The notes: generated from the sequence alone by a model not told the origin. Positions 1 through 64,000 are shown, counted from the first letter of the stretch. The stretch is 64,000 nt of DNA from an uncultured Chloroflexia bacterium (GCA_963774265.1 CAVZDU010000001.1:576001-640000); one strand, 5' to 3'. Numbers and translations are program-made.

Positions 1-1457
1 TCCACCTGTTTGGGATCGGGCAAAACCTCGTTCAGTGTCACTTGGAACGGCTGCTGGGGCAGGGGCGTCGGCGTCGCGGTCGTGGTCGGTGTGGCGGTTT
101 GTGTGGGGGTGGTAAGTGTTCCCAGGGTCGGCGTCGCGGTGGGAGTCTGTGTTGGCGTAGGCGTAGCTGCGACCGCAGGCGCCCCAGGGTTGGGCGCTGC
201 CTGCACTTGCCAATCCAGCGCCGTGTCGCTATCAGCAACACCGTCGATTCGGGCGAGGGACTGTCCCGGATCGACGCCGCTACAGGGCGGGTCGAAGACG
301 TCCTTGTTCGTCCCGTAGCTCATGGCATCGACCACGCTGTTATCGGGTGCCAGGAGCTGGACTGCATCCCCGCTGTTACCAAGTCCGTTTCCGATTGTTC
401 CTTTCAGGCCGATCAGCTTGCCGGAGAAGGTGGGATGCTCCGCAGTGAACATGGCCGACCTCGCCGCGATCACCGCGAATTCTCCCGGGGCTAACTCGAA
501 CGACGGCAATTCATCCTGTCCGGCGTTATCCTTGATCCACCAACCCACCAGGGCCACCTTAACTATTGTCGGGTTGTGAACCTCGACCCATTCGTAATCA
601 TTATCCGTTCCTTCTTGCAGCGCATCGTAAAGCACTTCGGAAAGCAGCAGCCTTGGCCACCCCCCCGGGGGCGTCACCGAGACGGTCGGGGTCGGTGTTG
701 CGGTGAGTGTGGCCGTGGCTGTGACAGTGGGCGTCAGCGTGGCGGTCGGGGTGGTGGTCGCCTGTTCGGTTGGCGTAGGGGTGAGCGTGTCGCCGGCGGT
801 GACCGTTGACGAAGGCGTCGTCGTGGGCTCGCTGCTGGGAGTGAGGGTCGGTGTGAAGGTGGAGGTGGGTGTGTCGGTGGCTGGTGGTGGTGCGGATGCT
901 CCCCCCGGCGTGGGCGTCCCCGTCACCCAATCGCCCGCGCTGTCACTATCCGCATCCGGCGGCTGGCGCGCCAGAGACTGGCCTTCATTCACATCCGGGC
1001 AAGGCGGATTGAAGGCGCTGGAATCGGAGCCATAGCTTACTGCATCAATCGTCCCTCCGCCTCCATCCACCAGGGAGAGGACATCGCCCGAGTTGCTTAA
1101 TCCGTTGCCGATCGGCCCATCGAGCGACACAAGGGCGCCGGTGAAGCCGGGGTTTGCACCCCGAAAGTCACCCTCATTGCTGGCGATAACCAGATACTGG
1201 CCGGGTCCGATGGTGGGTGCTGGCAACGGGTCGGTGCTCGTGTTGTCCCTTATCGTCCAACCGGTCAGGTCAACCGCGTTGGACGTTGGGTTGTACAACT
1301 CGACCCACTCCGCCCCCGGCTCACTCGCGGCCGGGTCGTAGAGCACTTCACTGATGAGCGGGTGGTCGGCGGCGGTCCCTTGAGTCGTGGCGGGGGCCAG
1401 GAACAAGGAGCAGAACAAGATCAGGGCAAGGGAAGCGTACAGGCAGCGATGCGGCAT
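1..1457 (-). CDS. Secreted multi-lamin-tail-domain (LTD) protein with Pro/Thr linkers; runs off the window edge
   Basis: Absent from the ORF track because there is no stop in the window. Manual translation: MPHRCLYASLALILFCSLFLAPATTQG (signal peptide), LISEVLYDP..EWVELYNP..VDLTGWTI..GLSNSGD, a PT-rich linker, a second LLSEVLYD..EWVEVHNP..GLGNSGD copy, another PT linker, and the start of a third (VTLNEVLPDP). Confidence 0.85.
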   Translation of the reverse strand, partial: MPHRCLYASLALILFCSLFLAPATTQGTAADHPLISEVLYDPAASEPGAEWVELYNPTSNAVDLTGWTIRDNTSTDPLPAPTIGPGQYLVIASNEGDFRGANPGFTGALVSLDGPIGNGLSNSGDVLSLVDGGGGTIDAVSYGSDSSAFNPPCPDVNEGQSLARQPPDADSDSAGDWVTGTPTPGGASAPPPATDTPTSTFTPTLTPSSEPTTTPSSTVTAGDTLTPTPTEQATTTPTATLTPTVTATATLTATPTPTVSVTPPGGWPRLLLSEVLYDALQEGTDNDYEWVEVHNPTIVKVALVGWWIKDNAGQDELPSFELAPGEFAVIAARSAMFTAEHPTFSGKLIGLKGTIGNGLGNSGDAVQLLAPDNSVVDAMSYGTNKDVFDPPCSGVDPGQSLARIDGVADSDTALDWQVQAAPNPGAPAVAATPTPTQTPTATPTLGTLTTPTQTATPTTTATPTPLPQQPFQVTLNEVLPDPKQV

Positions 1458-1520
1458 GATGTCCACCTTTTGTGTTGGCGTCGTTGGCGCAGCGAGAGAA
1501 GGAGTCATGCTTCCGAGGTG

Positions 1521-1550
1521 ATTATATGACTGTGAAAACCAACCTGTCAA
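1521..1550 (-). promoter_or_regulatory. Sigma70-type promoter of the LTD gene
   Basis: TTGACA-18 nt-TATAAT on the minus strand. Confidence 0.6.
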
Positions 1551-1563
1551 CTGGGGAAGTGAC

Positions 1564-1599
1564 AAAAAACTCGCCGTCTCCTGACGAGTGACGGCGAGT
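1564..1599 (-). terminator. Intrinsic terminator of the rpoD-family gene
   Basis: 10-bp stem ACTCGCCGTC/GACGGCGAGT followed by a T run on the minus strand, 30 nt after the stop. Confidence 0.75.
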
Positions 1600-1628
1600 C
1601 CGTACCAGTGCTCTATTAGCGAATTGAC

Positions 1629-2855
1629 TCAGGTCAGATAATCGCGTAATTTCCGGCTGCGGCTGGGGTGACGAAGCCGGCCCAGCGCCTGCGCCTCGAT
1701 CTGCCGGATGCGCTCGCGCGTCACGCCGAATTTCTTGCCCACCTCTTCGAGTGTGTATGAGTACCCATCCACCAGGCCAAAGCGAAGCTGCAGGATGCGC
1801 ACCTCACGCGGGGTCAACGACTCGAAGATTTCGTCGATGACCTGTCGCAGCATGGTCTGAGAGGCCGAGTCGGTCGGGCTTTCGGCCTCCTCATCCTCGA
1901 TGAAATCGCCCAGGTAGCTGTCCTCTTCCTCGCCTACCGGCATCTCCAGCGACAGCGGCCGCTGTGAGACGCGAATGATCTGCTCCACCTTACGCGGCGG
2001 AACGCCCAGGCGCTCGGCGATTTCCTCGGTCGTCGGGTCGCGACCCAACTCCTGCACCAACTGCCGGCTGGTGCGCGTCAGCCGGTTGATCTGTTCGTAC
2101 ATGTGCACGGGCACGCGGATGGTGCGCCCCTGATCTGCGATGGCGCGTGTCACAGCCTGGCGAATCCACCACGTCGCATAGGTGCTGAACTTATAGCCGC
2201 GGCGATAGTCGAATTTCTTTACAGCGCGGATCAGACCGATGTTGCCTTCCTGGATGAGGTCCAGGAACGGCACACCCCGACCCACGTACTTCTTGGCGAC
2301 GCTGACGACGAGACGGGAGTTGGCCTTGATCAGGTGCTCCTGTGCTGCCTGGCCATCCCGCACGGCGAGCAATAGCTTATCGCGCTCGTCCGGATCCTCG
2401 ACACCCAGGGTCAGCTTCTGCCGGGCTTCGCGCCCGTGCTCCATCCGCTTGGCGAGACTGACCTCTTCATCGGCGGTCAGAAGCGGGACCCGTCCGATCT
2501 CCTTCAGGTACAGGCTGATCGAATCGTCAATGTCGATCAGGTCCAGGTCGATATCCAACTCTGCTGGCTCAGCTCGTTCGTCTTCAGCCGCCTCGTTGTC
2601 GTCTCCTTCACGAAAAGCACTGACCTCGATGCCCTGTTCAAATAAGTTGGCGAACAGGTCTTCGAGTTGCTCCATATTGGTTTCGGCTTCTGGGAAGGCA
2701 TTCAGGACATCATCGTAAGTCACAAAGCCTTGGTCGCGCCCCAGGGTGAACAGTTGCGCGGTCGCTTCTTTGGACTTGCTTGGGCTGTCGTCCTGACCCT
2801 CCCCATCGACTTCGGGTTGGTGTTCTAGCTCGTCATCTAGTGCGCCCATCAGCAC
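1629..2855 (-). CDS. rpoD: RNA polymerase sigma factor, RpoD/SigA family
   Basis: Region 1.1, [11 protein letters not shown] (1.2), [36 protein letters not shown] (2), [20 protein letters not shown] (4.2). May be one of several paralogues. Confidence 0.93.
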
Positions 2856-3747
2856 ACTCCTTCACCGGACTCTTAAAGTCGTAAATTCCGTCGTCAATGG
2901 CCCACACCGCGTCACAGTGTGCACATCTTAACGTGTTATGCTCGGCACTTAGTTCCGTTGCGGTGCAGGCCGGGCAGCGGAATGGACTGCCAATAGTGGT
3001 CGGCCCGTTCCCCAGCCGCGTCGTACGGAGAAATAGACTGGGCGATAATTTCCAGGCAGCGCTGATCTTTTGAATGCTCCCGTCAAGCGATGCCAGGACC
3101 GTTGGGGGAACGAGTCGCTTCAGGGACCCCGAGCGAAAATGTGAGACCGCGCGCCCGGCTTCAAGTCTAAAACCTGCGCTGCGCAACTGCTCCTTCATCC
3201 AGTCAGGATGAAAATCGAAATTAAGACTGGCGAACTCGTAGGGATCCGAGGTGAAAGGTGACCAACTTTGCCGGCGGAGCAAGTAGCGCCCGATGGCCTT
3301 TATGTTGCGTTTGTTGGCATATTCAAGGATGTAGGCGCCCCGCGGTTGAAGCGTCTCTGCTATACCTCGTAAGGCGGCGGCGACGTCAACCAGGTGATGC
3401 AACACCCGGACGGTTACGGCGGCATCGCAGGCGCCGGGAGCCAGGGGAAGATGGTAGATATCAGCCGCAACGTAGATAAACCGCCCGGATCGTCCGAGCC
3501 GTTCCTGCGCTTCGCGGAGGCCTGACTTGGCATAATCGAGCAGAATCACTTGATCGTAACCGCTGTAGAGGTCGGTCAGCCGGCCAAATCCGGCGCCAAA
3601 TTCGACAATACGACGACCCTTCGCCGGCAACAGGTGGCGTAGTGCGATGCGCTCAGCCAGGTCTTCATATTCGCGTCCCTGGCCTTCCCAAAATCGGGCT
3701 CGATAGCTCGTGCCCTCATAGTCACAGATCGTGTAATCTCGCTCCAA
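2833..3747 (-). CDS. Class I SAM-dependent methyltransferase with C-terminal Zn-ribbon (Trm112-like)
   Basis: VEFGAGFGR motif I, VRVLHH, C-terminal CPAC..CAHC..DDGIYDF. The TTG at 3747 is the probable start (ORF track begins at 3822). Overlaps the rpoD start. Confidence 0.8.
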
Positions 3748-3768
3748 ATCGCTTCGCCGCCCCTCTAC

Positions 3769-3784
3769 TGTTTCACGTGAAACA
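3769..3784. promoter_or_regulatory. parS centromere-like site (ParB/Spo0J binding)
   Basis: Perfect palindrome TGTTTCACGTGAAACA, matching the canonical bacterial parS consensus. Confidence 0.85.
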
Positions 3785-3838
3785 TCTTGCCGCCGCCAGC
3801 GCAGGATCACGGAAACTATCATCCCATAATTAACAAGA

Positions 3839-3865
3839 ATGGGCGGTGGCTAACCCACCGCCCAT
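3839..3865 (-). terminator. Hairpin, probable terminator after infA
   Basis: 11-bp stem ATGGGCGGTGG/CCACCGCCCAT, followed by TCTTGTTAATT on the minus strand. Confidence 0.5.
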
Positions 3866-3992
3866 GTCGGCTTGCGCTTCTGCGACATAATTATAGCACG
3901 CTCTGTCAATCCCTGGCGTGGTATGGATGATAAACATGCCAAATAATGCGCCAGCTTATGATCAGATGGCGCGTGGGGCTATCTGACTCCTG

Positions 3993-4232
3993 TTACAGCG
4001 GGCCGCTCGGATTGCGATGGCGATACACGATCCGGCCTTTGGTCAGATCGTAGGGCGAAAGCTCGACGCGCACCCGGTCACCCAGCAATACGCGAATGTA
4101 GTACTTCCGCATCTTGCCAGACAGATACGCCAGAACTTCGGGTCCATTTTCGAGCTTGATCCGGAATGTTGTGTTCGGCAGAGCCTCCACAACCTTTCCA
4201 TCCAGGGTCAGCTTCTCCTCTTTGTTTGTCAT
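3993..4232 (-). CDS. infA: Translation initiation factor IF-1
   Basis: [57 protein letters not shown]. Confidence 0.97.
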
Positions 4233-4308
4233 GCCTTGTCACCTTCTGATCGGGCCACCAACCGGGCTAGGTCAGTGGCCCACACCTATGGCGTGCGGAG
4301 GAGCAGGC

Positions 4309-4521
4309 CTAGCGCATGCTCTCGCGACCCTCGCGGCGCCGCTGCGCCTGCCGCGCCTTACGGATCGCCTTCTGCTTCTTTAGACGCCGCAATTCGCTCG
4401 GCGGCGTGAACCAGCGCTTCTTGCGGACGGTAGGCAGGATGCGCTCCTTCATCACTTCCTTGCGGAAGCGTTTGAGCAGCGACTCCTGGGACTCCCCGGT
4501 TCGCAATGTCACGGTTGCCAT
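4309..4521 (-). CDS. rpsU: 30S ribosomal protein bS21
   Basis: MATVTLRTGESQESLLKRFRKEV..VRKKRWFTPPSE. ATG at 4521 follows a G-rich RBS. Confidence 0.92.
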   Translation of the reverse strand: MATVTLRTGESQESLLKRFRKEVMKERILPTVRKKRWFTPPSELRRLKKQKAIRKARQAQRRREGRESMR

Positions 4522-4572
4522 GCACTCACCCCCTTCCCCGCCAGGTCTTCCAACACCAGTCACCTTAACAAT

Positions 4573-4594
4573 AAAACCTCACCTTGCGGTGAGG
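4573..4594 (-). terminator. Terminator-like hairpin within the rpsU leader
   Basis: CCTCACC-GCAA-GGTGAGG followed by TTTTATTGTT, about 50 nt upstream of the rpsU ATG. Confidence 0.55.
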
Positions 4595-4749
4595 CCCCTC
4601 GCTTGCCTGTTACAGAACCGATCACGCTGCTACATCCGCCGTCAGCCTTCCGTTCAGAAACTGACTCGTTCGCGCCGTGTGTTACGTTTCCTTCTTTCAG
4701 GCCATCCGCGCTCCTGCCAGGGACACGTGTGGGATATTGGGCCGACCGC

Positions 4750-4778
4750 AGTATAGCGTATACTGCAGGTGGTGTCAA
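4750..4778 (-). promoter_or_regulatory. Strong sigma70 promoter of rpsU-infA, overlapped by a palindrome
   Basis: TTGACA-17 nt-TATACT. Inverted repeat GCAGTATA-GCG-TATACTGC at 4748-4766. Confidence 0.75.
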
Positions 4779-4804
4779 AAACAGCACGGAATCCCGCTGC
4801 CAGG

Positions 4805-6473
4805 TCAGCGAGACGATCTTGCGCCCCCCTCCGGGGGCTTTCGCAACCCCTGCATGAGGCGGCGCCACGCGCTTTGGGCGTTCGTCGCCCGCTGCTCGTC
4901 GATCTCGTGATCCGAATAGCGAGCATCAACGAAGGCTGCCGTCAAATCTGTGACGTCGGTTTCCGTCTCAGGCCACGTCTCGGCCAGGTCCTTCGCATAC
5001 TCCAGTGGCGTCCTGTGGCTGGGTCGGGGCTTCCCGCCTTCCGTGGCTTCCTGCACTGCACGAAGGTAGTATTGGCGTACTTTGCCCCTCGGCGTCGCCG
5101 GCGCCCGGACACCTTCCCGCTCTGTCGAAAGCCGCGGCACTTTGCGCCGTACGCGTCTGAGCCTGAGAACAGCGCTGTTCAGTTGCCGCGTCATCGCCAG
5201 GCTGAAACGTTTCTGCCGCGCACGCCACCACAACCGCATGTGCAGTAATCGCTCTCCCAGCGGGCCCTGCAGCAACTCGGTGGATCGCAAAAAGTTCACC
5301 AGGAGAAACCCTGTCACCAACACGATCATGATCCACAAGACCGCTCCCCCCAACCAGGGGGGCAGCCGGCTCGTCATTTCTGCCTGGGAAGGGATCGTTA
5401 GGGGAAAGGGGGCCGGTTCGGCCTGGGCCGCTTCTTCGTTTGCAGCGCCAAAGAGGGTGCGTAGCATCTGCTCAACCAGTGCAAAGAGCATGCCGAACAG
5501 CAGGACGAGTCCCATTATGATTCGTGCCAGTAGCGCGAAGAACCACTCTATCGCCAGGGCCAGCCAGCCGGTCTGTCCCAACGGCAGCAAGAGCGCGACC
5601 AGCGCGACCAGCCCGACAAAGGCAAGGCTGATGCGATGCCACCGGCTCAGCATTGCCTTGTTGATCTCCACATCCTGGTTGAACCACCTGCCGCGCAGAA
5701 CTGCGAGTCGGCCGTGGCTCATGAGCAGCAGCCCGGCCAGAAAATAGCACACCAGGCTGGCCAGCGCTTCGGGGCGTAGTCCTAATCCTCGCAGACTCGC
5801 GCGCAGCAGGCCGGCTGGGGTCGTGGTGATGGCGACGCGCGTCAAGGCCGCACATACCACGAGCAGCATCCCGGAACTGATCCAACGCAGCGCAAAGCGC
5901 TGGAGAATGTCGGCGCGCGCCATCGGTATCGCCACGCGCCACTGGCTCTTGCTGTCGCCCCACTCCCGGCTGCGTTGTGCTGCAACCTCGTCGGGCTGAA
6001 TCGCCAGGTCCAGAAAATCCGCCGTAACGCCGATCGCGAAGCCCCAAACAAAGAGCAGGGTGAGGGACGCAAACAAAAACTCGCCCGTGAAGAACAACGC
6101 GGGGTCCATCAGCCAGGCTTGCAGCGCGCCAGGGCCCGGAAATTCCTCATAAAGCGCCCACACAACGAGGCGCGTCGACCACCAGCAGCAATACCACCTC
6201 GCCGAGTCGAAAGACCATCCCCCGCCGATCGCGCCACGTGGGACGCCCCAAGAGACTGGTCGTCACGACGCCGAAGATCCCCGCGATCGCCGCCGCTGGG
6301 AGCAGGTAGATCGGCCATTCAAATCCGAGCCCAATGCGTATCAGCCCCGGACCTGCGGCCAGGCTGGCCGCCATCAGAGCGATCAGCGCGAGACGAAACA
6401 GGCTGACCTGCCAGGCTTCATCCCGATACTCTGCAAAAGGTTGGCCTCCGCCCCTACCCGGCATGCTACGCAT
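4805..6473 (-). CDS. DUF4129-domain membrane protein (frame break near 6170)
   Basis: Multi-TM N-terminus split between ORFs 6147-6473 and 4805-6163. C-terminal RPSHRTPLEYA..LTAAFVDARYS is typical of DUF4129. Lies downstream of MoxR and DUF58 genes. Confidence 0.75.
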
Positions 6474-7683
6474 AACGAGCTCCTAAGCCAACACCGGTTT
6501 TAAGGATCTGCCAGCGCCGCAGAGCGGCTTCGTCCGCTACCTCGAAGGCGCCGACGCCTAAGCGGCGGCAGCGCTCCTTGATCACCGCGAAGTGCGCATG
6601 CGGCTCAACCGCAACCAGCACCGGGTTCAAACCTGCTCGATAGAGGCGGCCGAGCGCCGCGGACGTTGCTTCATCGCCCGTTGCCGTCACTGCAATCACC
6701 GTCGTCCCCCAGGCCAGGTTCACCGTCGCCTGGGGCAGCCATTCGGGCAAGGAGCGGGTCTCGCCCGCCTGAACGCGAGCCAGCCACTCCAGCAGCTTCA
6801 TCAGGTGAGTGCGACCGGACCTCGGCGAGATGCTCCAGCATGTCGTGTTCGTCAATTCATCGTGGCCATTGCTGCCCAATCCCACCTCCTGGCGCTGTTC
6901 GATCAGGTAATTCGCCAGTGATGCGGCAACAACGATAGCCCATTCCGTTCCACTATAGCGGTACGACCGGGAATACGCGGGCATATGGAGGTCGACAAAG
7001 ATAGTGGTGGACAGGGAGACGGCCGGCTCAGTTTTCTTTACCTGCAACTGGCCAGCGCGAGCGCTGGTCTTCCAGTCAATCCCGCGAATTGGATCACCGG
7101 GTTGGTAATTCCGCACGCCGCTGACGCGGGTCGGGTCCGCAAAGATGGGCTGGCGGCTGGCAATGGTTCCGTACGGTGCGCGTGAGCTCAGCGGTACGTG
7201 CATCAAGGTAACGACGCGCGGATATACAACGAGGGGGCGAGGCTCCTCGGCCGTCCCGCGTGCCTCCGCGAATCCAAACAGGTCGCCCGAGGTCAGGCGT
7301 CCGGGGCCGATAGGATAGAAACCGCGCTGGTGCCCTGAAAGCTCATAATGCAACGTCACCTGTTCCTTGGGGCCAAGCGCCATCGCCTGCAGCAAACGGC
7401 TGCTGCCAGATAGCTTTGTGGGAGGCGACTCATCGTAGTGCAGCCAGGGGACCGGCAGGATGCTGCGATTCCGAATGCTGATTTCGACGGTAGTCGTTTC
7501 GGCCGTAAAGATGTGGTCGACAAAACGGCGTTCAACCGACAGCTGCTTCAAGCTGCGCGCAGCCCACCACCGCGCCAACCCATAGCTCCCGGCCAGCACA
7601 TAGACGAGGTAGAAGACGATGTCCATCCGAAGCAGGATAGCAACGATTAGGAAGAACAGCAGGACAATGGGGAGCTCAGCCAT
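6466..7683 (-). CDS. DUF58 domain protein (MoxR-associated)
   Basis: RGFYPIGP..DLFG, LVVYP, VRNYQPGDPIRGIDWKTSAR. Confidence 0.9.
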   Translation of the reverse strand: MAELPIVLLFFLIVAILLRMDIVFYLVYVLAGSYGLARWWAARSLKQLSVERRFVDHIFTAETTTVEISIRNRSILPVPWLHYDESPPTKLSGSSRLLQAMALGPKEQVTLHYELSGHQRGFYPIGPGRLTSGDLFGFAEARGTAEEPRPLVVYPRVVTLMHVPLSSRAPYGTIASRQPIFADPTRVSGVRNYQPGDPIRGIDWKTSARAGQLQVKKTEPAVSLSTTIFVDLHMPAYSRSYRYSGTEWAIVVAASLANYLIEQRQEVGLGSNGHDELTNTTCWSISPRSGRTHLMKLLEWLARVQAGETRSLPEWLPQATVNLAWGTTVIAVTATGDEATSAALGRLYRAGLNPVLVAVEPHAHFAVIKERCRRLGVGAFEVADEAALRRWQILKTGVGLGARYA

Positions 7684-7685
7684 CG

Positions 7686-8387
7686 TTAGTCGTCTTCGGG
7701 GGACGGCGCCTCCGTTATGTTGCGGCCTGCGCCAGCTATCACGACCACGTATTCGCCCCTTGGTTTTGCGTGCTGGACCAACGCGAGTAGCTCCGCGATC
7801 GTGCCGCGCTCGACTGACTCGTGCAGCTTGGTCAGCTCATGCGCCAGGGCCGCGGGTCGGTCCCCGTAAATGCTGAGCGCATCTTGCAGGAATTGTGCGA
7901 CCCGGTACGGGCTCTCATAAAAGACCAATGTATGTGGCGAATCAACATCAACCTGGAGGAATCTTCGGCGCGGTCCACCTTTGTGGGGCGCGAAGCCGCG
8001 ATAGGTGAAGCTGTGGACGGGGAGGCCGGACAGTACCACGGCCATGATGACCGCCGCCGGCCCCGGCGCCATACTGACCGTTTCGCCTGCCTCGATGGCC
8101 CGGCGGAGGATGGTATAGCCAGGGTCCGAAATGCCTGGGGTGCCCGCTTCACTGACCACCGCCACTGACTTCCCGTCGGCCAGCAAACCCATGATGCGGT
8201 CGCCGGCGCGATCCTCGTTGTGTTCATGGAAGGCCATTTGGGGCTTCGAGATCCCGAAGTGCTTGAGCAGGATGCCGGTCTTGCGAGTATCCTCGCTCGC
8301 GATGATATCGACGCTTCGCAGGATCTCCAGCGCTCGTAGGGTGATGTCGCCGAGGTTGCCGATAGGTGTCGCCACCAGGTAGAGCAT
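7686..8387 (-). CDS. rsmI: 16S rRNA (C1402-2'-O)-methyltransferase
   Basis: [49 protein letters not shown]. Confidence 0.95.
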
Positions 8388-8388
8388 A

Positions 8389-9334
8389 TCAGGCCTTCCC
8401 AAGGTCGAGCGGCGTCTGGGCGAGCAGCTCGGCAATGATGATGCCGGCGGTGCGGCCGCGCAATGCGCTTTCCGGGTGTACCAGGCATCGATGGGCGAGG
8501 GTGAGCGGCGCAAGCCGCTTGACGTCGTCGGGCAATACGTAATCGCGGCCGTGCAGTGCCGCCCATGCCTGGCTGGTCTTGTAAAGCGCCAGCGAGCCGC
8601 GAGGGCTCGCTCCCAGCAGCAGGTCGGGCTGGGTGCGTGTCGCCTGGACGAGCCGGATGATATAGTTGCGCACGGTCTCGTCTACGTGGACCTCCCAGGC
8701 GAGCTGCGTGAGTTCTGGCAGCCGCAGCCCTTCGAACACTGGCCCAAGGCTTTCGATGGGATGCTGCCGCTGCAAATTGAGCAACATCTGCCCCTCAGCC
8801 GCCGCATCCAGGTAACCCAATCGCAATCTTAATGAGAAAACGGTCCAACTGCGCCTCAGGCAGCGGAAAGGTTCCCTCGTATTCAATCGGATTCTGCGTT
8901 GCCAGCACGATGAAAGGCCGCGCCAGGGCGCGTGTGACGCCATCCGCAGTGACCTGCCGTTCTCCCATGCACTCCAGCAGCGCAGATTGCGTCCGCGGCG
9001 TCGCGCGGTTGATCTCGTCTGCCAGCAATAGATTTGCGAACGCCGGGCCAGGGATGAAGTCGAACTTGCCAGCCTGCTGGTTATAAACCGATACGCCCGT
9101 AACGTCATTCGGCAACAGATCAGGAGTACATTGCAGGCGGCGGAATGTGACGTCGAGGGAGCTTGCGACCGCGCGGGCCAGCATGGTCTTGCCGACGCCA
9201 GGTACATCCTCGATCAGCACATGTCCTTCGCACAGCAATGCCGCGAGGATCAGCTCGATCGCATCGCGTTGTCCAAGGATGACTTTCTCGACATTGTTGA
9301 TCACGCGATCGGCGAAAACCTGGATTTCGTTCAC
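8389..9334 (-). CDS. MoxR-family AAA+ ATPase (frame break near 8830)
   Basis: [70 protein letters not shown]. The C-terminus ([19 protein letters not shown]) is in another frame. Confidence 0.9.
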
Positions 9335-9383
9335 GGTGTCAGCTCCTGCACGTAAGAGAGAGTTTATCACAGCGAATGACCAC

Positions 9384-9432
9384 TTGACAAAAGAACAGCC
9401 GTTCAGTATAATGTCCACAAGAACATAGTTTC
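9384..9432 (+). promoter_or_regulatory. lexA promoter with two SOS boxes
   Basis: TTGACA (9384)-17 nt-TATAAT (9407). GAAC-AGCC-GTTC at 9393-9404 lies in the spacer; degenerate GAAC-ATAG-TTTC at 9421-9432. Confidence 0.88.
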
Positions 9433-9459
9433 GTGTCGCAACTTCGAGGAGTAAACACA

Positions 9460-10116
9460 ATGAGCCTATCCGATCGACAAGTACGCATACTCCAGTTCAT
9501 TCGTTCGTATCTGGAGGAGCACAGCTATCCGCCAACCATCCGGGAAATCGGCAAAGCTGTCGGCATCCCTTCGACATCGGTGGTAAAGTACAACCTTGAG
9601 CGCTTGCAAGAAAAGGGCTACATCGAGCGCAGCGAAGAAGTCTCGCGCGGCTTGAAGCTCGTAGGCGGCCCCAGGTTGGTGTCCATCCCGCGCAGCGAGG
9701 TGCTCGGGATCGTGGAAGTGCCGAAGCTGGGCAAGATCTCGGCCGGCGAACCGATCCTCGCGTTCGGACAGCAGGATGATCCCTACGCCGGGGAGATGCT
9801 GACGCTGACCTCGGACCTGGTTGGTGATCCCACACATGTCTACACGCTGCAGGTCAAGGGCGATTCGATGATCGATGCCCTGGTCAACGATGGCGACTGG
9901 GTGGTGATTCGACACCAGAATACTGCGCATCCGCATGAGATGATTGTAGCGTGGCTGCGAGACCGCGAAGAGACCACGCTCAAGTACTACTTTCCGGAGG
10001 GCGAGCGCGTCCGGCTGCAACCGGCCAACCCCGCCTATCACCCGATCTTCGTCAAAACGGACCAGTTGGAAATTCAGGGCAAGGTGATCGCGATCGTCCG
10101 GCAAATCCCGCAGTAA
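9460..10116 (+). CDS. lexA: SOS repressor LexA
   Basis: [18 protein letters not shown] cleavage site, VKGDSMID (catalytic Ser), TTLK (catalytic Lys), RLQPANP. RBS GAGGAG. Confidence 0.96.
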
Positions 10117-10187
10117 TCTGGCAGGGTGAGGAGTCAACCCATCATGACTCTCTTCACTTCGCGCCTCCGCGTGAGTAATCTCGCCGC

Positions 10188-10784
10188 ATGACCGTCACAC
10201 TGTCCAGATCATTCTACGCTCGAGACAGCGTGGCGGTTGCGCGGGCATTGCTGGGCCAGCGCCTGGTGCGCGTGCTCAATGGCGTGCGCCTTGCCGGCCG
10301 AATTATCGAGACCGAGGCGTACGCCGGGCCCGATGACTCTGCCTCCCACGCCTATCGGCGCACCCCGCGCAGCGACATCATGTACGGCCTGCCGGGGCGT
10401 GCTTACGTCTATTTCATCTACGGAACCCACCACTGTCTCAACGCCGTGACCGATGCGGACGGCGTCCCCGGTGCGGTCCTGATCCGCGCATTGCTTCCCC
10501 AAGAGGGCGTTGACCTGATGTGGCAAAATCGCGGCCTGCCCCCGCAGCCGGTCGTGCAGACGGTTCGCGGCATTGCCGATGGCCCCGGCAAGCTATGCCA
10601 GGCCTTGGGCATCTCAATCTCGGAAAATGGCCTTGATCTGACAGAGAACGCCCGGCTTTTCATTGAGGACGATGTAACAGCACCGGTGGATCAAATCGAG
10701 GCGACGCCGCGTATCGGCGTCCGCGGGGACGAGGAAACCCGCGCGCGGCCCTGGCGTTTCGTTTGGTCACCGCCGCCGCGGTAG
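10188..10784 (+). CDS. mpg: DNA-3-methyladenine glycosylase (MPG/AAG family)
   Basis: GRIIETEAY, AYVYFIYGTHHCLN, AVLIRA, GPGKLCQALGI, TPRIGV, PWRF. Confidence 0.93.
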   Translation: MTVTLSRSFYARDSVAVARALLGQRLVRVLNGVRLAGRIIETEAYAGPDDSASHAYRRTPRSDIMYGLPGRAYVYFIYGTHHCLNAVTDADGVPGAVLIRALLPQEGVDLMWQNRGLPPQPVVQTVRGIADGPGKLCQALGISISENGLDLTENARLFIEDDVTAPVDQIEATPRIGVRGDEETRARPWRFVWSPPPR

Positions 10785-12327
10785 CAGCCGCCGCAACGTC
10801 GCCATTTCAGGCGTCCGGAGCGCAAGGGCAACCCCCAGAAACACCGGTGCGCCCACCAGAAGCCCCCCAATCCCGACGAGAGTCTTTGATCCGCCTGCCC
10901 ATTGACTGGACGCCCAGATCAGCACCGCTGCCATGACGGCAGACGCAGCCGCGGTCTTACCGATCGTGGCCCACAGGCCTTTCCAGTCCAGGCCGCCGAT
11001 CCTGCGCGCCAACAGGGCGAAGAGCAGCACCATCTCCAATGTCGTCGCGATTGTGTTGGCGAGCGCCAGCCCGCCGTGTGCCAGTCGGCCCCGCAGGATC
11101 ATACTTAGCACTACGTTAAGCGCCATTGCGCCGACCCCGATGATCACCGGCGTGCGCGTGTCGTGCAGTGCAGAGAAGGCGCGTGCCTGGATCTCCACGG
11201 CGGAGTGCCCGATCAGGCCCAGGCTGTAAAACGCGAGCGCAAACGTGGTCAAGGCCGTCGATTGAGTTGTGAATTCCCCGCGTTCGAGCAGCAAGCGCAC
11301 CAGGGGCGTGCGCCAGACGAGGAGGCCGACTGCTGCCGGGATAGCCAGGAAGAGCACCCGCGTAAAGTCGTCGTCACCGTCCGCCGCAGTTCCTGCCGCC
11401 GGCCCTGCGCCTCAAGCGACGCAAAAGTGGGAAATGCGGCGGTGGCGACGCCTTGTGCGACGATCCCCTGCGGCAGCAGCATCAGCAACCACGCGTAGTT
11501 CAGCGCGGCCAGGCTTCCGGTGGAGAGCGAGGACGCGAGCAGCGTGTTGACCCAGAAATTAACCTGCACGGCGGCGAGGCCCAGCACACGCGGCCCCATC
11601 AACCGCGCGACTTCGCGCACCTTCGGGTCCTCCAGCCCCAACGTCGGCGTGTAACGGGCGCCGTACCACCACAGGCCGAACAATTGCACATCCAGGTGTA
11701 ACGCTGCGCCGACAACAACACCCAGCACCAGGCCGAACACGCCGAAGGTCGGCGCAAGGAACCAGGCCCCGGCGATGATCGATAGGTTGTATAATATCGG
11801 CGCCAGCGCGGGCAGCAGGAAGTGTTGGAAGCTGTTCAGGACGCCCATGACGATGCCGCTGACGCCGAAGATAACCGTGCTGACCAGCATCCAGCGCACC
11901 AGTTCTGCCGTGAGCGCCTGCTGTGCAGCTGAGAAGCCGGGCGCAAGCACCGTGTGCACCAGCCACGGCGCAGCGAGTGCCAGCAGCACGCGGCCAGCGC
12001 GGTCAGCAGGATAAGCACTAGGTTGACGATCGAACTGAAGAGCCGCCAGCCGTCCTTGAGGTCTTTGCGGGCCAGGCAGCCGGCGAACACGGGGATGAAT
12101 GCTGAGCCGAGCGCGCCGCCCGCAACGAGTTGGAACAGCAGGTCTGGCACGCGGAATGCGGCTTGATACGCGTCCAACTCCGCGCTCGTGCCGAAGCGCG
12201 CGCCGATGATCATCTCGCGTGCCAGCCCCGCGACGCGGCTGATTAAGAACAGGCCCATGACGAGCACCGCGGCGCGGGCGATTTGCCGTGTGGCGCCGGA
12301 TGAGGCAGAGATGGGGCGAGCGGTCAT
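10767..12327 (-). CDS. murJ: Lipid II flippase MurJ/MviN (frame breaks near 12000 and 11355)
   Basis: SRVAGLAREMIIGARFG..DAYQAAFRVPDLLFQLVAGGALGSAFIPVF; RAFSALHDTRTPV; GLALANTI. Spread over three frames. Confidence 0.9.
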
Positions 12328-12400
12328 GGCGGCGATTATAGCATTGCGCGGGTGAACCCGCATACTGTAGGGGCGCCCTGCGCAAAAGAAAGGAACCGAC

Positions 12401-12919
12401 ATGGGTCGTGAAGATCAGGGCGTGGCGGCCAGCCGCCATCGTTACCATGTGGTCCCGCGCACGCTCTGTTTCGTGCGTGACGGCGACGAGGTGCTTCTGT
12501 TGAAGGGCGCGCCGCACAAGCGCATCTGGGCGGGACGCTACAACGGCTTGGGCGGCCACGTCGAGGCTGGTGAGGATTTACTCGGCGCGACCCTTCGTGA
12601 GGTCCGCGAAGAGGCCGGCCTGGAGGTGCATGACGTGCGTCTCGTGGCAGTGGTTCACGCAGACGGCGGCGACGCCCAGCTCGGCATCCTCTTCTTCGTC
12701 TTTACTGCTTGGGCAGACACCAAAGATGTCATCGAATCGTCGGAGGGGTCGTTGCACTGGGTTCCACTTCTAGCCCTCCCCGTCGAGGACATGGCGTCCG
12801 ACCTGCCCGTCATCCTGCCCCGCGTGATGGCGCTCCCGCCGGCTGCACCCCCACTCTTTCTTGCGTACCGTTACGATGAAAAGGACCAGCTCGTGATCCG
12901 TTTCGCTGAACCCGTCTGA
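12401..12919 (+). CDS. NUDIX hydrolase
   Basis: Nudix box GGHVEAGEDLLGATLREVREEAGL. Confidence 0.9.
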   Translation: MGREDQGVAASRHRYHVVPRTLCFVRDGDEVLLLKGAPHKRIWAGRYNGLGGHVEAGEDLLGATLREVREEAGLEVHDVRLVAVVHADGGDAQLGILFFVFTAWADTKDVIESSEGSLHWVPLLALPVEDMASDLPVILPRVMALPPAAPPLFLAYRYDEKDQLVIRFAEPV

Positions 12920-13121
12920 CATTGCCTTAAAGTGCTTTACATTCGTTCTGGATTGTGGTATTAGTTTCAATGACGGTCATGCATACTCCGTAGCATCGTC
13001 GACTTTGCCGTCTGCCTCCTGAATGATTTGTCCCGGCTTGCCTGCATATCTAGCGGATTTCATCACTTTGCTACGATAAATTCTATGTCCGTGGTGCCTT
13101 TCAAAGGGGAGGTTTGCAGCG

Positions 13122-16100
13122 ATGTCTGGTCTCCGCTCTCTGCGCCTCGTATTGGTGTTCACCCTGCTCCTTGCGCTCGTGCCCCCTGTTTCAGCCCGAT
13201 CCACCATTCCCATCCCTGACGCAAAACCACTGGCTGCCAATGGTGTCTCGGGACTAGTTTGGCATGATACGGACGCCGATCGACTGCAAGGGGGCAGCGA
13301 GCCAGGCCTGCCCCATGTCAAACTTTGCCTGTACCAGGAGCTTGCCCCTCCTAACGGCCACGTGGACCCCGGCGAGTCGCCGATCGCCTGCGCGTTCTCC
13401 AGTGGGATCGACGGGACGTTCACCATCACCGACGTGACTCCGGCCGATTATGTGCTCGCCGTGGAAACGGCGACCGTGCTATCGCTCTACGAACTGACCA
13501 CCGCGAGCACCGAGTTCGGCACGCTGAGCATCGAAGCGGAGATGCTGACCGGCTTCGATGTGGGCTACCGCACCAACCTGCCCGCCGATGTGGACAACGA
13601 CTGCACGGTGGACGTGGTGGACATCGAGATTGTGTCGACCGCATTCGGGTCTACCTCATCCCCATACGACCTCAACGGTGATGACATTGTGGACGAGCTC
13701 GATCTCGAGATCGCAGCGCGGTTCTGGGGCAGCCGCCACGCCTGTGACTTTGCGGATGGCGACCTTGACTGGCTCCCCGATGCCTTCGAGGACCCAAACG
13801 CAAATGGAACGGTGGACCCCGGCGAAAGTGATCCGGGTTTCGCCGATACCGATGGGGATGCGCTCGACGATTATCACGAAGTGATGTTCTATGGCACGGA
13901 TCCGTTGGCGAGGGATAGCGACGGCGACGGGCTGGACGACCGTGACGAGGTGCTCAACTACGCCAGTGATCCCGAGAATGCGGACTCTGACGCGGATGGC
14001 ATTTCTGACGGGGTTGAGGTCCACTTCACGGGCACCGACCCCGTGCGCGGAGACACCGATGGCGACGGTCTTCTCGATCCGGTTGAAGACGCTGACTACG
14101 ACGGCGTCCTCGACGCAGGGGAGACCTCGCCCAACAGCGCCGATACGGATGAAGATGGGTTATGGGATGGCAACAATGTGGTCCAAGCCCTTGCGCTGGC
14201 CGCGGCCATGCCGGAGGTGTCCATCCTGCCGATGGCCGACACCATCTTTGGCGAACTGGATGCAGGGACGAATCCCCGCCTGGCTGACACCGACAGTGAC
14301 ACCATCGGCGACGGTGAGGAAGTGCGTCTCGGCACGAACCCGCTGGCTCCGGATACGGATGCGGATGGGTTGAACGACGCTGAGGAGCTGAGCGAGGGGA
14401 TCGACGGCTTCTTCACCGATCCGAAGTCGGCCGACTCGGACGCCGACACAATTGAGGATGGCGCGGAGCGGGATTATGGCTGCAATCCGCTCATCGTGGA
14501 CGGCGATGGCGATAAGCTCGATGACGCCCGCGAGCTGAAGGAAGCGGGAACGCTCTGCAATGACCCGGACAGCGACGACGACGGCTTGCTCGACGGCGCG
14601 GAAGTAGACGTGTACGGAACCGATCCCCTGTCTGGCGACAGCGACGAGGACAAGATGCCCGACCCGTGGGAGGTCGAGCATGCTTTGAATCCGTTGGCCG
14701 ACGACGCCGGCGCCGATCCAGATGAGGATCTCGTGATTAACCTGCGCGAGTACATCGGCGCGGACGGCGACCCGGCCACCACCGCGGATGCCACGGATCC
14801 GAACAACCCAGACACCGACGCCGATCTGCTCTCAGATGGGGACGAGCTGGACAAATACCTTACCAAGGCGTACGACAGCGACAGCGACGGCGACCAGGCG
14901 CGCGACGGCGATGAGGTCCGCTTCGGAACCTACCCGCTAGTTTCCGACAGCGACGGTGACGGCATCCCCGACGGCGTCGAGGCCGCGTGGGCGGTGGACG
15001 TCGACAACGACGGCCTGATCTGCGCGCTAGACTTGGACTGCGACGGTGATGGCATCCCGGACAACCAGGAGGACACGGACCTGGATGGCAAGATCGCAGG
15101 GGACACGAATGAAGACCGCCGCCGGGACGCGGGCGAGACCTGGACGGAGAGCGATCCCGCATCGGTCGATAGTGACAACGACGGCATGTCCGACGACTGG
15201 GAGGTCGCTCATGGCTTCGATCCCAGGAACCCGGCTGACGGCGACAGCGATGCGGATGCCGACGGCCTGACCAACACCCTGGAGTGTTCGCTTGGCAGCA
15301 ACCCTCGCGCGACCGACAGCGACGGCGACTCCCTGCCCGACGGGTTCGAGCACGCCCAGGGCCTGGACCCCACGGATCCTGCCGACGCCGACCAGGACAA
15401 GGATAGCGATGGCCTCTCGAACCGGGTGGAGTACGCGGCCGGCCTGCCCATCGACGACTTCGACGCGGATGACGACGGCCTGCGTGATGGTGAGGAGCTC
15501 GCCTGGTCCGCGGACACGGACGGCGACGGGACGATCGACGCGAAGGATGCCGATGCAGACAACGACGGCATCGTGGACGGCGTCGAGGTGTTCAATTACA
15601 CCACCTCTCCCGTGTTGGCCGACACCGACGGCGATACCCTCTCGGACTACACCGAGCTGTTCACCTGCCATTCTGATCCGCTGCTGGTCGACACCGACGG
15701 CGATACCCTGGCTGACGATGAGGAAGTGCGGCTGGGCGCCGATGACTATCTCACGAACCCGCTCAGCCGCGACACGGACGGCGACACCCTCACGGACGAC
15801 TTCGAGGTGACGACCGACCCGACCCGGGCCGACACCGACAGCGACGGTGCGGACGACGCCCAGGAGATCATCCTGGGCTCGAACCCGCTCAACCCCGACA
15901 CCGACGCGGACGGCTTGGCGGATGGGCAGGAGATCAGACTGGGGACCAGCCCGACCAGCCCGGACACGGACGGCGACGGCGTGCCGGACGGCATCGACCC
16001 CGATCCGCTCTCGGTGGACACTGACCGAGACGGCCTGCGGGACGGTGTGGAGCTGGTGCCCGGCTGGAACGGCGACTGGATGGAGGCCGAGGACGGGGAC

Positions 16101-19100
16101 GCACATCCCAGCGCGGTGACGACCGACCCGGATTTCGGCAATGAGGTGGCGATGCGAGGCGGGGGCGACGAGGTCGTGAACTGGACCAGCATCGAGCTGG
16201 GACCCGGCGCCTATCGTGTCCTGGTGCGTGGCCGCGCCGTGAAGTACCCCCGCGACCTGATGCGGGTTGAGATTCTCGCCGGCAAAACGCCTCTCTTCGA
16301 GCGTGAGTATCCGCTGATGTCGGGCGTATACCGCTGGCATAGTTCTGATCTCATCACCCTGGCTGCGCCCGCAACGTTGCAGGTGGTTGTCCGCGACCTG
16401 GGTGAAGCTGAAGCGAGTGTGATGGTGGATCAACTCATGATCGCGGCCGCGGACGACGAGTTTGCTTTCTTACGCACCCTGGCGCTCGACGACGACACCG
16501 ATGAGGATGGGCTGACCGACGGCGATGAATCGGCCGAGCGCACGCTCTGGTTGGAGGCGGAGGACTACCGCGAATCGGGGCAGGGGCTCGTGGCCGACCT
16601 CGGTGCGTCAAACAGCTTCGCGTTAGCCACGGCCTCTCTCCAGGAGACCATGGTGACCTTCGCGCCCGAATACAAGTTCCTGCCGGGGGAGTACCAGGTC
16701 TTTGCACGCGTCCGGTGGGATCCCCGGGCTGGGCACCAGCCGGACCTGCTCTTCCACGTCGAGACCCCGGGCGGCGCTAGCGACCTGCACCTGCAAGAGA
16801 TCACCGATCAGTACGAGTGGCAGCCGCTTAGCGACGTTTTCGAGATCGGGCAGGATGGCGCGCTCTCGCTGACCGTTCAGGCGAACGGAGCCGAGCCGGG
16901 GGCCGCGTACCTGGACAAGTTGCTGCTCGTGCCGCTACCGTTCACACTGCGCGCCGTTGAAGTTGGCGACCCTGTCTGGTCTGAACCCTTCGAGGGTGTG
17001 CGCCCCTTCCCCGGCGACCCGTGGGGCGGCGGCCCGCCGGCCACCAAGATGCAGTTCATCGTCGGACAGCCGCGGCTCAAGACCGACCCGCTCGATATGG
17101 ACACGGACGGCGACGGCGAGCGCCTGTACCCTGGTGTCATCGCGGACTCCAAAGGTTGGCTGACCGATGCCTTCGAGGTCAAGAGCCTGGGCACCAACCC
17201 CTTCTCAATAGACACGGACGGGGACGCGGACTTGTACCTCTGGGACGGCCATGGATGGACCTTCCAGCCCGACTTCATCCTCGACGACAACGGCGGTTGG
17301 GATGCGAACAACGACTGCATCCCTGACGGCGCGCCAGGCAACCCCGACGGCATGCCCGACTGGACCGACGCGACCGACTGCAATCCGTTGAGCATGGACT
17401 CGGATGACGACAATCTGCTGGATTCTATCGACCCGCTGCCCGCCGACGCCGACATTGATGATGATGGGCTCACGGACGGCGAGGAAGACCTCAGCCTCAA
17501 CGGTCACTTCGACGGGGACCCGGAAACCGATCTCGGCATGAACTACCCCGGCGACCCGAGCTACGATTGCCTTGAGGATGGGCTTCTGCCCGGGTGGGAT
17601 ACCGATGGGGATCTTATCTCCGACGGCACGGAACGCGGCCGGACCGAGCCGCAGGTGGACCCCCTGTACACTGATCTGCACTGTTTCATCGAAGACGCCG
17701 ATCCAAAAACAACCACCGATCCGCGACGCGATGACACGGACGGCGATGTGATCACCGACGGCGCGGAAGACACCGATCGCAACGGCCGGCAAGACGCCGG
17801 AGAGACCGCCAGCCACACACCCGATTCGGACGGCGACGGCCTGTGGGATGCCACGGACGTAGGCGCCCACTGGGGTGAGCTGACCGTCCACTATCTGGGG
17901 TCGGTCGGTCCCACCGACCCGCTTCTCACAGATACCGATGGTGACGGGCTGGGCGATGGCTTTGAGGTCGCGAGCCAGAAGCCCACGGACCCGCGCGACT
18001 CCGACACCGACCGAGACGGCGCGACGGACGGCCAGGAAGTCCTGGGCATGTTCGGCTACAAGACCGATCCCACGATCCAGGATACCGATGGCGACGGCAT
18101 CACAGACCACGAGGAGCTGGTCGCGGGCGCCGACGGCTATCTTACCAACCCGCTGGCCGCCGACACGGACAACGACGGCGTGGCTGACCAAGAGGAAGTG
18201 ACCTCAGGGGACGACGATTTCTCGACCGACCCGACGAAGGCAGATACCGACGGCGAGGGGCTCTCGGACGGCGAGGAGGTGACGGCGGGCGCGGACGGTT
18301 ATCTCACTGACCCGACGCAGGCCGATACGGACGGCGACGGCTTCTCCGACAAGGTTGAAGCCGACTACGGCGCGGATCCCATCGACGCCGCGGACAAGCC
18401 GGCCGAGGTGACGGCTGGCAGCGTCGCGGTGCAGACCGTCGGCGGCACGCAGTGGACCGCCCTCGGTGATGGCAGCTATCAGGCGACGGGCACGCTCATC
18501 CTGGCCGCGGTTGGCTCTGGCGAAACCACCTTAAGTTATGTCAACTCAAGGTGGGGGCCGTATGTCTACATGGCATACCCAGAGCAGCTGACCATTGAGC
18601 CGGCCGCGCTCCCACGGCCCGTGCGCGAGCGTTTGATGAGCGCGGACCAGGTCGACGCCGGCGCGGGCACGGTCACCATCAACGGCACCGTGACCGTGCT
18701 GCCGGGCGGCGTGGGCATCGACGCGACGGGCGCGCTGGTCGTCTCGCTCGGGCCCGGCGGGGACATGACGCTGGCCAGCAACGCATCCTACTCGGTGAAC
18801 CCCAGCACAGGGACTCTCACGGTCACCGGTAGCATGAACAGCCATGTCCAGATCGGAACGTGGAGCTTCGCGAGCTTTGACTCCTTCGACACCGGCGCCC
18901 AGGTCACAATCGACCTGGCTACAGGCGCAGTGGCTGGCAAGGCGGACGTCAAGGTGCTTATGGCGGTCACACCGCCGGTCTACAGCACGTTGACCGCCAG
19001 CTTCGTCTTCAGCCCGACCGGGCTGCTCCACCTGTATGCGCGTGGCGGAAGCGACGTCATCCCGCTCGACATGATTGGCGTGGACAATGACTTCACGATG

Positions 19101-21104
19101 GCCGAGGCGGAGATTTACATAAACGTACCGAATGTATCCTTCCTGGGCCGCGCCAAGCTGATCGATTGGCAGATCGGTGACGAGTTCTTCGAGGGCGGTG
19201 GGCCTTCGCTGGAGATCGGCCTGGATCGGACCCGGGATCGCTTCTGGTTCAGCGCGGACCTGTCCGTCGAGGCGAAGATCCAGGCAGGCGGTCTTTCACT
19301 GACGGTTTCCCCGCCTGCGGGAGGCCACTTCGCCTTTGAAACCGGCATCGTCCGTCCCTATTGGTTGATCCGTGCCGGTCTCGAGCTGCCGCCGGTGAGC
19401 GAGGTGCTGAGCATCAACGAGGTGCTCATCGAGATCGATCCTTCGGGCCACGCCATGCTGACGCCCACCTATCCGGTCGGTGACATCCTGACCGGCCCGA
19501 TCGCCGGACATCTCCGCCTGCTGGGAGACGTGACGGTCCATGTCCCGATACCTCTTCCGGCGGCCGCCGCACAGACGGACGCCGAGGAGCCCAACGAGAC
19601 CGAGGCGGCGCCCGATGGCGCCTCCTCCGAGGGCCCGACGTTGGACATCCACCTGGCCGGCGAAATCCTGTGGCGGTTGGACCTCACCGGCTGCAATCAC
19701 GTCCTGGCCGCCAACTCGACGATCGGGCTAGGTGTATCGGTGGCGGGGGTGGGCCTGATGTATGACTTCGGTGGGAGTAGCATGCATCTGGCCATGGGCG
19801 GCGACCTGCCTTATTGCTCCCCGGAACTGCTGTCCATCTCGATGGTCCAGAACGGGATCGAGCTGGGCAACTTCGGCAGTCCGGCGCTCGACGAGCTGGG
19901 CAGGATCAATCTGCAGCCCCAGGTGGGCGTCGCCGTGGAGTTCAACATCCCTGCAGCAACGATGCAGCTTGCCGGCGAGTATGAAGTCGGGCCGTTTGAG
20001 TTCGGGGCGTCATTCCTCCTGGACGTGCAGAAAAACGAGATGACCGTGTCGGCATCCCTCGACATGGCGGTGCTGGATGCAGGCGTTCTACTGACGGGAT
20101 CGCTGGGGTTCGACGGCGTGCTGGCGTTGGGCGGCAGCGCGACCGTGGGTGTGGCCGGCTTCGATGTTTTCAACAGCAGCTTTGCCTTCACCAACAACCC
20201 GGCCCCGCCGGGGACGCATATGCTCACCGCTTCCGGCAGCCTCACCATCCCCGTCGTCGGCAACGCGATGATGAGCGGGTGGCTGGATGCCGACGGCAGC
20301 TTCAGGCTGACCGGCGGCGGCGGCCTCTCGCCCGGTGGATTTAGCCTTGCGAGCGCCACTTTCACATGGACACAGACCCAGCTGAGCTTCGGCGGCACGC
20401 TGACAGTGCCCGGCGGGATCGGGACGGTCGCCGTCAGCGGTGCGGCCACGCCCACCAGCTTCAATCTGACCGGGAGCGCCACCCTGGGGTTGGGCGGCTT
20501 CAACATGGGCGCGACCGTCACCCTCAACAATTACGGCCTCAACGCGTCCGGCAGTGTGGGGGTGGCGGGCACGACGGTGTCTATGGCTGGCTACATCCAC
20601 ACCGACGGCACCTATCTGCTCACGGCAAGCACCACCGTCGCCTTGCAGGGCTATCAGCTCGCCTCGGCCACGTTCACGCTCGAGAAGACGACGAGCAACT
20701 TCCGCTTCCAGGCGCTCGGCGACCTGACCCTCGGCAGCCGGACGCTCGCGTCGGTCACGGTCAACTTCCAGACTGACGGTGGGTTCAGCGCGGGCATCGC
20801 GATCACCTGGGGTTACACCTTCACCGCGACGCTGTCTGTGAGCAATACCGGCAGCTTCGACTTCACGACCGCCGCACAAAACCTTGGCCTGTCGGCAGCC
20901 GGTTGTTCGCTCAGCGGCAGCTACAGCTTGCATGTGTGGGGCACGGATGCGCTCCACGTTAGCTTCAGCGCCAGTGGTACGGCTAGCGTGAAACTCAGTG
21001 GCGTGACCGTCTTCAGCGGCGGCATTGGGGTGTCAAGTGCGGGGAAGATCACTGTGACTTACAGCACCTGGCTTGGCAATGTATCGGTGACGTTCTCGAT
21101 CTGA
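13122..21104 (+). CDS. Giant secreted protein: SdrD-B-like, dockerin-like, ~50 DxDxDG (TSP3-like) repeats, two CBM-like domains, beta-rich C-terminus
   Basis: Uninterrupted 2660-aa ORF. RBS GGAGG; signal peptide; SGLVWHDTDAD..EPGL; duplicated Ca loops ADVDNDCTVDVVD/YDLNGDDIVDELD; DTDGDGLxDxxE..GTDP repeats (manual count); WMEAED and WLEAED domain starts. Confidence 0.85.
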   Translation: MSGLRSLRLVLVFTLLLALVPPVSARSTIPIPDAKPLAANGVSGLVWHDTDADRLQGGSEPGLPHVKLCLYQELAPPNGHVDPGESPIACAFSSGIDGTFTITDVTPADYVLAVETATVLSLYELTTASTEFGTLSIEAEMLTGFDVGYRTNLPADVDNDCTVDVVDIEIVSTAFGSTSSPYDLNGDDIVDELDLEIAARFWGSRHACDFADGDLDWLPDAFEDPNANGTVDPGESDPGFADTDGDALDDYHEVMFYGTDPLARDSDGDGLDDRDEVLNYASDPENADSDADGISDGVEVHFTGTDPVRGDTDGDGLLDPVEDADYDGVLDAGETSPNSADTDEDGLWDGNNVVQALALAAAMPEVSILPMADTIFGELDAGTNPRLADTDSDTIGDGEEVRLGTNPLAPDTDADGLNDAEELSEGIDGFFTDPKSADSDADTIEDGAERDYGCNPLIVDGDGDKLDDARELKEAGTLCNDPDSDDDGLLDGAEVDVYGTDPLSGDSDEDKMPDPWEVEHALNPLADDAGADPDEDLVINLREYIGADGDPATTADATDPNNPDTDADLLSDGDELDKYLTKAYDSDSDGDQARDGDEVRFGTYPLVSDSDGDGIPDGVEAAWAVDVDNDGLICALDLDCDGDGIPDNQEDTDLDGKIAGDTNEDRRRDAGETWTESDPASVDSDNDGMSDDWEVAHGFDPRNPADGDSDADADGLTNTLECSLGSNPRATDSDGDSLPDGFEHAQGLDPTDPADADQDKDSDGLSNRVEYAAGLPIDDFDADDDGLRDGEELAWSADTDGDGTIDAKDADADNDGIVDGVEVFNYTTSPVLADTDGDTLSDYTELFTCHSDPLLVDTDGDTLADDEEVRLGADDYLTNPLSRDTDGDTLTDDFEVTTDPTRADTDSDGADDAQEIILGSNPLNPDTDADGLADGQEIRLGTSPTSPDTDGDGVPDGIDPDPLSVDTDRDGLRDGVELVPGWNGDWMEAEDGDAHPSAVTTDPDFGNEVAMRGGGDEVVNWTSIELGPGAYRVLVRGRAVKYPRDLMRVEILAGKTPLFEREYPLMSGVYRWHSSDLITLAAPATLQVVVRDLGEAEASVMVDQLMIAAADDEFAFLRTLALDDDTDEDGLTDGDESAERTLWLEAEDYRESGQGLVADLGASNSFALATASLQETMVTFAPEYKFLPGEYQVFARVRWDPRAGHQPDLLFHVETPGGASDLHLQEITDQYEWQPLSDVFEIGQDGALSLTVQANGAEPGAAYLDKLLLVPLPFTLRAVEVGDPVWSEPFEGVRPFPGDPWGGGPPATKMQFIVGQPRLKTDPLDMDTDGDGERLYPGVIADSKGWLTDAFEVKSLGTNPFSIDTDGDADLYLWDGHGWTFQPDFILDDNGGWDANNDCIPDGAPGNPDGMPDWTDATDCNPLSMDSDDDNLLDSIDPLPADADIDDDGLTDGEEDLSLNGHFDGDPETDLGMNYPGDPSYDCLEDGLLPGWDTDGDLISDGTERGRTEPQVDPLYTDLHCFIEDADPKTTTDPRRDDTDGDVITDGAEDTDRNGRQDAGETASHTPDSDGDGLWDATDVGAHWGELTVHYLGSVGPTDPLLTDTDGDGLGDGFEVASQKPTDPRDSDTDRDGATDGQEVLGMFGYKTDPTIQDTDGDGITDHEELVAGADGYLTNPLAADTDNDGVADQEEVTSGDDDFSTDPTKADTDGEGLSDGEEVTAGADGYLTDPTQADTDGDGFSDKVEADYGADPIDAADKPAEVTAGSVAVQTVGGTQWTALGDGSYQATGTLILAAVGSGETTLSYVNSRWGPYVYMAYPEQLTIEPAALPRPVRERLMSADQVDAGAGTVTINGTVTVLPGGVGIDATGALVVSLGPGGDMTLASNASYSVNPSTGTLTVTGSMNSHVQIGTWSFASFDSFDTGAQVTIDLATGAVAGKADVKVLMAVTPPVYSTLTASFVFSPTGLLHLYARGGSDVIPLDMIGVDNDFTMAEAEIYINVPNVSFLGRAKLIDWQIGDEFFEGGGPSLEIGLDRTRDRFWFSADLSVEAKIQAGGLSLTVSPPAGGHFAFETGIVRPYWLIRAGLELPPVSEVLSINEVLIEIDPSGHAMLTPTYPVGDILTGPIAGHLRLLGDVTVHVPIPLPAAAAQTDAEEPNETEAAPDGASSEGPTLDIHLAGEILWRLDLTGCNHVLAANSTIGLGVSVAGVGLMYDFGGSSMHLAMGGDLPYCSPELLSISMVQNGIELGNFGSPALDELGRINLQPQVGVAVEFNIPAATMQLAGEYEVGPFEFGASFLLDVQKNEMTVSASLDMAVLDAGVLLTGSLGFDGVLALGGSATVGVAGFDVFNSSFAFTNNPAPPGTHMLTASGSLTIPVVGNAMMSGWLDADGSFRLTGGGGLSPGGFSLASATFTWTQTQLSFGGTLTVPGGIGTVAVSGAATPTSFNLTGSATLGLGGFNMGATVTLNNYGLNASGSVGVAGTTVSMAGYIHTDGTYLLTASTTVALQGYQLASATFTLEKTTSNFRFQALGDLTLGSRTLASVTVNFQTDGGFSAGIAITWGYTFTATLSVSNTGSFDFTTAAQNLGLSAAGCSLSGSYSLHVWGTDALHVSFSASGTASVKLSGVTVFSGGIGVSSAGKITVTYSTWLGNVSVTFSI

Positions 21105-21117
21105 TCAGGAGGGCGCG

Positions 21118-22005
21118 ATGAACCGTACAGTGCAGTCCATTGTGGTGGTGGCAGGCCTTCTCGCGTTCCTGCTGGCAACGCCAGCAGGAACGCGGGTCGA
21201 TGCCCGCGCTTTGGCGGGGCCGGATGCCACCGCTCGCATTGGCTTCAGCCAGGATGTCTACGACGTCACTGTCGGCGATGATTTCTCCGTCGTGATGATC
21301 GTGGAGGATGCCGACGCGCTGGGAGGATGGGAGACTGTCCTCGCCTATGATCCGGCTGTGGTGGGGTCCACTGCGCTCTCTGCAGGCGGTTTTCTGACCG
21401 CAGGGGGTCGCGAGGCGGCGCTGCTCGGGCCGGACGGCGATCCTGGGAGCGGGCAGGTCGCGCTGGGCGGCTATTCCTGGGACCCTACAGGGGGCATCCC
21501 GCACGGGGTCAGTGGCGGGGGTGAGCTCGCCCGCCTCGATCTGCACGCCGTTGCGGTCGGCCAGTCCGTGCTGGCTCTTAGCGATACCGCTACCTTGCTC
21601 GCCTCGGTTCACGCCACAAGCGTGACGCCCCAGTACGCCGAGCAGCACACGGCGCTGGTTAACGTGTACGCCGCGCCCAGCGCGCCGGAGGCAGCCCCCG
21701 CCCTCGATGGTAGCCAGGTCGAGATCACATGGCACGTTGCAGCTAACACGTCCTATCAGATGTGGAGGAGTACCTCACCATACTTCGTGCCAGGTGAGGG
21801 CGACAGCATTGTGATCGCGGACTATTCCTCGACCGTCCAGAACAACTGCAGCTTGGTTGGAGAGACGATCACCTGCTTCGACCCCTACGAGCACGTGGTG
21901 CCGGGCACGTTTTTCTACATCGTCCAGAGCCTCAATCCTGCCGGCGCAACAGCGACTTCGCGATGCATCGGTGCGTTTATCTTTCCCATCCAGGGAGGGA
22001 GTTGA
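21118..22005 (+). CDS. Secreted cohesin-like protein with C-terminal FN3-like domain
   Basis: Signal peptide; VTVGDDFSVVMIV..LGGWETVLAYDPAVV..GGGELARLDLHAVAVGQSVLAL (cohesin-like pattern); then ITW..YQMWRSTSPYF..FFYIVQS. Starts 13 nt after the giant gene. Confidence 0.75.
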   Translation: MNRTVQSIVVVAGLLAFLLATPAGTRVDARALAGPDATARIGFSQDVYDVTVGDDFSVVMIVEDADALGGWETVLAYDPAVVGSTALSAGGFLTAGGREAALLGPDGDPGSGQVALGGYSWDPTGGIPHGVSGGGELARLDLHAVAVGQSVLALSDTATLLASVHATSVTPQYAEQHTALVNVYAAPSAPEAAPALDGSQVEITWHVAANTSYQMWRSTSPYFVPGEGDSIVIADYSSTVQNNCSLVGETITCFDPYEHVVPGTFFYIVQSLNPAGATATSRCIGAFIFPIQGGS

Positions 22006-22199
22006 GACGCAGATAGGTGGCCAGGCACATACATCGGCATCTAGCCGGGCGCAGTCTTCCCGGCCGCTGAGCGCATGCCAGGCTGTTCCGCCCTGGTCTT
22101 CATGATTCGCTTGAGCGTCCATTACTTGTCCTCGCCTCGATCCATTTCCCAGAAACACAGCACAAACGCCTGTCCGCAAATGAGCCATCTCGGTCCGAG

Positions 22200-22228
22200 T
22201 TTACAGGCCGGTCGCAATGCACTATAGT
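22200..22228 (+). promoter_or_regulatory. Sigma70-type promoter of the MFS gene
   Basis: TTTACA-17 nt-TATAGT. Confidence 0.5.
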
Positions 22229-22305
22229 TTCCCAATCAACGGTCAATTACGTATGCCTTGGCTGTGTTCTCATCGGCCAAGCCCACTGGGGGCTTTTGAA
22301 GAACT

Positions 22306-23580
22306 ATGATTACAGAACCTCAAGCAGCGCCGATTGACGCGCCGGCCCTAAAAACCGGTATTCGTCAGCTACCCCGTAACGTGTGGGCGGTGAGCCTGAC
22401 GAGTTTCTTGATGGACATCTCCAGCGAGATGGTCATCAATATCCTGCCGCTCTTCCTGTCCAACGTCCTCGGCGTCAAAACCAACGTCATCGGCGTCATC
22501 GAGGGCACGGCCGAGGCAGTCGCGAGCATCTTGAAAGTCTTTTCGGGCTGGCTGTCAGATCGGGTGGGTGGTCGCAAGTGGCTGGCGGTGGTCGGCTATG
22601 GCTTTTCAGCCCTCACTAAGCCCTTCTTCTACTTCGCCAATACATGGGGGGCAGTGGCTGGTGCGCGCTGGGCCGACCGCGTGGGCAAAGGCATCCGCAC
22701 GGCGCCCCGTGACGCGCTCGTCGCCGATTCGATCGACGAGCGCAACCGTGGGCTGGCCTTCGGCTTTCACCGCGCGGCCGACACGGCGGGGGCCATGCTC
22801 GGTCTGCTCATCGCACTCGGAATCGTCTGGGCCGCGCAGCGTGGCGCGGTCGCGTTGGGCGAGGGCCCCTTCCGAACCATCGTCTTGGTCAGTATCATCC
22901 CAGCCGTGTTGGCGGTGGTGTCACTCACCGTTTTGGCCCGCGACGTCCCCGTTGCAGGGCAGCGCGCGGCCCCGAAGTTCGCCTTCCGCGCCCTCGGCAA
23001 GCCGTTCATGATCTTCATGCTGATCGTAGGCGTGTTTGACCTCGGCAACTCCTCCGATGCCTTCCTGGTTCTGCGCGCTCAAGAGCGTGGCCTCAGCGTG
23101 GTCGGCATCCTCGCGATGCTCATCACCTTCAATCTCATTTACACGCTGATCTCCACGCCCGCGGGTGCGCTATCCGACCGCATCGGCCGCCGCAAGATCA
23201 TCATCGGCGGCTGGATCGCCTACGCAGTCATCTATCTCGGCTTTGGCTTCGCGCAAACCGCCTGGCAAATCTGGGTGCTCTACGCCATCTATGGGCTGTA
23301 CTATGGCATGGCCTACGGCACGGCCAAGGCATTGGTGGCCGATCTGGTTCCCGCCGAGCTGCGCGGCACGGCCTACGGCACCTACAACGCCATCTTGGGA
23401 ATCCTGGATTTCCCCGCTTCGGCCATCGCCGGCATCCTGTGGCAGGGGATCGGTGGCTGGCAGGGGTTCGGCCCGTCCGCACCCTTCATCTTCGGCGGCG
23501 TGCTCGCGCTGCTCGCCACCCTGCTGCTCTCCGTCACAGGCATTGGCCGTGCGCCTCACCCTCCGTCCGCGACAGCGTGA
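22306..23580 (+). CDS. MFS transporter
   Basis: GWLSDRVGGRK and GALSDRIGRRK motif A; DRVGKGIRTAPRDAL; about 12 TM segments. Confidence 0.92.
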   Translation: MITEPQAAPIDAPALKTGIRQLPRNVWAVSLTSFLMDISSEMVINILPLFLSNVLGVKTNVIGVIEGTAEAVASILKVFSGWLSDRVGGRKWLAVVGYGFSALTKPFFYFANTWGAVAGARWADRVGKGIRTAPRDALVADSIDERNRGLAFGFHRAADTAGAMLGLLIALGIVWAAQRGAVALGEGPFRTIVLVSIIPAVLAVVSLTVLARDVPVAGQRAAPKFAFRALGKPFMIFMLIVGVFDLGNSSDAFLVLRAQERGLSVVGILAMLITFNLIYTLISTPAGALSDRIGRRKIIIGGWIAYAVIYLGFGFAQTAWQIWVLYAIYGLYYGMAYGTAKALVADLVPAELRGTAYGTYNAILGILDFPASAIAGILWQGIGGWQGFGPSAPFIFGGVLALLATLLLSVTGIGRAPHPPSATA

Positions 23581-23587
23581 TCAAGGG

Positions 23588-23615
23588 CCTGACAGGTTTC
23601 CCCGAACCTGTCAGG
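23588..23615. repeat. Palindrome between convergent genes (terminator or REP-like)
   Basis: CCTGACAGGTT-6 nt-AACCTGTCAGG. Confidence 0.6.
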
Positions 23616-24412
23616 TGCCCACGACTCTCTCCATCAATCCCACCAAGGCCTGATTCACCGCGTGAGGGTTCTCCAACGGGCTCAAGTGTCCCGCATGGGG
23701 GATCACGACCAACCGCGCGCCTGGGTATCCGTGCGGCCATGGCCGCTGCGTCGGCCGGCGGCGTGATCGCATCCGCGTCACCAACGATGACCAGGGTCGG
23801 GACTGTGATCGTCGCCAGGGTGGCCGCGCTATCGATCCGGTCTCTCATCGCGCCCAGTGCACCGATCAGCCCCTCGACGGGCTGGCTCTGGATCATCTCC
23901 CGGAGCTGCGTTGTGATTCGCTCGTCAGCCAGGCTCTGTGGCGCCAGCAATTTGGGCATCATCTCGTCGGCCAGTAGGCCGGCGCCGGCCTCTCGCACCC
24001 ATGCCGCGGTCACATCCCGATTCGCTTTCCCGGCTGGCGTATCCGGCTCCGCCCGCGTGTCTACCAGAGCGATTCCCGCCACCCTCTCCGGGTGTCGCCT
24101 CCACAATGCCAGCGTTACATATCCGCCCATGCTAAGGCCCGCAACAATCGCCTTTTTCACGTCCAACCGGTCGAGCAGCGCGGCCAGATCGTCTGCGTGC
24201 TGGTCCATGGAGGATGGCCTTTGCGATGCGTCGGACAGCCCATGGCCCCGCAGGTCTGGCGCAATGACGCGCGTGTATCTTGCCAGTCCACTCAATTGTT
24301 CGCGCCACATCCGGCTATCCAGCGGGAATCCATGCACCAGCAGTAGCGTTTGCCCATCGCCTTCACCGCGCTCGCGAACCATCATCCGTACACCGTTAAC
24401 ATTGACGTCCAA
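23611..24412 (-). CDS. Alpha/beta hydrolase (PcaD-like; frame break near 23720)
   Basis: LLVHGFP, PDLRGHG, GLSMGG nucleophile elbow, VGDAD. The catalytic His segment (IPHAGHLSPLENP) is in the shifted frame, ending at TGA 23611. Confidence 0.85.
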
Positions 24413-24510
24413 CTTGACCTCCTCATCGCCTGAGCTGGCCCCGCCTTGAACCCGCCGAGGTCTGGCCTTGATTCATCCTGCGCACACTCTCCAGGCTCAG
24501 CCTGCACAGT

Positions 24511-24560
24511 GTATCACAGGCCTGTATTCACAGGCCCGTATTCCCAGGCCGTGGTATACT
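24511..24560 (+). promoter_or_regulatory. Three imperfect ~14-bp tandem repeats followed by an extended -10
   Basis: GTATCACAGGCCT/GTATTCACAGGCCC/GTATTCCCAGGCC, then TGGTATACT. Confidence 0.5.
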
Positions 24561-24588
24561 TCGGCCGACTTCTTAAGCGGAGCGCGCA

Positions 24589-25761
24589 GTGATCGAGGCC
24601 ACATCTACGCGCCAGGTGGCGTTTCGTCAGCGTCTGGCCGTCGCGGTCTGCTACGCGGCCATGTTTATGTTGGGTTTCACGATTTCCCTGCTCGGCCCCA
24701 GCCTGCCCGGCATCGCCACACGCACGGGTGTCACGCTTCCCCAGGCGGGTTTCCTCTTCACTCTTTTCTCTGGCGGCTCGATCCTGGCCACGCTTCTCGT
24801 CGCGCGGTTGAACGATCATCCCGTCCGGCGGTGGACCTTTTTTGTGGGTGCGCTGTTGATGGCTGCAGGCCTGTGGTTCATAGCGGTCAGCGGGACGTTT
24901 GTCCTGGTCGGCGCGGCGATCGCGGTGACTGGCCTGGCGATGAGCACCGAAGGCACCGTCCCGAACGCCGTGTTTGTCGATCTTTACCGGGAACGCGCCG
25001 GGCGTGCACTCAACAAGCTGCACGTCTCTGTCGGCGTAGGCTCCTTCGTCGGCCCGCTGGTGTTGGCGGTGGCCTACCGCTCTGGTGGTGACTACACCGT
25101 GGCGTACCGCATCGCTGCGGTCTTGATGACTGCCGTGGCACTGCTGTGGCTCGCGGGCAAGCCACCCGCGCCGGCCCGTGCCCCGGGTAGCGCGCTTCGG
25201 TTGGACCGCGCACTGCTCCTGCCCCTGCTATTGGTGTTTGGGTTGGCAGTCCTCTACACGGGCACCGAGCAGGTGCTCGCCGGTTGGCTGTTTACCTATG
25301 CCGGTGACGCGTTGCGGCTAGCTGCGGCTGTGGCCAGCCTGGCCACTTCCCTGTTGTGGGGTGCGGTGCTCCTGGGGCGGCTCCTGGCAGTGGCGGCGCT
25401 GCGGCGCATAAGCAATGCCCGACTGGTGCAACTGGGCTTGGCCGCTGCTCTTGTGGGCGTTCTCCTAATCCTTGGCGGCCGCGCCTGGACGCCTCTGTTC
25501 TGGGTTGGGGTAGGGCTGGTGGGTTTGGGCTTTGGCCCGATCTTCCCTACATCTCTTGCCCTCGCCAGTGAGTTGGCGCCCGACCGTGCGGGCGCAGCTG
25601 GGTCGATCGTGGTCGCTTCGGGCTCGATCGGCGCCATGACCCTTCCCCTGGCTGCCGGTTCCTTGATCCCCTCCCTCGGCATCGCGGGCAGCATCGCCCT
25701 GGCCCTCGTGCCTCTCGCCCTCATGCTGGTCCTTGCCCAGGCAATTTCCCGCCGCGTCTGA
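24589..25761 (+). CDS. MFS transporter (FucP/TsgA-like)
   Basis: LGPSLPGIA, LYTGTEQ..GWL, LLGRLL, GPIFP; about 12 TM segments. Confidence 0.88.
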   Translation: MIEATSTRQVAFRQRLAVAVCYAAMFMLGFTISLLGPSLPGIATRTGVTLPQAGFLFTLFSGGSILATLLVARLNDHPVRRWTFFVGALLMAAGLWFIAVSGTFVLVGAAIAVTGLAMSTEGTVPNAVFVDLYRERAGRALNKLHVSVGVGSFVGPLVLAVAYRSGGDYTVAYRIAAVLMTAVALLWLAGKPPAPARAPGSALRLDRALLLPLLLVFGLAVLYTGTEQVLAGWLFTYAGDALRLAAAVASLATSLLWGAVLLGRLLAVAALRRISNARLVQLGLAAALVGVLLILGGRAWTPLFWVGVGLVGLGFGPIFPTSLALASELAPDRAGAAGSIVVASGSIGAMTLPLAAGSLIPSLGIAGSIALALVPLALMLVLAQAISRRV

Positions 25762-25923
25762 AAGAACTTTAACCTTATTCCGCATAGATTTCATCCCCGA
25801 TTCATTTCCACGAGTTATCCTTAGCGCAATACTTCGATGAAGTTGGTGTTATCGAGTTTGGAACCAGGGCAGGTAGATCGTCGTCTGAATAACACGACAT
25901 GAAATGATTGAAGGAGTCAACCC

Positions 25924-26067
25924 ATGGATATCCCACTGTTGATCGCGATCTTGGCTTTGCTCACTTGGACTCTCCTGCCCCAGTTGGACCGTTACGCGGA
26001 CACCGAACTCCCGGGCGAGGGTAAGCCGTCGCATCTTCAACGCCTGGCGCGTTGGATCAACAACTAA
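25924..26067 (+). CDS. Small (47 aa) single-TM protein, not in the ORF track
   Basis: AAGGAG RBS, then ATG; MDIPLLIAILALLTWTLLPQLDRYADTELPGEGKPSHLQRLARWINN*. Confidence 0.5.
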   Translation: MDIPLLIAILALLTWTLLPQLDRYADTELPGEGKPSHLQRLARWINN

Positions 26068-26157
26068 GTTGCCCTTGACCGCTTGATAATTGCTGTCTTG
26101 AGTGACGCACCAGGAGCGTTGTGGCCTCACAACGCTCTTTTTGTTGCCCCGATCCGA

Positions 26158-26193
26158 AAACTGCGCCGCAAAGTGCGCCGCAAAGTGCGCCGC
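26158..26193. repeat. 12-bp tandem repeat x3
   Basis: AAACTGCGCCGC-AAAGTGCGCCGC-AAAGTGCGCCGC. Confidence 0.8.
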
Positions 26194-26252
26194 GTCATTG
26201 CTGCGGTCATGCTACCAGGAGTATCTTGTCTACAAATACAACCTTCGACAGA

Positions 26253-26301
26253 AACCTTCGAGGTCGTGCCAACCTACGGTTGGCCTGAGACCGCGAAGGT
26301 T
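26253..26301 (+). repeat. REP/REPIN-like element, copy 1
   Basis: AACCTTCGAGGTCGTGCCAACCTACGGTTGGCCTGAGACCGCGAAGGTT. Confidence 0.85.
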
Positions 26302-26342
26302 CGATCTGTCGTTGAGCTTCTCAGCGCGGAGATTGAACTATT

Positions 26343-27529
26343 ATGCGTGAATTCATCGATGGCGCCACGGCGATCGCGCGCGGCGCAATGGATGCCGGCT
26401 GCACCTTCTTTGCCGGCTATCCGATCTCGCCGGCGACCCCCATCCTGCTTCACATGATCCGCGAGCTGCCGAAAGTCGGCGGCGTCGCGATCCAGGCGGA
26501 AGACGAGATCGCATCCATCAGCATGTGCATTGCCGCGGCGATGACGGGCGCGCGTGCATTCACCGCCACCTCGGGCCCCGGCATCTCCCTTTACAGCGAG
26601 AATATCGGTCTGGCGATCATGGGTGAGGTTCCTCTGGTGATCGCCGACGTACAGCGCATGGGCCCGGCCACGGGCGGAGCGACCACCCCTGCGCAGGGTG
26701 ACGTGCAGTTCGTGCGCTGGGGAATGTCGGGCGGTTACCCGATCATCGCGCTCGCGCCCGGCACGGTGCCCGAGTGCTACAGCCTGACCCGCCGCGCGTT
26801 TGATCTCGCGGAGCGATTCCGCTGCCCGGTCTTCCTGTTGACGGACAAGGAGCTGTTCCAGGCGCTGACCACGGTGGATGTGGAGGTCTATGAACATCCG
26901 CCTGTGCGGGGCGCGTTATTGCGTCGCCGTTCCCCGCCGAGACGCCTGGGTTGCGTCCCGAAGAAACGCTTGTGCCCTATCGCATCGCATCGCCTGACGC
27001 TGTCCCCGACTACGCCCCCATTGGCGGCCCGCACATCGTCCGCTTCACCGGTTCCACTCACGACGAGCACGGGTTCCTGACCAAGGACCCGGCCAAAGTT
27101 GGGCGGTTGAACGAGCATTTGAGAAGAAAGATCGAAGATCACCTGGATGAGCTGGAGTTCAGCCAGCCCGACCTGCAACCCGATGCGACCACCCTGCTGA
27201 TCTCCTACGGCGTCACCGCACGCGCGATGGCAGAGGCCGTGCAGGCAGCGCGACTGGACGGACACGCGGTCTCGGCGCTGGCCGTGCAAAGCTTGTGGCC
27301 GGTGCCGGAGAACGCGTTGCTCAGCGCTGCTTGGCCGGAGCAAGGTGAGTGGGACATTCGCCGGATCATCGTCGCCGAGCTAAACCACGGCGACTTTCGC
27401 CGGGAAGTCGAGCGCGTGGTGTATGGTTACGCGGCGCGGCAGGGGCGCCTCGCGCCCGAGATCATCGGCATCCACCGCGTAGACGGCGAGCTCATTACCC
27501 CCAGCCAGTTCCTGGCGGAGATCATGTGA
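26343..27529 (+). CDS. 2-oxoacid:ferredoxin oxidoreductase alpha subunit (frame break near 26930)
   Basis: FFAGYPISPAT, QAEDEIAS, TATSGPG, DVQRMGPATG; second frame TGSTHDEHG, ISYGVTAR, VAELNHG. Confidence 0.9.
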
Positions 27530-27536
27530 GGCGGCC

Positions 27537-28843
27537 ATGTTGCATACCTATCGTAACGAGCGCGACTATCCCTTCTGTCCCGGTTGCGGGCACTCGCTGA
27601 TCCTGAACCACCTGAACACTGCGTTCGTCAAGCTGGGCCTGGACCCACACCGCGTCGCCCTGGTCACTGACATCGGCTGCCAGGGCCTCGGCGACCAGTA
27701 CTTCGTCGTCAACGCCTTTCACGGCCTGCATGGCCGCAGCCTGGCATATGCCACAGGTATCAAGCTCGCAGACCCTGACCTTAAGGTCTTTGTCCTCATC
27801 GGCGATGGTGGAACGGGCATCGGCGGTGCACACCTGCTCAATGCCGCGCGGCGCAACATCGGCGTGACCGTGCTGGTGATGAACAATTTCAACTTCGGCA
27901 TGACCGGCGGCGAGCACAGCGTCACCACACCGCCTGGCGGGGTCACGGTGACCACGCGCAGGGGCAACCTGGAGCGGCCACTGGACATTTGCAGCACGGT
28001 CGCGGTCAACGGCGCGGGCTACGTCTGGCGCGGCACGGCGTTCGACCGCGAGCTGCCCGACGCCATTGTAGAGGCCGCGAACAGCGAGAGTTTTGCGCTG
28101 CTGGATATCTGGGAGCTGTGCACCGCGTATTACGTGCCCAACAACGATTTCTCGCGCAAGGCGTTGCTGGAGCTGCGCGAGCAGCTCGGGATGCCGGTGG
28201 GCCTGCTGCACCGGGAGCAGCGGCCTGAATATGCGAGAGCGGTCCGTACTGCGAACGAGCCATTGGCTGGCAAACCGATCTTGCCTGCCAACCCTTTGCC
28301 GGCGCAGTTCACCTCGTCGCTTGCCAGCGAGTTCCGGCTGGTCATCGCGGGCTCAGCCGGCGGCAAGGTGCGCTCGACCGCACGTGTGCTGGGCGAAGCC
28401 GCCATTCTCTCGGGTCTGTGGGCCGCGCAGCAGGACGATTACCCGGTTACCGTGCAGACCGGTCACAGCATCAGCGAATTGATCTTCAGCCCCGCGAGAT
28501 CCTTTTCACCGGCGTCACTCGTCCGGATGCGCTGGTGTTGGCCACAGAGGACGGCCGGAAGGCATCCGGCCGCTACCTCAGAGCATTGACCGCGGAGAGC
28601 TGGCTCTTCACCACGCCCGAATTCGCCAACCTGGACACGCCAGCGCGCAAGGTGGTTTTCGACTTCGAGGCTATGGGCGTGAAGGGGAGCAAGAAAAACC
28701 TGGCTCTGCTGATGGCTGCATCCGCGCTGCAACACCTGGGCCTGTTCCCATTGGCCGCATGCGAAGAAGCCGCGCGTCGCGGCCAACGGCCGGAGGTGGC
28801 GGAGGAGATCGTGGGCGCGCGACGCGCGGTGGGGGTGGGGTGA
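27537..28843 (+). CDS. 2-oxoacid:ferredoxin oxidoreductase beta-gamma fusion (frame break near 28490)
   Basis: FCPGCGH, DIGC, GLHGR, GDGG..NN TPP motif; then gamma-like IAGSAGGKV, continuing in the shifted frame. Confidence 0.85.
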
Positions 28844-28860
28844 AGACCTCCGAGGTCTTC
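28842..28860. repeat. Half REP-like element (left flank of vapBC)
   Basis: Perfect palindrome GAAGACCTC-C-GAGGTCTTC, matching an arm of the full element. Confidence 0.7.
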
Positions 28861-28864
28861 GCAC

Positions 28865-29356
28865 CTATTCGTGTGTTTGATACACCTCGCCTTCCTCGTT
28901 CAGCGTGGGCTGACCCAGGATCAGCACATCCAGTCCTCGAAACTCCCAGAAACCGCGATCCAGCGTGACCAGTCGCATGCCGGCAGCAATCGCGAAGGCC
29001 GCAAGGTATGCGTCAGTCCACTTCTTCGGCGCAACCGTCTGAGGCGGGCACAGCGCGCGCCACAATTCCGTGACCCCCTCCGGCTCCGAGCAGAAGCGAA
29101 ATCGCGAATCCGCTAGCAACTGGTCGTAGACCCGCCACGCCTCCGCCATCGTGCACACATCTTCCTGCATGACACTGCGGATGGTCAGGAGCCGCAGCAG
29201 GCCCGCCTGCGACGTCCTGCAGATTAGGACACCGTCATCCGGCACGGTATCGAGCCACCTCACGACCGGGCGATGGTGTTCGTGACCGCCATAGACCAAC
29301 GCCAGGAGGACGTTAACGTCGCACAAGACGCGGATATTCGTGCGCTTCCTCCTCAT
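28865..29356 (-). CDS. vapC: VapC-family PIN-domain toxin
   Basis: LCDVNVLLAL..HEHH, GLLRLLT, WTDAYLAAFA, LVTLDRGF. True start is probably a little downstream of 29356. Overlaps the antitoxin. Confidence 0.88.
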   Translation of the reverse strand: MRRKRTNIRVLCDVNVLLALVYGGHEHHRPVVRWLDTVPDDGVLICRTSQAGLLRLLTIRSVMQEDVCTMAEAWRVYDQLLADSRFRFCSEPEGVTELWRALCPPQTVAPKKWTDAYLAAFAIAAGMRLVTLDRGFWEFRGLDVLILGQPTLNEEGEVYQTHE

Positions 29357-29585
29357 CGGCCTCGTTCATCGCCCGGTAAACGCCCTCCGAAGTAATGCGA
29401 TGGCTTGGGTCCTTTGACTCGATCAGTGGAAACTTGATTCTTGTCCCCCTGGCCGGCGCTCCTTCCCCCGCGATCGCCATTTGCAGCCCCATTTGAACCA
29501 GTTCCTTCAGAGTAATCCCGCGCTGCGCAGCCAGAATCTTGGCTTGCCGAAACAGGTCGTTATCTATTTCAATCGTGGTCTTCAT
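29313..29585 (-). CDS. vapB: VapB-like RHH antitoxin
   Basis: MKTTIEIDNDLFRQAKILAAQRGITLKELV; directly upstream of the PIN gene. Confidence 0.85.
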   Translation of the reverse strand: MKTTIEIDNDLFRQAKILAAQRGITLKELVQMGLQMAIAGEGAPARGTRIKFPLIESKDPSHRITSEGVYRAMNEADEEEAHEYPRLVRR

Positions 29586-29600
29586 GATCTGCCCCCAGCA

Positions 29601-29632
29601 CCCATATTACCATATTTATGGGCTAGCGTCAA
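29601..29632 (-). promoter_or_regulatory. vapBC promoter with putative autoregulatory operator
   Basis: TTGACG-17 nt-TAATAT, overlapped by inverted repeat CCCATA-N10-TATGGG. Confidence 0.6.
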
Positions 29633-29658
29633 GGCGTCCGACACTGGGGACAGAAGCC

Positions 29659-29675
29659 AAACCTCTGAGGTCTTC
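29659..29675. repeat. Half REP-like element (right flank of vapBC)
   Basis: AAACCTCTGAGGTCTTC; 14/15 identical to 28846-28860 in direct orientation. Confidence 0.65.
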
Positions 29676-29677
29676 CC

Positions 29678-32003
29678 TTATCCGAGCGGCTTCCTCGCGA
29701 CCACGAGGGCGTTCACGCTGCGCCATGGCACGGTCTGTCCCGTCAGTTGCCTGCGGTACAGGTCCTCGACCGCGGCCAGCTCGTCCGTCGTGAGTATCGC
29801 GCTCAAGCGCGCTTTGTATGACAGACGTTCGCCTGCGGGTGCTGCGCCGAACCACCGGTCCAGCGTCGCGGACTGGATGCGCGCCTCAGCCGTGCTCTCA
29901 ACCACATCCACGGTCACATCGGAGAACCCCGCGGCCTCCAACGCAGCGGCCAGGCTCCGCTCGTCCCAGTTCACCCACCGATCATCGTCCGCCTCATAGA
30001 TCGCCTCTTCCGCAGCGACCAGCTTTTCAGCCAGATCGGGGTCGAGTCGCGCGCGGTCGATCAACGCATGCAGCCGTTGGCTGCGCCGGCCAATCAGCTC
30101 TGCCAGGCTCAGGGTCCCGCCCGCGCGCAGCAGGGCGGCAAGGGTGTGGCCCGCCCCGACGAGGTGGCTGGGCAGCGCAGGGTAGTGTTCGCGCGCTTCA
30201 GCGATCAGATCCGGGCTGACCGCGGTCATTTCGTGTGCGGGGGTCAATGCGTTGCGTCCAAGGATCGCATCGAAACGCAGGTCGCCCTCCCCGCGCAGTT
30301 CCAGCAGCTCTGCCACGTCACTCAGGCTGCCCTGGAGGACAACGGGGCGGTCCACCGATGACAGGCGGGCGACCCATTCGCGAAGCGCCGCGGCCTCGTC
30401 AGCGGACGCAGCCAGGGACCACACGCCGCCTTCAGGAGTCCGTCGCGCGGCCTCCCATGTCAGCAAGCCCGTGCCTGCGTTCAAGTCCAGCACCAGGCTG
30501 TGGCGCTGCAGTCGCGCCGCCTCAATGAGCCGGTCACGCAAGAGGGCAAGCCGTTCTCCCGCGCCGCTGATGGATCGGTCCAGCCAACGGTCGCGCTCGC
30601 TGCCGGCCCGATCGCCGGTGTAGGTCAGCACTTCGGTCGCGCCGAAACCCTCCCCACCTTCGAGCATCGCGGCCAATTGCGCTTCGCGGCGCCGCTCGAC
30701 CTCTGCCTTGATCGCAGCTTCATGGCCCAGTTCGCCCGGCTGGTAGAACACGCGACCCTGCAACGCCTCCGGCAGGTACTGCTGCGCCACCCAGTGGTCG
30801 CGGTAGGCGTGCGGATACAGATAGCCCTCGCCGTGGCCGAACCCCTCCGCGTCGCGGTTCGCGTCGCGGCAAGTGCGACGGCACCTCGGCCTCGCGCTCC
30901 TTTTCCACCGCAGCGAGCGCATCGAAGAAGGCGAACCCCGAATTGCTCTTGGGCGCGGTCGCCAGGTAAAGCGCCGCTTCGGCCAGGTGGAACCGTCCCT
31001 CGGGCAGCCCAACATAATCGAACGCCTGGGCACACGCCATCACCACGCGCACGGCGTTCGGGTCTGCCAGCCCAACATCCTCGCCTGCAAGGATGATCAT
31101 GCGGCGGAAAATGAAGCGCGGATCTTCGCCCGCATAGACCATGCGCGCCATCCAATACATGGCCGCATCCGGGTCTGACCCGCGCAGGCTCTTGATGAAC
31201 GCACTGATCGTGTCGTAGTGGACATCGCCCTCTTTGTCGTAGAGCACCGCGCGGCGCTGAATGCTTTCCTCGGCCACTGGCAGGTCGATGCGGATCAGGC
31301 CCTGCTCATCAGGCGGAGTGGTCTCGACTGCGAGCTCGAGCGCGTTCAGCACCCCCCGCGCGTCGCCGTTGGCCACATCGACGAGGTGCGCCAGTGCATC
31401 GTCAGCGATCTGCACGTTGAGTTTGCCATAGCCGCGCTCGGGATCCGCAAGCGCCTGCCGCGCGACGGCGTACAGATCTGCTTCGACGAGAGGCTTGAGC
31501 TGGAAGATGCGGCTGCGGCTGACCAGGGCCTTGTTCACCTCGAAATAGGGGTTCTCGGTGGTTGCGCCGATGAGGATCACTGTGCCGTTCTCGACCCAAG
31601 GCAGGAGCGCGTCCTGCTGCGCCTTATTGAACCGGTGTACTTCGTCGACGAAGAGGATGGTGCGCTGCCCGAACTGCCCGCGGCGCTCCTGAGCCTCCGC
31701 GATAGCCTGGCGGATGTCGGCCACGCCCGCGAGCACTGCGTTCAGGGCGATAAAGTGCCCGCGCGTCGTGTTGGCGATGATGCGGGCGAGGGTCGTCTTG
31801 CCGGTGCCCGGCGGGCCATAGAAGATAACTGAGCTGAGCTGGTCGGCCTGGATCGCGTGGCGCAGCAGCCTGCCCGGCCCAACGATGTGCTCCTGCCCGA
31901 TGAACTCGTCGAGTGTGCGCGGACGTATGCGCGCAGCCAACGGCGCTTCTTTATCAGCCAGCTCATTTCGGCGGAGAGCAAAGAGATCGTTTGGCTTGGG
32001 CAT
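29678..32003 (-). CDS. rarA: RarA/MgsA AAA+ ATPase with C-terminal methyltransferase-like domain (frame break near 30875)
   Basis: [69 protein letters not shown]; shifted frame GYLYPH..QQYLP, then VLDLNAGTG. Confidence 0.9.
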
Positions 32004-32028
32004 GAAGGTATTGTATACCAACACATGA

Positions 32029-32079
32029 AAACCTCCGAGGTCGTGCCAACCTTCGGTTGGCCTGAGACTTCGGAGGTTT
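32029..32079 (+). repeat. REP/REPIN-like element, copy 2
   Basis: AAACCTCCGAGGTCGTGCCAACCTTCGGTTGGCCTGAGACTTCGGAGGTTT. Confidence 0.85.
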
Positions 32080-32108
32080 CCCCCGGACTTTGTGGCATAA
32101 TAGCCGTT

Positions 32109-32351
32109 ATGTCGTCTGACCGCGGAGAACCTCGCCCGCCCACCGACACCCGGGCCGATCGCCAACGTCTGGACCGTAATCTCGCGCTCGCGGTGGTGGT
32201 GTTCCTGGTTGGTGTCGGTGGAACTGCCATCGCGTTGGTCTATGGTGGCGGTGCGGCTGTGCTTGGTTTGACCTGCCTGGGTGCAGGCGCCGGCATCTTC
32301 GGACTGCTCTGGCTGATCCTGACGTTGATCGAGCGTTGGACGAACCGTTAG
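32109..32351 (+). CDS. Small two-TM hypothetical protein (80 aa)
   Basis: MSSDRGEPRPP..LALAVVVFLVGVGG..GIFGLLWLILTLIERW; CATAAT 7 nt before the ATG. Confidence 0.7.
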   Translation: MSSDRGEPRPPTDTRADRQRLDRNLALAVVVFLVGVGGTAIALVYGGGAAVLGLTCLGAGAGIFGLLWLILTLIERWTNR

Positions 32352-32357
32352 CGCGAG

Positions 32358-32394
32358 AAACCTCCGAGGTCGTCCTTGCGGGACTGAGGTTTTT
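32358..32394 (+). repeat. Degenerate REP-like copy
   Basis: First 16 nt (AAACCTCCGAGGTCGT) identical to 32029-32044; ends in GAGGTTT. Confidence 0.65.
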
Positions 32395-32404
32395 GTGTGC
32401 GCCA

Positions 32405-32749
32405 TCACCCGCCCACAAGTTTGACCTTGTACCCCATCTGGTGCAGCTTCTCTGCCACCTTGTCGCGTTGGTCGCCCTGGATCTCGAACTCGGTCTCTTT
32501 GATCGTGCCGCCCGTGCCACACGTGTTCTTGAGCGTGGTCAGCAACTCCTTAAGGGTGGCGGGCGTATGTTGCAGGCCGTAAATCACGGTGACGGTCTTG
32601 CCGGCCCGGCCCTTGCGGTCACGCTTGACGTAGGCCGTCTGCTGTTTCGGAGCCAGATCGATGGCGTGGCAGACGCACGGCGAGCGGCCGCAGCGCGGGC
32701 ACAATTCGACGGCGTCGGGATCAGTAGAGTATACGATTCGCGGGGACAT
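32405..32749 (-). CDS. yciH: Translation initiation factor SUI1/YciH
   Basis: IVYSTD, RKGRAGKTVTVI, LKNTCGTGGTIK..EIQGDQR. Confidence 0.92.
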   Translation of the reverse strand: MSPRIVYSTDPDAVELCPRCGRSPCVCHAIDLAPKQQTAYVKRDRKGRAGKTVTVIYGLQHTPATLKELLTTLKNTCGTGGTIKETEFEIQGDQRDKVAEKLHQMGYKVKLVGG

Positions 32750-32828
32750 TGCTGGACCTCTTGGCGTGGTTAGCAGGCTGTGCTACAATAGCGACATAAC
32801 CGCTGATATGGGCGGAGCCAATTGTACC

Positions 32829-33195
32829 ATGAAAACGGAGGACACCCTGGAAGGTCTCGACCTGGCACATGCGATTGTCGGCAAACTGGAGCAACACCAG
32901 GCATCCGATATTGTCCTGATGGACCTGCGCGATATTACGCCGTTGGCCGACTTTTTTGTGATTTGCTCGACCGACTCCGAGCGGCAGGCCCGCACGCTGC
33001 AGGAAATCCTGCTCGAAGATCTCGAAGAAAGAGATGCAGGCGCGGCCACTGTCGGCCGAAGGCGAGGCCGCGTCAGGCTGGATCCTCATCGACTATAACT
33101 GGGTCGTCGTCCACATCTTTTCGCGTGAGGCTCGCGCCTTCTACCGGCTTGAGGAGCTTTGGAAGGCTGCGCCGGTGATGCTGAAGATACAGTAG
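32829..33195 (+). CDS. rsfS: Ribosome silencing factor (frame break near 33035)
   Basis: [21 protein letters not shown]; shifted frame [32 protein letters not shown]. Confidence 0.9.
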
Positions 33196-33222
33196 TCTTT
33201 GATTGCCGGCTGAAGATCGGAG

Positions 33223-33262
33223 AATTGCGGCGTCACGTCTATGCAGGCGTGACGCCGCAATT
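33223..33262. terminator. Bidirectional hairpin between rsfS and ndk
   Basis: 15-bp perfect stem AATTGCGGCGTCACG/CGTGACGCCGCAATT. Confidence 0.75.
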
Positions 33263-33315
33263 ATTTACCCCTGGTGGTGCTTTGGTCCTGCGAAGGCCCC
33301 CGCGCAAATGCGCTA

Positions 33316-34050
33316 CTAACCTCGCTCTTCGTTGATCAGATACTTGGCTGCGACGGCTCCGACGGTGCAAGGAGACGGCTGCCCCGCGGCCAGCAGACGC
33401 AGCGCCTCCAGATCGGAGGTCCAGGCGATATCGCCGGGCGCCAGCAGGCAAACGGCGCCCGGTTCGAACGCTGCGGAGAGCCGGCCGTCCTTGAAATAAT
33501 AGAGGGAATCGCTCATCGCGGTGGGATAGGCTTGCATGAGCGGCGGGACGTCATTGGGCTTGAACCAAAGCTTGATTTCTCGTTCCGCCTCAGGCGGCGT
33601 TGCCGAGGCGTGGATGAGGTTGTCCATCCGTTCGCTGATCACGTTGCCCGCGGCATCTTTGATGGGCACCAGCGTGCCCAGGGCGCGGATGCACCCCGGC
33701 TTCTTTTCCCGAGCGACCAGTGGGTTCGTCGGTCCCGCGATGTCGCGGATTTTTTGGACCGCGTTCGGGCCCTGGTAGGCGAACGCGATCACCCGGCGCT
33801 TCTCAGGCTCATTCGGGTAGTGCTCCAGGCCCATGATGTAATTGAGCAGCGGCGGATAGAAGGGTTTACCCCGGTGTTCGGCGTAGTGCTCCTCGGCGAG
33901 CAACGGACTCACGTTGACGATCTTCGCGGCGGCAAAGCGCAGGCCGCTGTGGACTTCGGATAGCAGCGAAAGCACATATCCGGTCAATGAGTTCTTTAGG
34001 GCGTCCGGTTTGATCAGCACAAGCGTTTGTTCGAGCTCTTTGCCGTCCAT
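33316..34050 (-). CDS. ndk: Nucleoside diphosphate kinase with C-terminal extension
   Basis: EQTLVLIKPDA, HYAEHRGKPFY, GPTNP..PGCIR, NLIHAS (phospho-His), AEREIKLWF. Confidence 0.9.
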   Translation of the reverse strand: MDGKELEQTLVLIKPDALKNSLTGYVLSLLSEVHSGLRFAAAKIVNVSPLLAEEHYAEHRGKPFYPPLLNYIMGLEHYPNEPEKRRVIAFAYQGPNAVQKIRDIAGPTNPLVAREKKPGCIRALGTLVPIKDAAGNVISERMDNLIHASATPPEAEREIKLWFKPNDVPPLMQAYPTAMSDSLYYFKDGRLSAAFEPGAVCLLAPGDIAWTSDLEALRLLAAGQPSPCTVGAVAAKYLINEERG

Positions 34051-34177
34051 GGGTTCTCCTTGTTTGGATTAATGACAATGGTGCGTTCCGCTGATCCTAC
34101 CTTGGTTCGTGGATAGCCGAGAGATTGAGAGTATAGCGTCAATGGCGTGCAGTACAAAGCAATAGGTCGAAGTCCGA

Positions 34178-35120
34178 TCATAAGGCGCTCAGGACGGACT
34201 CTACCTTTTTGTCGAGTTGGGGACCTAACTGCAATACCTGCTGACCAGAACCGAATGCCTTCGAAAAGTCAGCCGTTAACATTCTCACGGTTCTTTTGTG
34301 CGTCAACGCACGAATGGAACTGAAAGGCACGGCAGGGCCGAGCGCATAAGCCATGACTGACATAACGCCCTTACCAGGCCGCGCTCGCTTGGGGCACGCC
34401 GCCAACCAGCTTCTCAAATTGTAGGTACACACGGTCTGGCACAATGAAGTAATGGCCCAGGTGGCAAAGATTTGACGTACTGGCCACAGCGCCCTTGAGA
34501 ATAAGTTGCGGAATGAGTCTCTTCCAGACGTTGGCCCAATTCATCCCATGATTGGAATCCGGTATCTGCGGCAACTCATCTCGATATGCTTCCCAATTCG
34601 CGGAGTAGTTGCCCGTGGTGTCGATGCTTTGAACTTCGCAGGGAATAATCGATGCAAGCCTCTGATCCGTTATGCGTGCGAATACCCAGTCTAGGTTCAA
34701 TTTGACGGCGTCATTATTGTCTAGCTTGACTTCGCTCCCGGAATTCTGCCCCAGCATGACCACATAATCGTTAGGCAATCTCTTGCTCTGCTTGCGTTGC
34801 GAGTACTCGTCAGCCGTGTAAGTAGGTAAGGCAACTCCAGTAGCATCTCTTACAACGCCTTTCAGCGCGAAGTAGTGACCTGCATAGAGGCGCTGAGCGC
34901 ATGCGATCACTTCTTCATCAATGTTCCTTGTTTTGTTGTGGACGCTACAAGTTCCGTATACCTCAACCACTCCTCCGCCTCTTGGATGAGAGTGTTTGAT
35001 GCAGGTGTTGCCGACAAAGGGGCACTTTCGGCTCTTCCATTGCTTGCGCGCGGGTTCAGACGTGTCATCGGGTGCATAACCGAATATTTCTGCTAGATCA
35101 TTCCCTTTGGCTCTGGCCAT
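34178..35120 (-). CDS. NotI-family restriction endonuclease (frame break near 34385)
   Basis: AEIFG, CPF..C.K, GTCS, CAQR (four Cys), D..CEVQSIDTTGNY, GMNWANVWKRLIPQLILKG. Confidence 0.75.
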
Positions 35121-37232
35121 GTGCCTCCCCGCTTTTTCTGTTACGTACTATCAGACGGTTCCATACCTCTCGAATCTCTGCAGGCGAGGCATCACCGCTT
35201 AAGAGACTACCAAGGGCTTCACCACATGTCAGGCAGAATTTCTCACTATCGCCCGTATCTATGGCCGTCGGCTGGCTCCATCTGTTCCAAGCCGTGTCGC
35301 CATCAATACCAAAAACAAGAATAGCATCATGTCGGATAGCATTGAGATTGCTAATGTGAACGGACACGGGATTCTCAGAGATGACAACATATACATTGAT
35401 TAGCTGGAATCGTGCCTGTTTTAGAGTGATTGTCAACTCTGCCCAGGCGTTTGGATCCCAGTGATGAAAGGTAAATACCATACGACCTACATCGCGCTTC
35501 AAGACTCGGCCACATTCTTCAAATATCCCCCCTAGTACCCTAATGAAGCCAGTGTCGCCGTTTGAAGCTGACGTAGCTACAGCGCTCAGGTCATGATCAT
35601 ATGACCAGTCTGCCTCGTGTGGTAGCATCCTCGCTAACCACACTCGAAAGAATCTGGCCAGGTCGCTGTATTGCACATTGTCGTAATACGGAGGATCCGT
35701 GACAATGAAGTCTATGGCCCCATCGTTGATGGGCAGCGAACGAGAATCACCCTGAATGAGCCAAAAGCGCTGAGCAGAGTTTTGGAGTTCGCCGAGCTCA
35801 GTTACCTCAACACCGGAGTCTTGTTCGCCGCATATTCTGACGAGTGCACCGCCCGCTCCAGGTTGCCGCTCTATGGGCGCCACGGCCCATCGTCGACCGC
35901 GTTCTATCCGATCGTGGAAGAGTTGTTGTAGGTTGCCGGAAGACCGCTTGGAGCCGATGGGATTGTTTTCTGTGGCTGTATATGGAAACGAATAGGCATG
36001 CAGCGCGAAGACGTGTCGAATCGCTCCTGGTCGGTTACTACTTGCTCCTTTGTAACCGCAGAGCATACTATTGAACTCGAGCGACGTCGACAACAAAAGG
36101 GCGAGATTTAGTCTAAGCGTTCCTTCCATGGTAGCAAGCGCCCTTATTCCCGCATCAAGGAACAACAATTGACGAGAAGAGAAAACGTCCAGATACGAGC
36201 TAATGCCATGAGTCAGGAGATCTCTGGACTTTGGTCCCCGCTCGATGACAAAGTCAGAAGTATCGCCGAGGTCAAGACTAATCCGTGCGTCATCCGCGGC
36301 TCGAATCTTGGCTAGGTCAGCATCAACCGGCGACTGCAGACGCGAACCGTGTTCGGAGCAGTGCGCGAAGATCGCAATCGGTATATACCTCGCATAGAAA
36401 GGAATGGTGAGAAGCTCTCGATAGGTCTTGCGGCATTTTTCGCACTTGATCTGGCTCTTAGTGATCAAGCGCGGTTCATCGCATCGCCGGAGCAATCACA
36501 TGGTATGTCGGATATGCTCCAGCATTGCGGACAGATGCGATAAGTTTTCTTTCCTTCATGCCGTAATTCATACTGATCAATTTGGACTACTTCGCCGCAG
36601 TCACATTCCTTGCGCAGGCCGGACAGCGTGTAGAGTGCCTCCGCTTTATTGCCGCATTTAGGGCATTCTGTCTCGAAGTAGTCACGGAGGGATTCGCGAA
36701 TGCTATCAAAAAACGCATCAAAGTGGGTCTGCAGGTCATGCAATTCTACCGCGGAAAGTGAAGCTCGAACCTGGACGATTGGGATTGGATCAATGTCGGC
36801 ACCAACTACATTTGCACCCAACCTAATGGCTTCATGCAGTGTTGTGCCGCCCCCCATCATGGGGTCTAGCACGATCTTTCCGGTGAGTCCGCCGGCCGCG
36901 TAGTAATCTCGCTGGTCCCTATTCTCGACCAAGTGCTTGAGCAATGTACGGAATGTGCTGCCGCAACGCCGGGCCCACCACTTGTGGAGGTAGGTGTTGG
37001 GGCGATAAAGATGCTTATTGTAGGATTCAAGTTCCGCTAGACGATTAGCTAGTTCGACGTCGAAATGATCGTCTATCGGATAACCCGAATAGGACTCGGC
37101 AGAGGGTGGGTCAAACAGGAAGTGCATCTGAAGATTGGAGTCAATTCTCGCAACGGGCTCATGTACGGACGTAGCATCAGTTGCATCAGCAGACAGATCA
37201 TGAGCTTCAGTAAAGGAATTCTCGTTGATCAC
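35098..37232 (-). CDS. Amino-DNA methyltransferase, DUF1156-like with Zn ribbons (frame break near 36490)
   Basis: LHKWWARR, VLDPMMGGGTT (motif I), several CxxC motifs, IVTDPPYYDNVQYSDL (motif IV), RVLK..G.MVFTFHH. Confidence 0.85.
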
Positions 37233-37308
37233 AAAGTCACCGTAGCCGCTTCTCTTATTCTACTGGTGTATGGCTGGACGAACGCCACTCTTCTAAACGA
37301 TACCGGCC

Positions 37309-37337
37309 ATTATAGCTTTCCCGGACTATCGGGGCAA
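37309..37337 (-). promoter_or_regulatory. Promoter of the R-M operon
   Basis: TTGCCC-17 nt-TATAAT. Confidence 0.5.
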
Positions 37338-37425
37338 ACCAGTCCGTCTTACCGGACACTGAACCTAGAAGTCGCTCCAACTTAACGGACACGTATTCCT
37401 TTCACCGAAAAACACCGGCTTCCCG

Positions 37426-38469
37426 CTAGTCGTGCTGCAGTTGGTGCACTCTTCGCACCCCGGCCATCAGCCTCTCCAATGATGGCTCCGGCCACCTGGA
37501 CGCGCCGATCGGGTCCGCTCCTGGCTCGGCGTCGCCCAGCAGTGCGCGGCACGTGTCCGCAACGCCATGCGCCAGCACGGTCAGGTCGTAGCCTCCCTCC
37601 AAAACCACCACCAGCCGGCCGCCGCACAACCTCTCGGCCAGGCCGACCACTCCCGTGGCAAGCTGCCAATAGCCCGCCAGCGAGAGATGTAGCCCGGCGA
37701 GCGGGTCTCGCCAGTGCCCATCGTAGCCCGCAGATACAAGGATTAACTCGGGCTGGAAGCGTTCGGCCAGGGGGTTGACTGCCTCACCGAACAGCCGGCT
37801 GAATCCCGCGTCACCGGTGCCCGTGGGCAGCGGGAAATTGACCGTGTAGCCGCTGCCCGCGCCTGCGCCGGCCTCACGCCAGTCGCCCGTGCCGGGATAG
37901 TGGGGGTATTGATGGGTGGACATGAAGAGAACGTTGGGCGAGTCGTAGAAGATGTCCTGCGTGCCATTGCCGTGGTGGACGTCCCAGTCGAAGATAAGAA
38001 CGCGGCGGAGGCCGAACTCGTCCAGCGCAGCCTGCGCCGCGGCCGCGATGTTGTTGAAGAGGCAGAAGCCCATGCCGCGCCGGCGTTCGGCGTGATGCCC
38101 GGGCGGACGGACGAGCGCGATGCCATTGCGGAGTGCGCCAGTCAACACGCCGCGCGTCAACTCGACCGTGCCTCCGGCTGCCAACATGGCCGCATCATAC
38201 GAACGGCTGACCAGGTATGTGTCAGTGTCAAGGTAGCCGCCGCCCCGCACACAGATCTCGCGCACTCTATTGACGTAATCCCGATCGTGCACGCGGTCAA
38301 GCAGCTTGGAGTCGATCGGTTGCGGCGTAATGGGCTGCATTCGCTGCCACACGCCAACGTTAACCAGCTCCGCTACAATGCGCTGCAGTCGCGTAGCGCT
38401 CTCCGGATGCCCGGGCAGGTCGTGCTCCAGGAAGAGCGGATCGTAAAGGACGCCCGTAGCCGCCGTCAA
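37426..38469 (-). CDS. Zn-dependent (histone deacetylase family) deacylase
   Basis: HPES..RL, RPPGHHA, GFCLFNN, DWDVHHGNGTQ, SAGYD.H..DPL, LEGGY. Confidence 0.95.
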   Translation of the reverse strand: MTAATGVLYDPLFLEHDLPGHPESATRLQRIVAELVNVGVWQRMQPITPQPIDSKLLDRVHDRDYVNRVREICVRGGGYLDTDTYLVSRSYDAAMLAAGGTVELTRGVLTGALRNGIALVRPPGHHAERRRGMGFCLFNNIAAAAQAALDEFGLRRVLIFDWDVHHGNGTQDIFYDSPNVLFMSTHQYPHYPGTGDWREAGAGAGSGYTVNFPLPTGTGDAGFSRLFGEAVNPLAERFQPELILVSAGYDGHWRDPLAGLHLSLAGYWQLATGVVGLAERLCGGRLVVVLEGGYDLTVLAHGVADTCRALLGDAEPGADPIGASRWPEPSLERLMAGVRRVHQLQHD

Positions 38470-38470
38470 A

Positions 38471-38929
38471 TCACGGCTCCGGGCTGAAATACCACATCCA
38501 CTTGCTGCCGCGCATCTCCTTGATGATGTGTCCTGTGGTCAGAACACCCAGCGCGCGTAACCCCACGTCGCCGCGCTCGCTGACCACCAGGTGGCTGATG
38601 GACCGCTCCACCATGATCTTGATGGCATCTTGCAGCAGCATGTCCGGCGGGATCGCGATCACCTTGCTGCTCATGACGTCCCGCGCCTTGAGCCCTTTGT
38701 GATCCTGTCCGAAGAACGGGATGAGATCCAATTGGCTGATGGTGCCCAGGGCTTCCTCGTCCGGCCCGGTGACCACCAAGACCCGGACATTGGTGTCCAC
38801 GATGATGCGGATTACTTCGTCGAGGGGCGTGCTTGGCTTGCACCCGATCACGCCCTTGTGCATGACGCTGCCCACGTGGACTTCTTGCTTCGGGGCGGCG
38901 TCACCGGTCAGGCTTTCAGTTGACATCAT
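38471..38929 (-). CDS. CBS-pair protein
   Basis: [17 protein letters not shown]; [17 protein letters not shown]. Confidence 0.88.
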
Positions 38930-39068
38930 CCACCTCCCTGATGGTCGTGCCGGTGCAGGATCTCAAATCGCGCGCACGCTGTCGCCAGGCGCAAAATCAA
39001 TGGTGCGCGCACGCTCATATTAGCACCGGCACGGGGTCGTGTAAAGGGGTTTTGGTGCGTTCGCCGCG

Positions 39069-40530
39069 TCAGCCCATCTTGTAAGCGGCCAGGGTGCGCT
39101 CGCGAGCCAGCGCGTGGTCCACGATGGGCGCGGGGTAGTCCTTGCCGATGACCATCCCCGCGAGCCGCTGCACCTCGGTCGGCGTCGGTCCACGGAGCGT
39201 GAATGGTCTTGTTGGGCACACGGGTCAGCTCAGGCACCCATCGGCGAATGGTCGTAGCTTCTGGATCGAACTTCTCGCCCTGCAACACGGGGTTGAACAC
39301 ACGGAAGTAGGGCGCTGCATCGGTCCCCACGCCCGCGGTCCATTGCCACCCGCCGTTATTGGCTGCCGGGTCGCCATCCACCAGGTGCTGCATGAAGAAC
39401 CGTTCACCCCAGCGCCAATCGATCAGCAGATCTTTGACCAGGAACGAGGCCACGATCATGCGGCCGCGGTTGTGCATCCATCCGAGTTGCACGAGCTGTC
39501 GCATGGACGCGTCGATCACCGGGTAGCCTGTCCGTCCTTCGCACCACGCCGCGAATTCTGCGCGATCGTTCCGCCAGCGGATGCCGCGCAGACTGGCCTG
39601 GAATTCCTGGCCGAGAACTGTGGGGAAATGATAGAGGACAGACTGGTAGAATTCGCGCCAGATCAGTTCGTTGAGCCAGGTCTCGGCGCCCTTTCGTGCC
39701 TCTGTATTTGGGGCATTGTCAACCGCATGACGGGCCGCCACAGCCGCACGCAGCGCCGAGACCATGCCGAACCTTAGATAGGGCGAAAGCTGTGAGGTCC
39801 CGTCCAGGTCCATGCGATTGCGCACCTCTCCATACTGGCTGATAGGCGCATCTTCGCCTTCTGCGAACGCACGCAGTCGGCGCAGCGCTTCGGCCTCGCC
39901 AGGCGGAAAGGGCACGACTGGGGGCAGCACGGCCGAGTGCAAGACCTTCGAGGTCTCAGGCCAACCGAAGGTTGGCACGACCTCGAAGGTCTGGTTAGAG
40001 AGGGACGCCACGTCGGGTGGCGGCGCCAGTCTTTCTGGTACCGGCATCAGGTCCCCGGGCGCAGGGAGTGGCAGCGACTTCCAGGCTCGGCTGAAGGGGG
40101 TATAGACGGTATAGCCTGTTCCGTCTGCCTTGCGGATCGCGTCGTATGGCCTGGCGGTGATGCCCTGGGTCAGGGTCAGGGGGACGCGCCCCGCCACAGC
40201 CGCATCGCGCTGCCGCGCATAGGGCCACGGATCGCCCTCCGCGAACACGGCAGACGCGCCGGTCTCCGCACAGAGCTGCGCCAACACCTCTGCCGGCTCA
40301 CCGCGACGGAGGATGAGCCGGCTGCCCCGTGCCCGCAGATCTGCGTCGAGCGCCGTTAGCCCTCCGAAGAGGAACGCCACGCGTTTTTCGCTGACGTCAC
40401 CGGCCTCGAGCAGTTTGGGGTCCAGCACGAAGACAGGGATGACCGGGGCTCCATGTGCCAGCGCCGCCTGCAGCGCGTAGTTGTCGTGCAGCCGCAAATC
40501 GCGGCGTGTCCACCAGATGGTCGGGGGCAT
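39069..40530 (-). CDS. phr: Deoxyribodipyrimidine photolyase, class I (frame break near 39190)
   Basis: [56 protein letters not shown]; shifted tail [10 protein letters not shown]. Confidence 0.93.
39942..39992 (-). repeat. REP/REPIN-like element, copy 3, in frame inside the photolyase gene
   Basis: Minus strand AGACCTTCGAGGTCGTGCCAACCTTCGGTTGGCCTGAGACCTCGAAGGTCT (51 nt), read as [16 protein letters not shown]. Confidence 0.88.
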
Positions 40531-40725
40531 GGGTCACTCCTTGTCGCCTGCGGTCTGCCCGCGAGGCGGCGCAACGATGATAAATTATACCCCATCAAGC
40601 CCTCAGCGCGTTTCGAGAGATCGGCCTGTGTCAAACAATCTACCCCGGCGCGTTGTCACCCGTCCCCAGCCGGGTGTATACTCCGGACGACAGGAGTTGA
40701 GACCATAACTGGTGTGGGAGTTGAC

Positions 40726-41172
40726 ATGAGCGAGGCGGGACGAGATCCCCTTTCCGAGTACGACCCACCACCTGGGTTGGTGGCTCTGGGTGCGCGCGTC
40801 GAAGTGGAGTTGATCTCGCACGATGGCGAGGCCGAGCTTCTTGCATTCGATATCGTGCAGGAGCAAGCCGCGGACTTTGACGCCGGCTTTCTCGCTATCA
40901 GCACGCCGCTGGCGCGCGCCATCGTAGGTCGGCCTGCCGGGTCGGAAGTGCCTTATCACATGGGCGACGTAGTGAAGGTGCGCATCCTCTCCATTGCGCG
41001 CAGCCAGCGCAAGGCTGACCGTGATGCTGCGGCTGAGCGCGAGGCAAGCACGCGTGAAGCCGTGCAGCGCGCCAAGACCGACGACACGATCCAATTGGCG
41101 TTGACCTTCAGCTCTAAGTGGGGTGACTATGACCCAACGCCTCTGGAGCGCGATGGGGACGCACAAGGATGA
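40726..41172 (+). CDS. GreA/GreB C-terminal-like domain protein
   Basis: VALGARVEV..FDIV..ADFDAGFLAISTPLARAIVGRPAG..V; no N-terminal coiled coil. Confidence 0.7.
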   Translation: MSEAGRDPLSEYDPPPGLVALGARVEVELISHDGEAELLAFDIVQEQAADFDAGFLAISTPLARAIVGRPAGSEVPYHMGDVVKVRILSIARSQRKADRDAAAEREASTREAVQRAKTDDTIQLALTFSSKWGDYDPTPLERDGDAQG

Positions 41173-41972
41173 CAGTCACGATTCGCCATCTCCACACACC
41201 TGCAGATGCGACCGCTGCCGTCGAACTGCAGCGCGCCATTTGGGGCGGTGATGAGGTCGCCGGTCACGTGCTGCTGACCGCGGCGCACAACGGCGGGCTG
41301 CTGGCTGGAGCGTTCGTCGCGGATCGGCTGGCAGGATTCGTCTGGAGCTTCCTGGGTTTAGACGAGCGCGTGCATCCGCCTCGGCTCAAGCACTGCTCGC
41401 ACATGCTTGGCGTTCATCCCGATTACCGCAACCAGGGTCTCGGTTTTGCGCTCAAGCGTTTTCAATGGGACTACGTGGCCGGTCAGGGGATCGAACTCAT
41501 CACGTGGACCTTCGATCCTCTGCTGGCTCCCAACGCGCATCTCAACATGGCGCGTCTCGGGGCAGTGTGCAACACCTACATGGAGGACGCCTACGGGCCG
41601 CTCGATGATGACCTCAACGCTGGCCTGCCGTCCGATCGACTGCAGGTCGACCTGTGGGTGAATGCGCAGCGCGTCCGTGCTGCTATGCGGGAAGGGCTGC
41701 CGCCGCGGGTGCTGCCACAGGCTGCTCTCTGGATCAACCCGCTGAACCCGCTTCCAGGCACGTCTGGATTGTCCGCCTGGGTCGCAGTGGCGATTCCGCT
41801 CGACTTCGGGAGGGTGAAAGCTGCGGACGGCGGCGTAGCCGCGGCGTGGCGCAGGGGCACGCGGCTCGTGTTCAAGTCCCTGTTTGGACAGGGCTACATG
41901 GTCGTAGATTTCCTGCGGCAGCCAACCTGCGGCTGCTATTTGCTGGCGCACGATCCCGATCCATCGCTCTGA
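41169..41972 (+). CDS. GNAT acyltransferase (putative D-amino acid N-succinyltransferase)
   Basis: LQRAIWG, HCSHMLGVHPDYRNQGLGFALK, WTFDPL..NAHLN..LGA, GLPSDR; adjacent to the OSBS/NSAR gene. Confidence 0.8.
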   Translation: MTVTIRHLHTPADATAAVELQRAIWGGDEVAGHVLLTAAHNGGLLAGAFVADRLAGFVWSFLGLDERVHPPRLKHCSHMLGVHPDYRNQGLGFALKRFQWDYVAGQGIELITWTFDPLLAPNAHLNMARLGAVCNTYMEDAYGPLDDDLNAGLPSDRLQVDLWVNAQRVRAAMREGLPPRVLPQAALWINPLNPLPGTSGLSAWVAVAIPLDFGRVKAADGGVAAAWRRGTRLVFKSLFGQGYMVVDFLRQPTCGCYLLAHDPDPSL

Positions 41973-41998
41973 CCCAGGTCATTTTAGAAGGACCTCCC

Positions 41999-43110
41999 AT
42001 GCGCATCGAACAGATCACCCTCCATCATCTTCGCATGCCCTTGGTGGCGCCGTTCGAGACCTCGTTCGGCCGTATCACCGATCGGGAGTGCATCCTGATC
42101 CTGATTGCGTCCGAAGGTTTGATCGGCTACGGTGAATGCACGGCTGATCGCAACCCCGGCTACGCCTACGAAACGACTGGGACCGCCTGGCACATCCTGA
42201 ACGATTTCCTATGCCCCGCGATTTTGGGGCAGGATGTCGCCGGTCCGGCGGATTATCGGGGGCGCGTTGCGGGTGTGCGCGGGCATCCGATGGCCAAGGC
42301 CGGCTTGGAGATGGCGCTGTGGGATTTGCTCGGCAAACGCGAAGGGCGGTCATTGCAGGACTTGCTCGGTGGGAGCCGCGAACGCGTGGATGTGGGTGTG
42401 TCAGTCGGGCTCCAGGCATCGCCTCAGGCGCTGGTCGGGACGATCGACCGCTACCTGGAGCAAGGGTACCGGCGCATCAAGATCAAGATCAAGCCGGGTC
42501 GGGACGTGGAGGATGCCCGCACAGTGCGGTCAGCATTCCCTGATATTCGGCTGCAGGTCGACGCGAACTCGGCCTACACACTCGAAACCGCTGGCGTGCT
42601 GGCGCCTCTCGACGACCTGGACCTGCTCCTGATCGAGCAGCCGCTCTCGGAGGACGACATCTGGGATCACCGCCAGCTTCAGGCTCGGCTGCGCACGCCG
42701 ATTTGCCTGGACGAGAGCATCCTGACCGCTCGCCACGCGCGCCAGGCGATCGAGATGGGGGCGTGCCGGGTGATCAACATCAAGGCCGGCCGCGTCGGAG
42801 GGCTGGCCGAGGCTGTCGCGGTGCACGACGTCTGCCGCGTTCGCGATATCCCCGTTTGGTGCGGCGGAATGCTCGAGACGGGCGTCGGCCGCGCCGCGAA
42901 CCTTGCGCTCGCCAGTCTGCCGGGCTTCACCTTGCCCGGCGACATCTCGGCCTCAGATCGTTACTACCGCGCGACATCACCCGCGAGCGTTTTGCGCTCA
43001 ACGACGATAGCACCATCACGGTCCCGCGGGGCGTGGGCCTGGGGGTGGAGCTGGACATGACAGCCGTGCGTGATTTTGCGCTGCGTTCGACCGTGCTGGG
43101 CCCCGCGTAG
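41999..43110 (+). CDS. menC: o-succinylbenzoate synthase / N-succinylamino acid racemase (frame break near 42970)
   Basis: PFETSFG, KIKIKPG, VDANSAY, IEQPL, CLDESI, INIKAGRVGG, WCGGMLETG, PGDISAS. Confidence 0.88.
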
Positions 43111-43138
43111 GCCGGGGGCGCATGGGTGAAGGGTGTGA

Positions 43139-43153
43139 AGGTGCCCGGCACCT
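43139..43153. repeat. Short palindrome between convergent genes
   Basis: AGGTGCC-C-GGCACCT. Confidence 0.45.
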
Positions 43154-43172
43154 CTGGGTCGTCTCCTTGCTG

Positions 43173-44225
43173 TCAATCAAACAACCGCTCGAATGGAATT
43201 TCGACCTTCGCCTCTTCGGTGATCACCCGGCATAACATTCGCAGCAGCGGAAGTTCGTGCTTGCCGATGCGCCCCTGTCGCTCCCACTCGGGCAGCACCT
43301 GGGCCATCTGCTTGACGATGTACGCGCCTTCCAGCGTCTCCCCGACCATCTCGAGCACCGCCTCGGTGTAGGTGAGCCCGGCGCCGAGCAGCCGGCCCAA
43401 GCGGATCGTCCTTCCTCCCACGCAGGTCACGTACTGGTCGCCCACGCCCGGCAGCCACGGCACATTTTCGATGCCGCCGCCGAGCAGGTCAACGACGCGC
43501 GACATCTCTCGCGCGCTCGCGCCAAACAGCGCAGCCGCCAGGTTGTGCATGGATGCGCCGGCATTGTCCGGCCCACCATCGAGGTCGAGCCGGCCCGTGG
43601 CCATACCGATGGCGATCGTATAGGCGTTTTTCAGTGCGGCGCAGGTTTCCACGCCTACAATATCGGTCGAGGTCCAAATGTGGTAGTAATTGGTCGCGAA
43701 AGTGGCGCGCAGGCGGCTCAGCGCAGGAGCATCCCGGCCCGTGAAAACCACACAACTTTGCCGCCGCCCGGCGAGCTCACCAGCGATGCAAGGCCCGGCA
43801 ATGGCCGACAGGGTGACCTGATCGCGGATCTTCTCAGGCAATTCGTCGCGCAGCAGGTCGGGCAGGATGCGCAACCCGCCGTTTGCGCCCGCCTCCAGTC
43901 CCTTGGTGACCGCGAGGATCGTCGCGCCCGGCCACAGGACTGGGCCGAGTGTGCGCGCGATCCAGTGCACGCCCGGTGAACTCACGCCGCTGACGATGAC
44001 ATCCGCGCCATCCAATGCCTTCGGCAGCTCCTCGAGGTAGTACGGCGTTACCCTGCTCGGCAGGCGCCGCCGCAGCTTTGGGTGGTAGCCACTGTCGAGG
44101 CACGAGCGAATGATCGCCGCATCCAGGTGCGTGCCGACCAATCGCACGTCGTGGCCGTTATCTGCCAACGGCCACGTGACCGCCGTGCCCATGAGCCCCG
44201 CGCCGAGGATCGTAATAATTGCCAT
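43173..44225 (-). CDS. Divergent NAD(P)H-dependent glycerol-3-phosphate dehydrogenase family protein
   Basis: ILGAGLMG, VTKGL, AGPCIA.E, DIVGVE..AALKN, GVGDQYVTC..GR, LEG. Confidence 0.8.
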   Translation of the reverse strand: MAIITILGAGLMGTAVTWPLADNGHDVRLVGTHLDAAIIRSCLDSGYHPKLRRRLPSRVTPYYLEELPKALDGADVIVSGVSSPGVHWIARTLGPVLWPGATILAVTKGLEAGANGGLRILPDLLRDELPEKIRDQVTLSAIAGPCIAGELAGRRQSCVVFTGRDAPALSRLRATFATNYYHIWTSTDIVGVETCAALKNAYTIAIGMATGRLDLDGGPDNAGASMHNLAAALFGASAREMSRVVDLLGGGIENVPWLPGVGDQYVTCVGGRTIRLGRLLGAGLTYTEAVLEMVGETLEGAYIVKQMAQVLPEWERQGRIGKHELPLLRMLCRVITEEAKVEIPFERLFD

Positions 44226-44253
44226 GCTTGCCCGCTCCGTAATGTATGATCTT

Positions 44254-44577
44254 TTACGACACGTTTGCGCTGAGCACCTCCTCTGAGATAAAGAACTGTG
44301 GTTCCGAGATTCGCTCCAGCGACACGGCCAGTTCTGCCTGGTATGTCGGGTCGAAGAACGACTTTTCGAAGGTTGCCATGTCGGGGAAGTATGCCTCGGT
44401 CATGTACCGATAGGTCGTCTCCGCCTCCGGCCAACCTCGCCGTATCACGTAGAAGTCACTCTTAATGAGTCCAGGCATCGCCATATTGTCGCGCTGGTGC
44501 TCAGTCGTGCGCCAGTTGAGAAACGCCTCATGGTCCGCACCCGGAGGCAACGTGTAAATCACCGTCAGCTTGATCAT
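44254..44577 (-). CDS. EthD-family protein
   Basis: MIKLTVIY..P..EAF..W..EH..MPGL..EAYFPD. Confidence 0.7.
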   Translation of the reverse strand: MIKLTVIYTLPPGADHEAFLNWRTTEHQRDNMAMPGLIKSDFYVIRRGWPEAETTYRYMTEAYFPDMATFEKSFFDPTYQAELAVSLERISEPQFFISEEVLSANVS

Positions 44578-46331
44578 CTGGTCCTCTCCTTATGTTGACT
44601 TACTCGCTGTGCCCGCAAGACCACCGTGGCCGCGCGATCGACGGTCCCATTGCTCCGATCTACCACCACCCCATAGAGCCGTGCAGCGTCCTCGGATGAC
44701 AGCAAGTCCGCCCGCAAGTCCGTTTCCACCAGGTCGATGTCTCGCTCCAGTGGATCACCGTAGCCGCCGCCTACTCCCGTGACGAGGCGGGCTACATCCC
44801 CACGCGCCAGCGGGTAACGCGCCAATTTACCGCGCCATATGACCGGCTCTTCTACTCCCAACTTTTTCACGGCTACACCGTTGGGCGAGCCTTCCATCCC
44901 CTCGGCATCCCCCCACGGTGGATAGCGGTGCCGGCCGAATGTAGTCGTCAATGTCGCGCTTTCGCACAACACCCGGTACTCGCGCACCAGTCCGAATCCA
45001 CCCCGGTGCCTTCCTGCACCTGCGGGCGCGGTGTTAAACTCATATCGCTCCACAAGCAGCGGGTAGCGTCCCTCACATACCTCGACGGGCATGACATATG
45101 TCTCCCCATCGCCGACGGGCACCATGGCGCTCGTGCCATCGCGCGTCGCAGTCGCGCCCCAGCCACCGGCCTGTGGTTCAACCATGATGAAGGTCTTCCC
45201 GTCCTCGTCCTGGCCGCTGATAATGGTGCCGCACACGCTCAGGTGATGTCCCGCGCTCAGCCGATCGGGCAGCGCCGGGAAGAGCGCGCGCCAGATCAAG
45301 TCCACCGCGTAGGCGCCTGTCTCCCAATACGTCGACACTGGCGCGGGGCGGCGGGCAGTGAAGATCGTCCCCTCGGGACAGACCACCTGAAGTGGACGGA
45401 ACCATCCCTCATTCACGGGCGCTTGCGGGTCTGTAATTGCCTTGAACATGGTGCGGCAGGCTGAGTGTAGTCGGGTGCGGGTGCAGTTCACCGGCCCGCG
45501 CACCTGCTGCGCTGAGCCCGTGTAATCCGCGATGAATGCATCCGGCGTGATGTGCACGTTAACGCATACGTAGATTGGATCAGCGCTCAGCCCGTCGTCG
45601 TCGATCCACTCCTCGGCGAAGTATGATCCATGCGGCAACTCCGCCAATGCTTGCCGTGCGAGTTGTTCGCCGTGCTCCAGGATAGTTGCCACGCTCTCCC
45701 GGAATGCTGCCAAGCCATAGCGTTGGCAGATTTCGATCACTCGGCGTTCACCGCTGCGCAAGCTGGCAACACCGGCATAGAGGTCGCCCAGCGTCCGCTC
45801 CGGCGTCCGAACGTTCGCCGCAATCAGGTCGATGAGGCTATCGATCGGTCGCCCCCCTTCGTAGAGTCGGATTGCGGGGAACTGCAACCCCTCCTGGTAA
45901 ATCTCTGTGCTATCGGTGGTCCAACTCCCCGCGGCCATCCCGCCCACCTCGGTCCAGTGCGCCTTGTTTACACTGAAGGCCACGATCTGATTCTCGACGA
46001 AGATGGGCGCAATCAAAGCCACATCCGAGAGGTGGTTGCCGCCACCGATGAAAGGATCATTCGTCATGAAGATGTCGCCCGGCGCCATCCGGTCGAGCGA
46101 GTGCTTCTCCACGATCGCCTTAACTGCAAATGTCAGAGTTCCCAGGAATCCCGGCACCCCATTAGCTTGCGCGATGAGGTCGCCCACCGGGTCCGTCAGC
46201 GCACATGCGTAGTCCAGCACCTCGTAGATAATGGGGCTCTGGCTGCTGCGGCCCAGGGTGATAAAGCTCTCCTCCGCGGCCGCAATGAGCTGTTCCCGGA
46301 TGATCTCAATGGTGAACGGATCCGTCTTCAC
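44574..46331 (-). CDS. Hydantoinase B / oxoprolinase subunit (copy 2)
   Basis: DPFTIEII, SPIIYEVLDY, PGDIFMTNDPF.GGNHLSD, KAHWTEVGG, EIYQEG, GAGRHRGG, GGGYGDP. Confidence 0.92.
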   Translation of the reverse strand: MKTDPFTIEIIREQLIAAAEESFITLGRSSQSPIIYEVLDYACALTDPVGDLIAQANGVPGFLGTLTFAVKAIVEKHSLDRMAPGDIFMTNDPFIGGGNHLSDVALIAPIFVENQIVAFSVNKAHWTEVGGMAAGSWTTDSTEIYQEGLQFPAIRLYEGGRPIDSLIDLIAANVRTPERTLGDLYAGVASLRSGERRVIEICQRYGLAAFRESVATILEHGEQLARQALAELPHGSYFAEEWIDDDGLSADPIYVCVNVHITPDAFIADYTGSAQQVRGPVNCTRTRLHSACRTMFKAITDPQAPVNEGWFRPLQVVCPEGTIFTARRPAPVSTYWETGAYAVDLIWRALFPALPDRLSAGHHLSVCGTIISGQDEDGKTFIMVEPQAGGWGATATRDGTSAMVPVGDGETYVMPVEVCEGRYPLLVERYEFNTAPAGAGRHRGGFGLVREYRVLCESATLTTTFGRHRYPPWGDAEGMEGSPNGVAVKKLGVEEPVIWRGKLARYPLARGDVARLVTGVGGGYGDPLERDIDLVETDLRADLLSSEDAARLYGVVVDRSNGTVDRAATVVLRAQRVSQHKERTR

Positions 46332-47068
46332 TTCAGCAGACCCCACATATCCACCTCATGCTGCGGCGGCGCTTCGCTGCCCCAACGCCGGCTCGGGTGC
46401 CAGCCAAAGCGCGCGGCTGTGTCGGCGAGCATCTCCGCGTATTTAAATGGCGCCAGCACCGCGTCGATCACGGGCACCCCCAATGTGTCCTGCATTTGCC
46501 GATGGAACCCGTACTCCGCAGTACAGCCCAGAATCAGCACCTCAGCGCCATCTTCTTCCACGGCCTTGCGTCCCTCTGTCAACAGCCGACTGCAAGTCCG
46601 CTGGTGATCCGCCTGGAAATCATGGACACCCAGGTCCAATGGCCGCATAGAGGCTAGCTGATGGCTGTGGCCGTACAAGCGAACATTTTCGCTCATCTTT
46701 GGGATCCATTTGCGGCGGCCCACCAGCACTGAGAAGCGATTGCCCAGATTGCTCGCGATGGCTGTAGCGGATTGGCACGGTGCGGTTACGATGGCGCGGC
46801 CCGACACCTCGCGTGCCTCGCGCAAACCGACGTCGTAAAAGCAGCCGATCACGACCGCGTCATGTGTGCTGGCCGCCTTATAGGTCAGCCGCACGATGTC
46901 CGCCACCACCAGGCCTTCGTACGCGTGGTACTCCAGGTGTTGTGGTCGCCCTGCCGGCAGCGAGATCACGTCCACCTGGCAGTCGGATCGTGCAGCCGCC
47001 GAGAGCATCTTTTGCGTGTCGGCGTCGAACAATGTCGCGCCCACTGGGTTAATCCACAGGATACGCAT
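46328..47068 (-). CDS. Hydantoin racemase (Asp/Glu racemase family)
   Basis: MRILWINP, VIGCFYDVG and ILGCT catalytic Cys pair, GVPVID. Confidence 0.88.
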   Translation of the reverse strand: MRILWINPVGATLFDADTQKMLSAAARSDCQVDVISLPAGRPQHLEYHAYEGLVVADIVRLTYKAASTHDAVVIGCFYDVGLREAREVSGRAIVTAPCQSATAIASNLGNRFSVLVGRRKWIPKMSENVRLYGHSHQLASMRPLDLGVHDFQADHQRTCSRLLTEGRKAVEEDGAEVLILGCTAEYGFHRQMQDTLGVPVIDAVLAPFKYAEMLADTAARFGWHPSRRWGSEAPPQHEVDMWGLLK

Positions 47069-47091
47069 CGTGGCTCCTCCGTCCGCGTCGC

Positions 47092-49136
47092 TCAAGCAGG
47101 TTCGATATGCAGGAAACCGTAACCGTCACGGCGTATGTGCTGGCCCGGGAAGACCACGGTTGTTGATGCTGGCTCCTCAATTACCAGTGGGCCCTCCAAC
47201 GCGACGTCGAGAGGCAAGAGATCGCGTTCATAGATTGCCGCGTCCTGGAAACCCAACTCGTCGAAGTTCACCCGCCGCACCCCCTTGTGCGCAGCCGCCA
47301 GGCTCATCTCCCCTCCCGGCACTTGCCGCAGTGCCGGCTTATGGACTCCTCCCCAAGCCGTCAGATGGCAGTTGACGAACTCCACCGGCGACGAGAGCCG
47401 GAAGGCGTAGGTGTGCTCGTGCTCAGCATGGAAGCGCTGCTCGATCTCTGTCATCGCATCCGCAGTGATAACACCACCGGGCAACATCACCTTCACCGTA
47501 TGCTCCTGCCCCAGATAGCGCATGTCGGCGAAGCGTTGGAATACCAATGTTGCGAGCGTTCCGCCCTGGGCGACCAGGTCTCGTGCGGCCTGCGCCTCCA
47601 GGGCGGTATAGATGGCTTCGATATGCTCCGGTGCGATGTGGTCGGTTCGAGTTACGTGCGTTCGAATAATGTCCTGACGAAGGTCCGTCATAAGCATGCC
47701 CCACGCCGAAAAAACGGAGGCATTGGGTGGGATGACCACCTTCCTAACACGCAGCTCGCGCATCAGTGCGGCCGCGTGCATCGCGCCGCCGCCGCCGAAT
47801 GCGACCAACACGAAATCCCGCGGGTCGTACCCCCTTCGCACCGATACCAGTTTGAGCGCGTTAATCATGCTCGCGTCCGCCAATCGGATCACGCCCATAG
47901 CCATGTCTTCCACACTGATCCGAAACGCTGCTGCGAGCGGCGCGAGTGCATCTCGCGCTTTGTCAACGTCCAACGGGATTTCACCGCCCAGAAAGTAGGC
48001 TGGGTTAATGCGCCCGCGATCACATTGGCGTCGGTCACGGTTGGTTGCGTGCCACCCCAGTTGTAGCAAGCAGGACCAGGGTCCGCGCCCGCGCTCACCG
48101 GGCCGACGCGCAGCGCGCCCGCCTTGTCGATCCAGGCGATGGATCCGCCGCCTGCACCGATCTCCACAATATCCACAGTAGGAACGAGGATGGGATATCC
48201 GGCGAAGAATGGCGTGTGGCCAATCTTGTAGCTGGTGGTGATCCGGGGGACGCCGCTTTCGATTAGCGAGGTTTTTGCCGTGGTGCCACCGATGTCCAAC
48301 GAGATAACGTTCGGTTCGCCCAACGACTCGCCGATGACTGCAGCGCCAATGACGCCAGCCACGGGTCCGGACTCCACGAGCTTTATTGGCGTTCGGCGGG
48401 CGTCGTCGAAAGTGGTGTTCCCGCCATTCGACTGCATTGCGTGGTAGACCCGGGACATGCCTGCCTTGGACAGGTTAGCTTCCAGGTTGTTGAGGTAGCC
48501 CGCTGCCACGGGCAAGACGTAGCTGTTCAGTACAGCCGTGTTAGTGCGTTCGTACTCGCGCCACTCCTGGGTGATCTCATGTGATAGAGTCACATGCAAG
48601 TCCGGCGCCAGCTCGGCAATGATTTGGCCGCACGCTTGCTCGTGAGCCGGATTGGCGTACGAGTGAAGGAAGCACACGGCGATAGCTGCCACACCCTCCG
48701 CCCGGCACGCCTCTACCGCGGCTCGCACACCTGCGCCATCGAGCGGCACGAGCTCTTCGCCCTGTGCGTTCACCCGTCCGGCCACCTCAAACCGCAGGCG
48801 TCTGGGGACGAACGGCGCCGGTTTGGAGTATTGCAGGTTATAGATGTCGGGGCGATTGGCGCGGCCGATTTCCAGGACATCTCGAAAGCCCTGCGTCGTG
48901 ATAAGTGCGGTCACCGCTCCCTTACGTTCCGTCAGCGCATTGATGATAACCGTGGAACCGTGGACGAAGAAGCTTGTGTCCGCGATGCGGATGCCTGCTT
49001 TACGAAGCGTCTCCATCACGCCCATCGCGAAGTCTCTGGGCGTGGTGGATGCCTTGGCAACCCCCGCCATCCCGGTCGTTTCATCGAGAAAGGCAAGATC
49101 GGAAAAAGTTCCGCCTACGTCGCTGGCTACCCGCAT
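47092..49136 (-). CDS. Hydantoinase A / oxoprolinase subunit (copy 2; frame break near 48020)
   Basis: DVGGTFSD, HGSTVIINAL, REYERTNT, ESGPVAG, DIGGTT, GAGGGSIA; shifted frame AFGGGG.H, RYLGQEH. Confidence 0.92.
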
Positions 49137-49154
49137 CGCAGTTTCCTCCCGGCC

Positions 49155-50823
49155 TTACCCGCGCGACCCCAGGCCGTATAGCCTCTCCGCCTGCTCTTGG
49201 GTAATGTACCCGTTCTTCACGTCTTCCTTCACCAGCGCAATGTCGCGTTCCATCGGGTTACCCCAGCCCGCTCCGGTCGCAGTCATGACGCGGATGATGT
49301 CGTCCGTGTTGAGCGTCAGCCCACTGACCACCGAGTAGCGTTCCATCTGTCCATTGGCTCTCACAATCTGAATGTGATTCCCCGAGCCCGGTTGGCCGCC
49401 CAACAGCGGCCAGGGCGGAATCCTGTCGCGGGTGTAAGCGACTGTGAGCCAGGCATTGTCGGACTTGATTCGGTAGTCGATGCGCACCCCCTTGCCGCCA
49501 CGATGCTTGCCGGCGCCGCCCTCTTCGTCGTGGAAACTGAGATAATCGACGGTGACGCCATAGCGCGCTTCGGCCACCTCCGCCGGGCAGTTATACGTTT
49601 CGCCGTGCAATCCGCAGAATTGGCCCGAGTTGCCATCGGACACCGGGGACCCGCCCCATCCACCCAGCTCGGGCTCGATTACGGCATACGCACGGCCCGT
49701 GTCGGGATGGACGCCGCCGAACAGCGTGCCGGCCACCGAGGAGAAGCTGCCGGCAGGTAGCCGGTCTGGCATATTTTCAGCCAGGCACCGCCAGATCAGG
49801 TCGTGCAGTCGGATGGTCAGCTCATAATAGATGCCCATCGCCGCAGGAAAGATCGGATCGAACACCGAGCCGCGCCGCGTGAATACTCTGAGCGGTCGGA
49901 ACGTGCCGCCGTTGGCGATGCGCTCGGGCGATGTCACGCCCTTGAATGCGATCTGGCAGGCCACCACGCAATCATCGCGGCTCATGTTGAATGGGCCCTT
50001 GTCCTGATCGGGATTGTCCTGCAAGTCCACGATGAACTGGTCATCGGTGATCTCCACGGTGACATTGTAGAAGACCCCGCTGTCCTGCTCTTCCGACGAG
50101 GCGATACTTGCCCTTCTGGAGCCGGCGCAGCGCGGCCAGGCTGACTTTCTCACCGTAGTCCAGATATTCCTCGACCGCAGCCAGGAACACGTCTTTGCCG
50201 TACTTGTGCACGATCTCCAGCACTCGGCGTTCTCCTACGCGGATCGAGGCCACGCCTGCCCACAGATCTCCGGTCAGGAAATCCGGCATGCGGCAATTGG
50301 ACGTCAGAATATCGAACACCGATCGGATTGGCTGACCGCGCGAGATGAGCTTGATGCCTGGCAGAATCATGCCTTCCTGGAAGATCTCGCTCGCGTTGGT
50401 CGACATGCTGCCCGGCACCATCCCGCCTACGTCGTTCCAGTGCGCGATATTCGCGGTCCACGCGACCAGATCACTGCCATCGAACACCGGCATCACCAGG
50501 ACGACATCGTTCAGGTGGGTGACCCCGCCGTGATATGGATCATTCGTTATGAAAACATCTCCAGGCTCGATTTCACCCGCTTTGGGGTACTTTTCCAGCA
50601 CAGCCTTGACCGTTTTATCCAGCACGCCTACGAAAGCAGGAATGCCTGCACCTGACCCGGCCAGCTCGCCGTTCCGGTCGGTGATGCCGGTGCCCATATC
50701 AAGCACTTCGTAGATGATTGCGCTCATGGCGGTTCGGCGCATCGCGGCGAACATCTCATCGGCCGCTGCCTGCAGCGAGTTCTGGATGATTTCAATGGTG
50801 ATTGGATCGAATTTCGCGTTCAT
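49155..50823 (-). CDS. Hydantoinase B / oxoprolinase subunit (copy 1; frame break near 50100)
   Basis: DPITIEII, SAIIYEVLD, NDPYHGGVTHLND, AHWNDVGG; shifted frame GAGKHRGG, GAGWGNP. Confidence 0.92.
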
Positions 50824-50835
50824 GGTGTCCTCCCC

Positions 50836-52887
50836 TCACTGAGCAGACGCGATACAGTAGTTGCCGTAATCATCGATGTAGCAGGACAGGGCGGGCGGAA
50901 TGACCACGGTCGTGCCCGACTCCTCGATGATCGCTGGACCGTTGAAACGCATGCCAGGTCCCAGTAGATCGCCATCATAGAGCGTTGCCGTATGAATGCC
51001 AGCGTCGGCAAAGTCCACCTCACGGTGACCCTTGACCGCCTCCTCGGTCGTATGACCGTTCGCCGGCACCTTCTGCGGGTTGAGCTTGTCCACTTCGGCG
51101 ATTGCGATGAGATGGTAGCACACCAGCTCCACGGGCGCGGTCAGGCGATACGTGTACTCTCGCTCGTAGTTGCTATGGAAATACTCCAGGATACTCACCA
51201 GCCGCTCGGCCGTGATCTCGCCTGCAGGCAGCTCGATCTCGGTGGAGTGCTCTTGATTCTGGTAGCGGCACCGGCCGTAACGTAGGAAGTGCACGCGTGA
51301 TCGGTCGATGTCTTCGGCCTCGAATTCCTGATACGCCTTCTCCTCGAGTGCATCCAACGTCGCATTGATCTGCGCAGCTGATTCCGGCGTGGTCATCTCC
51401 ACGATTTGGGTTTGCAGATAGTCGCGGCGTAGGTCGCTGAGCAACATACCCCATGCAGAGAAGACGCCCGACTGCTTTGGGATAATCACCTTCCTGATGC
51501 CCAGTTCCTTGGCCAGCGCTGCCGCGTGCATACCGCCACCGCCCCCAAATGCGACCAGCGTAAAGTCGCGCGGGTCGTGCCCTCGGTTGACCGAGATGAG
51601 TTTGATGGCATTCACCATGTTATTGTTCGCGATGCGGAGGATGCCGCGCGCAGCTTCCTGCCGGCTCGTGCTCAATGTTGTGGCTAACCTGTCTAGTGCG
51701 ATATCCACCGCGGCCATGTCGGCCACGATGGTGCCGCCGCAGAAGTAGTTCGGATTGATGCAGCCGAGCGCGAGGTTGGCATCCGTTGTGGTCGCTTCCG
51801 TCCCGCCCGCGCCGTAAGATACCGGCCCAGGAACTGCGCCTGCGCTCTGTGGTCCTACGTGCAATCGGTGAAACGCATCCACCCACGCGATAGATCCACC
51901 GCCATTACCAATTTCCACCAGGTCAACTACGGGCACCATTACCGGGTAGCCAGCCGACGTCTCTGTATGCTCGACCAGGTAGTTTGTGTTGAGCTTGACG
52001 TGCCCGCCGGTAATCAACCCACACTTGGCCGTCGTGCCACCGATGTCGATAGCAATCACATCCGGCTCACCGATCAGGCGCCCCAGCGCGGCTGCACCCC
52101 AGATACCGCTGGCCGGTCCCGATTCGATCATTGTGATCGGGATCTGCCGGGCGTTTTTCACGGTATCCACACCGCAGTTGGACTGCATGATGTAAGGGGT
52201 GCACCGCATGCCGGACTGCTCCAGGCGGTTGGTCAGGTCATCCAGGTAACGGTGCGCGATAGGCTGGACGTACGCGGACAACACCGCAGTGTTGGTGCGT
52301 TCGTACTCCCGCCACTCGCGCGTGATTTGATGCGATGCAACCACCGATGCTTCAGGCCATAGAGCTTTCACCTGAGCCAGTGCTTCTTCTTCATGGGCAG
52401 GATTAGCGTAGGAATTGAGGAAACAAATGGCGACTGCCTCGACGCCATCGGCCTGGAAATCAGCGAGGATCGCCGGCAGCACCGATAGGTCGAGCGGGCT
52501 TGTCTCGACGCCCTTGTAGTTGATACGGCCCGGCAGCTCGCGGCGCAGATAGCGCGGCACGATGGGCTTCGGTTTGCGGTACTCCAGGTTGAAGTAGTCG
52601 GGGCGGTTGCCGCGGCCAATCTCCAACACATCGCGGAAGCCTTCGCTCGTCAAGAGCGCCGCCTTGGCACCCTTCCGCTCAGTGATGGCGTTGATGACGA
52701 TTGTCGTGCCGTGCACAAAGGACACGAAATCCTGGGGGCGGATGTGGCTGGCGTCGATGACATCCATCACGCCCTTTTCGAACTGGCCGGGCGTCGTGTG
52801 GCTCTTCGCCGTGCCCACAACCCCGTCTGATGTCACGTACACGAGGTCCGTGAAGGTTCCTCCGATATCGGTGGCAACCCTGAGCAT
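50836..52887 (-). CDS. Hydantoinase A / oxoprolinase subunit (copy 1)
   Basis: DIGGTFTD, HGTTIVINA, ESGPASG, DIGGTT, GNGGGSIA, AFGGGGGMH. Confidence 0.93.
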   Translation of the reverse strand: MLRVATDIGGTFTDLVYVTSDGVVGTAKSHTTPGQFEKGVMDVIDASHIRPQDFVSFVHGTTIVINAITERKGAKAALLTSEGFRDVLEIGRGNRPDYFNLEYRKPKPIVPRYLRRELPGRINYKGVETSPLDLSVLPAILADFQADGVEAVAICFLNSYANPAHEEEALAQVKALWPEASVVASHQITREWREYERTNTAVLSAYVQPIAHRYLDDLTNRLEQSGMRCTPYIMQSNCGVDTVKNARQIPITMIESGPASGIWGAAALGRLIGEPDVIAIDIGGTTAKCGLITGGHVKLNTNYLVEHTETSAGYPVMVPVVDLVEIGNGGGSIAWVDAFHRLHVGPQSAGAVPGPVSYGAGGTEATTTDANLALGCINPNYFCGGTIVADMAAVDIALDRLATTLSTSRQEAARGILRIANNNMVNAIKLISVNRGHDPRDFTLVAFGGGGGMHAAALAKELGIRKVIIPKQSGVFSAWGMLLSDLRRDYLQTQIVEMTTPESAAQINATLDALEEKAYQEFEAEDIDRSRVHFLRYGRCRYQNQEHSTEIELPAGEITAERLVSILEYFHSNYEREYTYRLTAPVELVCYHLIAIAEVDKLNPQKVPANGHTTEEAVKGHREVDFADAGIHTATLYDGDLLGPGMRFNGPAIIEESGTTVVIPPALSCYIDDYGNYCIASAQ

Positions 52888-52901
52888 AAGCCTTCCTCCG
52901 A

Positions 52902-53913
52902 TCAAATGGTTTGAAGTGTGGTTGACTGTGTGAAAAGATGGCAACGGACTATGTGGTCCCTGCCTGCCTGGACCATCACTGGGTCCACGGTCGTACAGAC
53001 ATCCATCTTCATGGGACAGCGGGTGTGGAAGCTGCAACCGGACGGTATGTTTACAGGGCTTGGAATCTCGCCCGTGGAGATGATTTTCTTCGGTTTGAAC
53101 TGCTCCTCCATCTCAGAGATGACCGGGATGGCACTTAGCAGCATTTGCGTGTACGGGTGCAGCGGATTGCGGAAGAAATCGATCGTTTCCGCGATTTCGC
53201 AGATTCGACCCAAGTACATAATTGCCACCCGCGACGCCACGTTGCGCATCAGGCTCAAGTCGTGGGTGATGAAGAGATATGACAGGTTGAATTCCCGCTG
53301 CAACTGCATCAGCAGATTGATGATTTTGCCCTGGATGGACACGTCCAGGGCTGACGTCGGCTCGTCCAAAATGACGAAGCGTGGGCTGGTAGCCAGTGCG
53401 CGGGCGATCGAGACCATCTGCTTTTCGCCGCCACCCAGCATCTGCGGATACTTGTACATCGTGTCCGGTGCCAGCCCCACCTCTTCCAGCAGCCGGATCG
53501 ACTCTTCCAGCCGGTTGACGTCGGGCCGGTGTAGCCGCAACGGTACTTCCAGAAGTTGTTTGACGCTGTGTCGCGGGTTCAACGAGGAACCAGGATCCTG
53601 GAAGACAATCTGAATTCCCTTGCGGAGCGCCATGGGGCGCACTTTGGCCGCGAACAGACTCCTGTCCCTGGAACGCGATCGTTCCTTCGGTCGGCCGGTA
53701 CATGCCAATGGTGGTATACGCCACCGTGCTCTTGCCCGAGCCAGATTCGCCGACCAGGCCGAACGTCTCTCCCTCGCGCACCGCAAACGAGATGCCCTCG
53801 ACTGCTTTGACGGTGATCGGCTCTCGTTTCGCCGTACCTTTGTGTCCGATCACGAAATACTTCTTGAGATTGTTGACAGTCAGGATGTCGGGAGCTACAA
53901 CGTCCATCTTCAT
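52902..53913 (-). CDS. Oligopeptide/dipeptide ABC ATPase, DppF-like (frame break near 53660)
   Basis: GESGSGKST, FQDP.SSLNP, LDEPTSALDVS, HPYT, GCSFHTRCP. Confidence 0.9.
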
Positions 53914-54904
53914 GATCCCTTGTCCTTATAGAGGAAGCAAGCCACATGGTGGCCGTCGCTCATCTGGTAAAAGGACGGCTTCTCCGTCCGGCAGATGTCC
54001 ATTACATGGGGACACCGGGGATGGAAGCGGCAACCCGGTGGTGGCGCCAGATAGTTCGGGATTCGACCCGGTATGCCGTCGGAGACTCCACCGCCCGTCA
54101 GCCGTGGGACTGCTTCCATCAGTCCCCGGGTGTACGGGTGCAGTGGATTCTCAAACAGTTCGCGGCGTAACGGCCTCTTCGACCATGTTCCCAGCGTACA
54201 TGACGTACACGCCGATCGGTCATCTCGCGCACGATGCCCAGGGTGTGAGTGATCAGGATGATTGAAGTGTTCTTCTCCAGCACCAGCCGCCGCAGCAAGC
54301 GCAGAACTTGATCCTGGATGGTTACATCCAATGATGTCCCCGGCTCATCAGCGATCAGTAGTTTCGGCTGCGTGGCTAGCGCCATGCCGATGCACACACG
54401 TTGCCGCATGCCTCCGCTGAGTTGGACAGGGTACGCCTTCAGAAGTCGCGCCGGGTCGGCCAATGCCACCTCTTCCAACGCAGCAAGGGACCGGCTTTGA
54501 ATGTTGGTTAGCGAAAGATCCTGGCGCCCGACCGATGCGCGGATCACCGCCTCCAGTTGTTGCCCCACAGTGAACACCGGGTTCAGCGCCGCCGTCGGGT
54601 CCTGGAAGATCATCGAAACACCCTTGCCGCGCACCTGCTGGAGTTCGGACGAATTCAATCGTAGGACGTCTCTACCCTCGAACATGATCTGACCGTTCGG
54701 GATCTGCGCGGGAGGCATGGGCAACACGCGTAGGATTGCCTTCATGGTGGTGGTTTTGCCACAGCCTGTCTCGCCCACAAGCCCCACGCGCTCGCCCGCA
54801 TGCATGACGAAATTGACGCCATCCAGCACGCGCAGGCGACCACCGTAGACCTTAAATTGCACATGCAGGTTCTTTATCTCTAGTAGAGGGCGATTGGCGC
54901 TCAT
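53910..54904 (-). CDS. Oligopeptide/dipeptide ABC ATPase, DppD-like (frame breaks 54170-54215)
   Basis: [37 protein letters not shown]. Confidence 0.9.
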
Positions 54905-54905
54905 G

Positions 54906-55835
54906 TCAGCTCCTCTCGGATGCAAGCATGTCGCGCATGCCATCGCCCATCAAATTGAATGCAAGGACGACTACGACAATGGCCAGTGCGGGGAAGACGG
55001 CGATCCACCATTGGTCCGGAAGGTACCGTGCGCCATCCGCAATCATGGTGCCCAGGCTGGGCTCTGGGGGTTGAACACCCAGGCCGACAAAGCTCAACAT
55101 AGAGCCGATAATAATCACCCAGGCGATATCGATGCTCATTTTAGTCAGCACAGGCGACAGCGTGTTCGGTAGAATCTCCCGGAAGATGATGTGCGACGAA
55201 CTGGCGCCGGTAACCTCGGCTGCGGTGACGAAATATTCATTGCGCAAGGTCACCGCCAGTCCATAAACCAGGCGCGTGTACCAGGGCCACCACATTAGCG
55301 ACACGGCGAGCATTCCATTCCAAAGGTTCGGTTTCAGCACCGAGGCGACCGCCAGCGCCAGGATCAAGGGCGGTACAGCCAGGAAGATATCTGTCGTGCG
55401 CATAATAACCGTGTCGATCCAGGTGCCGTGGTGGTAACCGGCCAGCAGACCCAGCAAAACACCGGGTGGCACCACTAGCGTTAAAACTACAACACCCATC
55501 AGCAGCGATGACCGAAGACCGAAAACGATTCGCGTGAGGATATCGCGGCCGATTTGATCCGTGCCGAAGATATATTGAAGATTTGGAGGCAGTTTGGCGT
55601 GGGCAAAGTCTGTAAAGGGACCGGCGTGTTTTGGATAGGGTGTGACTACTGGCGCAAGGGTTGCAAGGAGAACCAACAGCACAACTGCGACCAGCCCGGC
55701 GATGGATAGTGGATTCCGGGAGAATTTGTACCAGGACCGGCCGCGGCCTTCGCGCCGCGACTGGCGTTCAAGCTGTTTGATTTGCTCAGCCGTAAGCCTG
55801 CCGGGCAACGCACCGGCGGTCATATCTTCGGCCAT
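54906..55835 (-). CDS. Peptide ABC permease, DppC-like
   Basis: FGTDQIGRDIL, EAA-like YFVTAAEVTGAS..ILPN, LSFVGLGVQPP. Confidence 0.92.
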   Translation of the reverse strand: MAEDMTAGALPGRLTAEQIKQLERQSRREGRGRSWYKFSRNPLSIAGLVAVVLLVLLATLAPVVTPYPKHAGPFTDFAHAKLPPNLQYIFGTDQIGRDILTRIVFGLRSSLLMGVVVLTLVVPPGVLLGLLAGYHHGTWIDTVIMRTTDIFLAVPPLILALAVASVLKPNLWNGMLAVSLMWWPWYTRLVYGLAVTLRNEYFVTAAEVTGASSSHIIFREILPNTLSPVLTKMSIDIAWVIIIGSMLSFVGLGVQPPEPSLGTMIADGARYLPDQWWIAVFPALAIVVVVLAFNLMGDGMRDMLASERS

Positions 55836-55837
55836 CG

Positions 55838-56866
55838 CTATTCACTCCTTGCGGCGCGCAGCCGGATGCGCGGATCCAGATACGCCACGACGATGTCAAC
55901 GATAATGTTCACCACTACGAATACGAAACCGAGGACCAGGATGACGGCTGAGATTGCATTTAGATCCTTGTTTAGCATTGAGGTCATGCCGTAGCGAGCC
56001 ATCCCAGGCCAGTTGAAGATCAGCTCCACCAGGAATGCCACGCCCAACGTGGCTGCAATGTCCAGGCCAAGGATCGAGACGGTAGGGATGAGCGAGGGCT
56101 TGAGCAAGAAACGGTTCATCACAATTCGCTCAGGGATGCCCAGCCCACGCGCAGCCGCAATGTAATCCTTCTCAAGATTGTCTGCCATGGAGGAGCGCGT
56201 AATGCGCGCCTCCTGCGCAATCGACCCCATGGCCAGAGCCAGAGCCGGCAGGACCATATGCTTGAGTGCGTTTGCGAACGTAGCCAACTTGCCAGCGAGC
56301 AACGCATCTACAGTGATCATCCCAGTGACCAGGGGTGGCACCACGATTTGATCATCCAGCCGCCCGATGATTGGGAACCATTTGAGGACAAACCCAAATA
56401 ACAACACAAAGAGGATGGCAAAAACGAACGAGGGCGTGACGATGCCAGCATATGAGAGGACGCGCACGAGGTTGTCTATCCATGTGTCTTTGTAGCGCGC
56501 TGACAGGATGCCCAGTCCGATACCACCAACTGCGGCCATCACACCCGAAAATAGTACCAGCTCAAGCGAGGCGGGCAGGAATTCCTTGATATCTGTGGTC
56601 ACTGGCCGCTGAGTTACCAAGGATAAACCGAAATCGCCCTGGACCGCATCCACGACCCAATATCCGTATTGCACATAGATAGGATCGTTCAGGTGCATTT
56701 GATCGCGGATGCGATCCACCACCCACTGAGGAGCACGCGCACCCACGGCCATGCGAGCCGGATCACCCGGCATGAGGCGCGCAATAATGAAGATGACAAT
56801 GGAAAGTCCTACCAGTACATACACTGAGTGTAGCAGGCGACGGATCAGGAATCGTGTCATGGACAT
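55838..56866 (-). CDS. Peptide ABC permease, DppB-like
   Basis: PGDPA, GDFGLS, DYIAAARGLG, VELIFNWPG. Confidence 0.92.
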   Translation of the reverse strand: MSMTRFLIRRLLHSVYVLVGLSIVIFIIARLMPGDPARMAVGARAPQWVVDRIRDQMHLNDPIYVQYGYWVVDAVQGDFGLSLVTQRPVTTDIKEFLPASLELVLFSGVMAAVGGIGLGILSARYKDTWIDNLVRVLSYAGIVTPSFVFAILFVLLFGFVLKWFPIIGRLDDQIVVPPLVTGMITVDALLAGKLATFANALKHMVLPALALAMGSIAQEARITRSSMADNLEKDYIAAARGLGIPERIVMNRFLLKPSLIPTVSILGLDIAATLGVAFLVELIFNWPGMARYGMTSMLNKDLNAISAVILVLGFVFVVVNIIVDIVVAYLDPRIRLRAARSE

Positions 56867-56890
56867 ATGCTGTTAGCCTTTCGCGCCGGG

Positions 56891-56927
56891 CCTCCCGTCT
56901 CCCGCAATGTGAAGGGGAGACGGGAGG
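56891..56927 (-). other. Intercistronic stem-loop after the solute-binding protein gene
   Basis: 13-bp perfect stem CCTCCCGTCTCCC/GGGAGACGGGAGG with no U tract; typical position for an mRNA-stabilising hairpin. Confidence 0.65.
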
Positions 56928-56942
56928 ATAACACCTTAGCTT

Positions 56943-58676
56943 CTACTGGCAGGTGACTCCGATGTGCGCCGCGTAGAACCAGTAGGCCTGCAGGTTGCTG
57001 GCCTCACCTCGGCTGGCCGGCCAGTCGACGCAATCACGGTAGGCGTGCTTTTCCACCTGATCGTAGATCCAGACCGACGGGGCCAACTCCACCAACTTCT
57101 CTTGGATCGTGGCGTACTTGGCGTATCGTTCCTGGTCGTCGATTGTGGCCAGGGCGTCGTCGATAGCTGCGTCGAGTTCCTTATCCTGCAGCCACTCGTT
57201 CTGCTGCCACGTGCCGGTCGTGCTTGAGTGATACCGCTGCTTAATCATCAAGCCAGCCTCCGGCAAGTCGGACGACACGTAGATGGTCGCAATGGATGGA
57301 GCAGTCTCCAGCTTGCTCGTGTTCTCCACAAGGCTCAGCCAGGGCACCTTCACCACTTCTACCTTGATGCCGATTTCGGCCATGTTAGCCTGGAAGAGCA
57401 GAGCCCACTTCTCTTCATCTGGCACTTCTGCCACCCAGTTGACGTCCAGCGGGTACTTGTCGATCTCATTGGCGTACTTGCACTGTGCTAGCTCGGCCTT
57501 TGCTTTATCCAGGTCGCGCTTGTAAACCAGTACATTCGGGTTGTGCCCGGCCAGTGTCGCCGGCACCGGGCCGACCATCTGCTTCGTGCCAGGCCACTCC
57601 AGCCCGACGGCGGCATCATAGTCGAACGCCCACAGGATCGCCTTGCGGCAATGAATGTCATCGGTCGGCGCCTTCTTGGTGTTCACCATGTAGTAGAAGG
57701 ACGTGAGCCCGGGCAGCGCAGCGATCTTGACGCCAGATATCTTCTCCAGCGCCTGATAGGCCTCGAAAGACTGCCACTGATCCGAGACCTCGAGCTGCTT
57801 GTTCTCCATCAGGCTGCGGATGGTGACGGCTTCAGTTGTGCCGATGAAGCGCACCTCTGCCGGTGCGTTGGGATGGAATTCACCCCACCAATCGGGATTC
57901 TTTTCCATGAGCAGGTATTGTTCCAGCGGAAATTCCTTCACCTTGTACGGTCCGGATCCCGCGTCGTGAGTCTGTAGCCACTCTTTACCATAGTCGCCAT
58001 TGTCACCGTACGGCCCATCGGCTTTGGTGTTGGTGCGCACGGTCGCTTCGCTGGCGATGTACAGGCGGACCAGGCTGCCCAGGAACAGAGCCGACGCCTT
58101 TTTAAGCTTGAATACCACAGTACTGTCGTCCGGCGCGGTAATCGTTTCGACATCCGGAGTCACCAAATACGCGAAGCCTTCTCCGATGGTCTTCAGGCGA
58201 TCGAAGCTGTAGACTACGTCGCTGGCCTTCAGAGCGGTGCCATCATGGAACTTGACGTCGTTGCGCAGTTTGAAGGTGTAGGTAAGTCCGTCTGGCGAGA
58301 TATCCCACGACTCCGCCACCCACGGATCGACTCCGCCTTTCGCGTTCGGGAAGATCAGCGTGTCGTAGAGATTCGCTATTGAGGTGGATCCGGCGTAGTC
58401 GTTGCCGACAGCCGGATCAATGCGGTTGGGCCACGAGAACGTTACGCGCAGTTGGCCCCCTCCAGAGGGAACAGCCGCGGCTGGCGCTTCGGTCGGTTTG
58501 GCTTCCGGGGCAGTGGTCGGTGCAGGGGCCTGTGTGGCCGCGGCCGAGGGGGCTTCAGTCGCAGCCGGGGCTGGGGCTGAAGTGGCAGGCGCGGGCGCAG
58601 CCGGCGTGCCGCACTGTGTGAGGAGCAACGTCATCACAACCAGTACGGGCAGAACAACTAGAGTCTTGATTTTCAT
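56943..58676 (-). CDS. Family 5 ABC solute-binding lipoprotein
   Basis: MKIK..LLLTQC lipobox, Ala/Pro/Thr tether, AESWDISPDGLTYTFKLR..FHDG, GSGPY. Confidence 0.92.
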   Translation of the reverse strand: MKIKTLVVLPVLVVMTLLLTQCGTPAAPAPATSAPAPAATEAPSAAATQAPAPTTAPEAKPTEAPAAAVPSGGGQLRVTFSWPNRIDPAVGNDYAGSTSIANLYDTLIFPNAKGGVDPWVAESWDISPDGLTYTFKLRNDVKFHDGTALKASDVVYSFDRLKTIGEGFAYLVTPDVETITAPDDSTVVFKLKKASALFLGSLVRLYIASEATVRTNTKADGPYGDNGDYGKEWLQTHDAGSGPYKVKEFPLEQYLLMEKNPDWWGEFHPNAPAEVRFIGTTEAVTIRSLMENKQLEVSDQWQSFEAYQALEKISGVKIAALPGLTSFYYMVNTKKAPTDDIHCRKAILWAFDYDAAVGLEWPGTKQMVGPVPATLAGHNPNVLVYKRDLDKAKAELAQCKYANEIDKYPLDVNWVAEVPDEEKWALLFQANMAEIGIKVEVVKVPWLSLVENTSKLETAPSIATIYVSSDLPEAGLMIKQRYHSSTTGTWQQNEWLQDKELDAAIDDALATIDDQERYAKYATIQEKLVELAPSVWIYDQVEKHAYRDCVDWPASRGEASNLQAYWFYAAHIGVTCQ

Positions 58677-58814
58677 CTTCTTCGCTCCTTCTGGTCTTGA
58701 TTGCGGACATACCAACAGGTAAGAAGTAACCGGTGCATGTAGCACTCCCAGGACCACCTCCATTCTTCAGCCGGCGTCAGGCCGGATCATTTTTGCTCCC
58801 GCGCAGCGTCACCT

Positions 58815-59363
58815 CTACCGTTCGAGCGGTCCGGTCACGCTGCTCCAGATGAACGCGCAGACCTCCCGAAACTCGTTGCTCCACGTGTGGGGTTGGGCGG
58901 CATCGTAATGAAGGCTATCGCCTTCTGTGAGAGTAAAACACTCGTTGCCGACGTCGACGAGTAATTGGCCCGATAGGACAAACAGTAACTCCTCTCCGGG
59001 GTGGGTCGGAAGAAGTCCCGAGCTTCCCCCAGCCGGTGTCAGCACATGCCTCACGACGAGCCTTGCGTTGCCATTGGGTGTCAGGAGGCGCTCCGGTATG
59101 CGTCCCGGATTGCCCTTATCCCCGTCGCGATCCTCCAGACGGACAACATGGGCGGCTTCTGACGCCATCTCAAAGAAAGCGCGCAAATGGACGCTTAGCG
59201 CGCCTGCAATGACTGTTAGCGTCGGCAGGGACGGGGTCGTCTTATCGCGCTCAACTTGTGACAGGTAACTGGTCGAGAGACCACAGCGATCAGCCAGTTC
59301 TGCCAGTGTCAGTTTTTGTTCCGTGCGCAACGCTCTGATGCGTGCGCCGATACTCTGGGTCAC
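58815..59363 (-). CDS. XRE-cupin transcriptional regulator
   Basis: IGARIRALR..LSQVER..PS; HPGEELLFVLSG..GDS. Confidence 0.9.
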   Translation of the reverse strand: MTQSIGARIRALRTEQKLTLAELADRCGLSTSYLSQVERDKTTPSLPTLTVIAGALSVHLRAFFEMASEAAHVVRLEDRDGDKGNPGRIPERLLTPNGNARLVVRHVLTPAGGSSGLLPTHPGEELLFVLSGQLLVDVGNECFTLTEGDSLHYDAAQPHTWSNEFREVCAFIWSSVTGPLER

Positions 59364-59438
59364 AGCTCAGTTGTCCATCAAAGCTAGGTTTGTTTCGGGG
59401 AAAAGGCGGCGGGTCTTTGGCGCCTGTTCCTGCGAGGA

Positions 59439-60002
59439 TCAAAAGATCGAAGGCGTGATCAAGCTGAGGAGAACAACGGGCTGGCTGCTGCGGTTCTCCA
59501 ACCGGTGCTTGGTGGTGGATTTGAAGTATGCGCTGTCGCCCGGATACAGATCATAGAATCCATCGCCGATCCAGATGCGGAGGGCGCCTTCCATGATGTA
59601 GAAGAACTCCTCCCCGGGATGTGCTCGGGCCTCGTCTGTCGGCAAGGCCTGGCTGGCCGGTGTGATTGCCATCTTGAATGCCGCAAGTCCCGCGTAAGGG
59701 AACTTGCCGGATAGAAGTGAGTATGTCGCGGCAGAGCCTTCGAAGCGAAAGGTCTCTCGATTATCATGCCGCACGAGCTTTGTCGGCTGAACATCGTCGC
59801 GAAACAGGTCTATGACCTGCACGCCGAGGGCCTGTGCGATGGCCTGGAGTGTGGTGATGGAGGGGACGGCTTTGTTCCGCTCTACCTGCGACAGGAATCC
59901 TGACGTACAACCGCTTCTCTCGGCAACCTGGTCGAGAGTCAACCCGAGTTTGGCCCGCAAGTCCTTGATCGTTTTGCCGATCACCTGGATTGTGGTATCC
60001 AT
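59439..60002 (-). CDS. XRE-cupin transcriptional regulator
   Basis: IGKTIKDLR..FLSQVER..PSI; HPGEEFFYIMEG..GDS.YF..H. Confidence 0.9.
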   Translation of the reverse strand: MDTTIQVIGKTIKDLRAKLGLTLDQVAERSGCTSGFLSQVERNKAVPSITTLQAIAQALGVQVIDLFRDDVQPTKLVRHDNRETFRFEGSAATYSLLSGKFPYAGLAAFKMAITPASQALPTDEARAHPGEEFFYIMEGALRIWIGDGFYDLYPGDSAYFKSTTKHRLENRSSQPVVLLSLITPSIF

Positions 60003-60009
60003 AAAGAAG

Positions 60010-60038
60010 TTTATAGCACCACTTCAATTCCATGTCAA
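60010..60038 (-). promoter_or_regulatory. Promoter giving an apparently leaderless transcript
   Basis: TTGACA-17 nt-TATAAA, 7 nt before ATG 60002; no RBS. Confidence 0.7.
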
Positions 60039-60116
60039 TAGTGATTTTTCGAGATGGGTTTTGTCCAGCCGCCCACCGAAGAAGGTCATCCCTCTGCCCT
60101 AACCCTATGGAGTGTA

Positions 60117-61346
60117 TTACCCCCGACCCGCGCCAACCCCAGCGATTTTTCCCGTCACCCACGCCCACAGGAAATTATACCCGCCAATCGGACCGAAGGC
60201 GTCGAGCATCTCGCCGCAGAAGTGCAGCCCCGGTGCAACCCGGCTCTCCAGCGTGGCCGGATCGACCTCGCCGAGTGGCACGCCGCCGCCGGTGACTTCC
60301 GCGACGCGATATCCCTCGTGGCCGGACCACGGCAGCGCGTAGTGCGTCAAGGCATCGATCAGCCGCTGGCGGTTTTCGCGTCGCAACTGACCAAGTTTCA
60401 CGCCGGTCAGATTGAGCTCGGCCAGCAGGAGGATGGCCAGTCGCTCGGGAAGATGCTGGCGCAAGACTGCGATCACAAAACCTGATCCCCCGCGTAGCGC
60501 CTCATCCCATCCCCCAGCGTCCAGGGTTGACCACTGAATGGAGACTACCGGCCGCGGTCCGCCAACAAAGGTGGACCGCGCAGCCACGTGAGAGATGTTC
60601 AATACGGCCGGGCCGCTGTAGCCGCGGTGTGTGAACAGGAAGCCGTCGCGATACGAAAGCTGGCCCTTGCCGTTCGGATGAGGCGCACTGATCCTGGCCG
60701 TAAGAGATACGCCCGCCAACTCCTTGTGTGCGTTATTGTTGGTGGTGAGCGGGGTCAACGCAGGGTAGGTTGGGATCAGCATGTGGCCAAGCGCCAGCGC
60801 CATGCGTAATCCCTCCCCGTCACTGCCTGTGCTCGGCACCGACAGGCCGCCGGTCGCCACGATCACCCGCCCGGCCGCAAGTGTCTCCCCTGATTCCAGC
60901 CGCACCAGCCAGTGGTCGCCCGCGGCCTCGACCGCGGTTGACCGGGCATGGAGTCGCAACGCGACGCCCCCGGCTTGGGCGGCCCCAAGCAAGGCATCCA
61001 GCACCGTACCCGCCCGGTTGGTGACGGGAAACAGCTTGCCGCTTTCCTCCTCGAGTGCCAGGGGCACGGCCAGGTCATCCTCGAAGAACCTGCGAACCTG
61101 CGCCAGCGGCCATGCGGCGAGGATCTTCCGCAGGGTGTTTGGCGAGCCGTCGGTGTGGTACTCGGCCGGTGAGATGCGCGACGGCAGGACATTGCACCGG
61201 CCGCCGCCACTGATAAGTATCTTTTGCCCTGGCTTGTCGGTGGCTTCCAATAGAATGACCGGCCGCGGTCCGCGGCCAGCCCAGATGGCGGCGGTCAACC
61301 CGGCCGCGCCGGCGCCGATAATGACAATGGGAAGCTGGTCCATCAT
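60117..61346 (-). CDS. HI0933/BaiN-family flavoprotein
   Basis: IIGAGAAG, KILISGGGRCN, ATGGLS.P.TGSDG, LFTH.GYSGP, VTGGGV, GEMLD..GPIGGYN. Confidence 0.92.
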   Translation of the reverse strand: MMDQLPIVIIGAGAAGLTAAIWAGRGPRPVILLEATDKPGQKILISGGGRCNVLPSRISPAEYHTDGSPNTLRKILAAWPLAQVRRFFEDDLAVPLALEEESGKLFPVTNRAGTVLDALLGAAQAGGVALRLHARSTAVEAAGDHWLVRLESGETLAAGRVIVATGGLSVPSTGSDGEGLRMALALGHMLIPTYPALTPLTTNNNAHKELAGVSLTARISAPHPNGKGQLSYRDGFLFTHRGYSGPAVLNISHVAARSTFVGGPRPVVSIQWSTLDAGGWDEALRGGSGFVIAVLRQHLPERLAILLLAELNLTGVKLGQLRRENRQRLIDALTHYALPWSGHEGYRVAEVTGGGVPLGEVDPATLESRVAPGLHFCGEMLDAFGPIGGYNFLWAWVTGKIAGVGAGRG

Positions 61347-62503
61347 CTCCCTTCGAGCGCGAGGTCGATCTCATCGCGCACGGTTTCATCAGTCTCAGCC
61401 GCAAGTGCCACGTGCAGCGCATCTGTCGCAGGGGCGCCGCCCAGCCGTCCCAGCGCCCACGCGGCGTGCGCTCGCACCAGGGGTTCGGTATCATGCAAGA
61501 GTGGGAGCAGGTGGGGGATCATGGCGGCGTCACCCGAATTGCCCGCTGCAACGCACGCATTGCGCACCAGCCCGCGGCGCTTTGCACGCAGGATCGGAGT
61601 GCCCTTGAAGGCCGTGTGAAACGCCGCTTCGTCCAGCGCCAGTAGTTTAACCAGCGGAATCGCCCCCTTCTCAGCCCCGGCGGGGTTTGGAACCCGCAAT
61701 CCGGCCATCGTGGCCTCCGGCGCAGCCCTGTTGTACGGACAAACTGCCTGGCATACGTCGCAGCCGAACACCCAATCCCCTACGAGCGGCCGCATATCTC
61801 GGGGGATCGGCCCGCGCAGCTCGATGGTCAGGTACGAGATGCAGCGCCGCGCGTCCAGGACGTGATCCGCAACGAAGGCCTTCGTGGGGCAAGCGTCGAG
61901 GCAGCGCGTGCAACTCCCGCAGCCGGCGAAGGAAGGCTGGCCCCCTTTGTGAGTCACCGCGCTCGCGAGCCTGGCCTCCAGTTCTTCGGGCACGAGCAAC
62001 GCCGCGACAAATGTCCAAGACCCCAGGCCGGGAGTGATCAGGCACGTGTTGCGCCCGGTGAATCCCAGCCCCGCCTGCTCCGCAAAATCCCGTTCGAGCA
62101 GTGGGGCCGAGTCAACGCATGCCTTCCCGAGTGACTCGCGGCCAGTTTGTTCTCGCAGGAGCGCGTCGAGCTTGAATAGCTGTGCCTTGATGACAGGGTG
62201 GTAGTCAACCGACCATGCGTAGCTGGCTATCCTTCCGTAAGTCCCCTCAGACCACGCAATGGGTGAGGCCGGCCGCGCGTAGTTGGCGAGAAGGACGATC
62301 ATGCTGGTCGCATCGGGCGCAAGAAGCTGTGGAGCCAGGCGCAAGGCTGCCCGCTGGGCCATGTACGCCATCTCGCCGTGGTAACCCGCTTCGAGCCACG
62401 CCCGATACGCGTCTCCAGTGCGCGGCACAGGGAGGGGCAGGGTCGCCGCCAGATCGAACCCCAGGGTCAGGGCGTAGCCAAGCGCTTCATCAGCCAGTGT
62501 CAT
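61343..62503 (-). CDS. queG: Epoxyqueuosine reductase
   Basis: GYHGEM.YM, IASYA..DYH, VDSAPLLER, CGSCTRCLDACPT, DARRCISYLTIE, FGCDVCQAVCP, HEAT tail. Confidence 0.93.
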   Translation of the reverse strand: MTLADEALGYALTLGFDLAATLPLPVPRTGDAYRAWLEAGYHGEMAYMAQRAALRLAPQLLAPDATSMIVLLANYARPASPIAWSEGTYGRIASYAWSVDYHPVIKAQLFKLDALLREQTGRESLGKACVDSAPLLERDFAEQAGLGFTGRNTCLITPGLGSWTFVAALLVPEELEARLASAVTHKGGQPSFAGCGSCTRCLDACPTKAFVADHVLDARRCISYLTIELRGPIPRDMRPLVGDWVFGCDVCQAVCPYNRAAPEATMAGLRVPNPAGAEKGAIPLVKLLALDEAAFHTAFKGTPILRAKRRGLVRNACVAAGNSGDAAMIPHLLPLLHDTEPLVRAHAAWALGRLGGAPATDALHVALAAETDETVRDEIDLALEGR

Positions 62504-62546
62504 CGTTGTGATTATAGCAGCCGCCGCGATAACCGTAAACCGCCCC

Positions 62547-62574
62547 TTTACTTTGCCCTGGTGCACGCTATAAT
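62547..62574 (+). promoter_or_regulatory. Promoter of the ECF/ABC genes
   Basis: TTTACT-16 nt-TATAAT. Confidence 0.5.
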
Positions 62575-62611
62575 TGCTTCATATCGGCATCCATAAGAAA
62601 AAGGGAATCCT

Positions 62612-63139
62612 ATGAACAAACGTCTCACTCCTGCAATGATCGGCCTTTTGGCCGTCCTGATTGCATTGACCGCGGTCTTCACACTGCTGATTCGGGTTCC
62701 CACCCCAGCGCGCGGTTACGTGAATCTCTCTGATGTCGCGATCACCTTTGCCGGGCTGGCGTTCGGCCCCTGGGTCGGTGCGATCGCAGGCGGTGTCGGC
62801 ACCGCGCTGGCTGATCTGCTCGGCGGGTTTGCGCCTTACGCACCCATCAGCCTGGTCGCACATGGTCTCCAGGGCCTGCTGGTCGGGTTGATCGGTCACC
62901 GCCAGCGCAGCGTGCCCCGTATGATCCTCGCCTGGTTGGCCGGCGCGGTCGCTATGTTGGCCGGTTATCTCCTGGGGGGCGCCCTCTACGTCGGTCTGCC
63001 GACCGCGCTTCTGGAGGTCCCTCTCAATGCATTCCAGACTATCGTTGGAGCCCTTGTGGGCATCCCACTGGTGTTCGCCGTGCGCAGGGCTTATCCGGCG
63101 GTGGATCGCCTGGGTCAGCGGCAGACGTGGACCGAGTAG
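62612..63139 (+). CDS. ECF transporter S component
   Basis: IRVPTPARGYVNLSD, GAIAGGVGTALADL, HGLQG. Confidence 0.88.
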   Translation: MNKRLTPAMIGLLAVLIALTAVFTLLIRVPTPARGYVNLSDVAITFAGLAFGPWVGAIAGGVGTALADLLGGFAPYAPISLVAHGLQGLLVGLIGHRQRSVPRMILAWLAGAVAMLAGYLLGGALYVGLPTALLEVPLNAFQTIVGALVGIPLVFAVRRAYPAVDRLGQRQTWTE

Positions 63140-63165
63140 CAGCAGCCGAAGCAAGCGCGCGAACG

Positions 63166-63963
63166 ATGGTCGAGGTGCGCGACCTGACCTTCGCATATGG
63201 CGATGGGTTGCCGGTGTTCGACAACTTTTCGTGGGCCGTTCAAACTGGTGAGGCGTGGGCCCTGATCGGTCCGTCGGGCTGCGGCAAGAGCACCCTGCTT
63301 TATCTGATCGCCGGCCTGCGCCAGCCCAAAGGGGGCCGCATCCTCGTGGACGGCCATCCCGTGCCGCGGCCGCGCGCCAGCACAGGCCTGATCCTGCAAG
63401 ACTACGGTCTATTGCCCTGGGCGACAGTCTGGGAGAACGTGGCACTGCCGATGCGCCTGGGTCAGTTCTATCGGGGTAAGGGTGATGAAGGGGACCCTGA
63501 GCGCCCCTACCCGCGCACTGATATCGTGCCGGAGCAGGTCGACGAATGGCTCGCGCGCCTGGGCATCGCGGATCAGCGCAGCAAGTATCCCGGGCAGCTC
63601 AGCGGGGGGCAGCGCCAGCGCGCCGCAATTGCGCGCAGCCTCCTCCAGCAGCCGAACCTGCTGCTCATGGACGAACCGTTTTCATCCCTCGACGCGGTCA
63701 CGCGCGAGGATCTCCAGCTCCTCACCGCTGAGCTGCGAGAAGAGACAGGGGTCACGACACTGGTGGTGACTCACACCATCGAAGAGGCCGCGTTTCTCGG
63801 CCGCCGCATCCTGGTCCTGAATAAGCCGCCCAACGCCCGGCCGCGCATCGTGGACAATGCGGGTGCAGGCGACCCGGCCTATCGCGGCCAACCCGCGTTC
63901 TGGGCCAAGGTGGCCGAGCTGCGCGCGCTGCTCGGTGCAGAGGCCGGCGAGAGGAGCGCGTGA
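63166..63963 (+). CDS. ABC ATPase, NitT/TauT family
   Basis: GPSGCGKSTLL, LLPWATVWENV, LSGGQRQR, LMDEPFSSLD, VTHTIEEA. Confidence 0.92.
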   Translation: MVEVRDLTFAYGDGLPVFDNFSWAVQTGEAWALIGPSGCGKSTLLYLIAGLRQPKGGRILVDGHPVPRPRASTGLILQDYGLLPWATVWENVALPMRLGQFYRGKGDEGDPERPYPRTDIVPEQVDEWLARLGIADQRSKYPGQLSGGQRQRAAIARSLLQQPNLLLMDEPFSSLDAVTREDLQLLTAELREETGVTTLVVTHTIEEAAFLGRRILVLNKPPNARPRIVDNAGAGDPAYRGQPAFWAKVAELRALLGAEAGERSA

Positions 63964-64000
63964 TGCGGCGCCGCGATCTCCTGCTCGGCTCTCTCGCCCT
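63963..64000 (+). CDS. Start of a probable ABC permease (truncated by window edge)
   Basis: TGATG stop/start overlap; MRRRDLLLGSLA. Confidence 0.5.
   Translation, partial: MRRRDLLLGSLA

Follow-up and report, generated by a model that had tools for sequence, protein, structure and literature searches.

A candidate non-cellulosomal cohesin-dockerin gene pair with a giant TSP3-repeat protein in a soil Anaerolineae bacterium

Beyond the cellulolytic bacteria, cohesin and dockerin modules are common, yet for only a few pairs of this kind is a partner or role known; non-cellulosomal modules are reportedly the subject taken up by Peer et al. in 2009. The DNA analyzed here, a window of 64,000 nucleotides (GCA_963774265.1 CAVZDU010000001.1:576001-640000) from a soil Anaerolineae (Chloroflexota) bacterium, holds a gene for a giant secreted protein with a dockerin-like module, followed directly by a gene for a small secreted protein with a cohesin-like domain. 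This raises the question of whether the two proteins are partners and, if so, what their partnership would serve.

Gene arrangement and architecture of the giant protein

The two ORFs lie on the plus strand, and 13 nt separate the stop codon of the giant gene from the ATG of the small one (positions are counted from the first letter of the window):

12916..12943, plus strand: promoter-like site 5' of the giant gene (CTGACA-16-TACATT, 9/12 matches; a weak consensus match only)
13106..13112, plus strand: Shine-Dalgarno-like GGGGAGG, 5' of the giant-gene ATG (sequence reading)
13122..21104, plus strand: gene of the giant secreted protein (P0001; ORF, 2660 aa)
21107..21112, plus strand: Shine-Dalgarno AGGAGG inside the 13-nt gap, 5 nt 5' of the small-gene ATG (sequence reading)
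21118..22005, plus strand: gene of the small secreted protein with a cohesin and a C-terminal domain (CTD) (P0002; ORF, 295 aa; homologues)

The earlier note, made from the sequence alone, had placed a secreted cohesin-like protein 13 nt downstream of the giant, and both the ORF and the cohesin homology and fold described below agree with this. A consensus scan found no promoter-like site between the two genes. Since the region scanned contained three promoter-like sites versus 1.6 +/- 1.3 in shuffled sequences, the one that precedes the giant gene carries no weight by itself. The genes flanking the pair are unrelated to it (NUDIX, a split MurJ, MFS), and near-identical short contigs from two other studies span the junction of giant and small gene. 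From their layout, the two genes look like one bicistronic transcription unit.

Full-length orthologues with 54-61% identity exist, and the giant ORF is therefore regarded as a real gene. Its product is divided as follows:

13122..13196, plus strand: probable Sec signal peptide, aa 1-25 (ending in VSA, followed by RS), lipobox Cys absent (by-eye reading)
13239..13571, plus strand: SdrD_B-like Ig/beta-sandwich domain, aa ~40-150 (Pfam SdrD_B below cut-off; homologues)
13578..13736, plus strand: dockerin module, aa 153-205, two Ca loops with a helix after each (HMMs, loop ligands, orthologues)
13737..16076, plus strand: first TSP3 Ca-binding repeat tract, ~20-30% Asp (Pfam TSP3_bac; loop positions, composition)
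16077..16466, plus strand: beta-rich module A, aa ~986-1115 (homology to module B)
16539..16946, plus strand: beta-rich module B, aa ~1140-1275 (paralogue of module A)
17079..18371, plus strand: second TSP3 repeat tract, aa ~1320-1750 (Pfam TSP3_bac; loop positions)
18372..21101, plus strand: C-terminal head, rich in Gly/Ser/Thr/Ala, aa ~1751-2660 (composition; no family match)

For the Ig-like domain, Pfam SdrD_B remained sub-threshold on the giant itself (17.4 bits, cut-off 29.7) and exceeded the cut-off on the orthologue P0178 (34.5 bits); residues 1-230 matched PF17210-bearing proteins with E-values down to 2.4e-22, and with these N-terminal 230 aa as query only SdrD_B-type proteins and no orthologue were retrieved. 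The TSP3 repeats, defined in PF18884 as repeated Ca-binding units of the form D-x-D-x-D-G-x-x-D-x-x-E, were detected on the whole giant at 54.1 bits (cut-off 25) in 10 stretches, and a loose motif count gave 49 D-x-D/N-x-D/N loops. Such long TSP3-type Ca-binding tracts are all that the giant has in common with MtsD and with CglD, the adventurous-gliding lipoprotein of Myxococcus. The CglD model (NF033765) reached 307.1 bits in seven stretches, the best of which (aa 1492-1671) lies in the second TSP3 tract, and MtsD (NF047639) reached 73 bits in six stretches (cut-off 800). These matches are fragmented and sub-cut-off, and a CglD equivalog was rejected because its curated cut-off is 400. Unlike CglD, the giant has no lipobox; as the signal peptides of both giant and small protein are without Cys, a lipoprotein was rejected for either.

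Modules A and B, of ~130 aa each, are homologous to each other (25% identity, E 4e-7). Neither matched Pfam, and a search of aa 980-1290 against PDB sequences gave nothing significant (best E 0.12, in module B, to a hypothetical protein), these modules being the candidate 'CBM-like' domains of the earlier note. In the head, the last ~490 aa consist of repeated beta-type units, and aa ~2170-2660 gave matches at many sites along two other giant proteins. No match was obtained for aa 1927-2660 in Pfam, no significant one for the head among PDB sequences (best E 0.12), and neither a cluster at >=0.9 nor a family in the ESM Atlas. The head was found in three orthologues only and was not detected in 40 relatives or in 400 genomes of the phylum.

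In a cellulosome, dockerins are carried by plant-cell-wall-degrading enzymes and are bound by a multi-cohesin scaffoldin with a cellulose-binding module. Pfam and NCBIfam scans of the giant and the small protein found no glycoside hydrolase or other CAZyme family, in line with the earlier note, and there is one cohesin only; a cellulosome component was thus rejected. Likewise, among 81 cohesin relatives no glycoside hydrolase family occurs within the 25 most frequent Pfam families. The description of the pair as non-cellulosomal, with two genuine modules, held up.

The dockerin and the cohesin

Type I dockerins (PF00404) consist of two segments of ~22 residues with 12-residue, EF-hand-like loops that carry Asp/Asn at positions 1, 3, 5, 9 and 12, and each loop leads into an alpha-helix (F-hand pair fold). 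In the giant, two 12-residue loops start at aa 156 and 183, in both of which positions 1, 3, 5, 9 and 12 are occupied by acidic or amide residues, and they align with those of Pfam-positive dockerins of the same genome. The duplicated Ca-loop/helix module that had been noticed near the N-terminus was thereby found at nt 13578-13736. The Dockerin_1 scan suggested at that time gave a divided result: a 62-aa fragment of the giant scored 21.5 bits (E 2.7e-4), below the cut-off of 22.9, and 17.1-17.4 bits in longer contexts, while the corresponding fragments of the orthologues scored 26.1 bits (P0177, above the cut-off) and 20.7 bits (P0178). An HMM of the dockerin subtype scored 35.1 bits on the module (E 2.3e-8) and at most 0.4 bits on the rest of the giant. 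As this HMM singles out the module, it is more than a chance find among 49 Ca loops. Against the HMM, which represents dockerins located between cohesins, the module and its orthologues scored 35-54 bits.

The dockerin is kept at the same place in three orthologues of the giant. The ligands at positions 1, 5, 9 and 12 of loop 1 and at positions 1, 3, 5 and 12 of loop 2 are invariant among them; P0177 and P0178 both have Thr at position 3 of loop 1. In a stand-alone AF2 model, for which the mean pLDDT was only 62, a helix follows each loop (aa 165-174 and 192-202). Foldseek returned nothing at E<1 for this low-confidence model. By VIA, the top five of 48,161 chains were dockerins (Z 3.0-3.4), with EF-hands tying at 2.7-2.9, and a PDB sequence search gave three weak matches (E 0.13-0.69), the best two of which were dockerins (E 0.13 and 0.33). 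Judged by these scores, the dockerin of the giant is divergent from the Pfam family.

The small protein comprises three parts:

21118..21210, plus strand: probable signal peptide, aa 1-31 (ending in ARA, followed by LAG), without Cys (by-eye reading)
21229..21672, plus strand: cohesin domain, aa ~38-185 (AF2 fold, Foldseek, Pfam-positive homologues)
21673..22002, plus strand: FN3-like CTD, aa ~186-295 (alignments, fold match, genome HMM)

Its AF2 model had a mean pLDDT of 83.9, with 93-98 over most of aa 40-180 and a helix of low pLDDT at aa 7-18 in the signal peptide. Model and Foldseek search revealed the jelly-roll beta-sandwich of cohesins: the best match was 2w1n, a cohesin+FN3 double module (E 3.2e-10), and cohesins were matched at E 3e-10 to 1e-6, including type I cohesins with a target TM of up to 0.80. 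With phmmer, 756 relatives were obtained at E<=1e-3, among them proteins with 2-8 matched stretches at E 1e-38 to 1e-10. Pfam Cohesin was present in 10 of 10 sampled relatives (E<=0.01; nine over the curated cut-off) and in 69 of the 81 homologues scanned. The small protein itself gave no match to PF00963, even as fragments at E<=10, it was not among the matches of a PF00963 search of its own genome, and PDB sequences yielded nothing significant. The cohesin HMM scan that had been proposed as a check therefore failed on the protein and succeeded on its homologues, and the model matches solved cohesins. Because aa ~38-185 combine homology to Pfam-positive cohesins with a cohesin fold, the assignment is solid despite the Pfam miss.

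Subtypes and pairing

To what extent the two modules belong together can be read from their occurrence in other proteins. Among 151 proteins retrieved via the cohesin alone, 58 carry the dockerin subtype of the giant in the same polypeptide, with the dockerin loops at most 60 aa from a cohesin in 55 of the 58. A subtype HMM was built from 36 such cohesin-fused dockerins and searched against the 49,885 six-frame ORFs of the host genome, of which exactly one, the giant, was matched (with the score given above). The corresponding HMM of the cohesin subtype identified the small protein at E 2.5e-54 and one other ORF weakly (E 6.7e-6). As each HMM essentially singles out one of the two proteins, the two subtypes are each represented once in the genome, by a dockerin and a cohesin whose genes adjoin. 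Because the two subtypes are fused in many proteins elsewhere and each occurs once in the host genome, the sequence comparison favours a cognate pair of giant dockerin and small-protein cohesin.

Complex prediction with the giant dockerin and the small-protein cohesin, one of the checks named by the earlier note, resulted in a median score of 0.59 (runs 0.66, 0.58 and 0.59), while the best of three controls scored 0.02. In the calibration, 58 of 80 solved complexes reached the mark, and so did 2 of 110 mismatched pairs; only 7 of the 80 solved complexes scored 0.60 or lower, as did both mismatches that passed. The runs agreed in at least 93% of contacts, with a partner pLDDT of 61-62. As similar complexes have already been solved, the pass may come from the memory of the predictor, and the modelling lends weak support to binding.

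The arrangement of the fused proteins is worth recording in its own right: a cohesin-dockerin-cohesin (Coh-Doc-Coh) cassette recurs among the cohesin relatives and is present in 50 of the 58 dockerin-cohesin fusion proteins. In the open-access literature searched, no mention of 'cohesin-dockerin-cohesin', 'Coh-Doc-Coh' or 'dockerin flanked by cohesins' was found.

Proposed retention of the giant and alternative explanations

The CTD of the small protein is absent from the giant and its orthologues and is a terminal domain common to other large secreted proteins of the host. An HMM of the CTD matched 15 ORFs of the host genome, and in 12 of these it ends within three residues of the stop codon. 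Of ten CTD-bearing ORFs with a Pfam scan, five carry adhesin-like or other extracellular-type domains, such as CARDB/PKD/Big_1, LVIVD/beta-helix and GEVED. Cysteines C244 and C253 of the CTD are invariant in the three closest sequences, its last strand is conserved, and in the relative L031 dockerin, cohesin and CTD are fused in one chain. Extreme C-terminal placement is typical of sorting and retention modules. Sequence reading and Pfam revealed no membrane, lipid, LysM, SLH or sortase signal in the small protein, so that the dedicated anchor or adaptor of the earlier note is not recognizable as such; that the small protein anchors the giant is something we infer only from the terminal position that the CTD has in 12 of its 15 ORFs.

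With somewhat better than even confidence, we regard the locus as a bicistronic, non-cellulosomal cohesin-dockerin pair in which the CTD of the small protein retains the giant, held at its N-terminal end, as an adhesin or matrix protein. Both proteins would be exported by Sec. The giant consists of an Ig-like domain, the dockerin, ~1200 residues of TSP3 repeats flanking two paralogous beta modules, and an orphan head of 900 residues, and its N-proximal dockerin would bind, in the presence of calcium, to the one cohesin of the 295-aa protein. The latter would supply in trans the FN3-like CTD, which in a dozen other large secreted host proteins is present in cis as the very last domain. The CTD would most likely serve for retention on, or targeting to, a component of the cell envelope or sheath, with the acidic stalk and the head of the giant projecting outward.

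The same complex may also be oriented in reverse, with the giant fixed to the envelope or sheath by its C-terminal head or acidic stalk and the small protein acting as cargo or adaptor at the N-terminal end, its CTD binding a ligand. The lack of a known anchoring motif in the small protein fits this arrangement, as do the long run of beta-type repeats common to other giant proteins in which the head ends and the weak internal tandem copies of the CTD in one protein, P0056, which resemble an ordinary FN3-type spacer or binding module. However, in most host ORFs that have it the CTD comes last, as is typical of sorting and retention modules, and the head matches no known anchor family; we consider the reverse orientation rather unlikely.

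Retention of the giant by its neighbour would further be called into question if the giant took part in a genome-wide network. The host genome holds a second, different cohesin-dockerin set in two clusters, with at least six further ORFs with strong dockerin-HMM matches (five Pfam Dockerin_1 positive at E<=0.001) and about six further cohesin ORFs (three over the Pfam cut-off), and cross-reaction is possible. The giant might dock on scaffoldin-like cohesin proteins (contig C6 or C9) and the small protein might hold others, such as dockerin-tagged phosphatases, their adjacency being incidental. In favour of a network is the sole orthologous giant locus with readable flanks, L127, from another Chloroflexota MAG. 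The giant there has kept its dockerin, and its gene is broken into at least seven ORFs; searches found no small-protein homologue within 10 kb or elsewhere in the ~5 Mb assembly (of unstated completeness), nor any Pfam Cohesin match. Small-protein orthologues (P0003 and P0004) are 60% identical. In two genomes of the same family, cohesin-CTD proteins with 34-37% identity stand alone: their genes lie next to those of regulators, a PBP and a peptidase and not next to that of a TSP3 giant. Seven genomes of the same genus contained no full-length match to the small protein, and neither this protein nor a three-sequence alignment found a confirmed relative in genome contigs and metagenome contigs. 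On conservation, the earlier proposal thus partly fails; a dedicated pair is favoured by the one-to-one subtypes in adjacent genes and weakened by L127 and by the second set. Against a network, the HMM of the six other dockerins does not match the giant, nor does the giant-subtype HMM match those six; since the latter does match the giant, the miss reflects a difference of subtype and not the absence of a dockerin. Moreover, the cohesin subtype of the small protein is essentially unique in the genome, and the dockerin subtype of the giant is the one fused to it elsewhere. We regard such a network as quite improbable. Least probable is that the module is a Ca-binding EF-hand pair that stabilizes the N-terminal end of the giant and binds no cohesin, the small protein acting alone: the sub-cut-off Dockerin_1 score, the tie with EF-hand proteins and the orthologue of locus L127 (genome G439), which keeps the module though no cohesin is detectable there, speak for it, but the conserved place in three orthologues, the 35-54 bits against dockerins between cohesins, which none of the many TSP3 loops approaches, and, weakly, the complex prediction speak against it.

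Retention of the giant through the small protein would have parallels in known systems. Anchoring scaffoldins of clostridial cellulosomes, such as OlpA, OlpC and SdbA of C. thermocellum, combine a cohesin with SLH. Like them, the small protein is secreted, has one cohesin with a further module of another kind at its C-terminal end, and would keep a large dockerin protein on the cell surface, and the OlpA cohesin (3ul4) has a TM of 0.79 to its cohesin in Foldseek. Unlike them, it has an unnamed FN3-like module in place of SLH, its cargo is neither scaffoldin nor enzyme, and the dockerin of the giant is N-proximal and not C-terminal. Cohesin-dockerin complexes of Clostridium perfringens glycoside hydrolases are used outside cellulosomes. 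Like the small protein, the top fold match 2w1n (GH84C) has one cohesin with an FN3-type domain after it, and the NagH dockerin (2ozn, NagJ-NagH) was the top, though weak, VIA match of the giant dockerin (Z 3.4) and the second PDB sequence match (E 0.33). In C. perfringens, however, the modules sit on glycoside hydrolases or toxins, whereas neither protein here has a recognizable enzyme domain, and phylum and dockerin subtype differ.

Two further systems are comparable, as far as described in the accessible parts of the sources. The 'Planctosome' hypothesis for freshwater Planctomycetes proposes, from sequence alone, Ca-dependent docking of cohesins and dockerins without a link to cellulose, and includes a giant of >2000 aa with signal peptide and TSP3 repeats (PMC6461901); there the giant is the cohesin carrier and proposed anchor (lamin-tail domain) with peptidase cargo (PMC6461901), while here it is the dockerin carrier and no enzyme is involved. 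The 'dockerin-type giant proteins' of Omnitrophota are extracellular, combine dockerins with bacterial TSP3 repeats and are proposed to serve attachment (10.1101/2023.11.21.568195; PMC10066038). They have many dockerin repeats and at least 30,000 aa, whereas the giant described here has one dockerin and its putative partner is encoded by the adjoining gene, and the accessible parts of these sources name no cohesin partner gene (10.1101/2023.11.21.568195; PMC10066038). As these sources already propose cohesin-dockerin sets outside cellulosomes that include giant TSP3 proteins (PMC6461901; PMC10066038; 10.1101/2023.11.21.568195), 'undescribed system' was too strong a term. The locus varies on such systems and looks like a surface attachment unrelated to cellulose breakdown; 'cohesin-dockerin' and 'Anaerolineae' were not found together in any paper of the open-access literature searched.

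As a test case the locus is clean, with one dockerin and one cohesin of distinct subtype in adjacent genes and no confusing enzymes. Its cargo is a 2660-residue Ca-binding protein of a phylum in which little is known about the proteins of envelope and sheath, and the recurrent Coh-Doc-Coh cassette and the shared CTD may bear on how these filamentous bacteria build their surface. Speculatively, and on balance improbably, Anaerolineae and their kin might use one dockerin/cohesin subtype as a general surface snap-fastener, combined as a Coh-Doc-Coh cassette in many proteins and split over two genes here, with the CTD as a common surface-retention module. A C-terminal cassette could then join proteins head-to-tail so that they form a sheath or matrix, and the Ca-loaded stalk of the giant would be clipped in trans to the lineage-specific FN3-like CTD. 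If this were true, cassette and CTD would be undescribed parts of envelope assembly in filamentous Chloroflexota.

A two-gene locus for a giant protein and a secreted neighbor

The giant protein P0001 and the small protein P0002 are encoded by adjacent genes with a gap of 13 nt. Together with the C-terminal domain (CTD) of P0002, they occupy the following positions of the window:

13122-21104, + strand, ORF of the giant protein P0001 (2660 aa)
21118-22005, + strand, ORF of the small protein P0002 (295 aa)
21673-22002, CTD of P0002

The ATG of the giant gene is preceded by GGGGAGG, and an AGGAGG ends 5 nt before the ATG of the small gene. In a consensus scan, which overall did not exceed shuffled sequences, the gap between the two genes held no promoter-like site, and a weak one was seen upstream at 12916-12943. 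The junction is bridged by near-identical short contigs of two other soil-metagenome studies (X1 record 7, 21014-21278, 5 differences; X4 record 22, 21032-21176, 3 differences), so the two-gene arrangement is not an assembly artefact. The pair is flanked by unrelated genes, namely a NUDIX gene and a split MurJ gene upstream and MFS transporters downstream. Neighboring housekeeping genes have their closest relatives in uncultured Anaerolineales/Anaerolineae MAGs, with 83-87% identity in the case of a POR subunit. The assembly itself comprises 5.5 Mb on 10 contigs and is 84% complete.

Two side observations were made in the window. On the - strand (10767-12559), the MurJ lipid II flippase is encoded in two pieces by ORFs that overlap, 11249-12559 covering profile positions 73-282 and 10767-11357 positions 285-437; the split is a frameshift or sequencing error. 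At 34001-38000 the GC content is 0.51-0.56 against about 0.62-0.65 elsewhere, and this stretch may be acquired DNA.

The only Pfam match of the whole giant protein was TSP3_bac (54.1 bits, 10 stretches). Matches to CglD (307 bits, cut-off 400) and MtsD (73 bits, cut-off 800) were sub-threshold and driven by repeats. A domain map was drawn from composition, motif positions and fragment scans:

Domain map of the giant protein P0001
aa 1-25, signal peptide, assigned by eye
aa ~40-150, SdrD_B-like domain, from a fragment scan
aa 153-205, dockerin
aa ~206-985, TSP3 tract 1
aa ~986-1115 and ~1140-1275, a pair of beta modules that share homology (25% identity, E 4e-7)
aa ~1320-1750, TSP3 tract 2
aa ~1751-2660, head rich in Gly, Ser, Thr and Ala

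The SdrD_B-like region matches PF17210-bearing proteins and scored 17.4 bits in P0001 and 34.5 bits in its orthologue P0178. Fragment scans of the beta modules and the head gave no Pfam match, and PDB sequence searches with them no significant one (best E 0.12 in each search). The label 'CBM-like' of the earlier note is therefore a tentative one. The head had no match in the Atlas and was detected neither in 40 relatives nor in a phylum-wide sample of 400 genomes. Repeated units make up its C-terminal ~490 residues and have matches at many positions of two giant proteins that are otherwise unrelated.

Three orthologues of the giant were obtained, P0177 (2714 aa) and P0178 (2823 aa), both from metagenome collections, and a full-length copy at locus L127 of another Chloroflexota MAG (10001-18507), about 80% identical to P0178. 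The reading frame of this last copy is interrupted, giving at least 7 overlapping ORFs; the gene may be decaying, or the assembly may be prone to errors.

Identification of the dockerin and the cohesin

As P0001 holds 49 Asp-rich loops, a chance look-alike of a dockerin had to be excluded. Both loops of the candidate module show the full ligand pattern, and in the AlphaFold2 model they are followed by helices (aa 165-174 and 192-202; stand-alone pLDDT 62). Direct searches gave Pfam Dockerin_1 at 21.5 bits (E 2.7e-4, cut-off 22.9) on a P0001 fragment and three weak PDB sequence matches, the best two of which are dockerins (E 0.13 and 0.33). Fold comparison gave weak evidence: Foldseek returned no match at E<1 for the model, and in a wide VIA search of 48,161 chains the five best were dockerins, but at a Z of no more than 3.0-3.4, followed by EF-hand proteins (2.7-2.9). 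The module is kept at aa 148-206 in P0177 and P0178 (Pfam scores 26.1 and 20.7 bits), where most ligand residues are invariant and both proteins have Thr at position 3 of loop 1.

The decisive evidence came by an indirect route. Similarity to the P0002 cohesin was the sole criterion by which 151 proteins were collected; 58 of these carry dockerin loops of the subtype seen in the window, and an HMM built from the dockerins of 36 of these 58 matched the P0001 module with 35.1 bits (E 2.3e-8), while the TSP3 loops of P0001 reached at most 0.4 bits.

For P0002, no Pfam, NCBIfam or PDB sequence match was found. An exhaustive phmmer search revealed 756 relatives of P0002 at E<=1e-3, many with 2-8 copies of the matched domain; its closest orthologues are P0003-P0006. 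Pfam Cohesin was detected in 10 of 10 sampled relatives at E<=0.01 (9 over the curated cut-off) and in 69 of the 81 relatives scanned. The AlphaFold2 model (mean pLDDT 83.9, 32-row alignment) had as its top Foldseek match 2w1n, a cohesin and FN3 double module of C. perfringens GH84C (E 3.2e-10), with type I cohesins ranking next (target TM up to 0.80). Since its homologues are Cohesin-positive and its fold matches, P0002 consists of a signal peptide, a cohesin (aa ~38-185) and an FN3-like CTD (aa ~186-295). The dockerin-bearing giant and its secreted, cohesin-like neighbor, as first noticed from the DNA, are confirmed.

A probable cognate pair and other cohesin-dockerin sets

The interpretation in the earlier note is supported in part. 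On balance, the dockerin of P0001 and the cohesin of P0002 are somewhat favored to be a cognate pair. In 55 of the 58 proteins with the subtype dockerin, it lies within 60 aa of a P0002-type cohesin. In the genome of the window, the dockerin HMM matched one of 49,885 six-frame ORFs, P0001, and the cohesin HMM matched P0002 (E 2.5e-54) and weakly one other ORF (E 6.7e-6). The other dockerins of this genome belong to one C6 protein and, on contig C9, to PhoD/metallophosphatases and Flg_new proteins; they are of a different subtype, which does not cross-match that of the window in either direction. Complex prediction weakly supports the pair, with a median of 0.59 against 0.02 for the best of 3 controls (partner pLDDT 61-62; contacts agreeing in at least 93%). 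Of 80 solved complexes, 58 reached the mark, as did 2 of 110 mismatches. Both of these mismatches, and only 7 of the 80 complexes, scored 0.60 or less. As similar complexes are solved, the predictor may owe the pass to memory.

The proposed pairing is backed by fusions of the subtype elsewhere and by its one-to-one occurrence here, but L127 speaks against it. There the giant keeps its dockerin, the next gene is convergent and unrelated, and no P0002 homologue was found within 10 kb or in the ~5-Mb assembly, for which completeness is not stated and which also gave no Pfam Cohesin match. L127 is evidence against obligate pairing, not proof, because of the broken giant gene and the unstated completeness. 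Cohesin-CTD proteins (34-37% identity) from two other members of the family lie beside unrelated genes, and none of 7 same-genus genomes gave a full-length P0002 match.

Further cohesin-dockerin arrangements were observed outside the window, and the first two below also count as fusion evidence for the pair. In 50 of the 151 cohesin relatives (among P0020-P0148), a two-loop dockerin of the window subtype sits between two cohesins with a tight spacer of 73-105 aa, at the C-terminus in 41 of 50. Passenger domains of this Coh-Doc-Coh cassette are adhesin-like (SdrD_B, SpaA, VWA, PKD, NHL, Kelch), and the cassette may polymerise with itself or clasp itself; no paper naming it was found among the open-access papers searched. 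L031:18-3509 (G017:C232) encodes a 1163-aa fusion of CBM96, Dockerin_1, GHL15, cohesin and CTD, which joins the cohesin-CTD unit to a possible enzyme, GHL15 being a hypothetical glycosyl hydrolase family. On C9 of the window's genome (43001-62500, L033), four of six same-strand ORFs encode PhoD/metallophosphatases (purple-acid-phosphatase-like), three of which end in a Pfam Dockerin_1 (28.5-32.7 bits), while in the fourth (932 aa) a dockerin was detected by the genome-derived HMM only. The two remaining ORFs encode Flg_new-repeat proteins, of which the first has Dockerin_1 (25.6 bits) and the second matches cohesin weakly, below threshold. The locus looks like a dockerin-tagged phosphatase set without cellulases. 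A second cohesin cluster on C6 (18501-44000, L034 and L035) contains ORFs of 365 and 516 aa with two Cohesin-type Pfam matches each, a 212-aa cohesin protein, a 607-aa ORF that combines a dockerin with a weak match to cohesin, and a 576-aa PKD-domain ORF in which cohesin is matched weakly. The 365-aa cohesin ORF is overlapped at its end by a 165-aa ORF ending in a CTD, so the two may be a second cohesin-CTD gene, split by a frameshift.

The C-terminal domain and a possible role at the surface

Cohesin-dockerin modules outside cellulosomes are established, and solved examples among the fold matches are 2ozn, 2w1n and 2xdh. A 'planctosome' with a TSP3 protein of >2000 aa is proposed (PMC6461901), and 'Dockerin-type giant proteins' with TSP3 repeats are described for Omnitrophota (bioRxiv 10.1101/2023.11.21.568195; PMC10066038). 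Among the open-access papers searched, none was found to link cohesin-dockerin modules to Anaerolineae.

P0002 showed no transmembrane anchor after cleavage, lipobox, LysM, SLH or sortase signal. Its CTD, an unnamed domain of ~110 aa with a conserved last strand and two cysteines invariant in the three closest sequences, was detected by HMM in 15 ORFs of the genome, and in 12 of them no more than 3 residues separate its end from the stop codon (other copies on C1, C2, C3, C5, C6 and C7; L036-L045). Six of ten CTD ORFs scanned had Pfam matches, five of these to adhesin-like or other extracellular-type domains, namely CARDB/PKD/Big_1 (2383 aa), LVIVD/beta-helix (1885 aa), GEVED/DUF7901, RCC1 repeats and a PMP repeat. 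CTD carriers are large surface-type proteins. The domain is widespread among genomes of this family and seldom seen beyond it; P0001 and its orthologues lack it. The anchoring role suggested for P0002 is tentative and less likely than not. The CTD can be read as the lineage's common terminal module for surface proteins, which the giant would acquire in trans, through a cohesin-dockerin clip to P0002.
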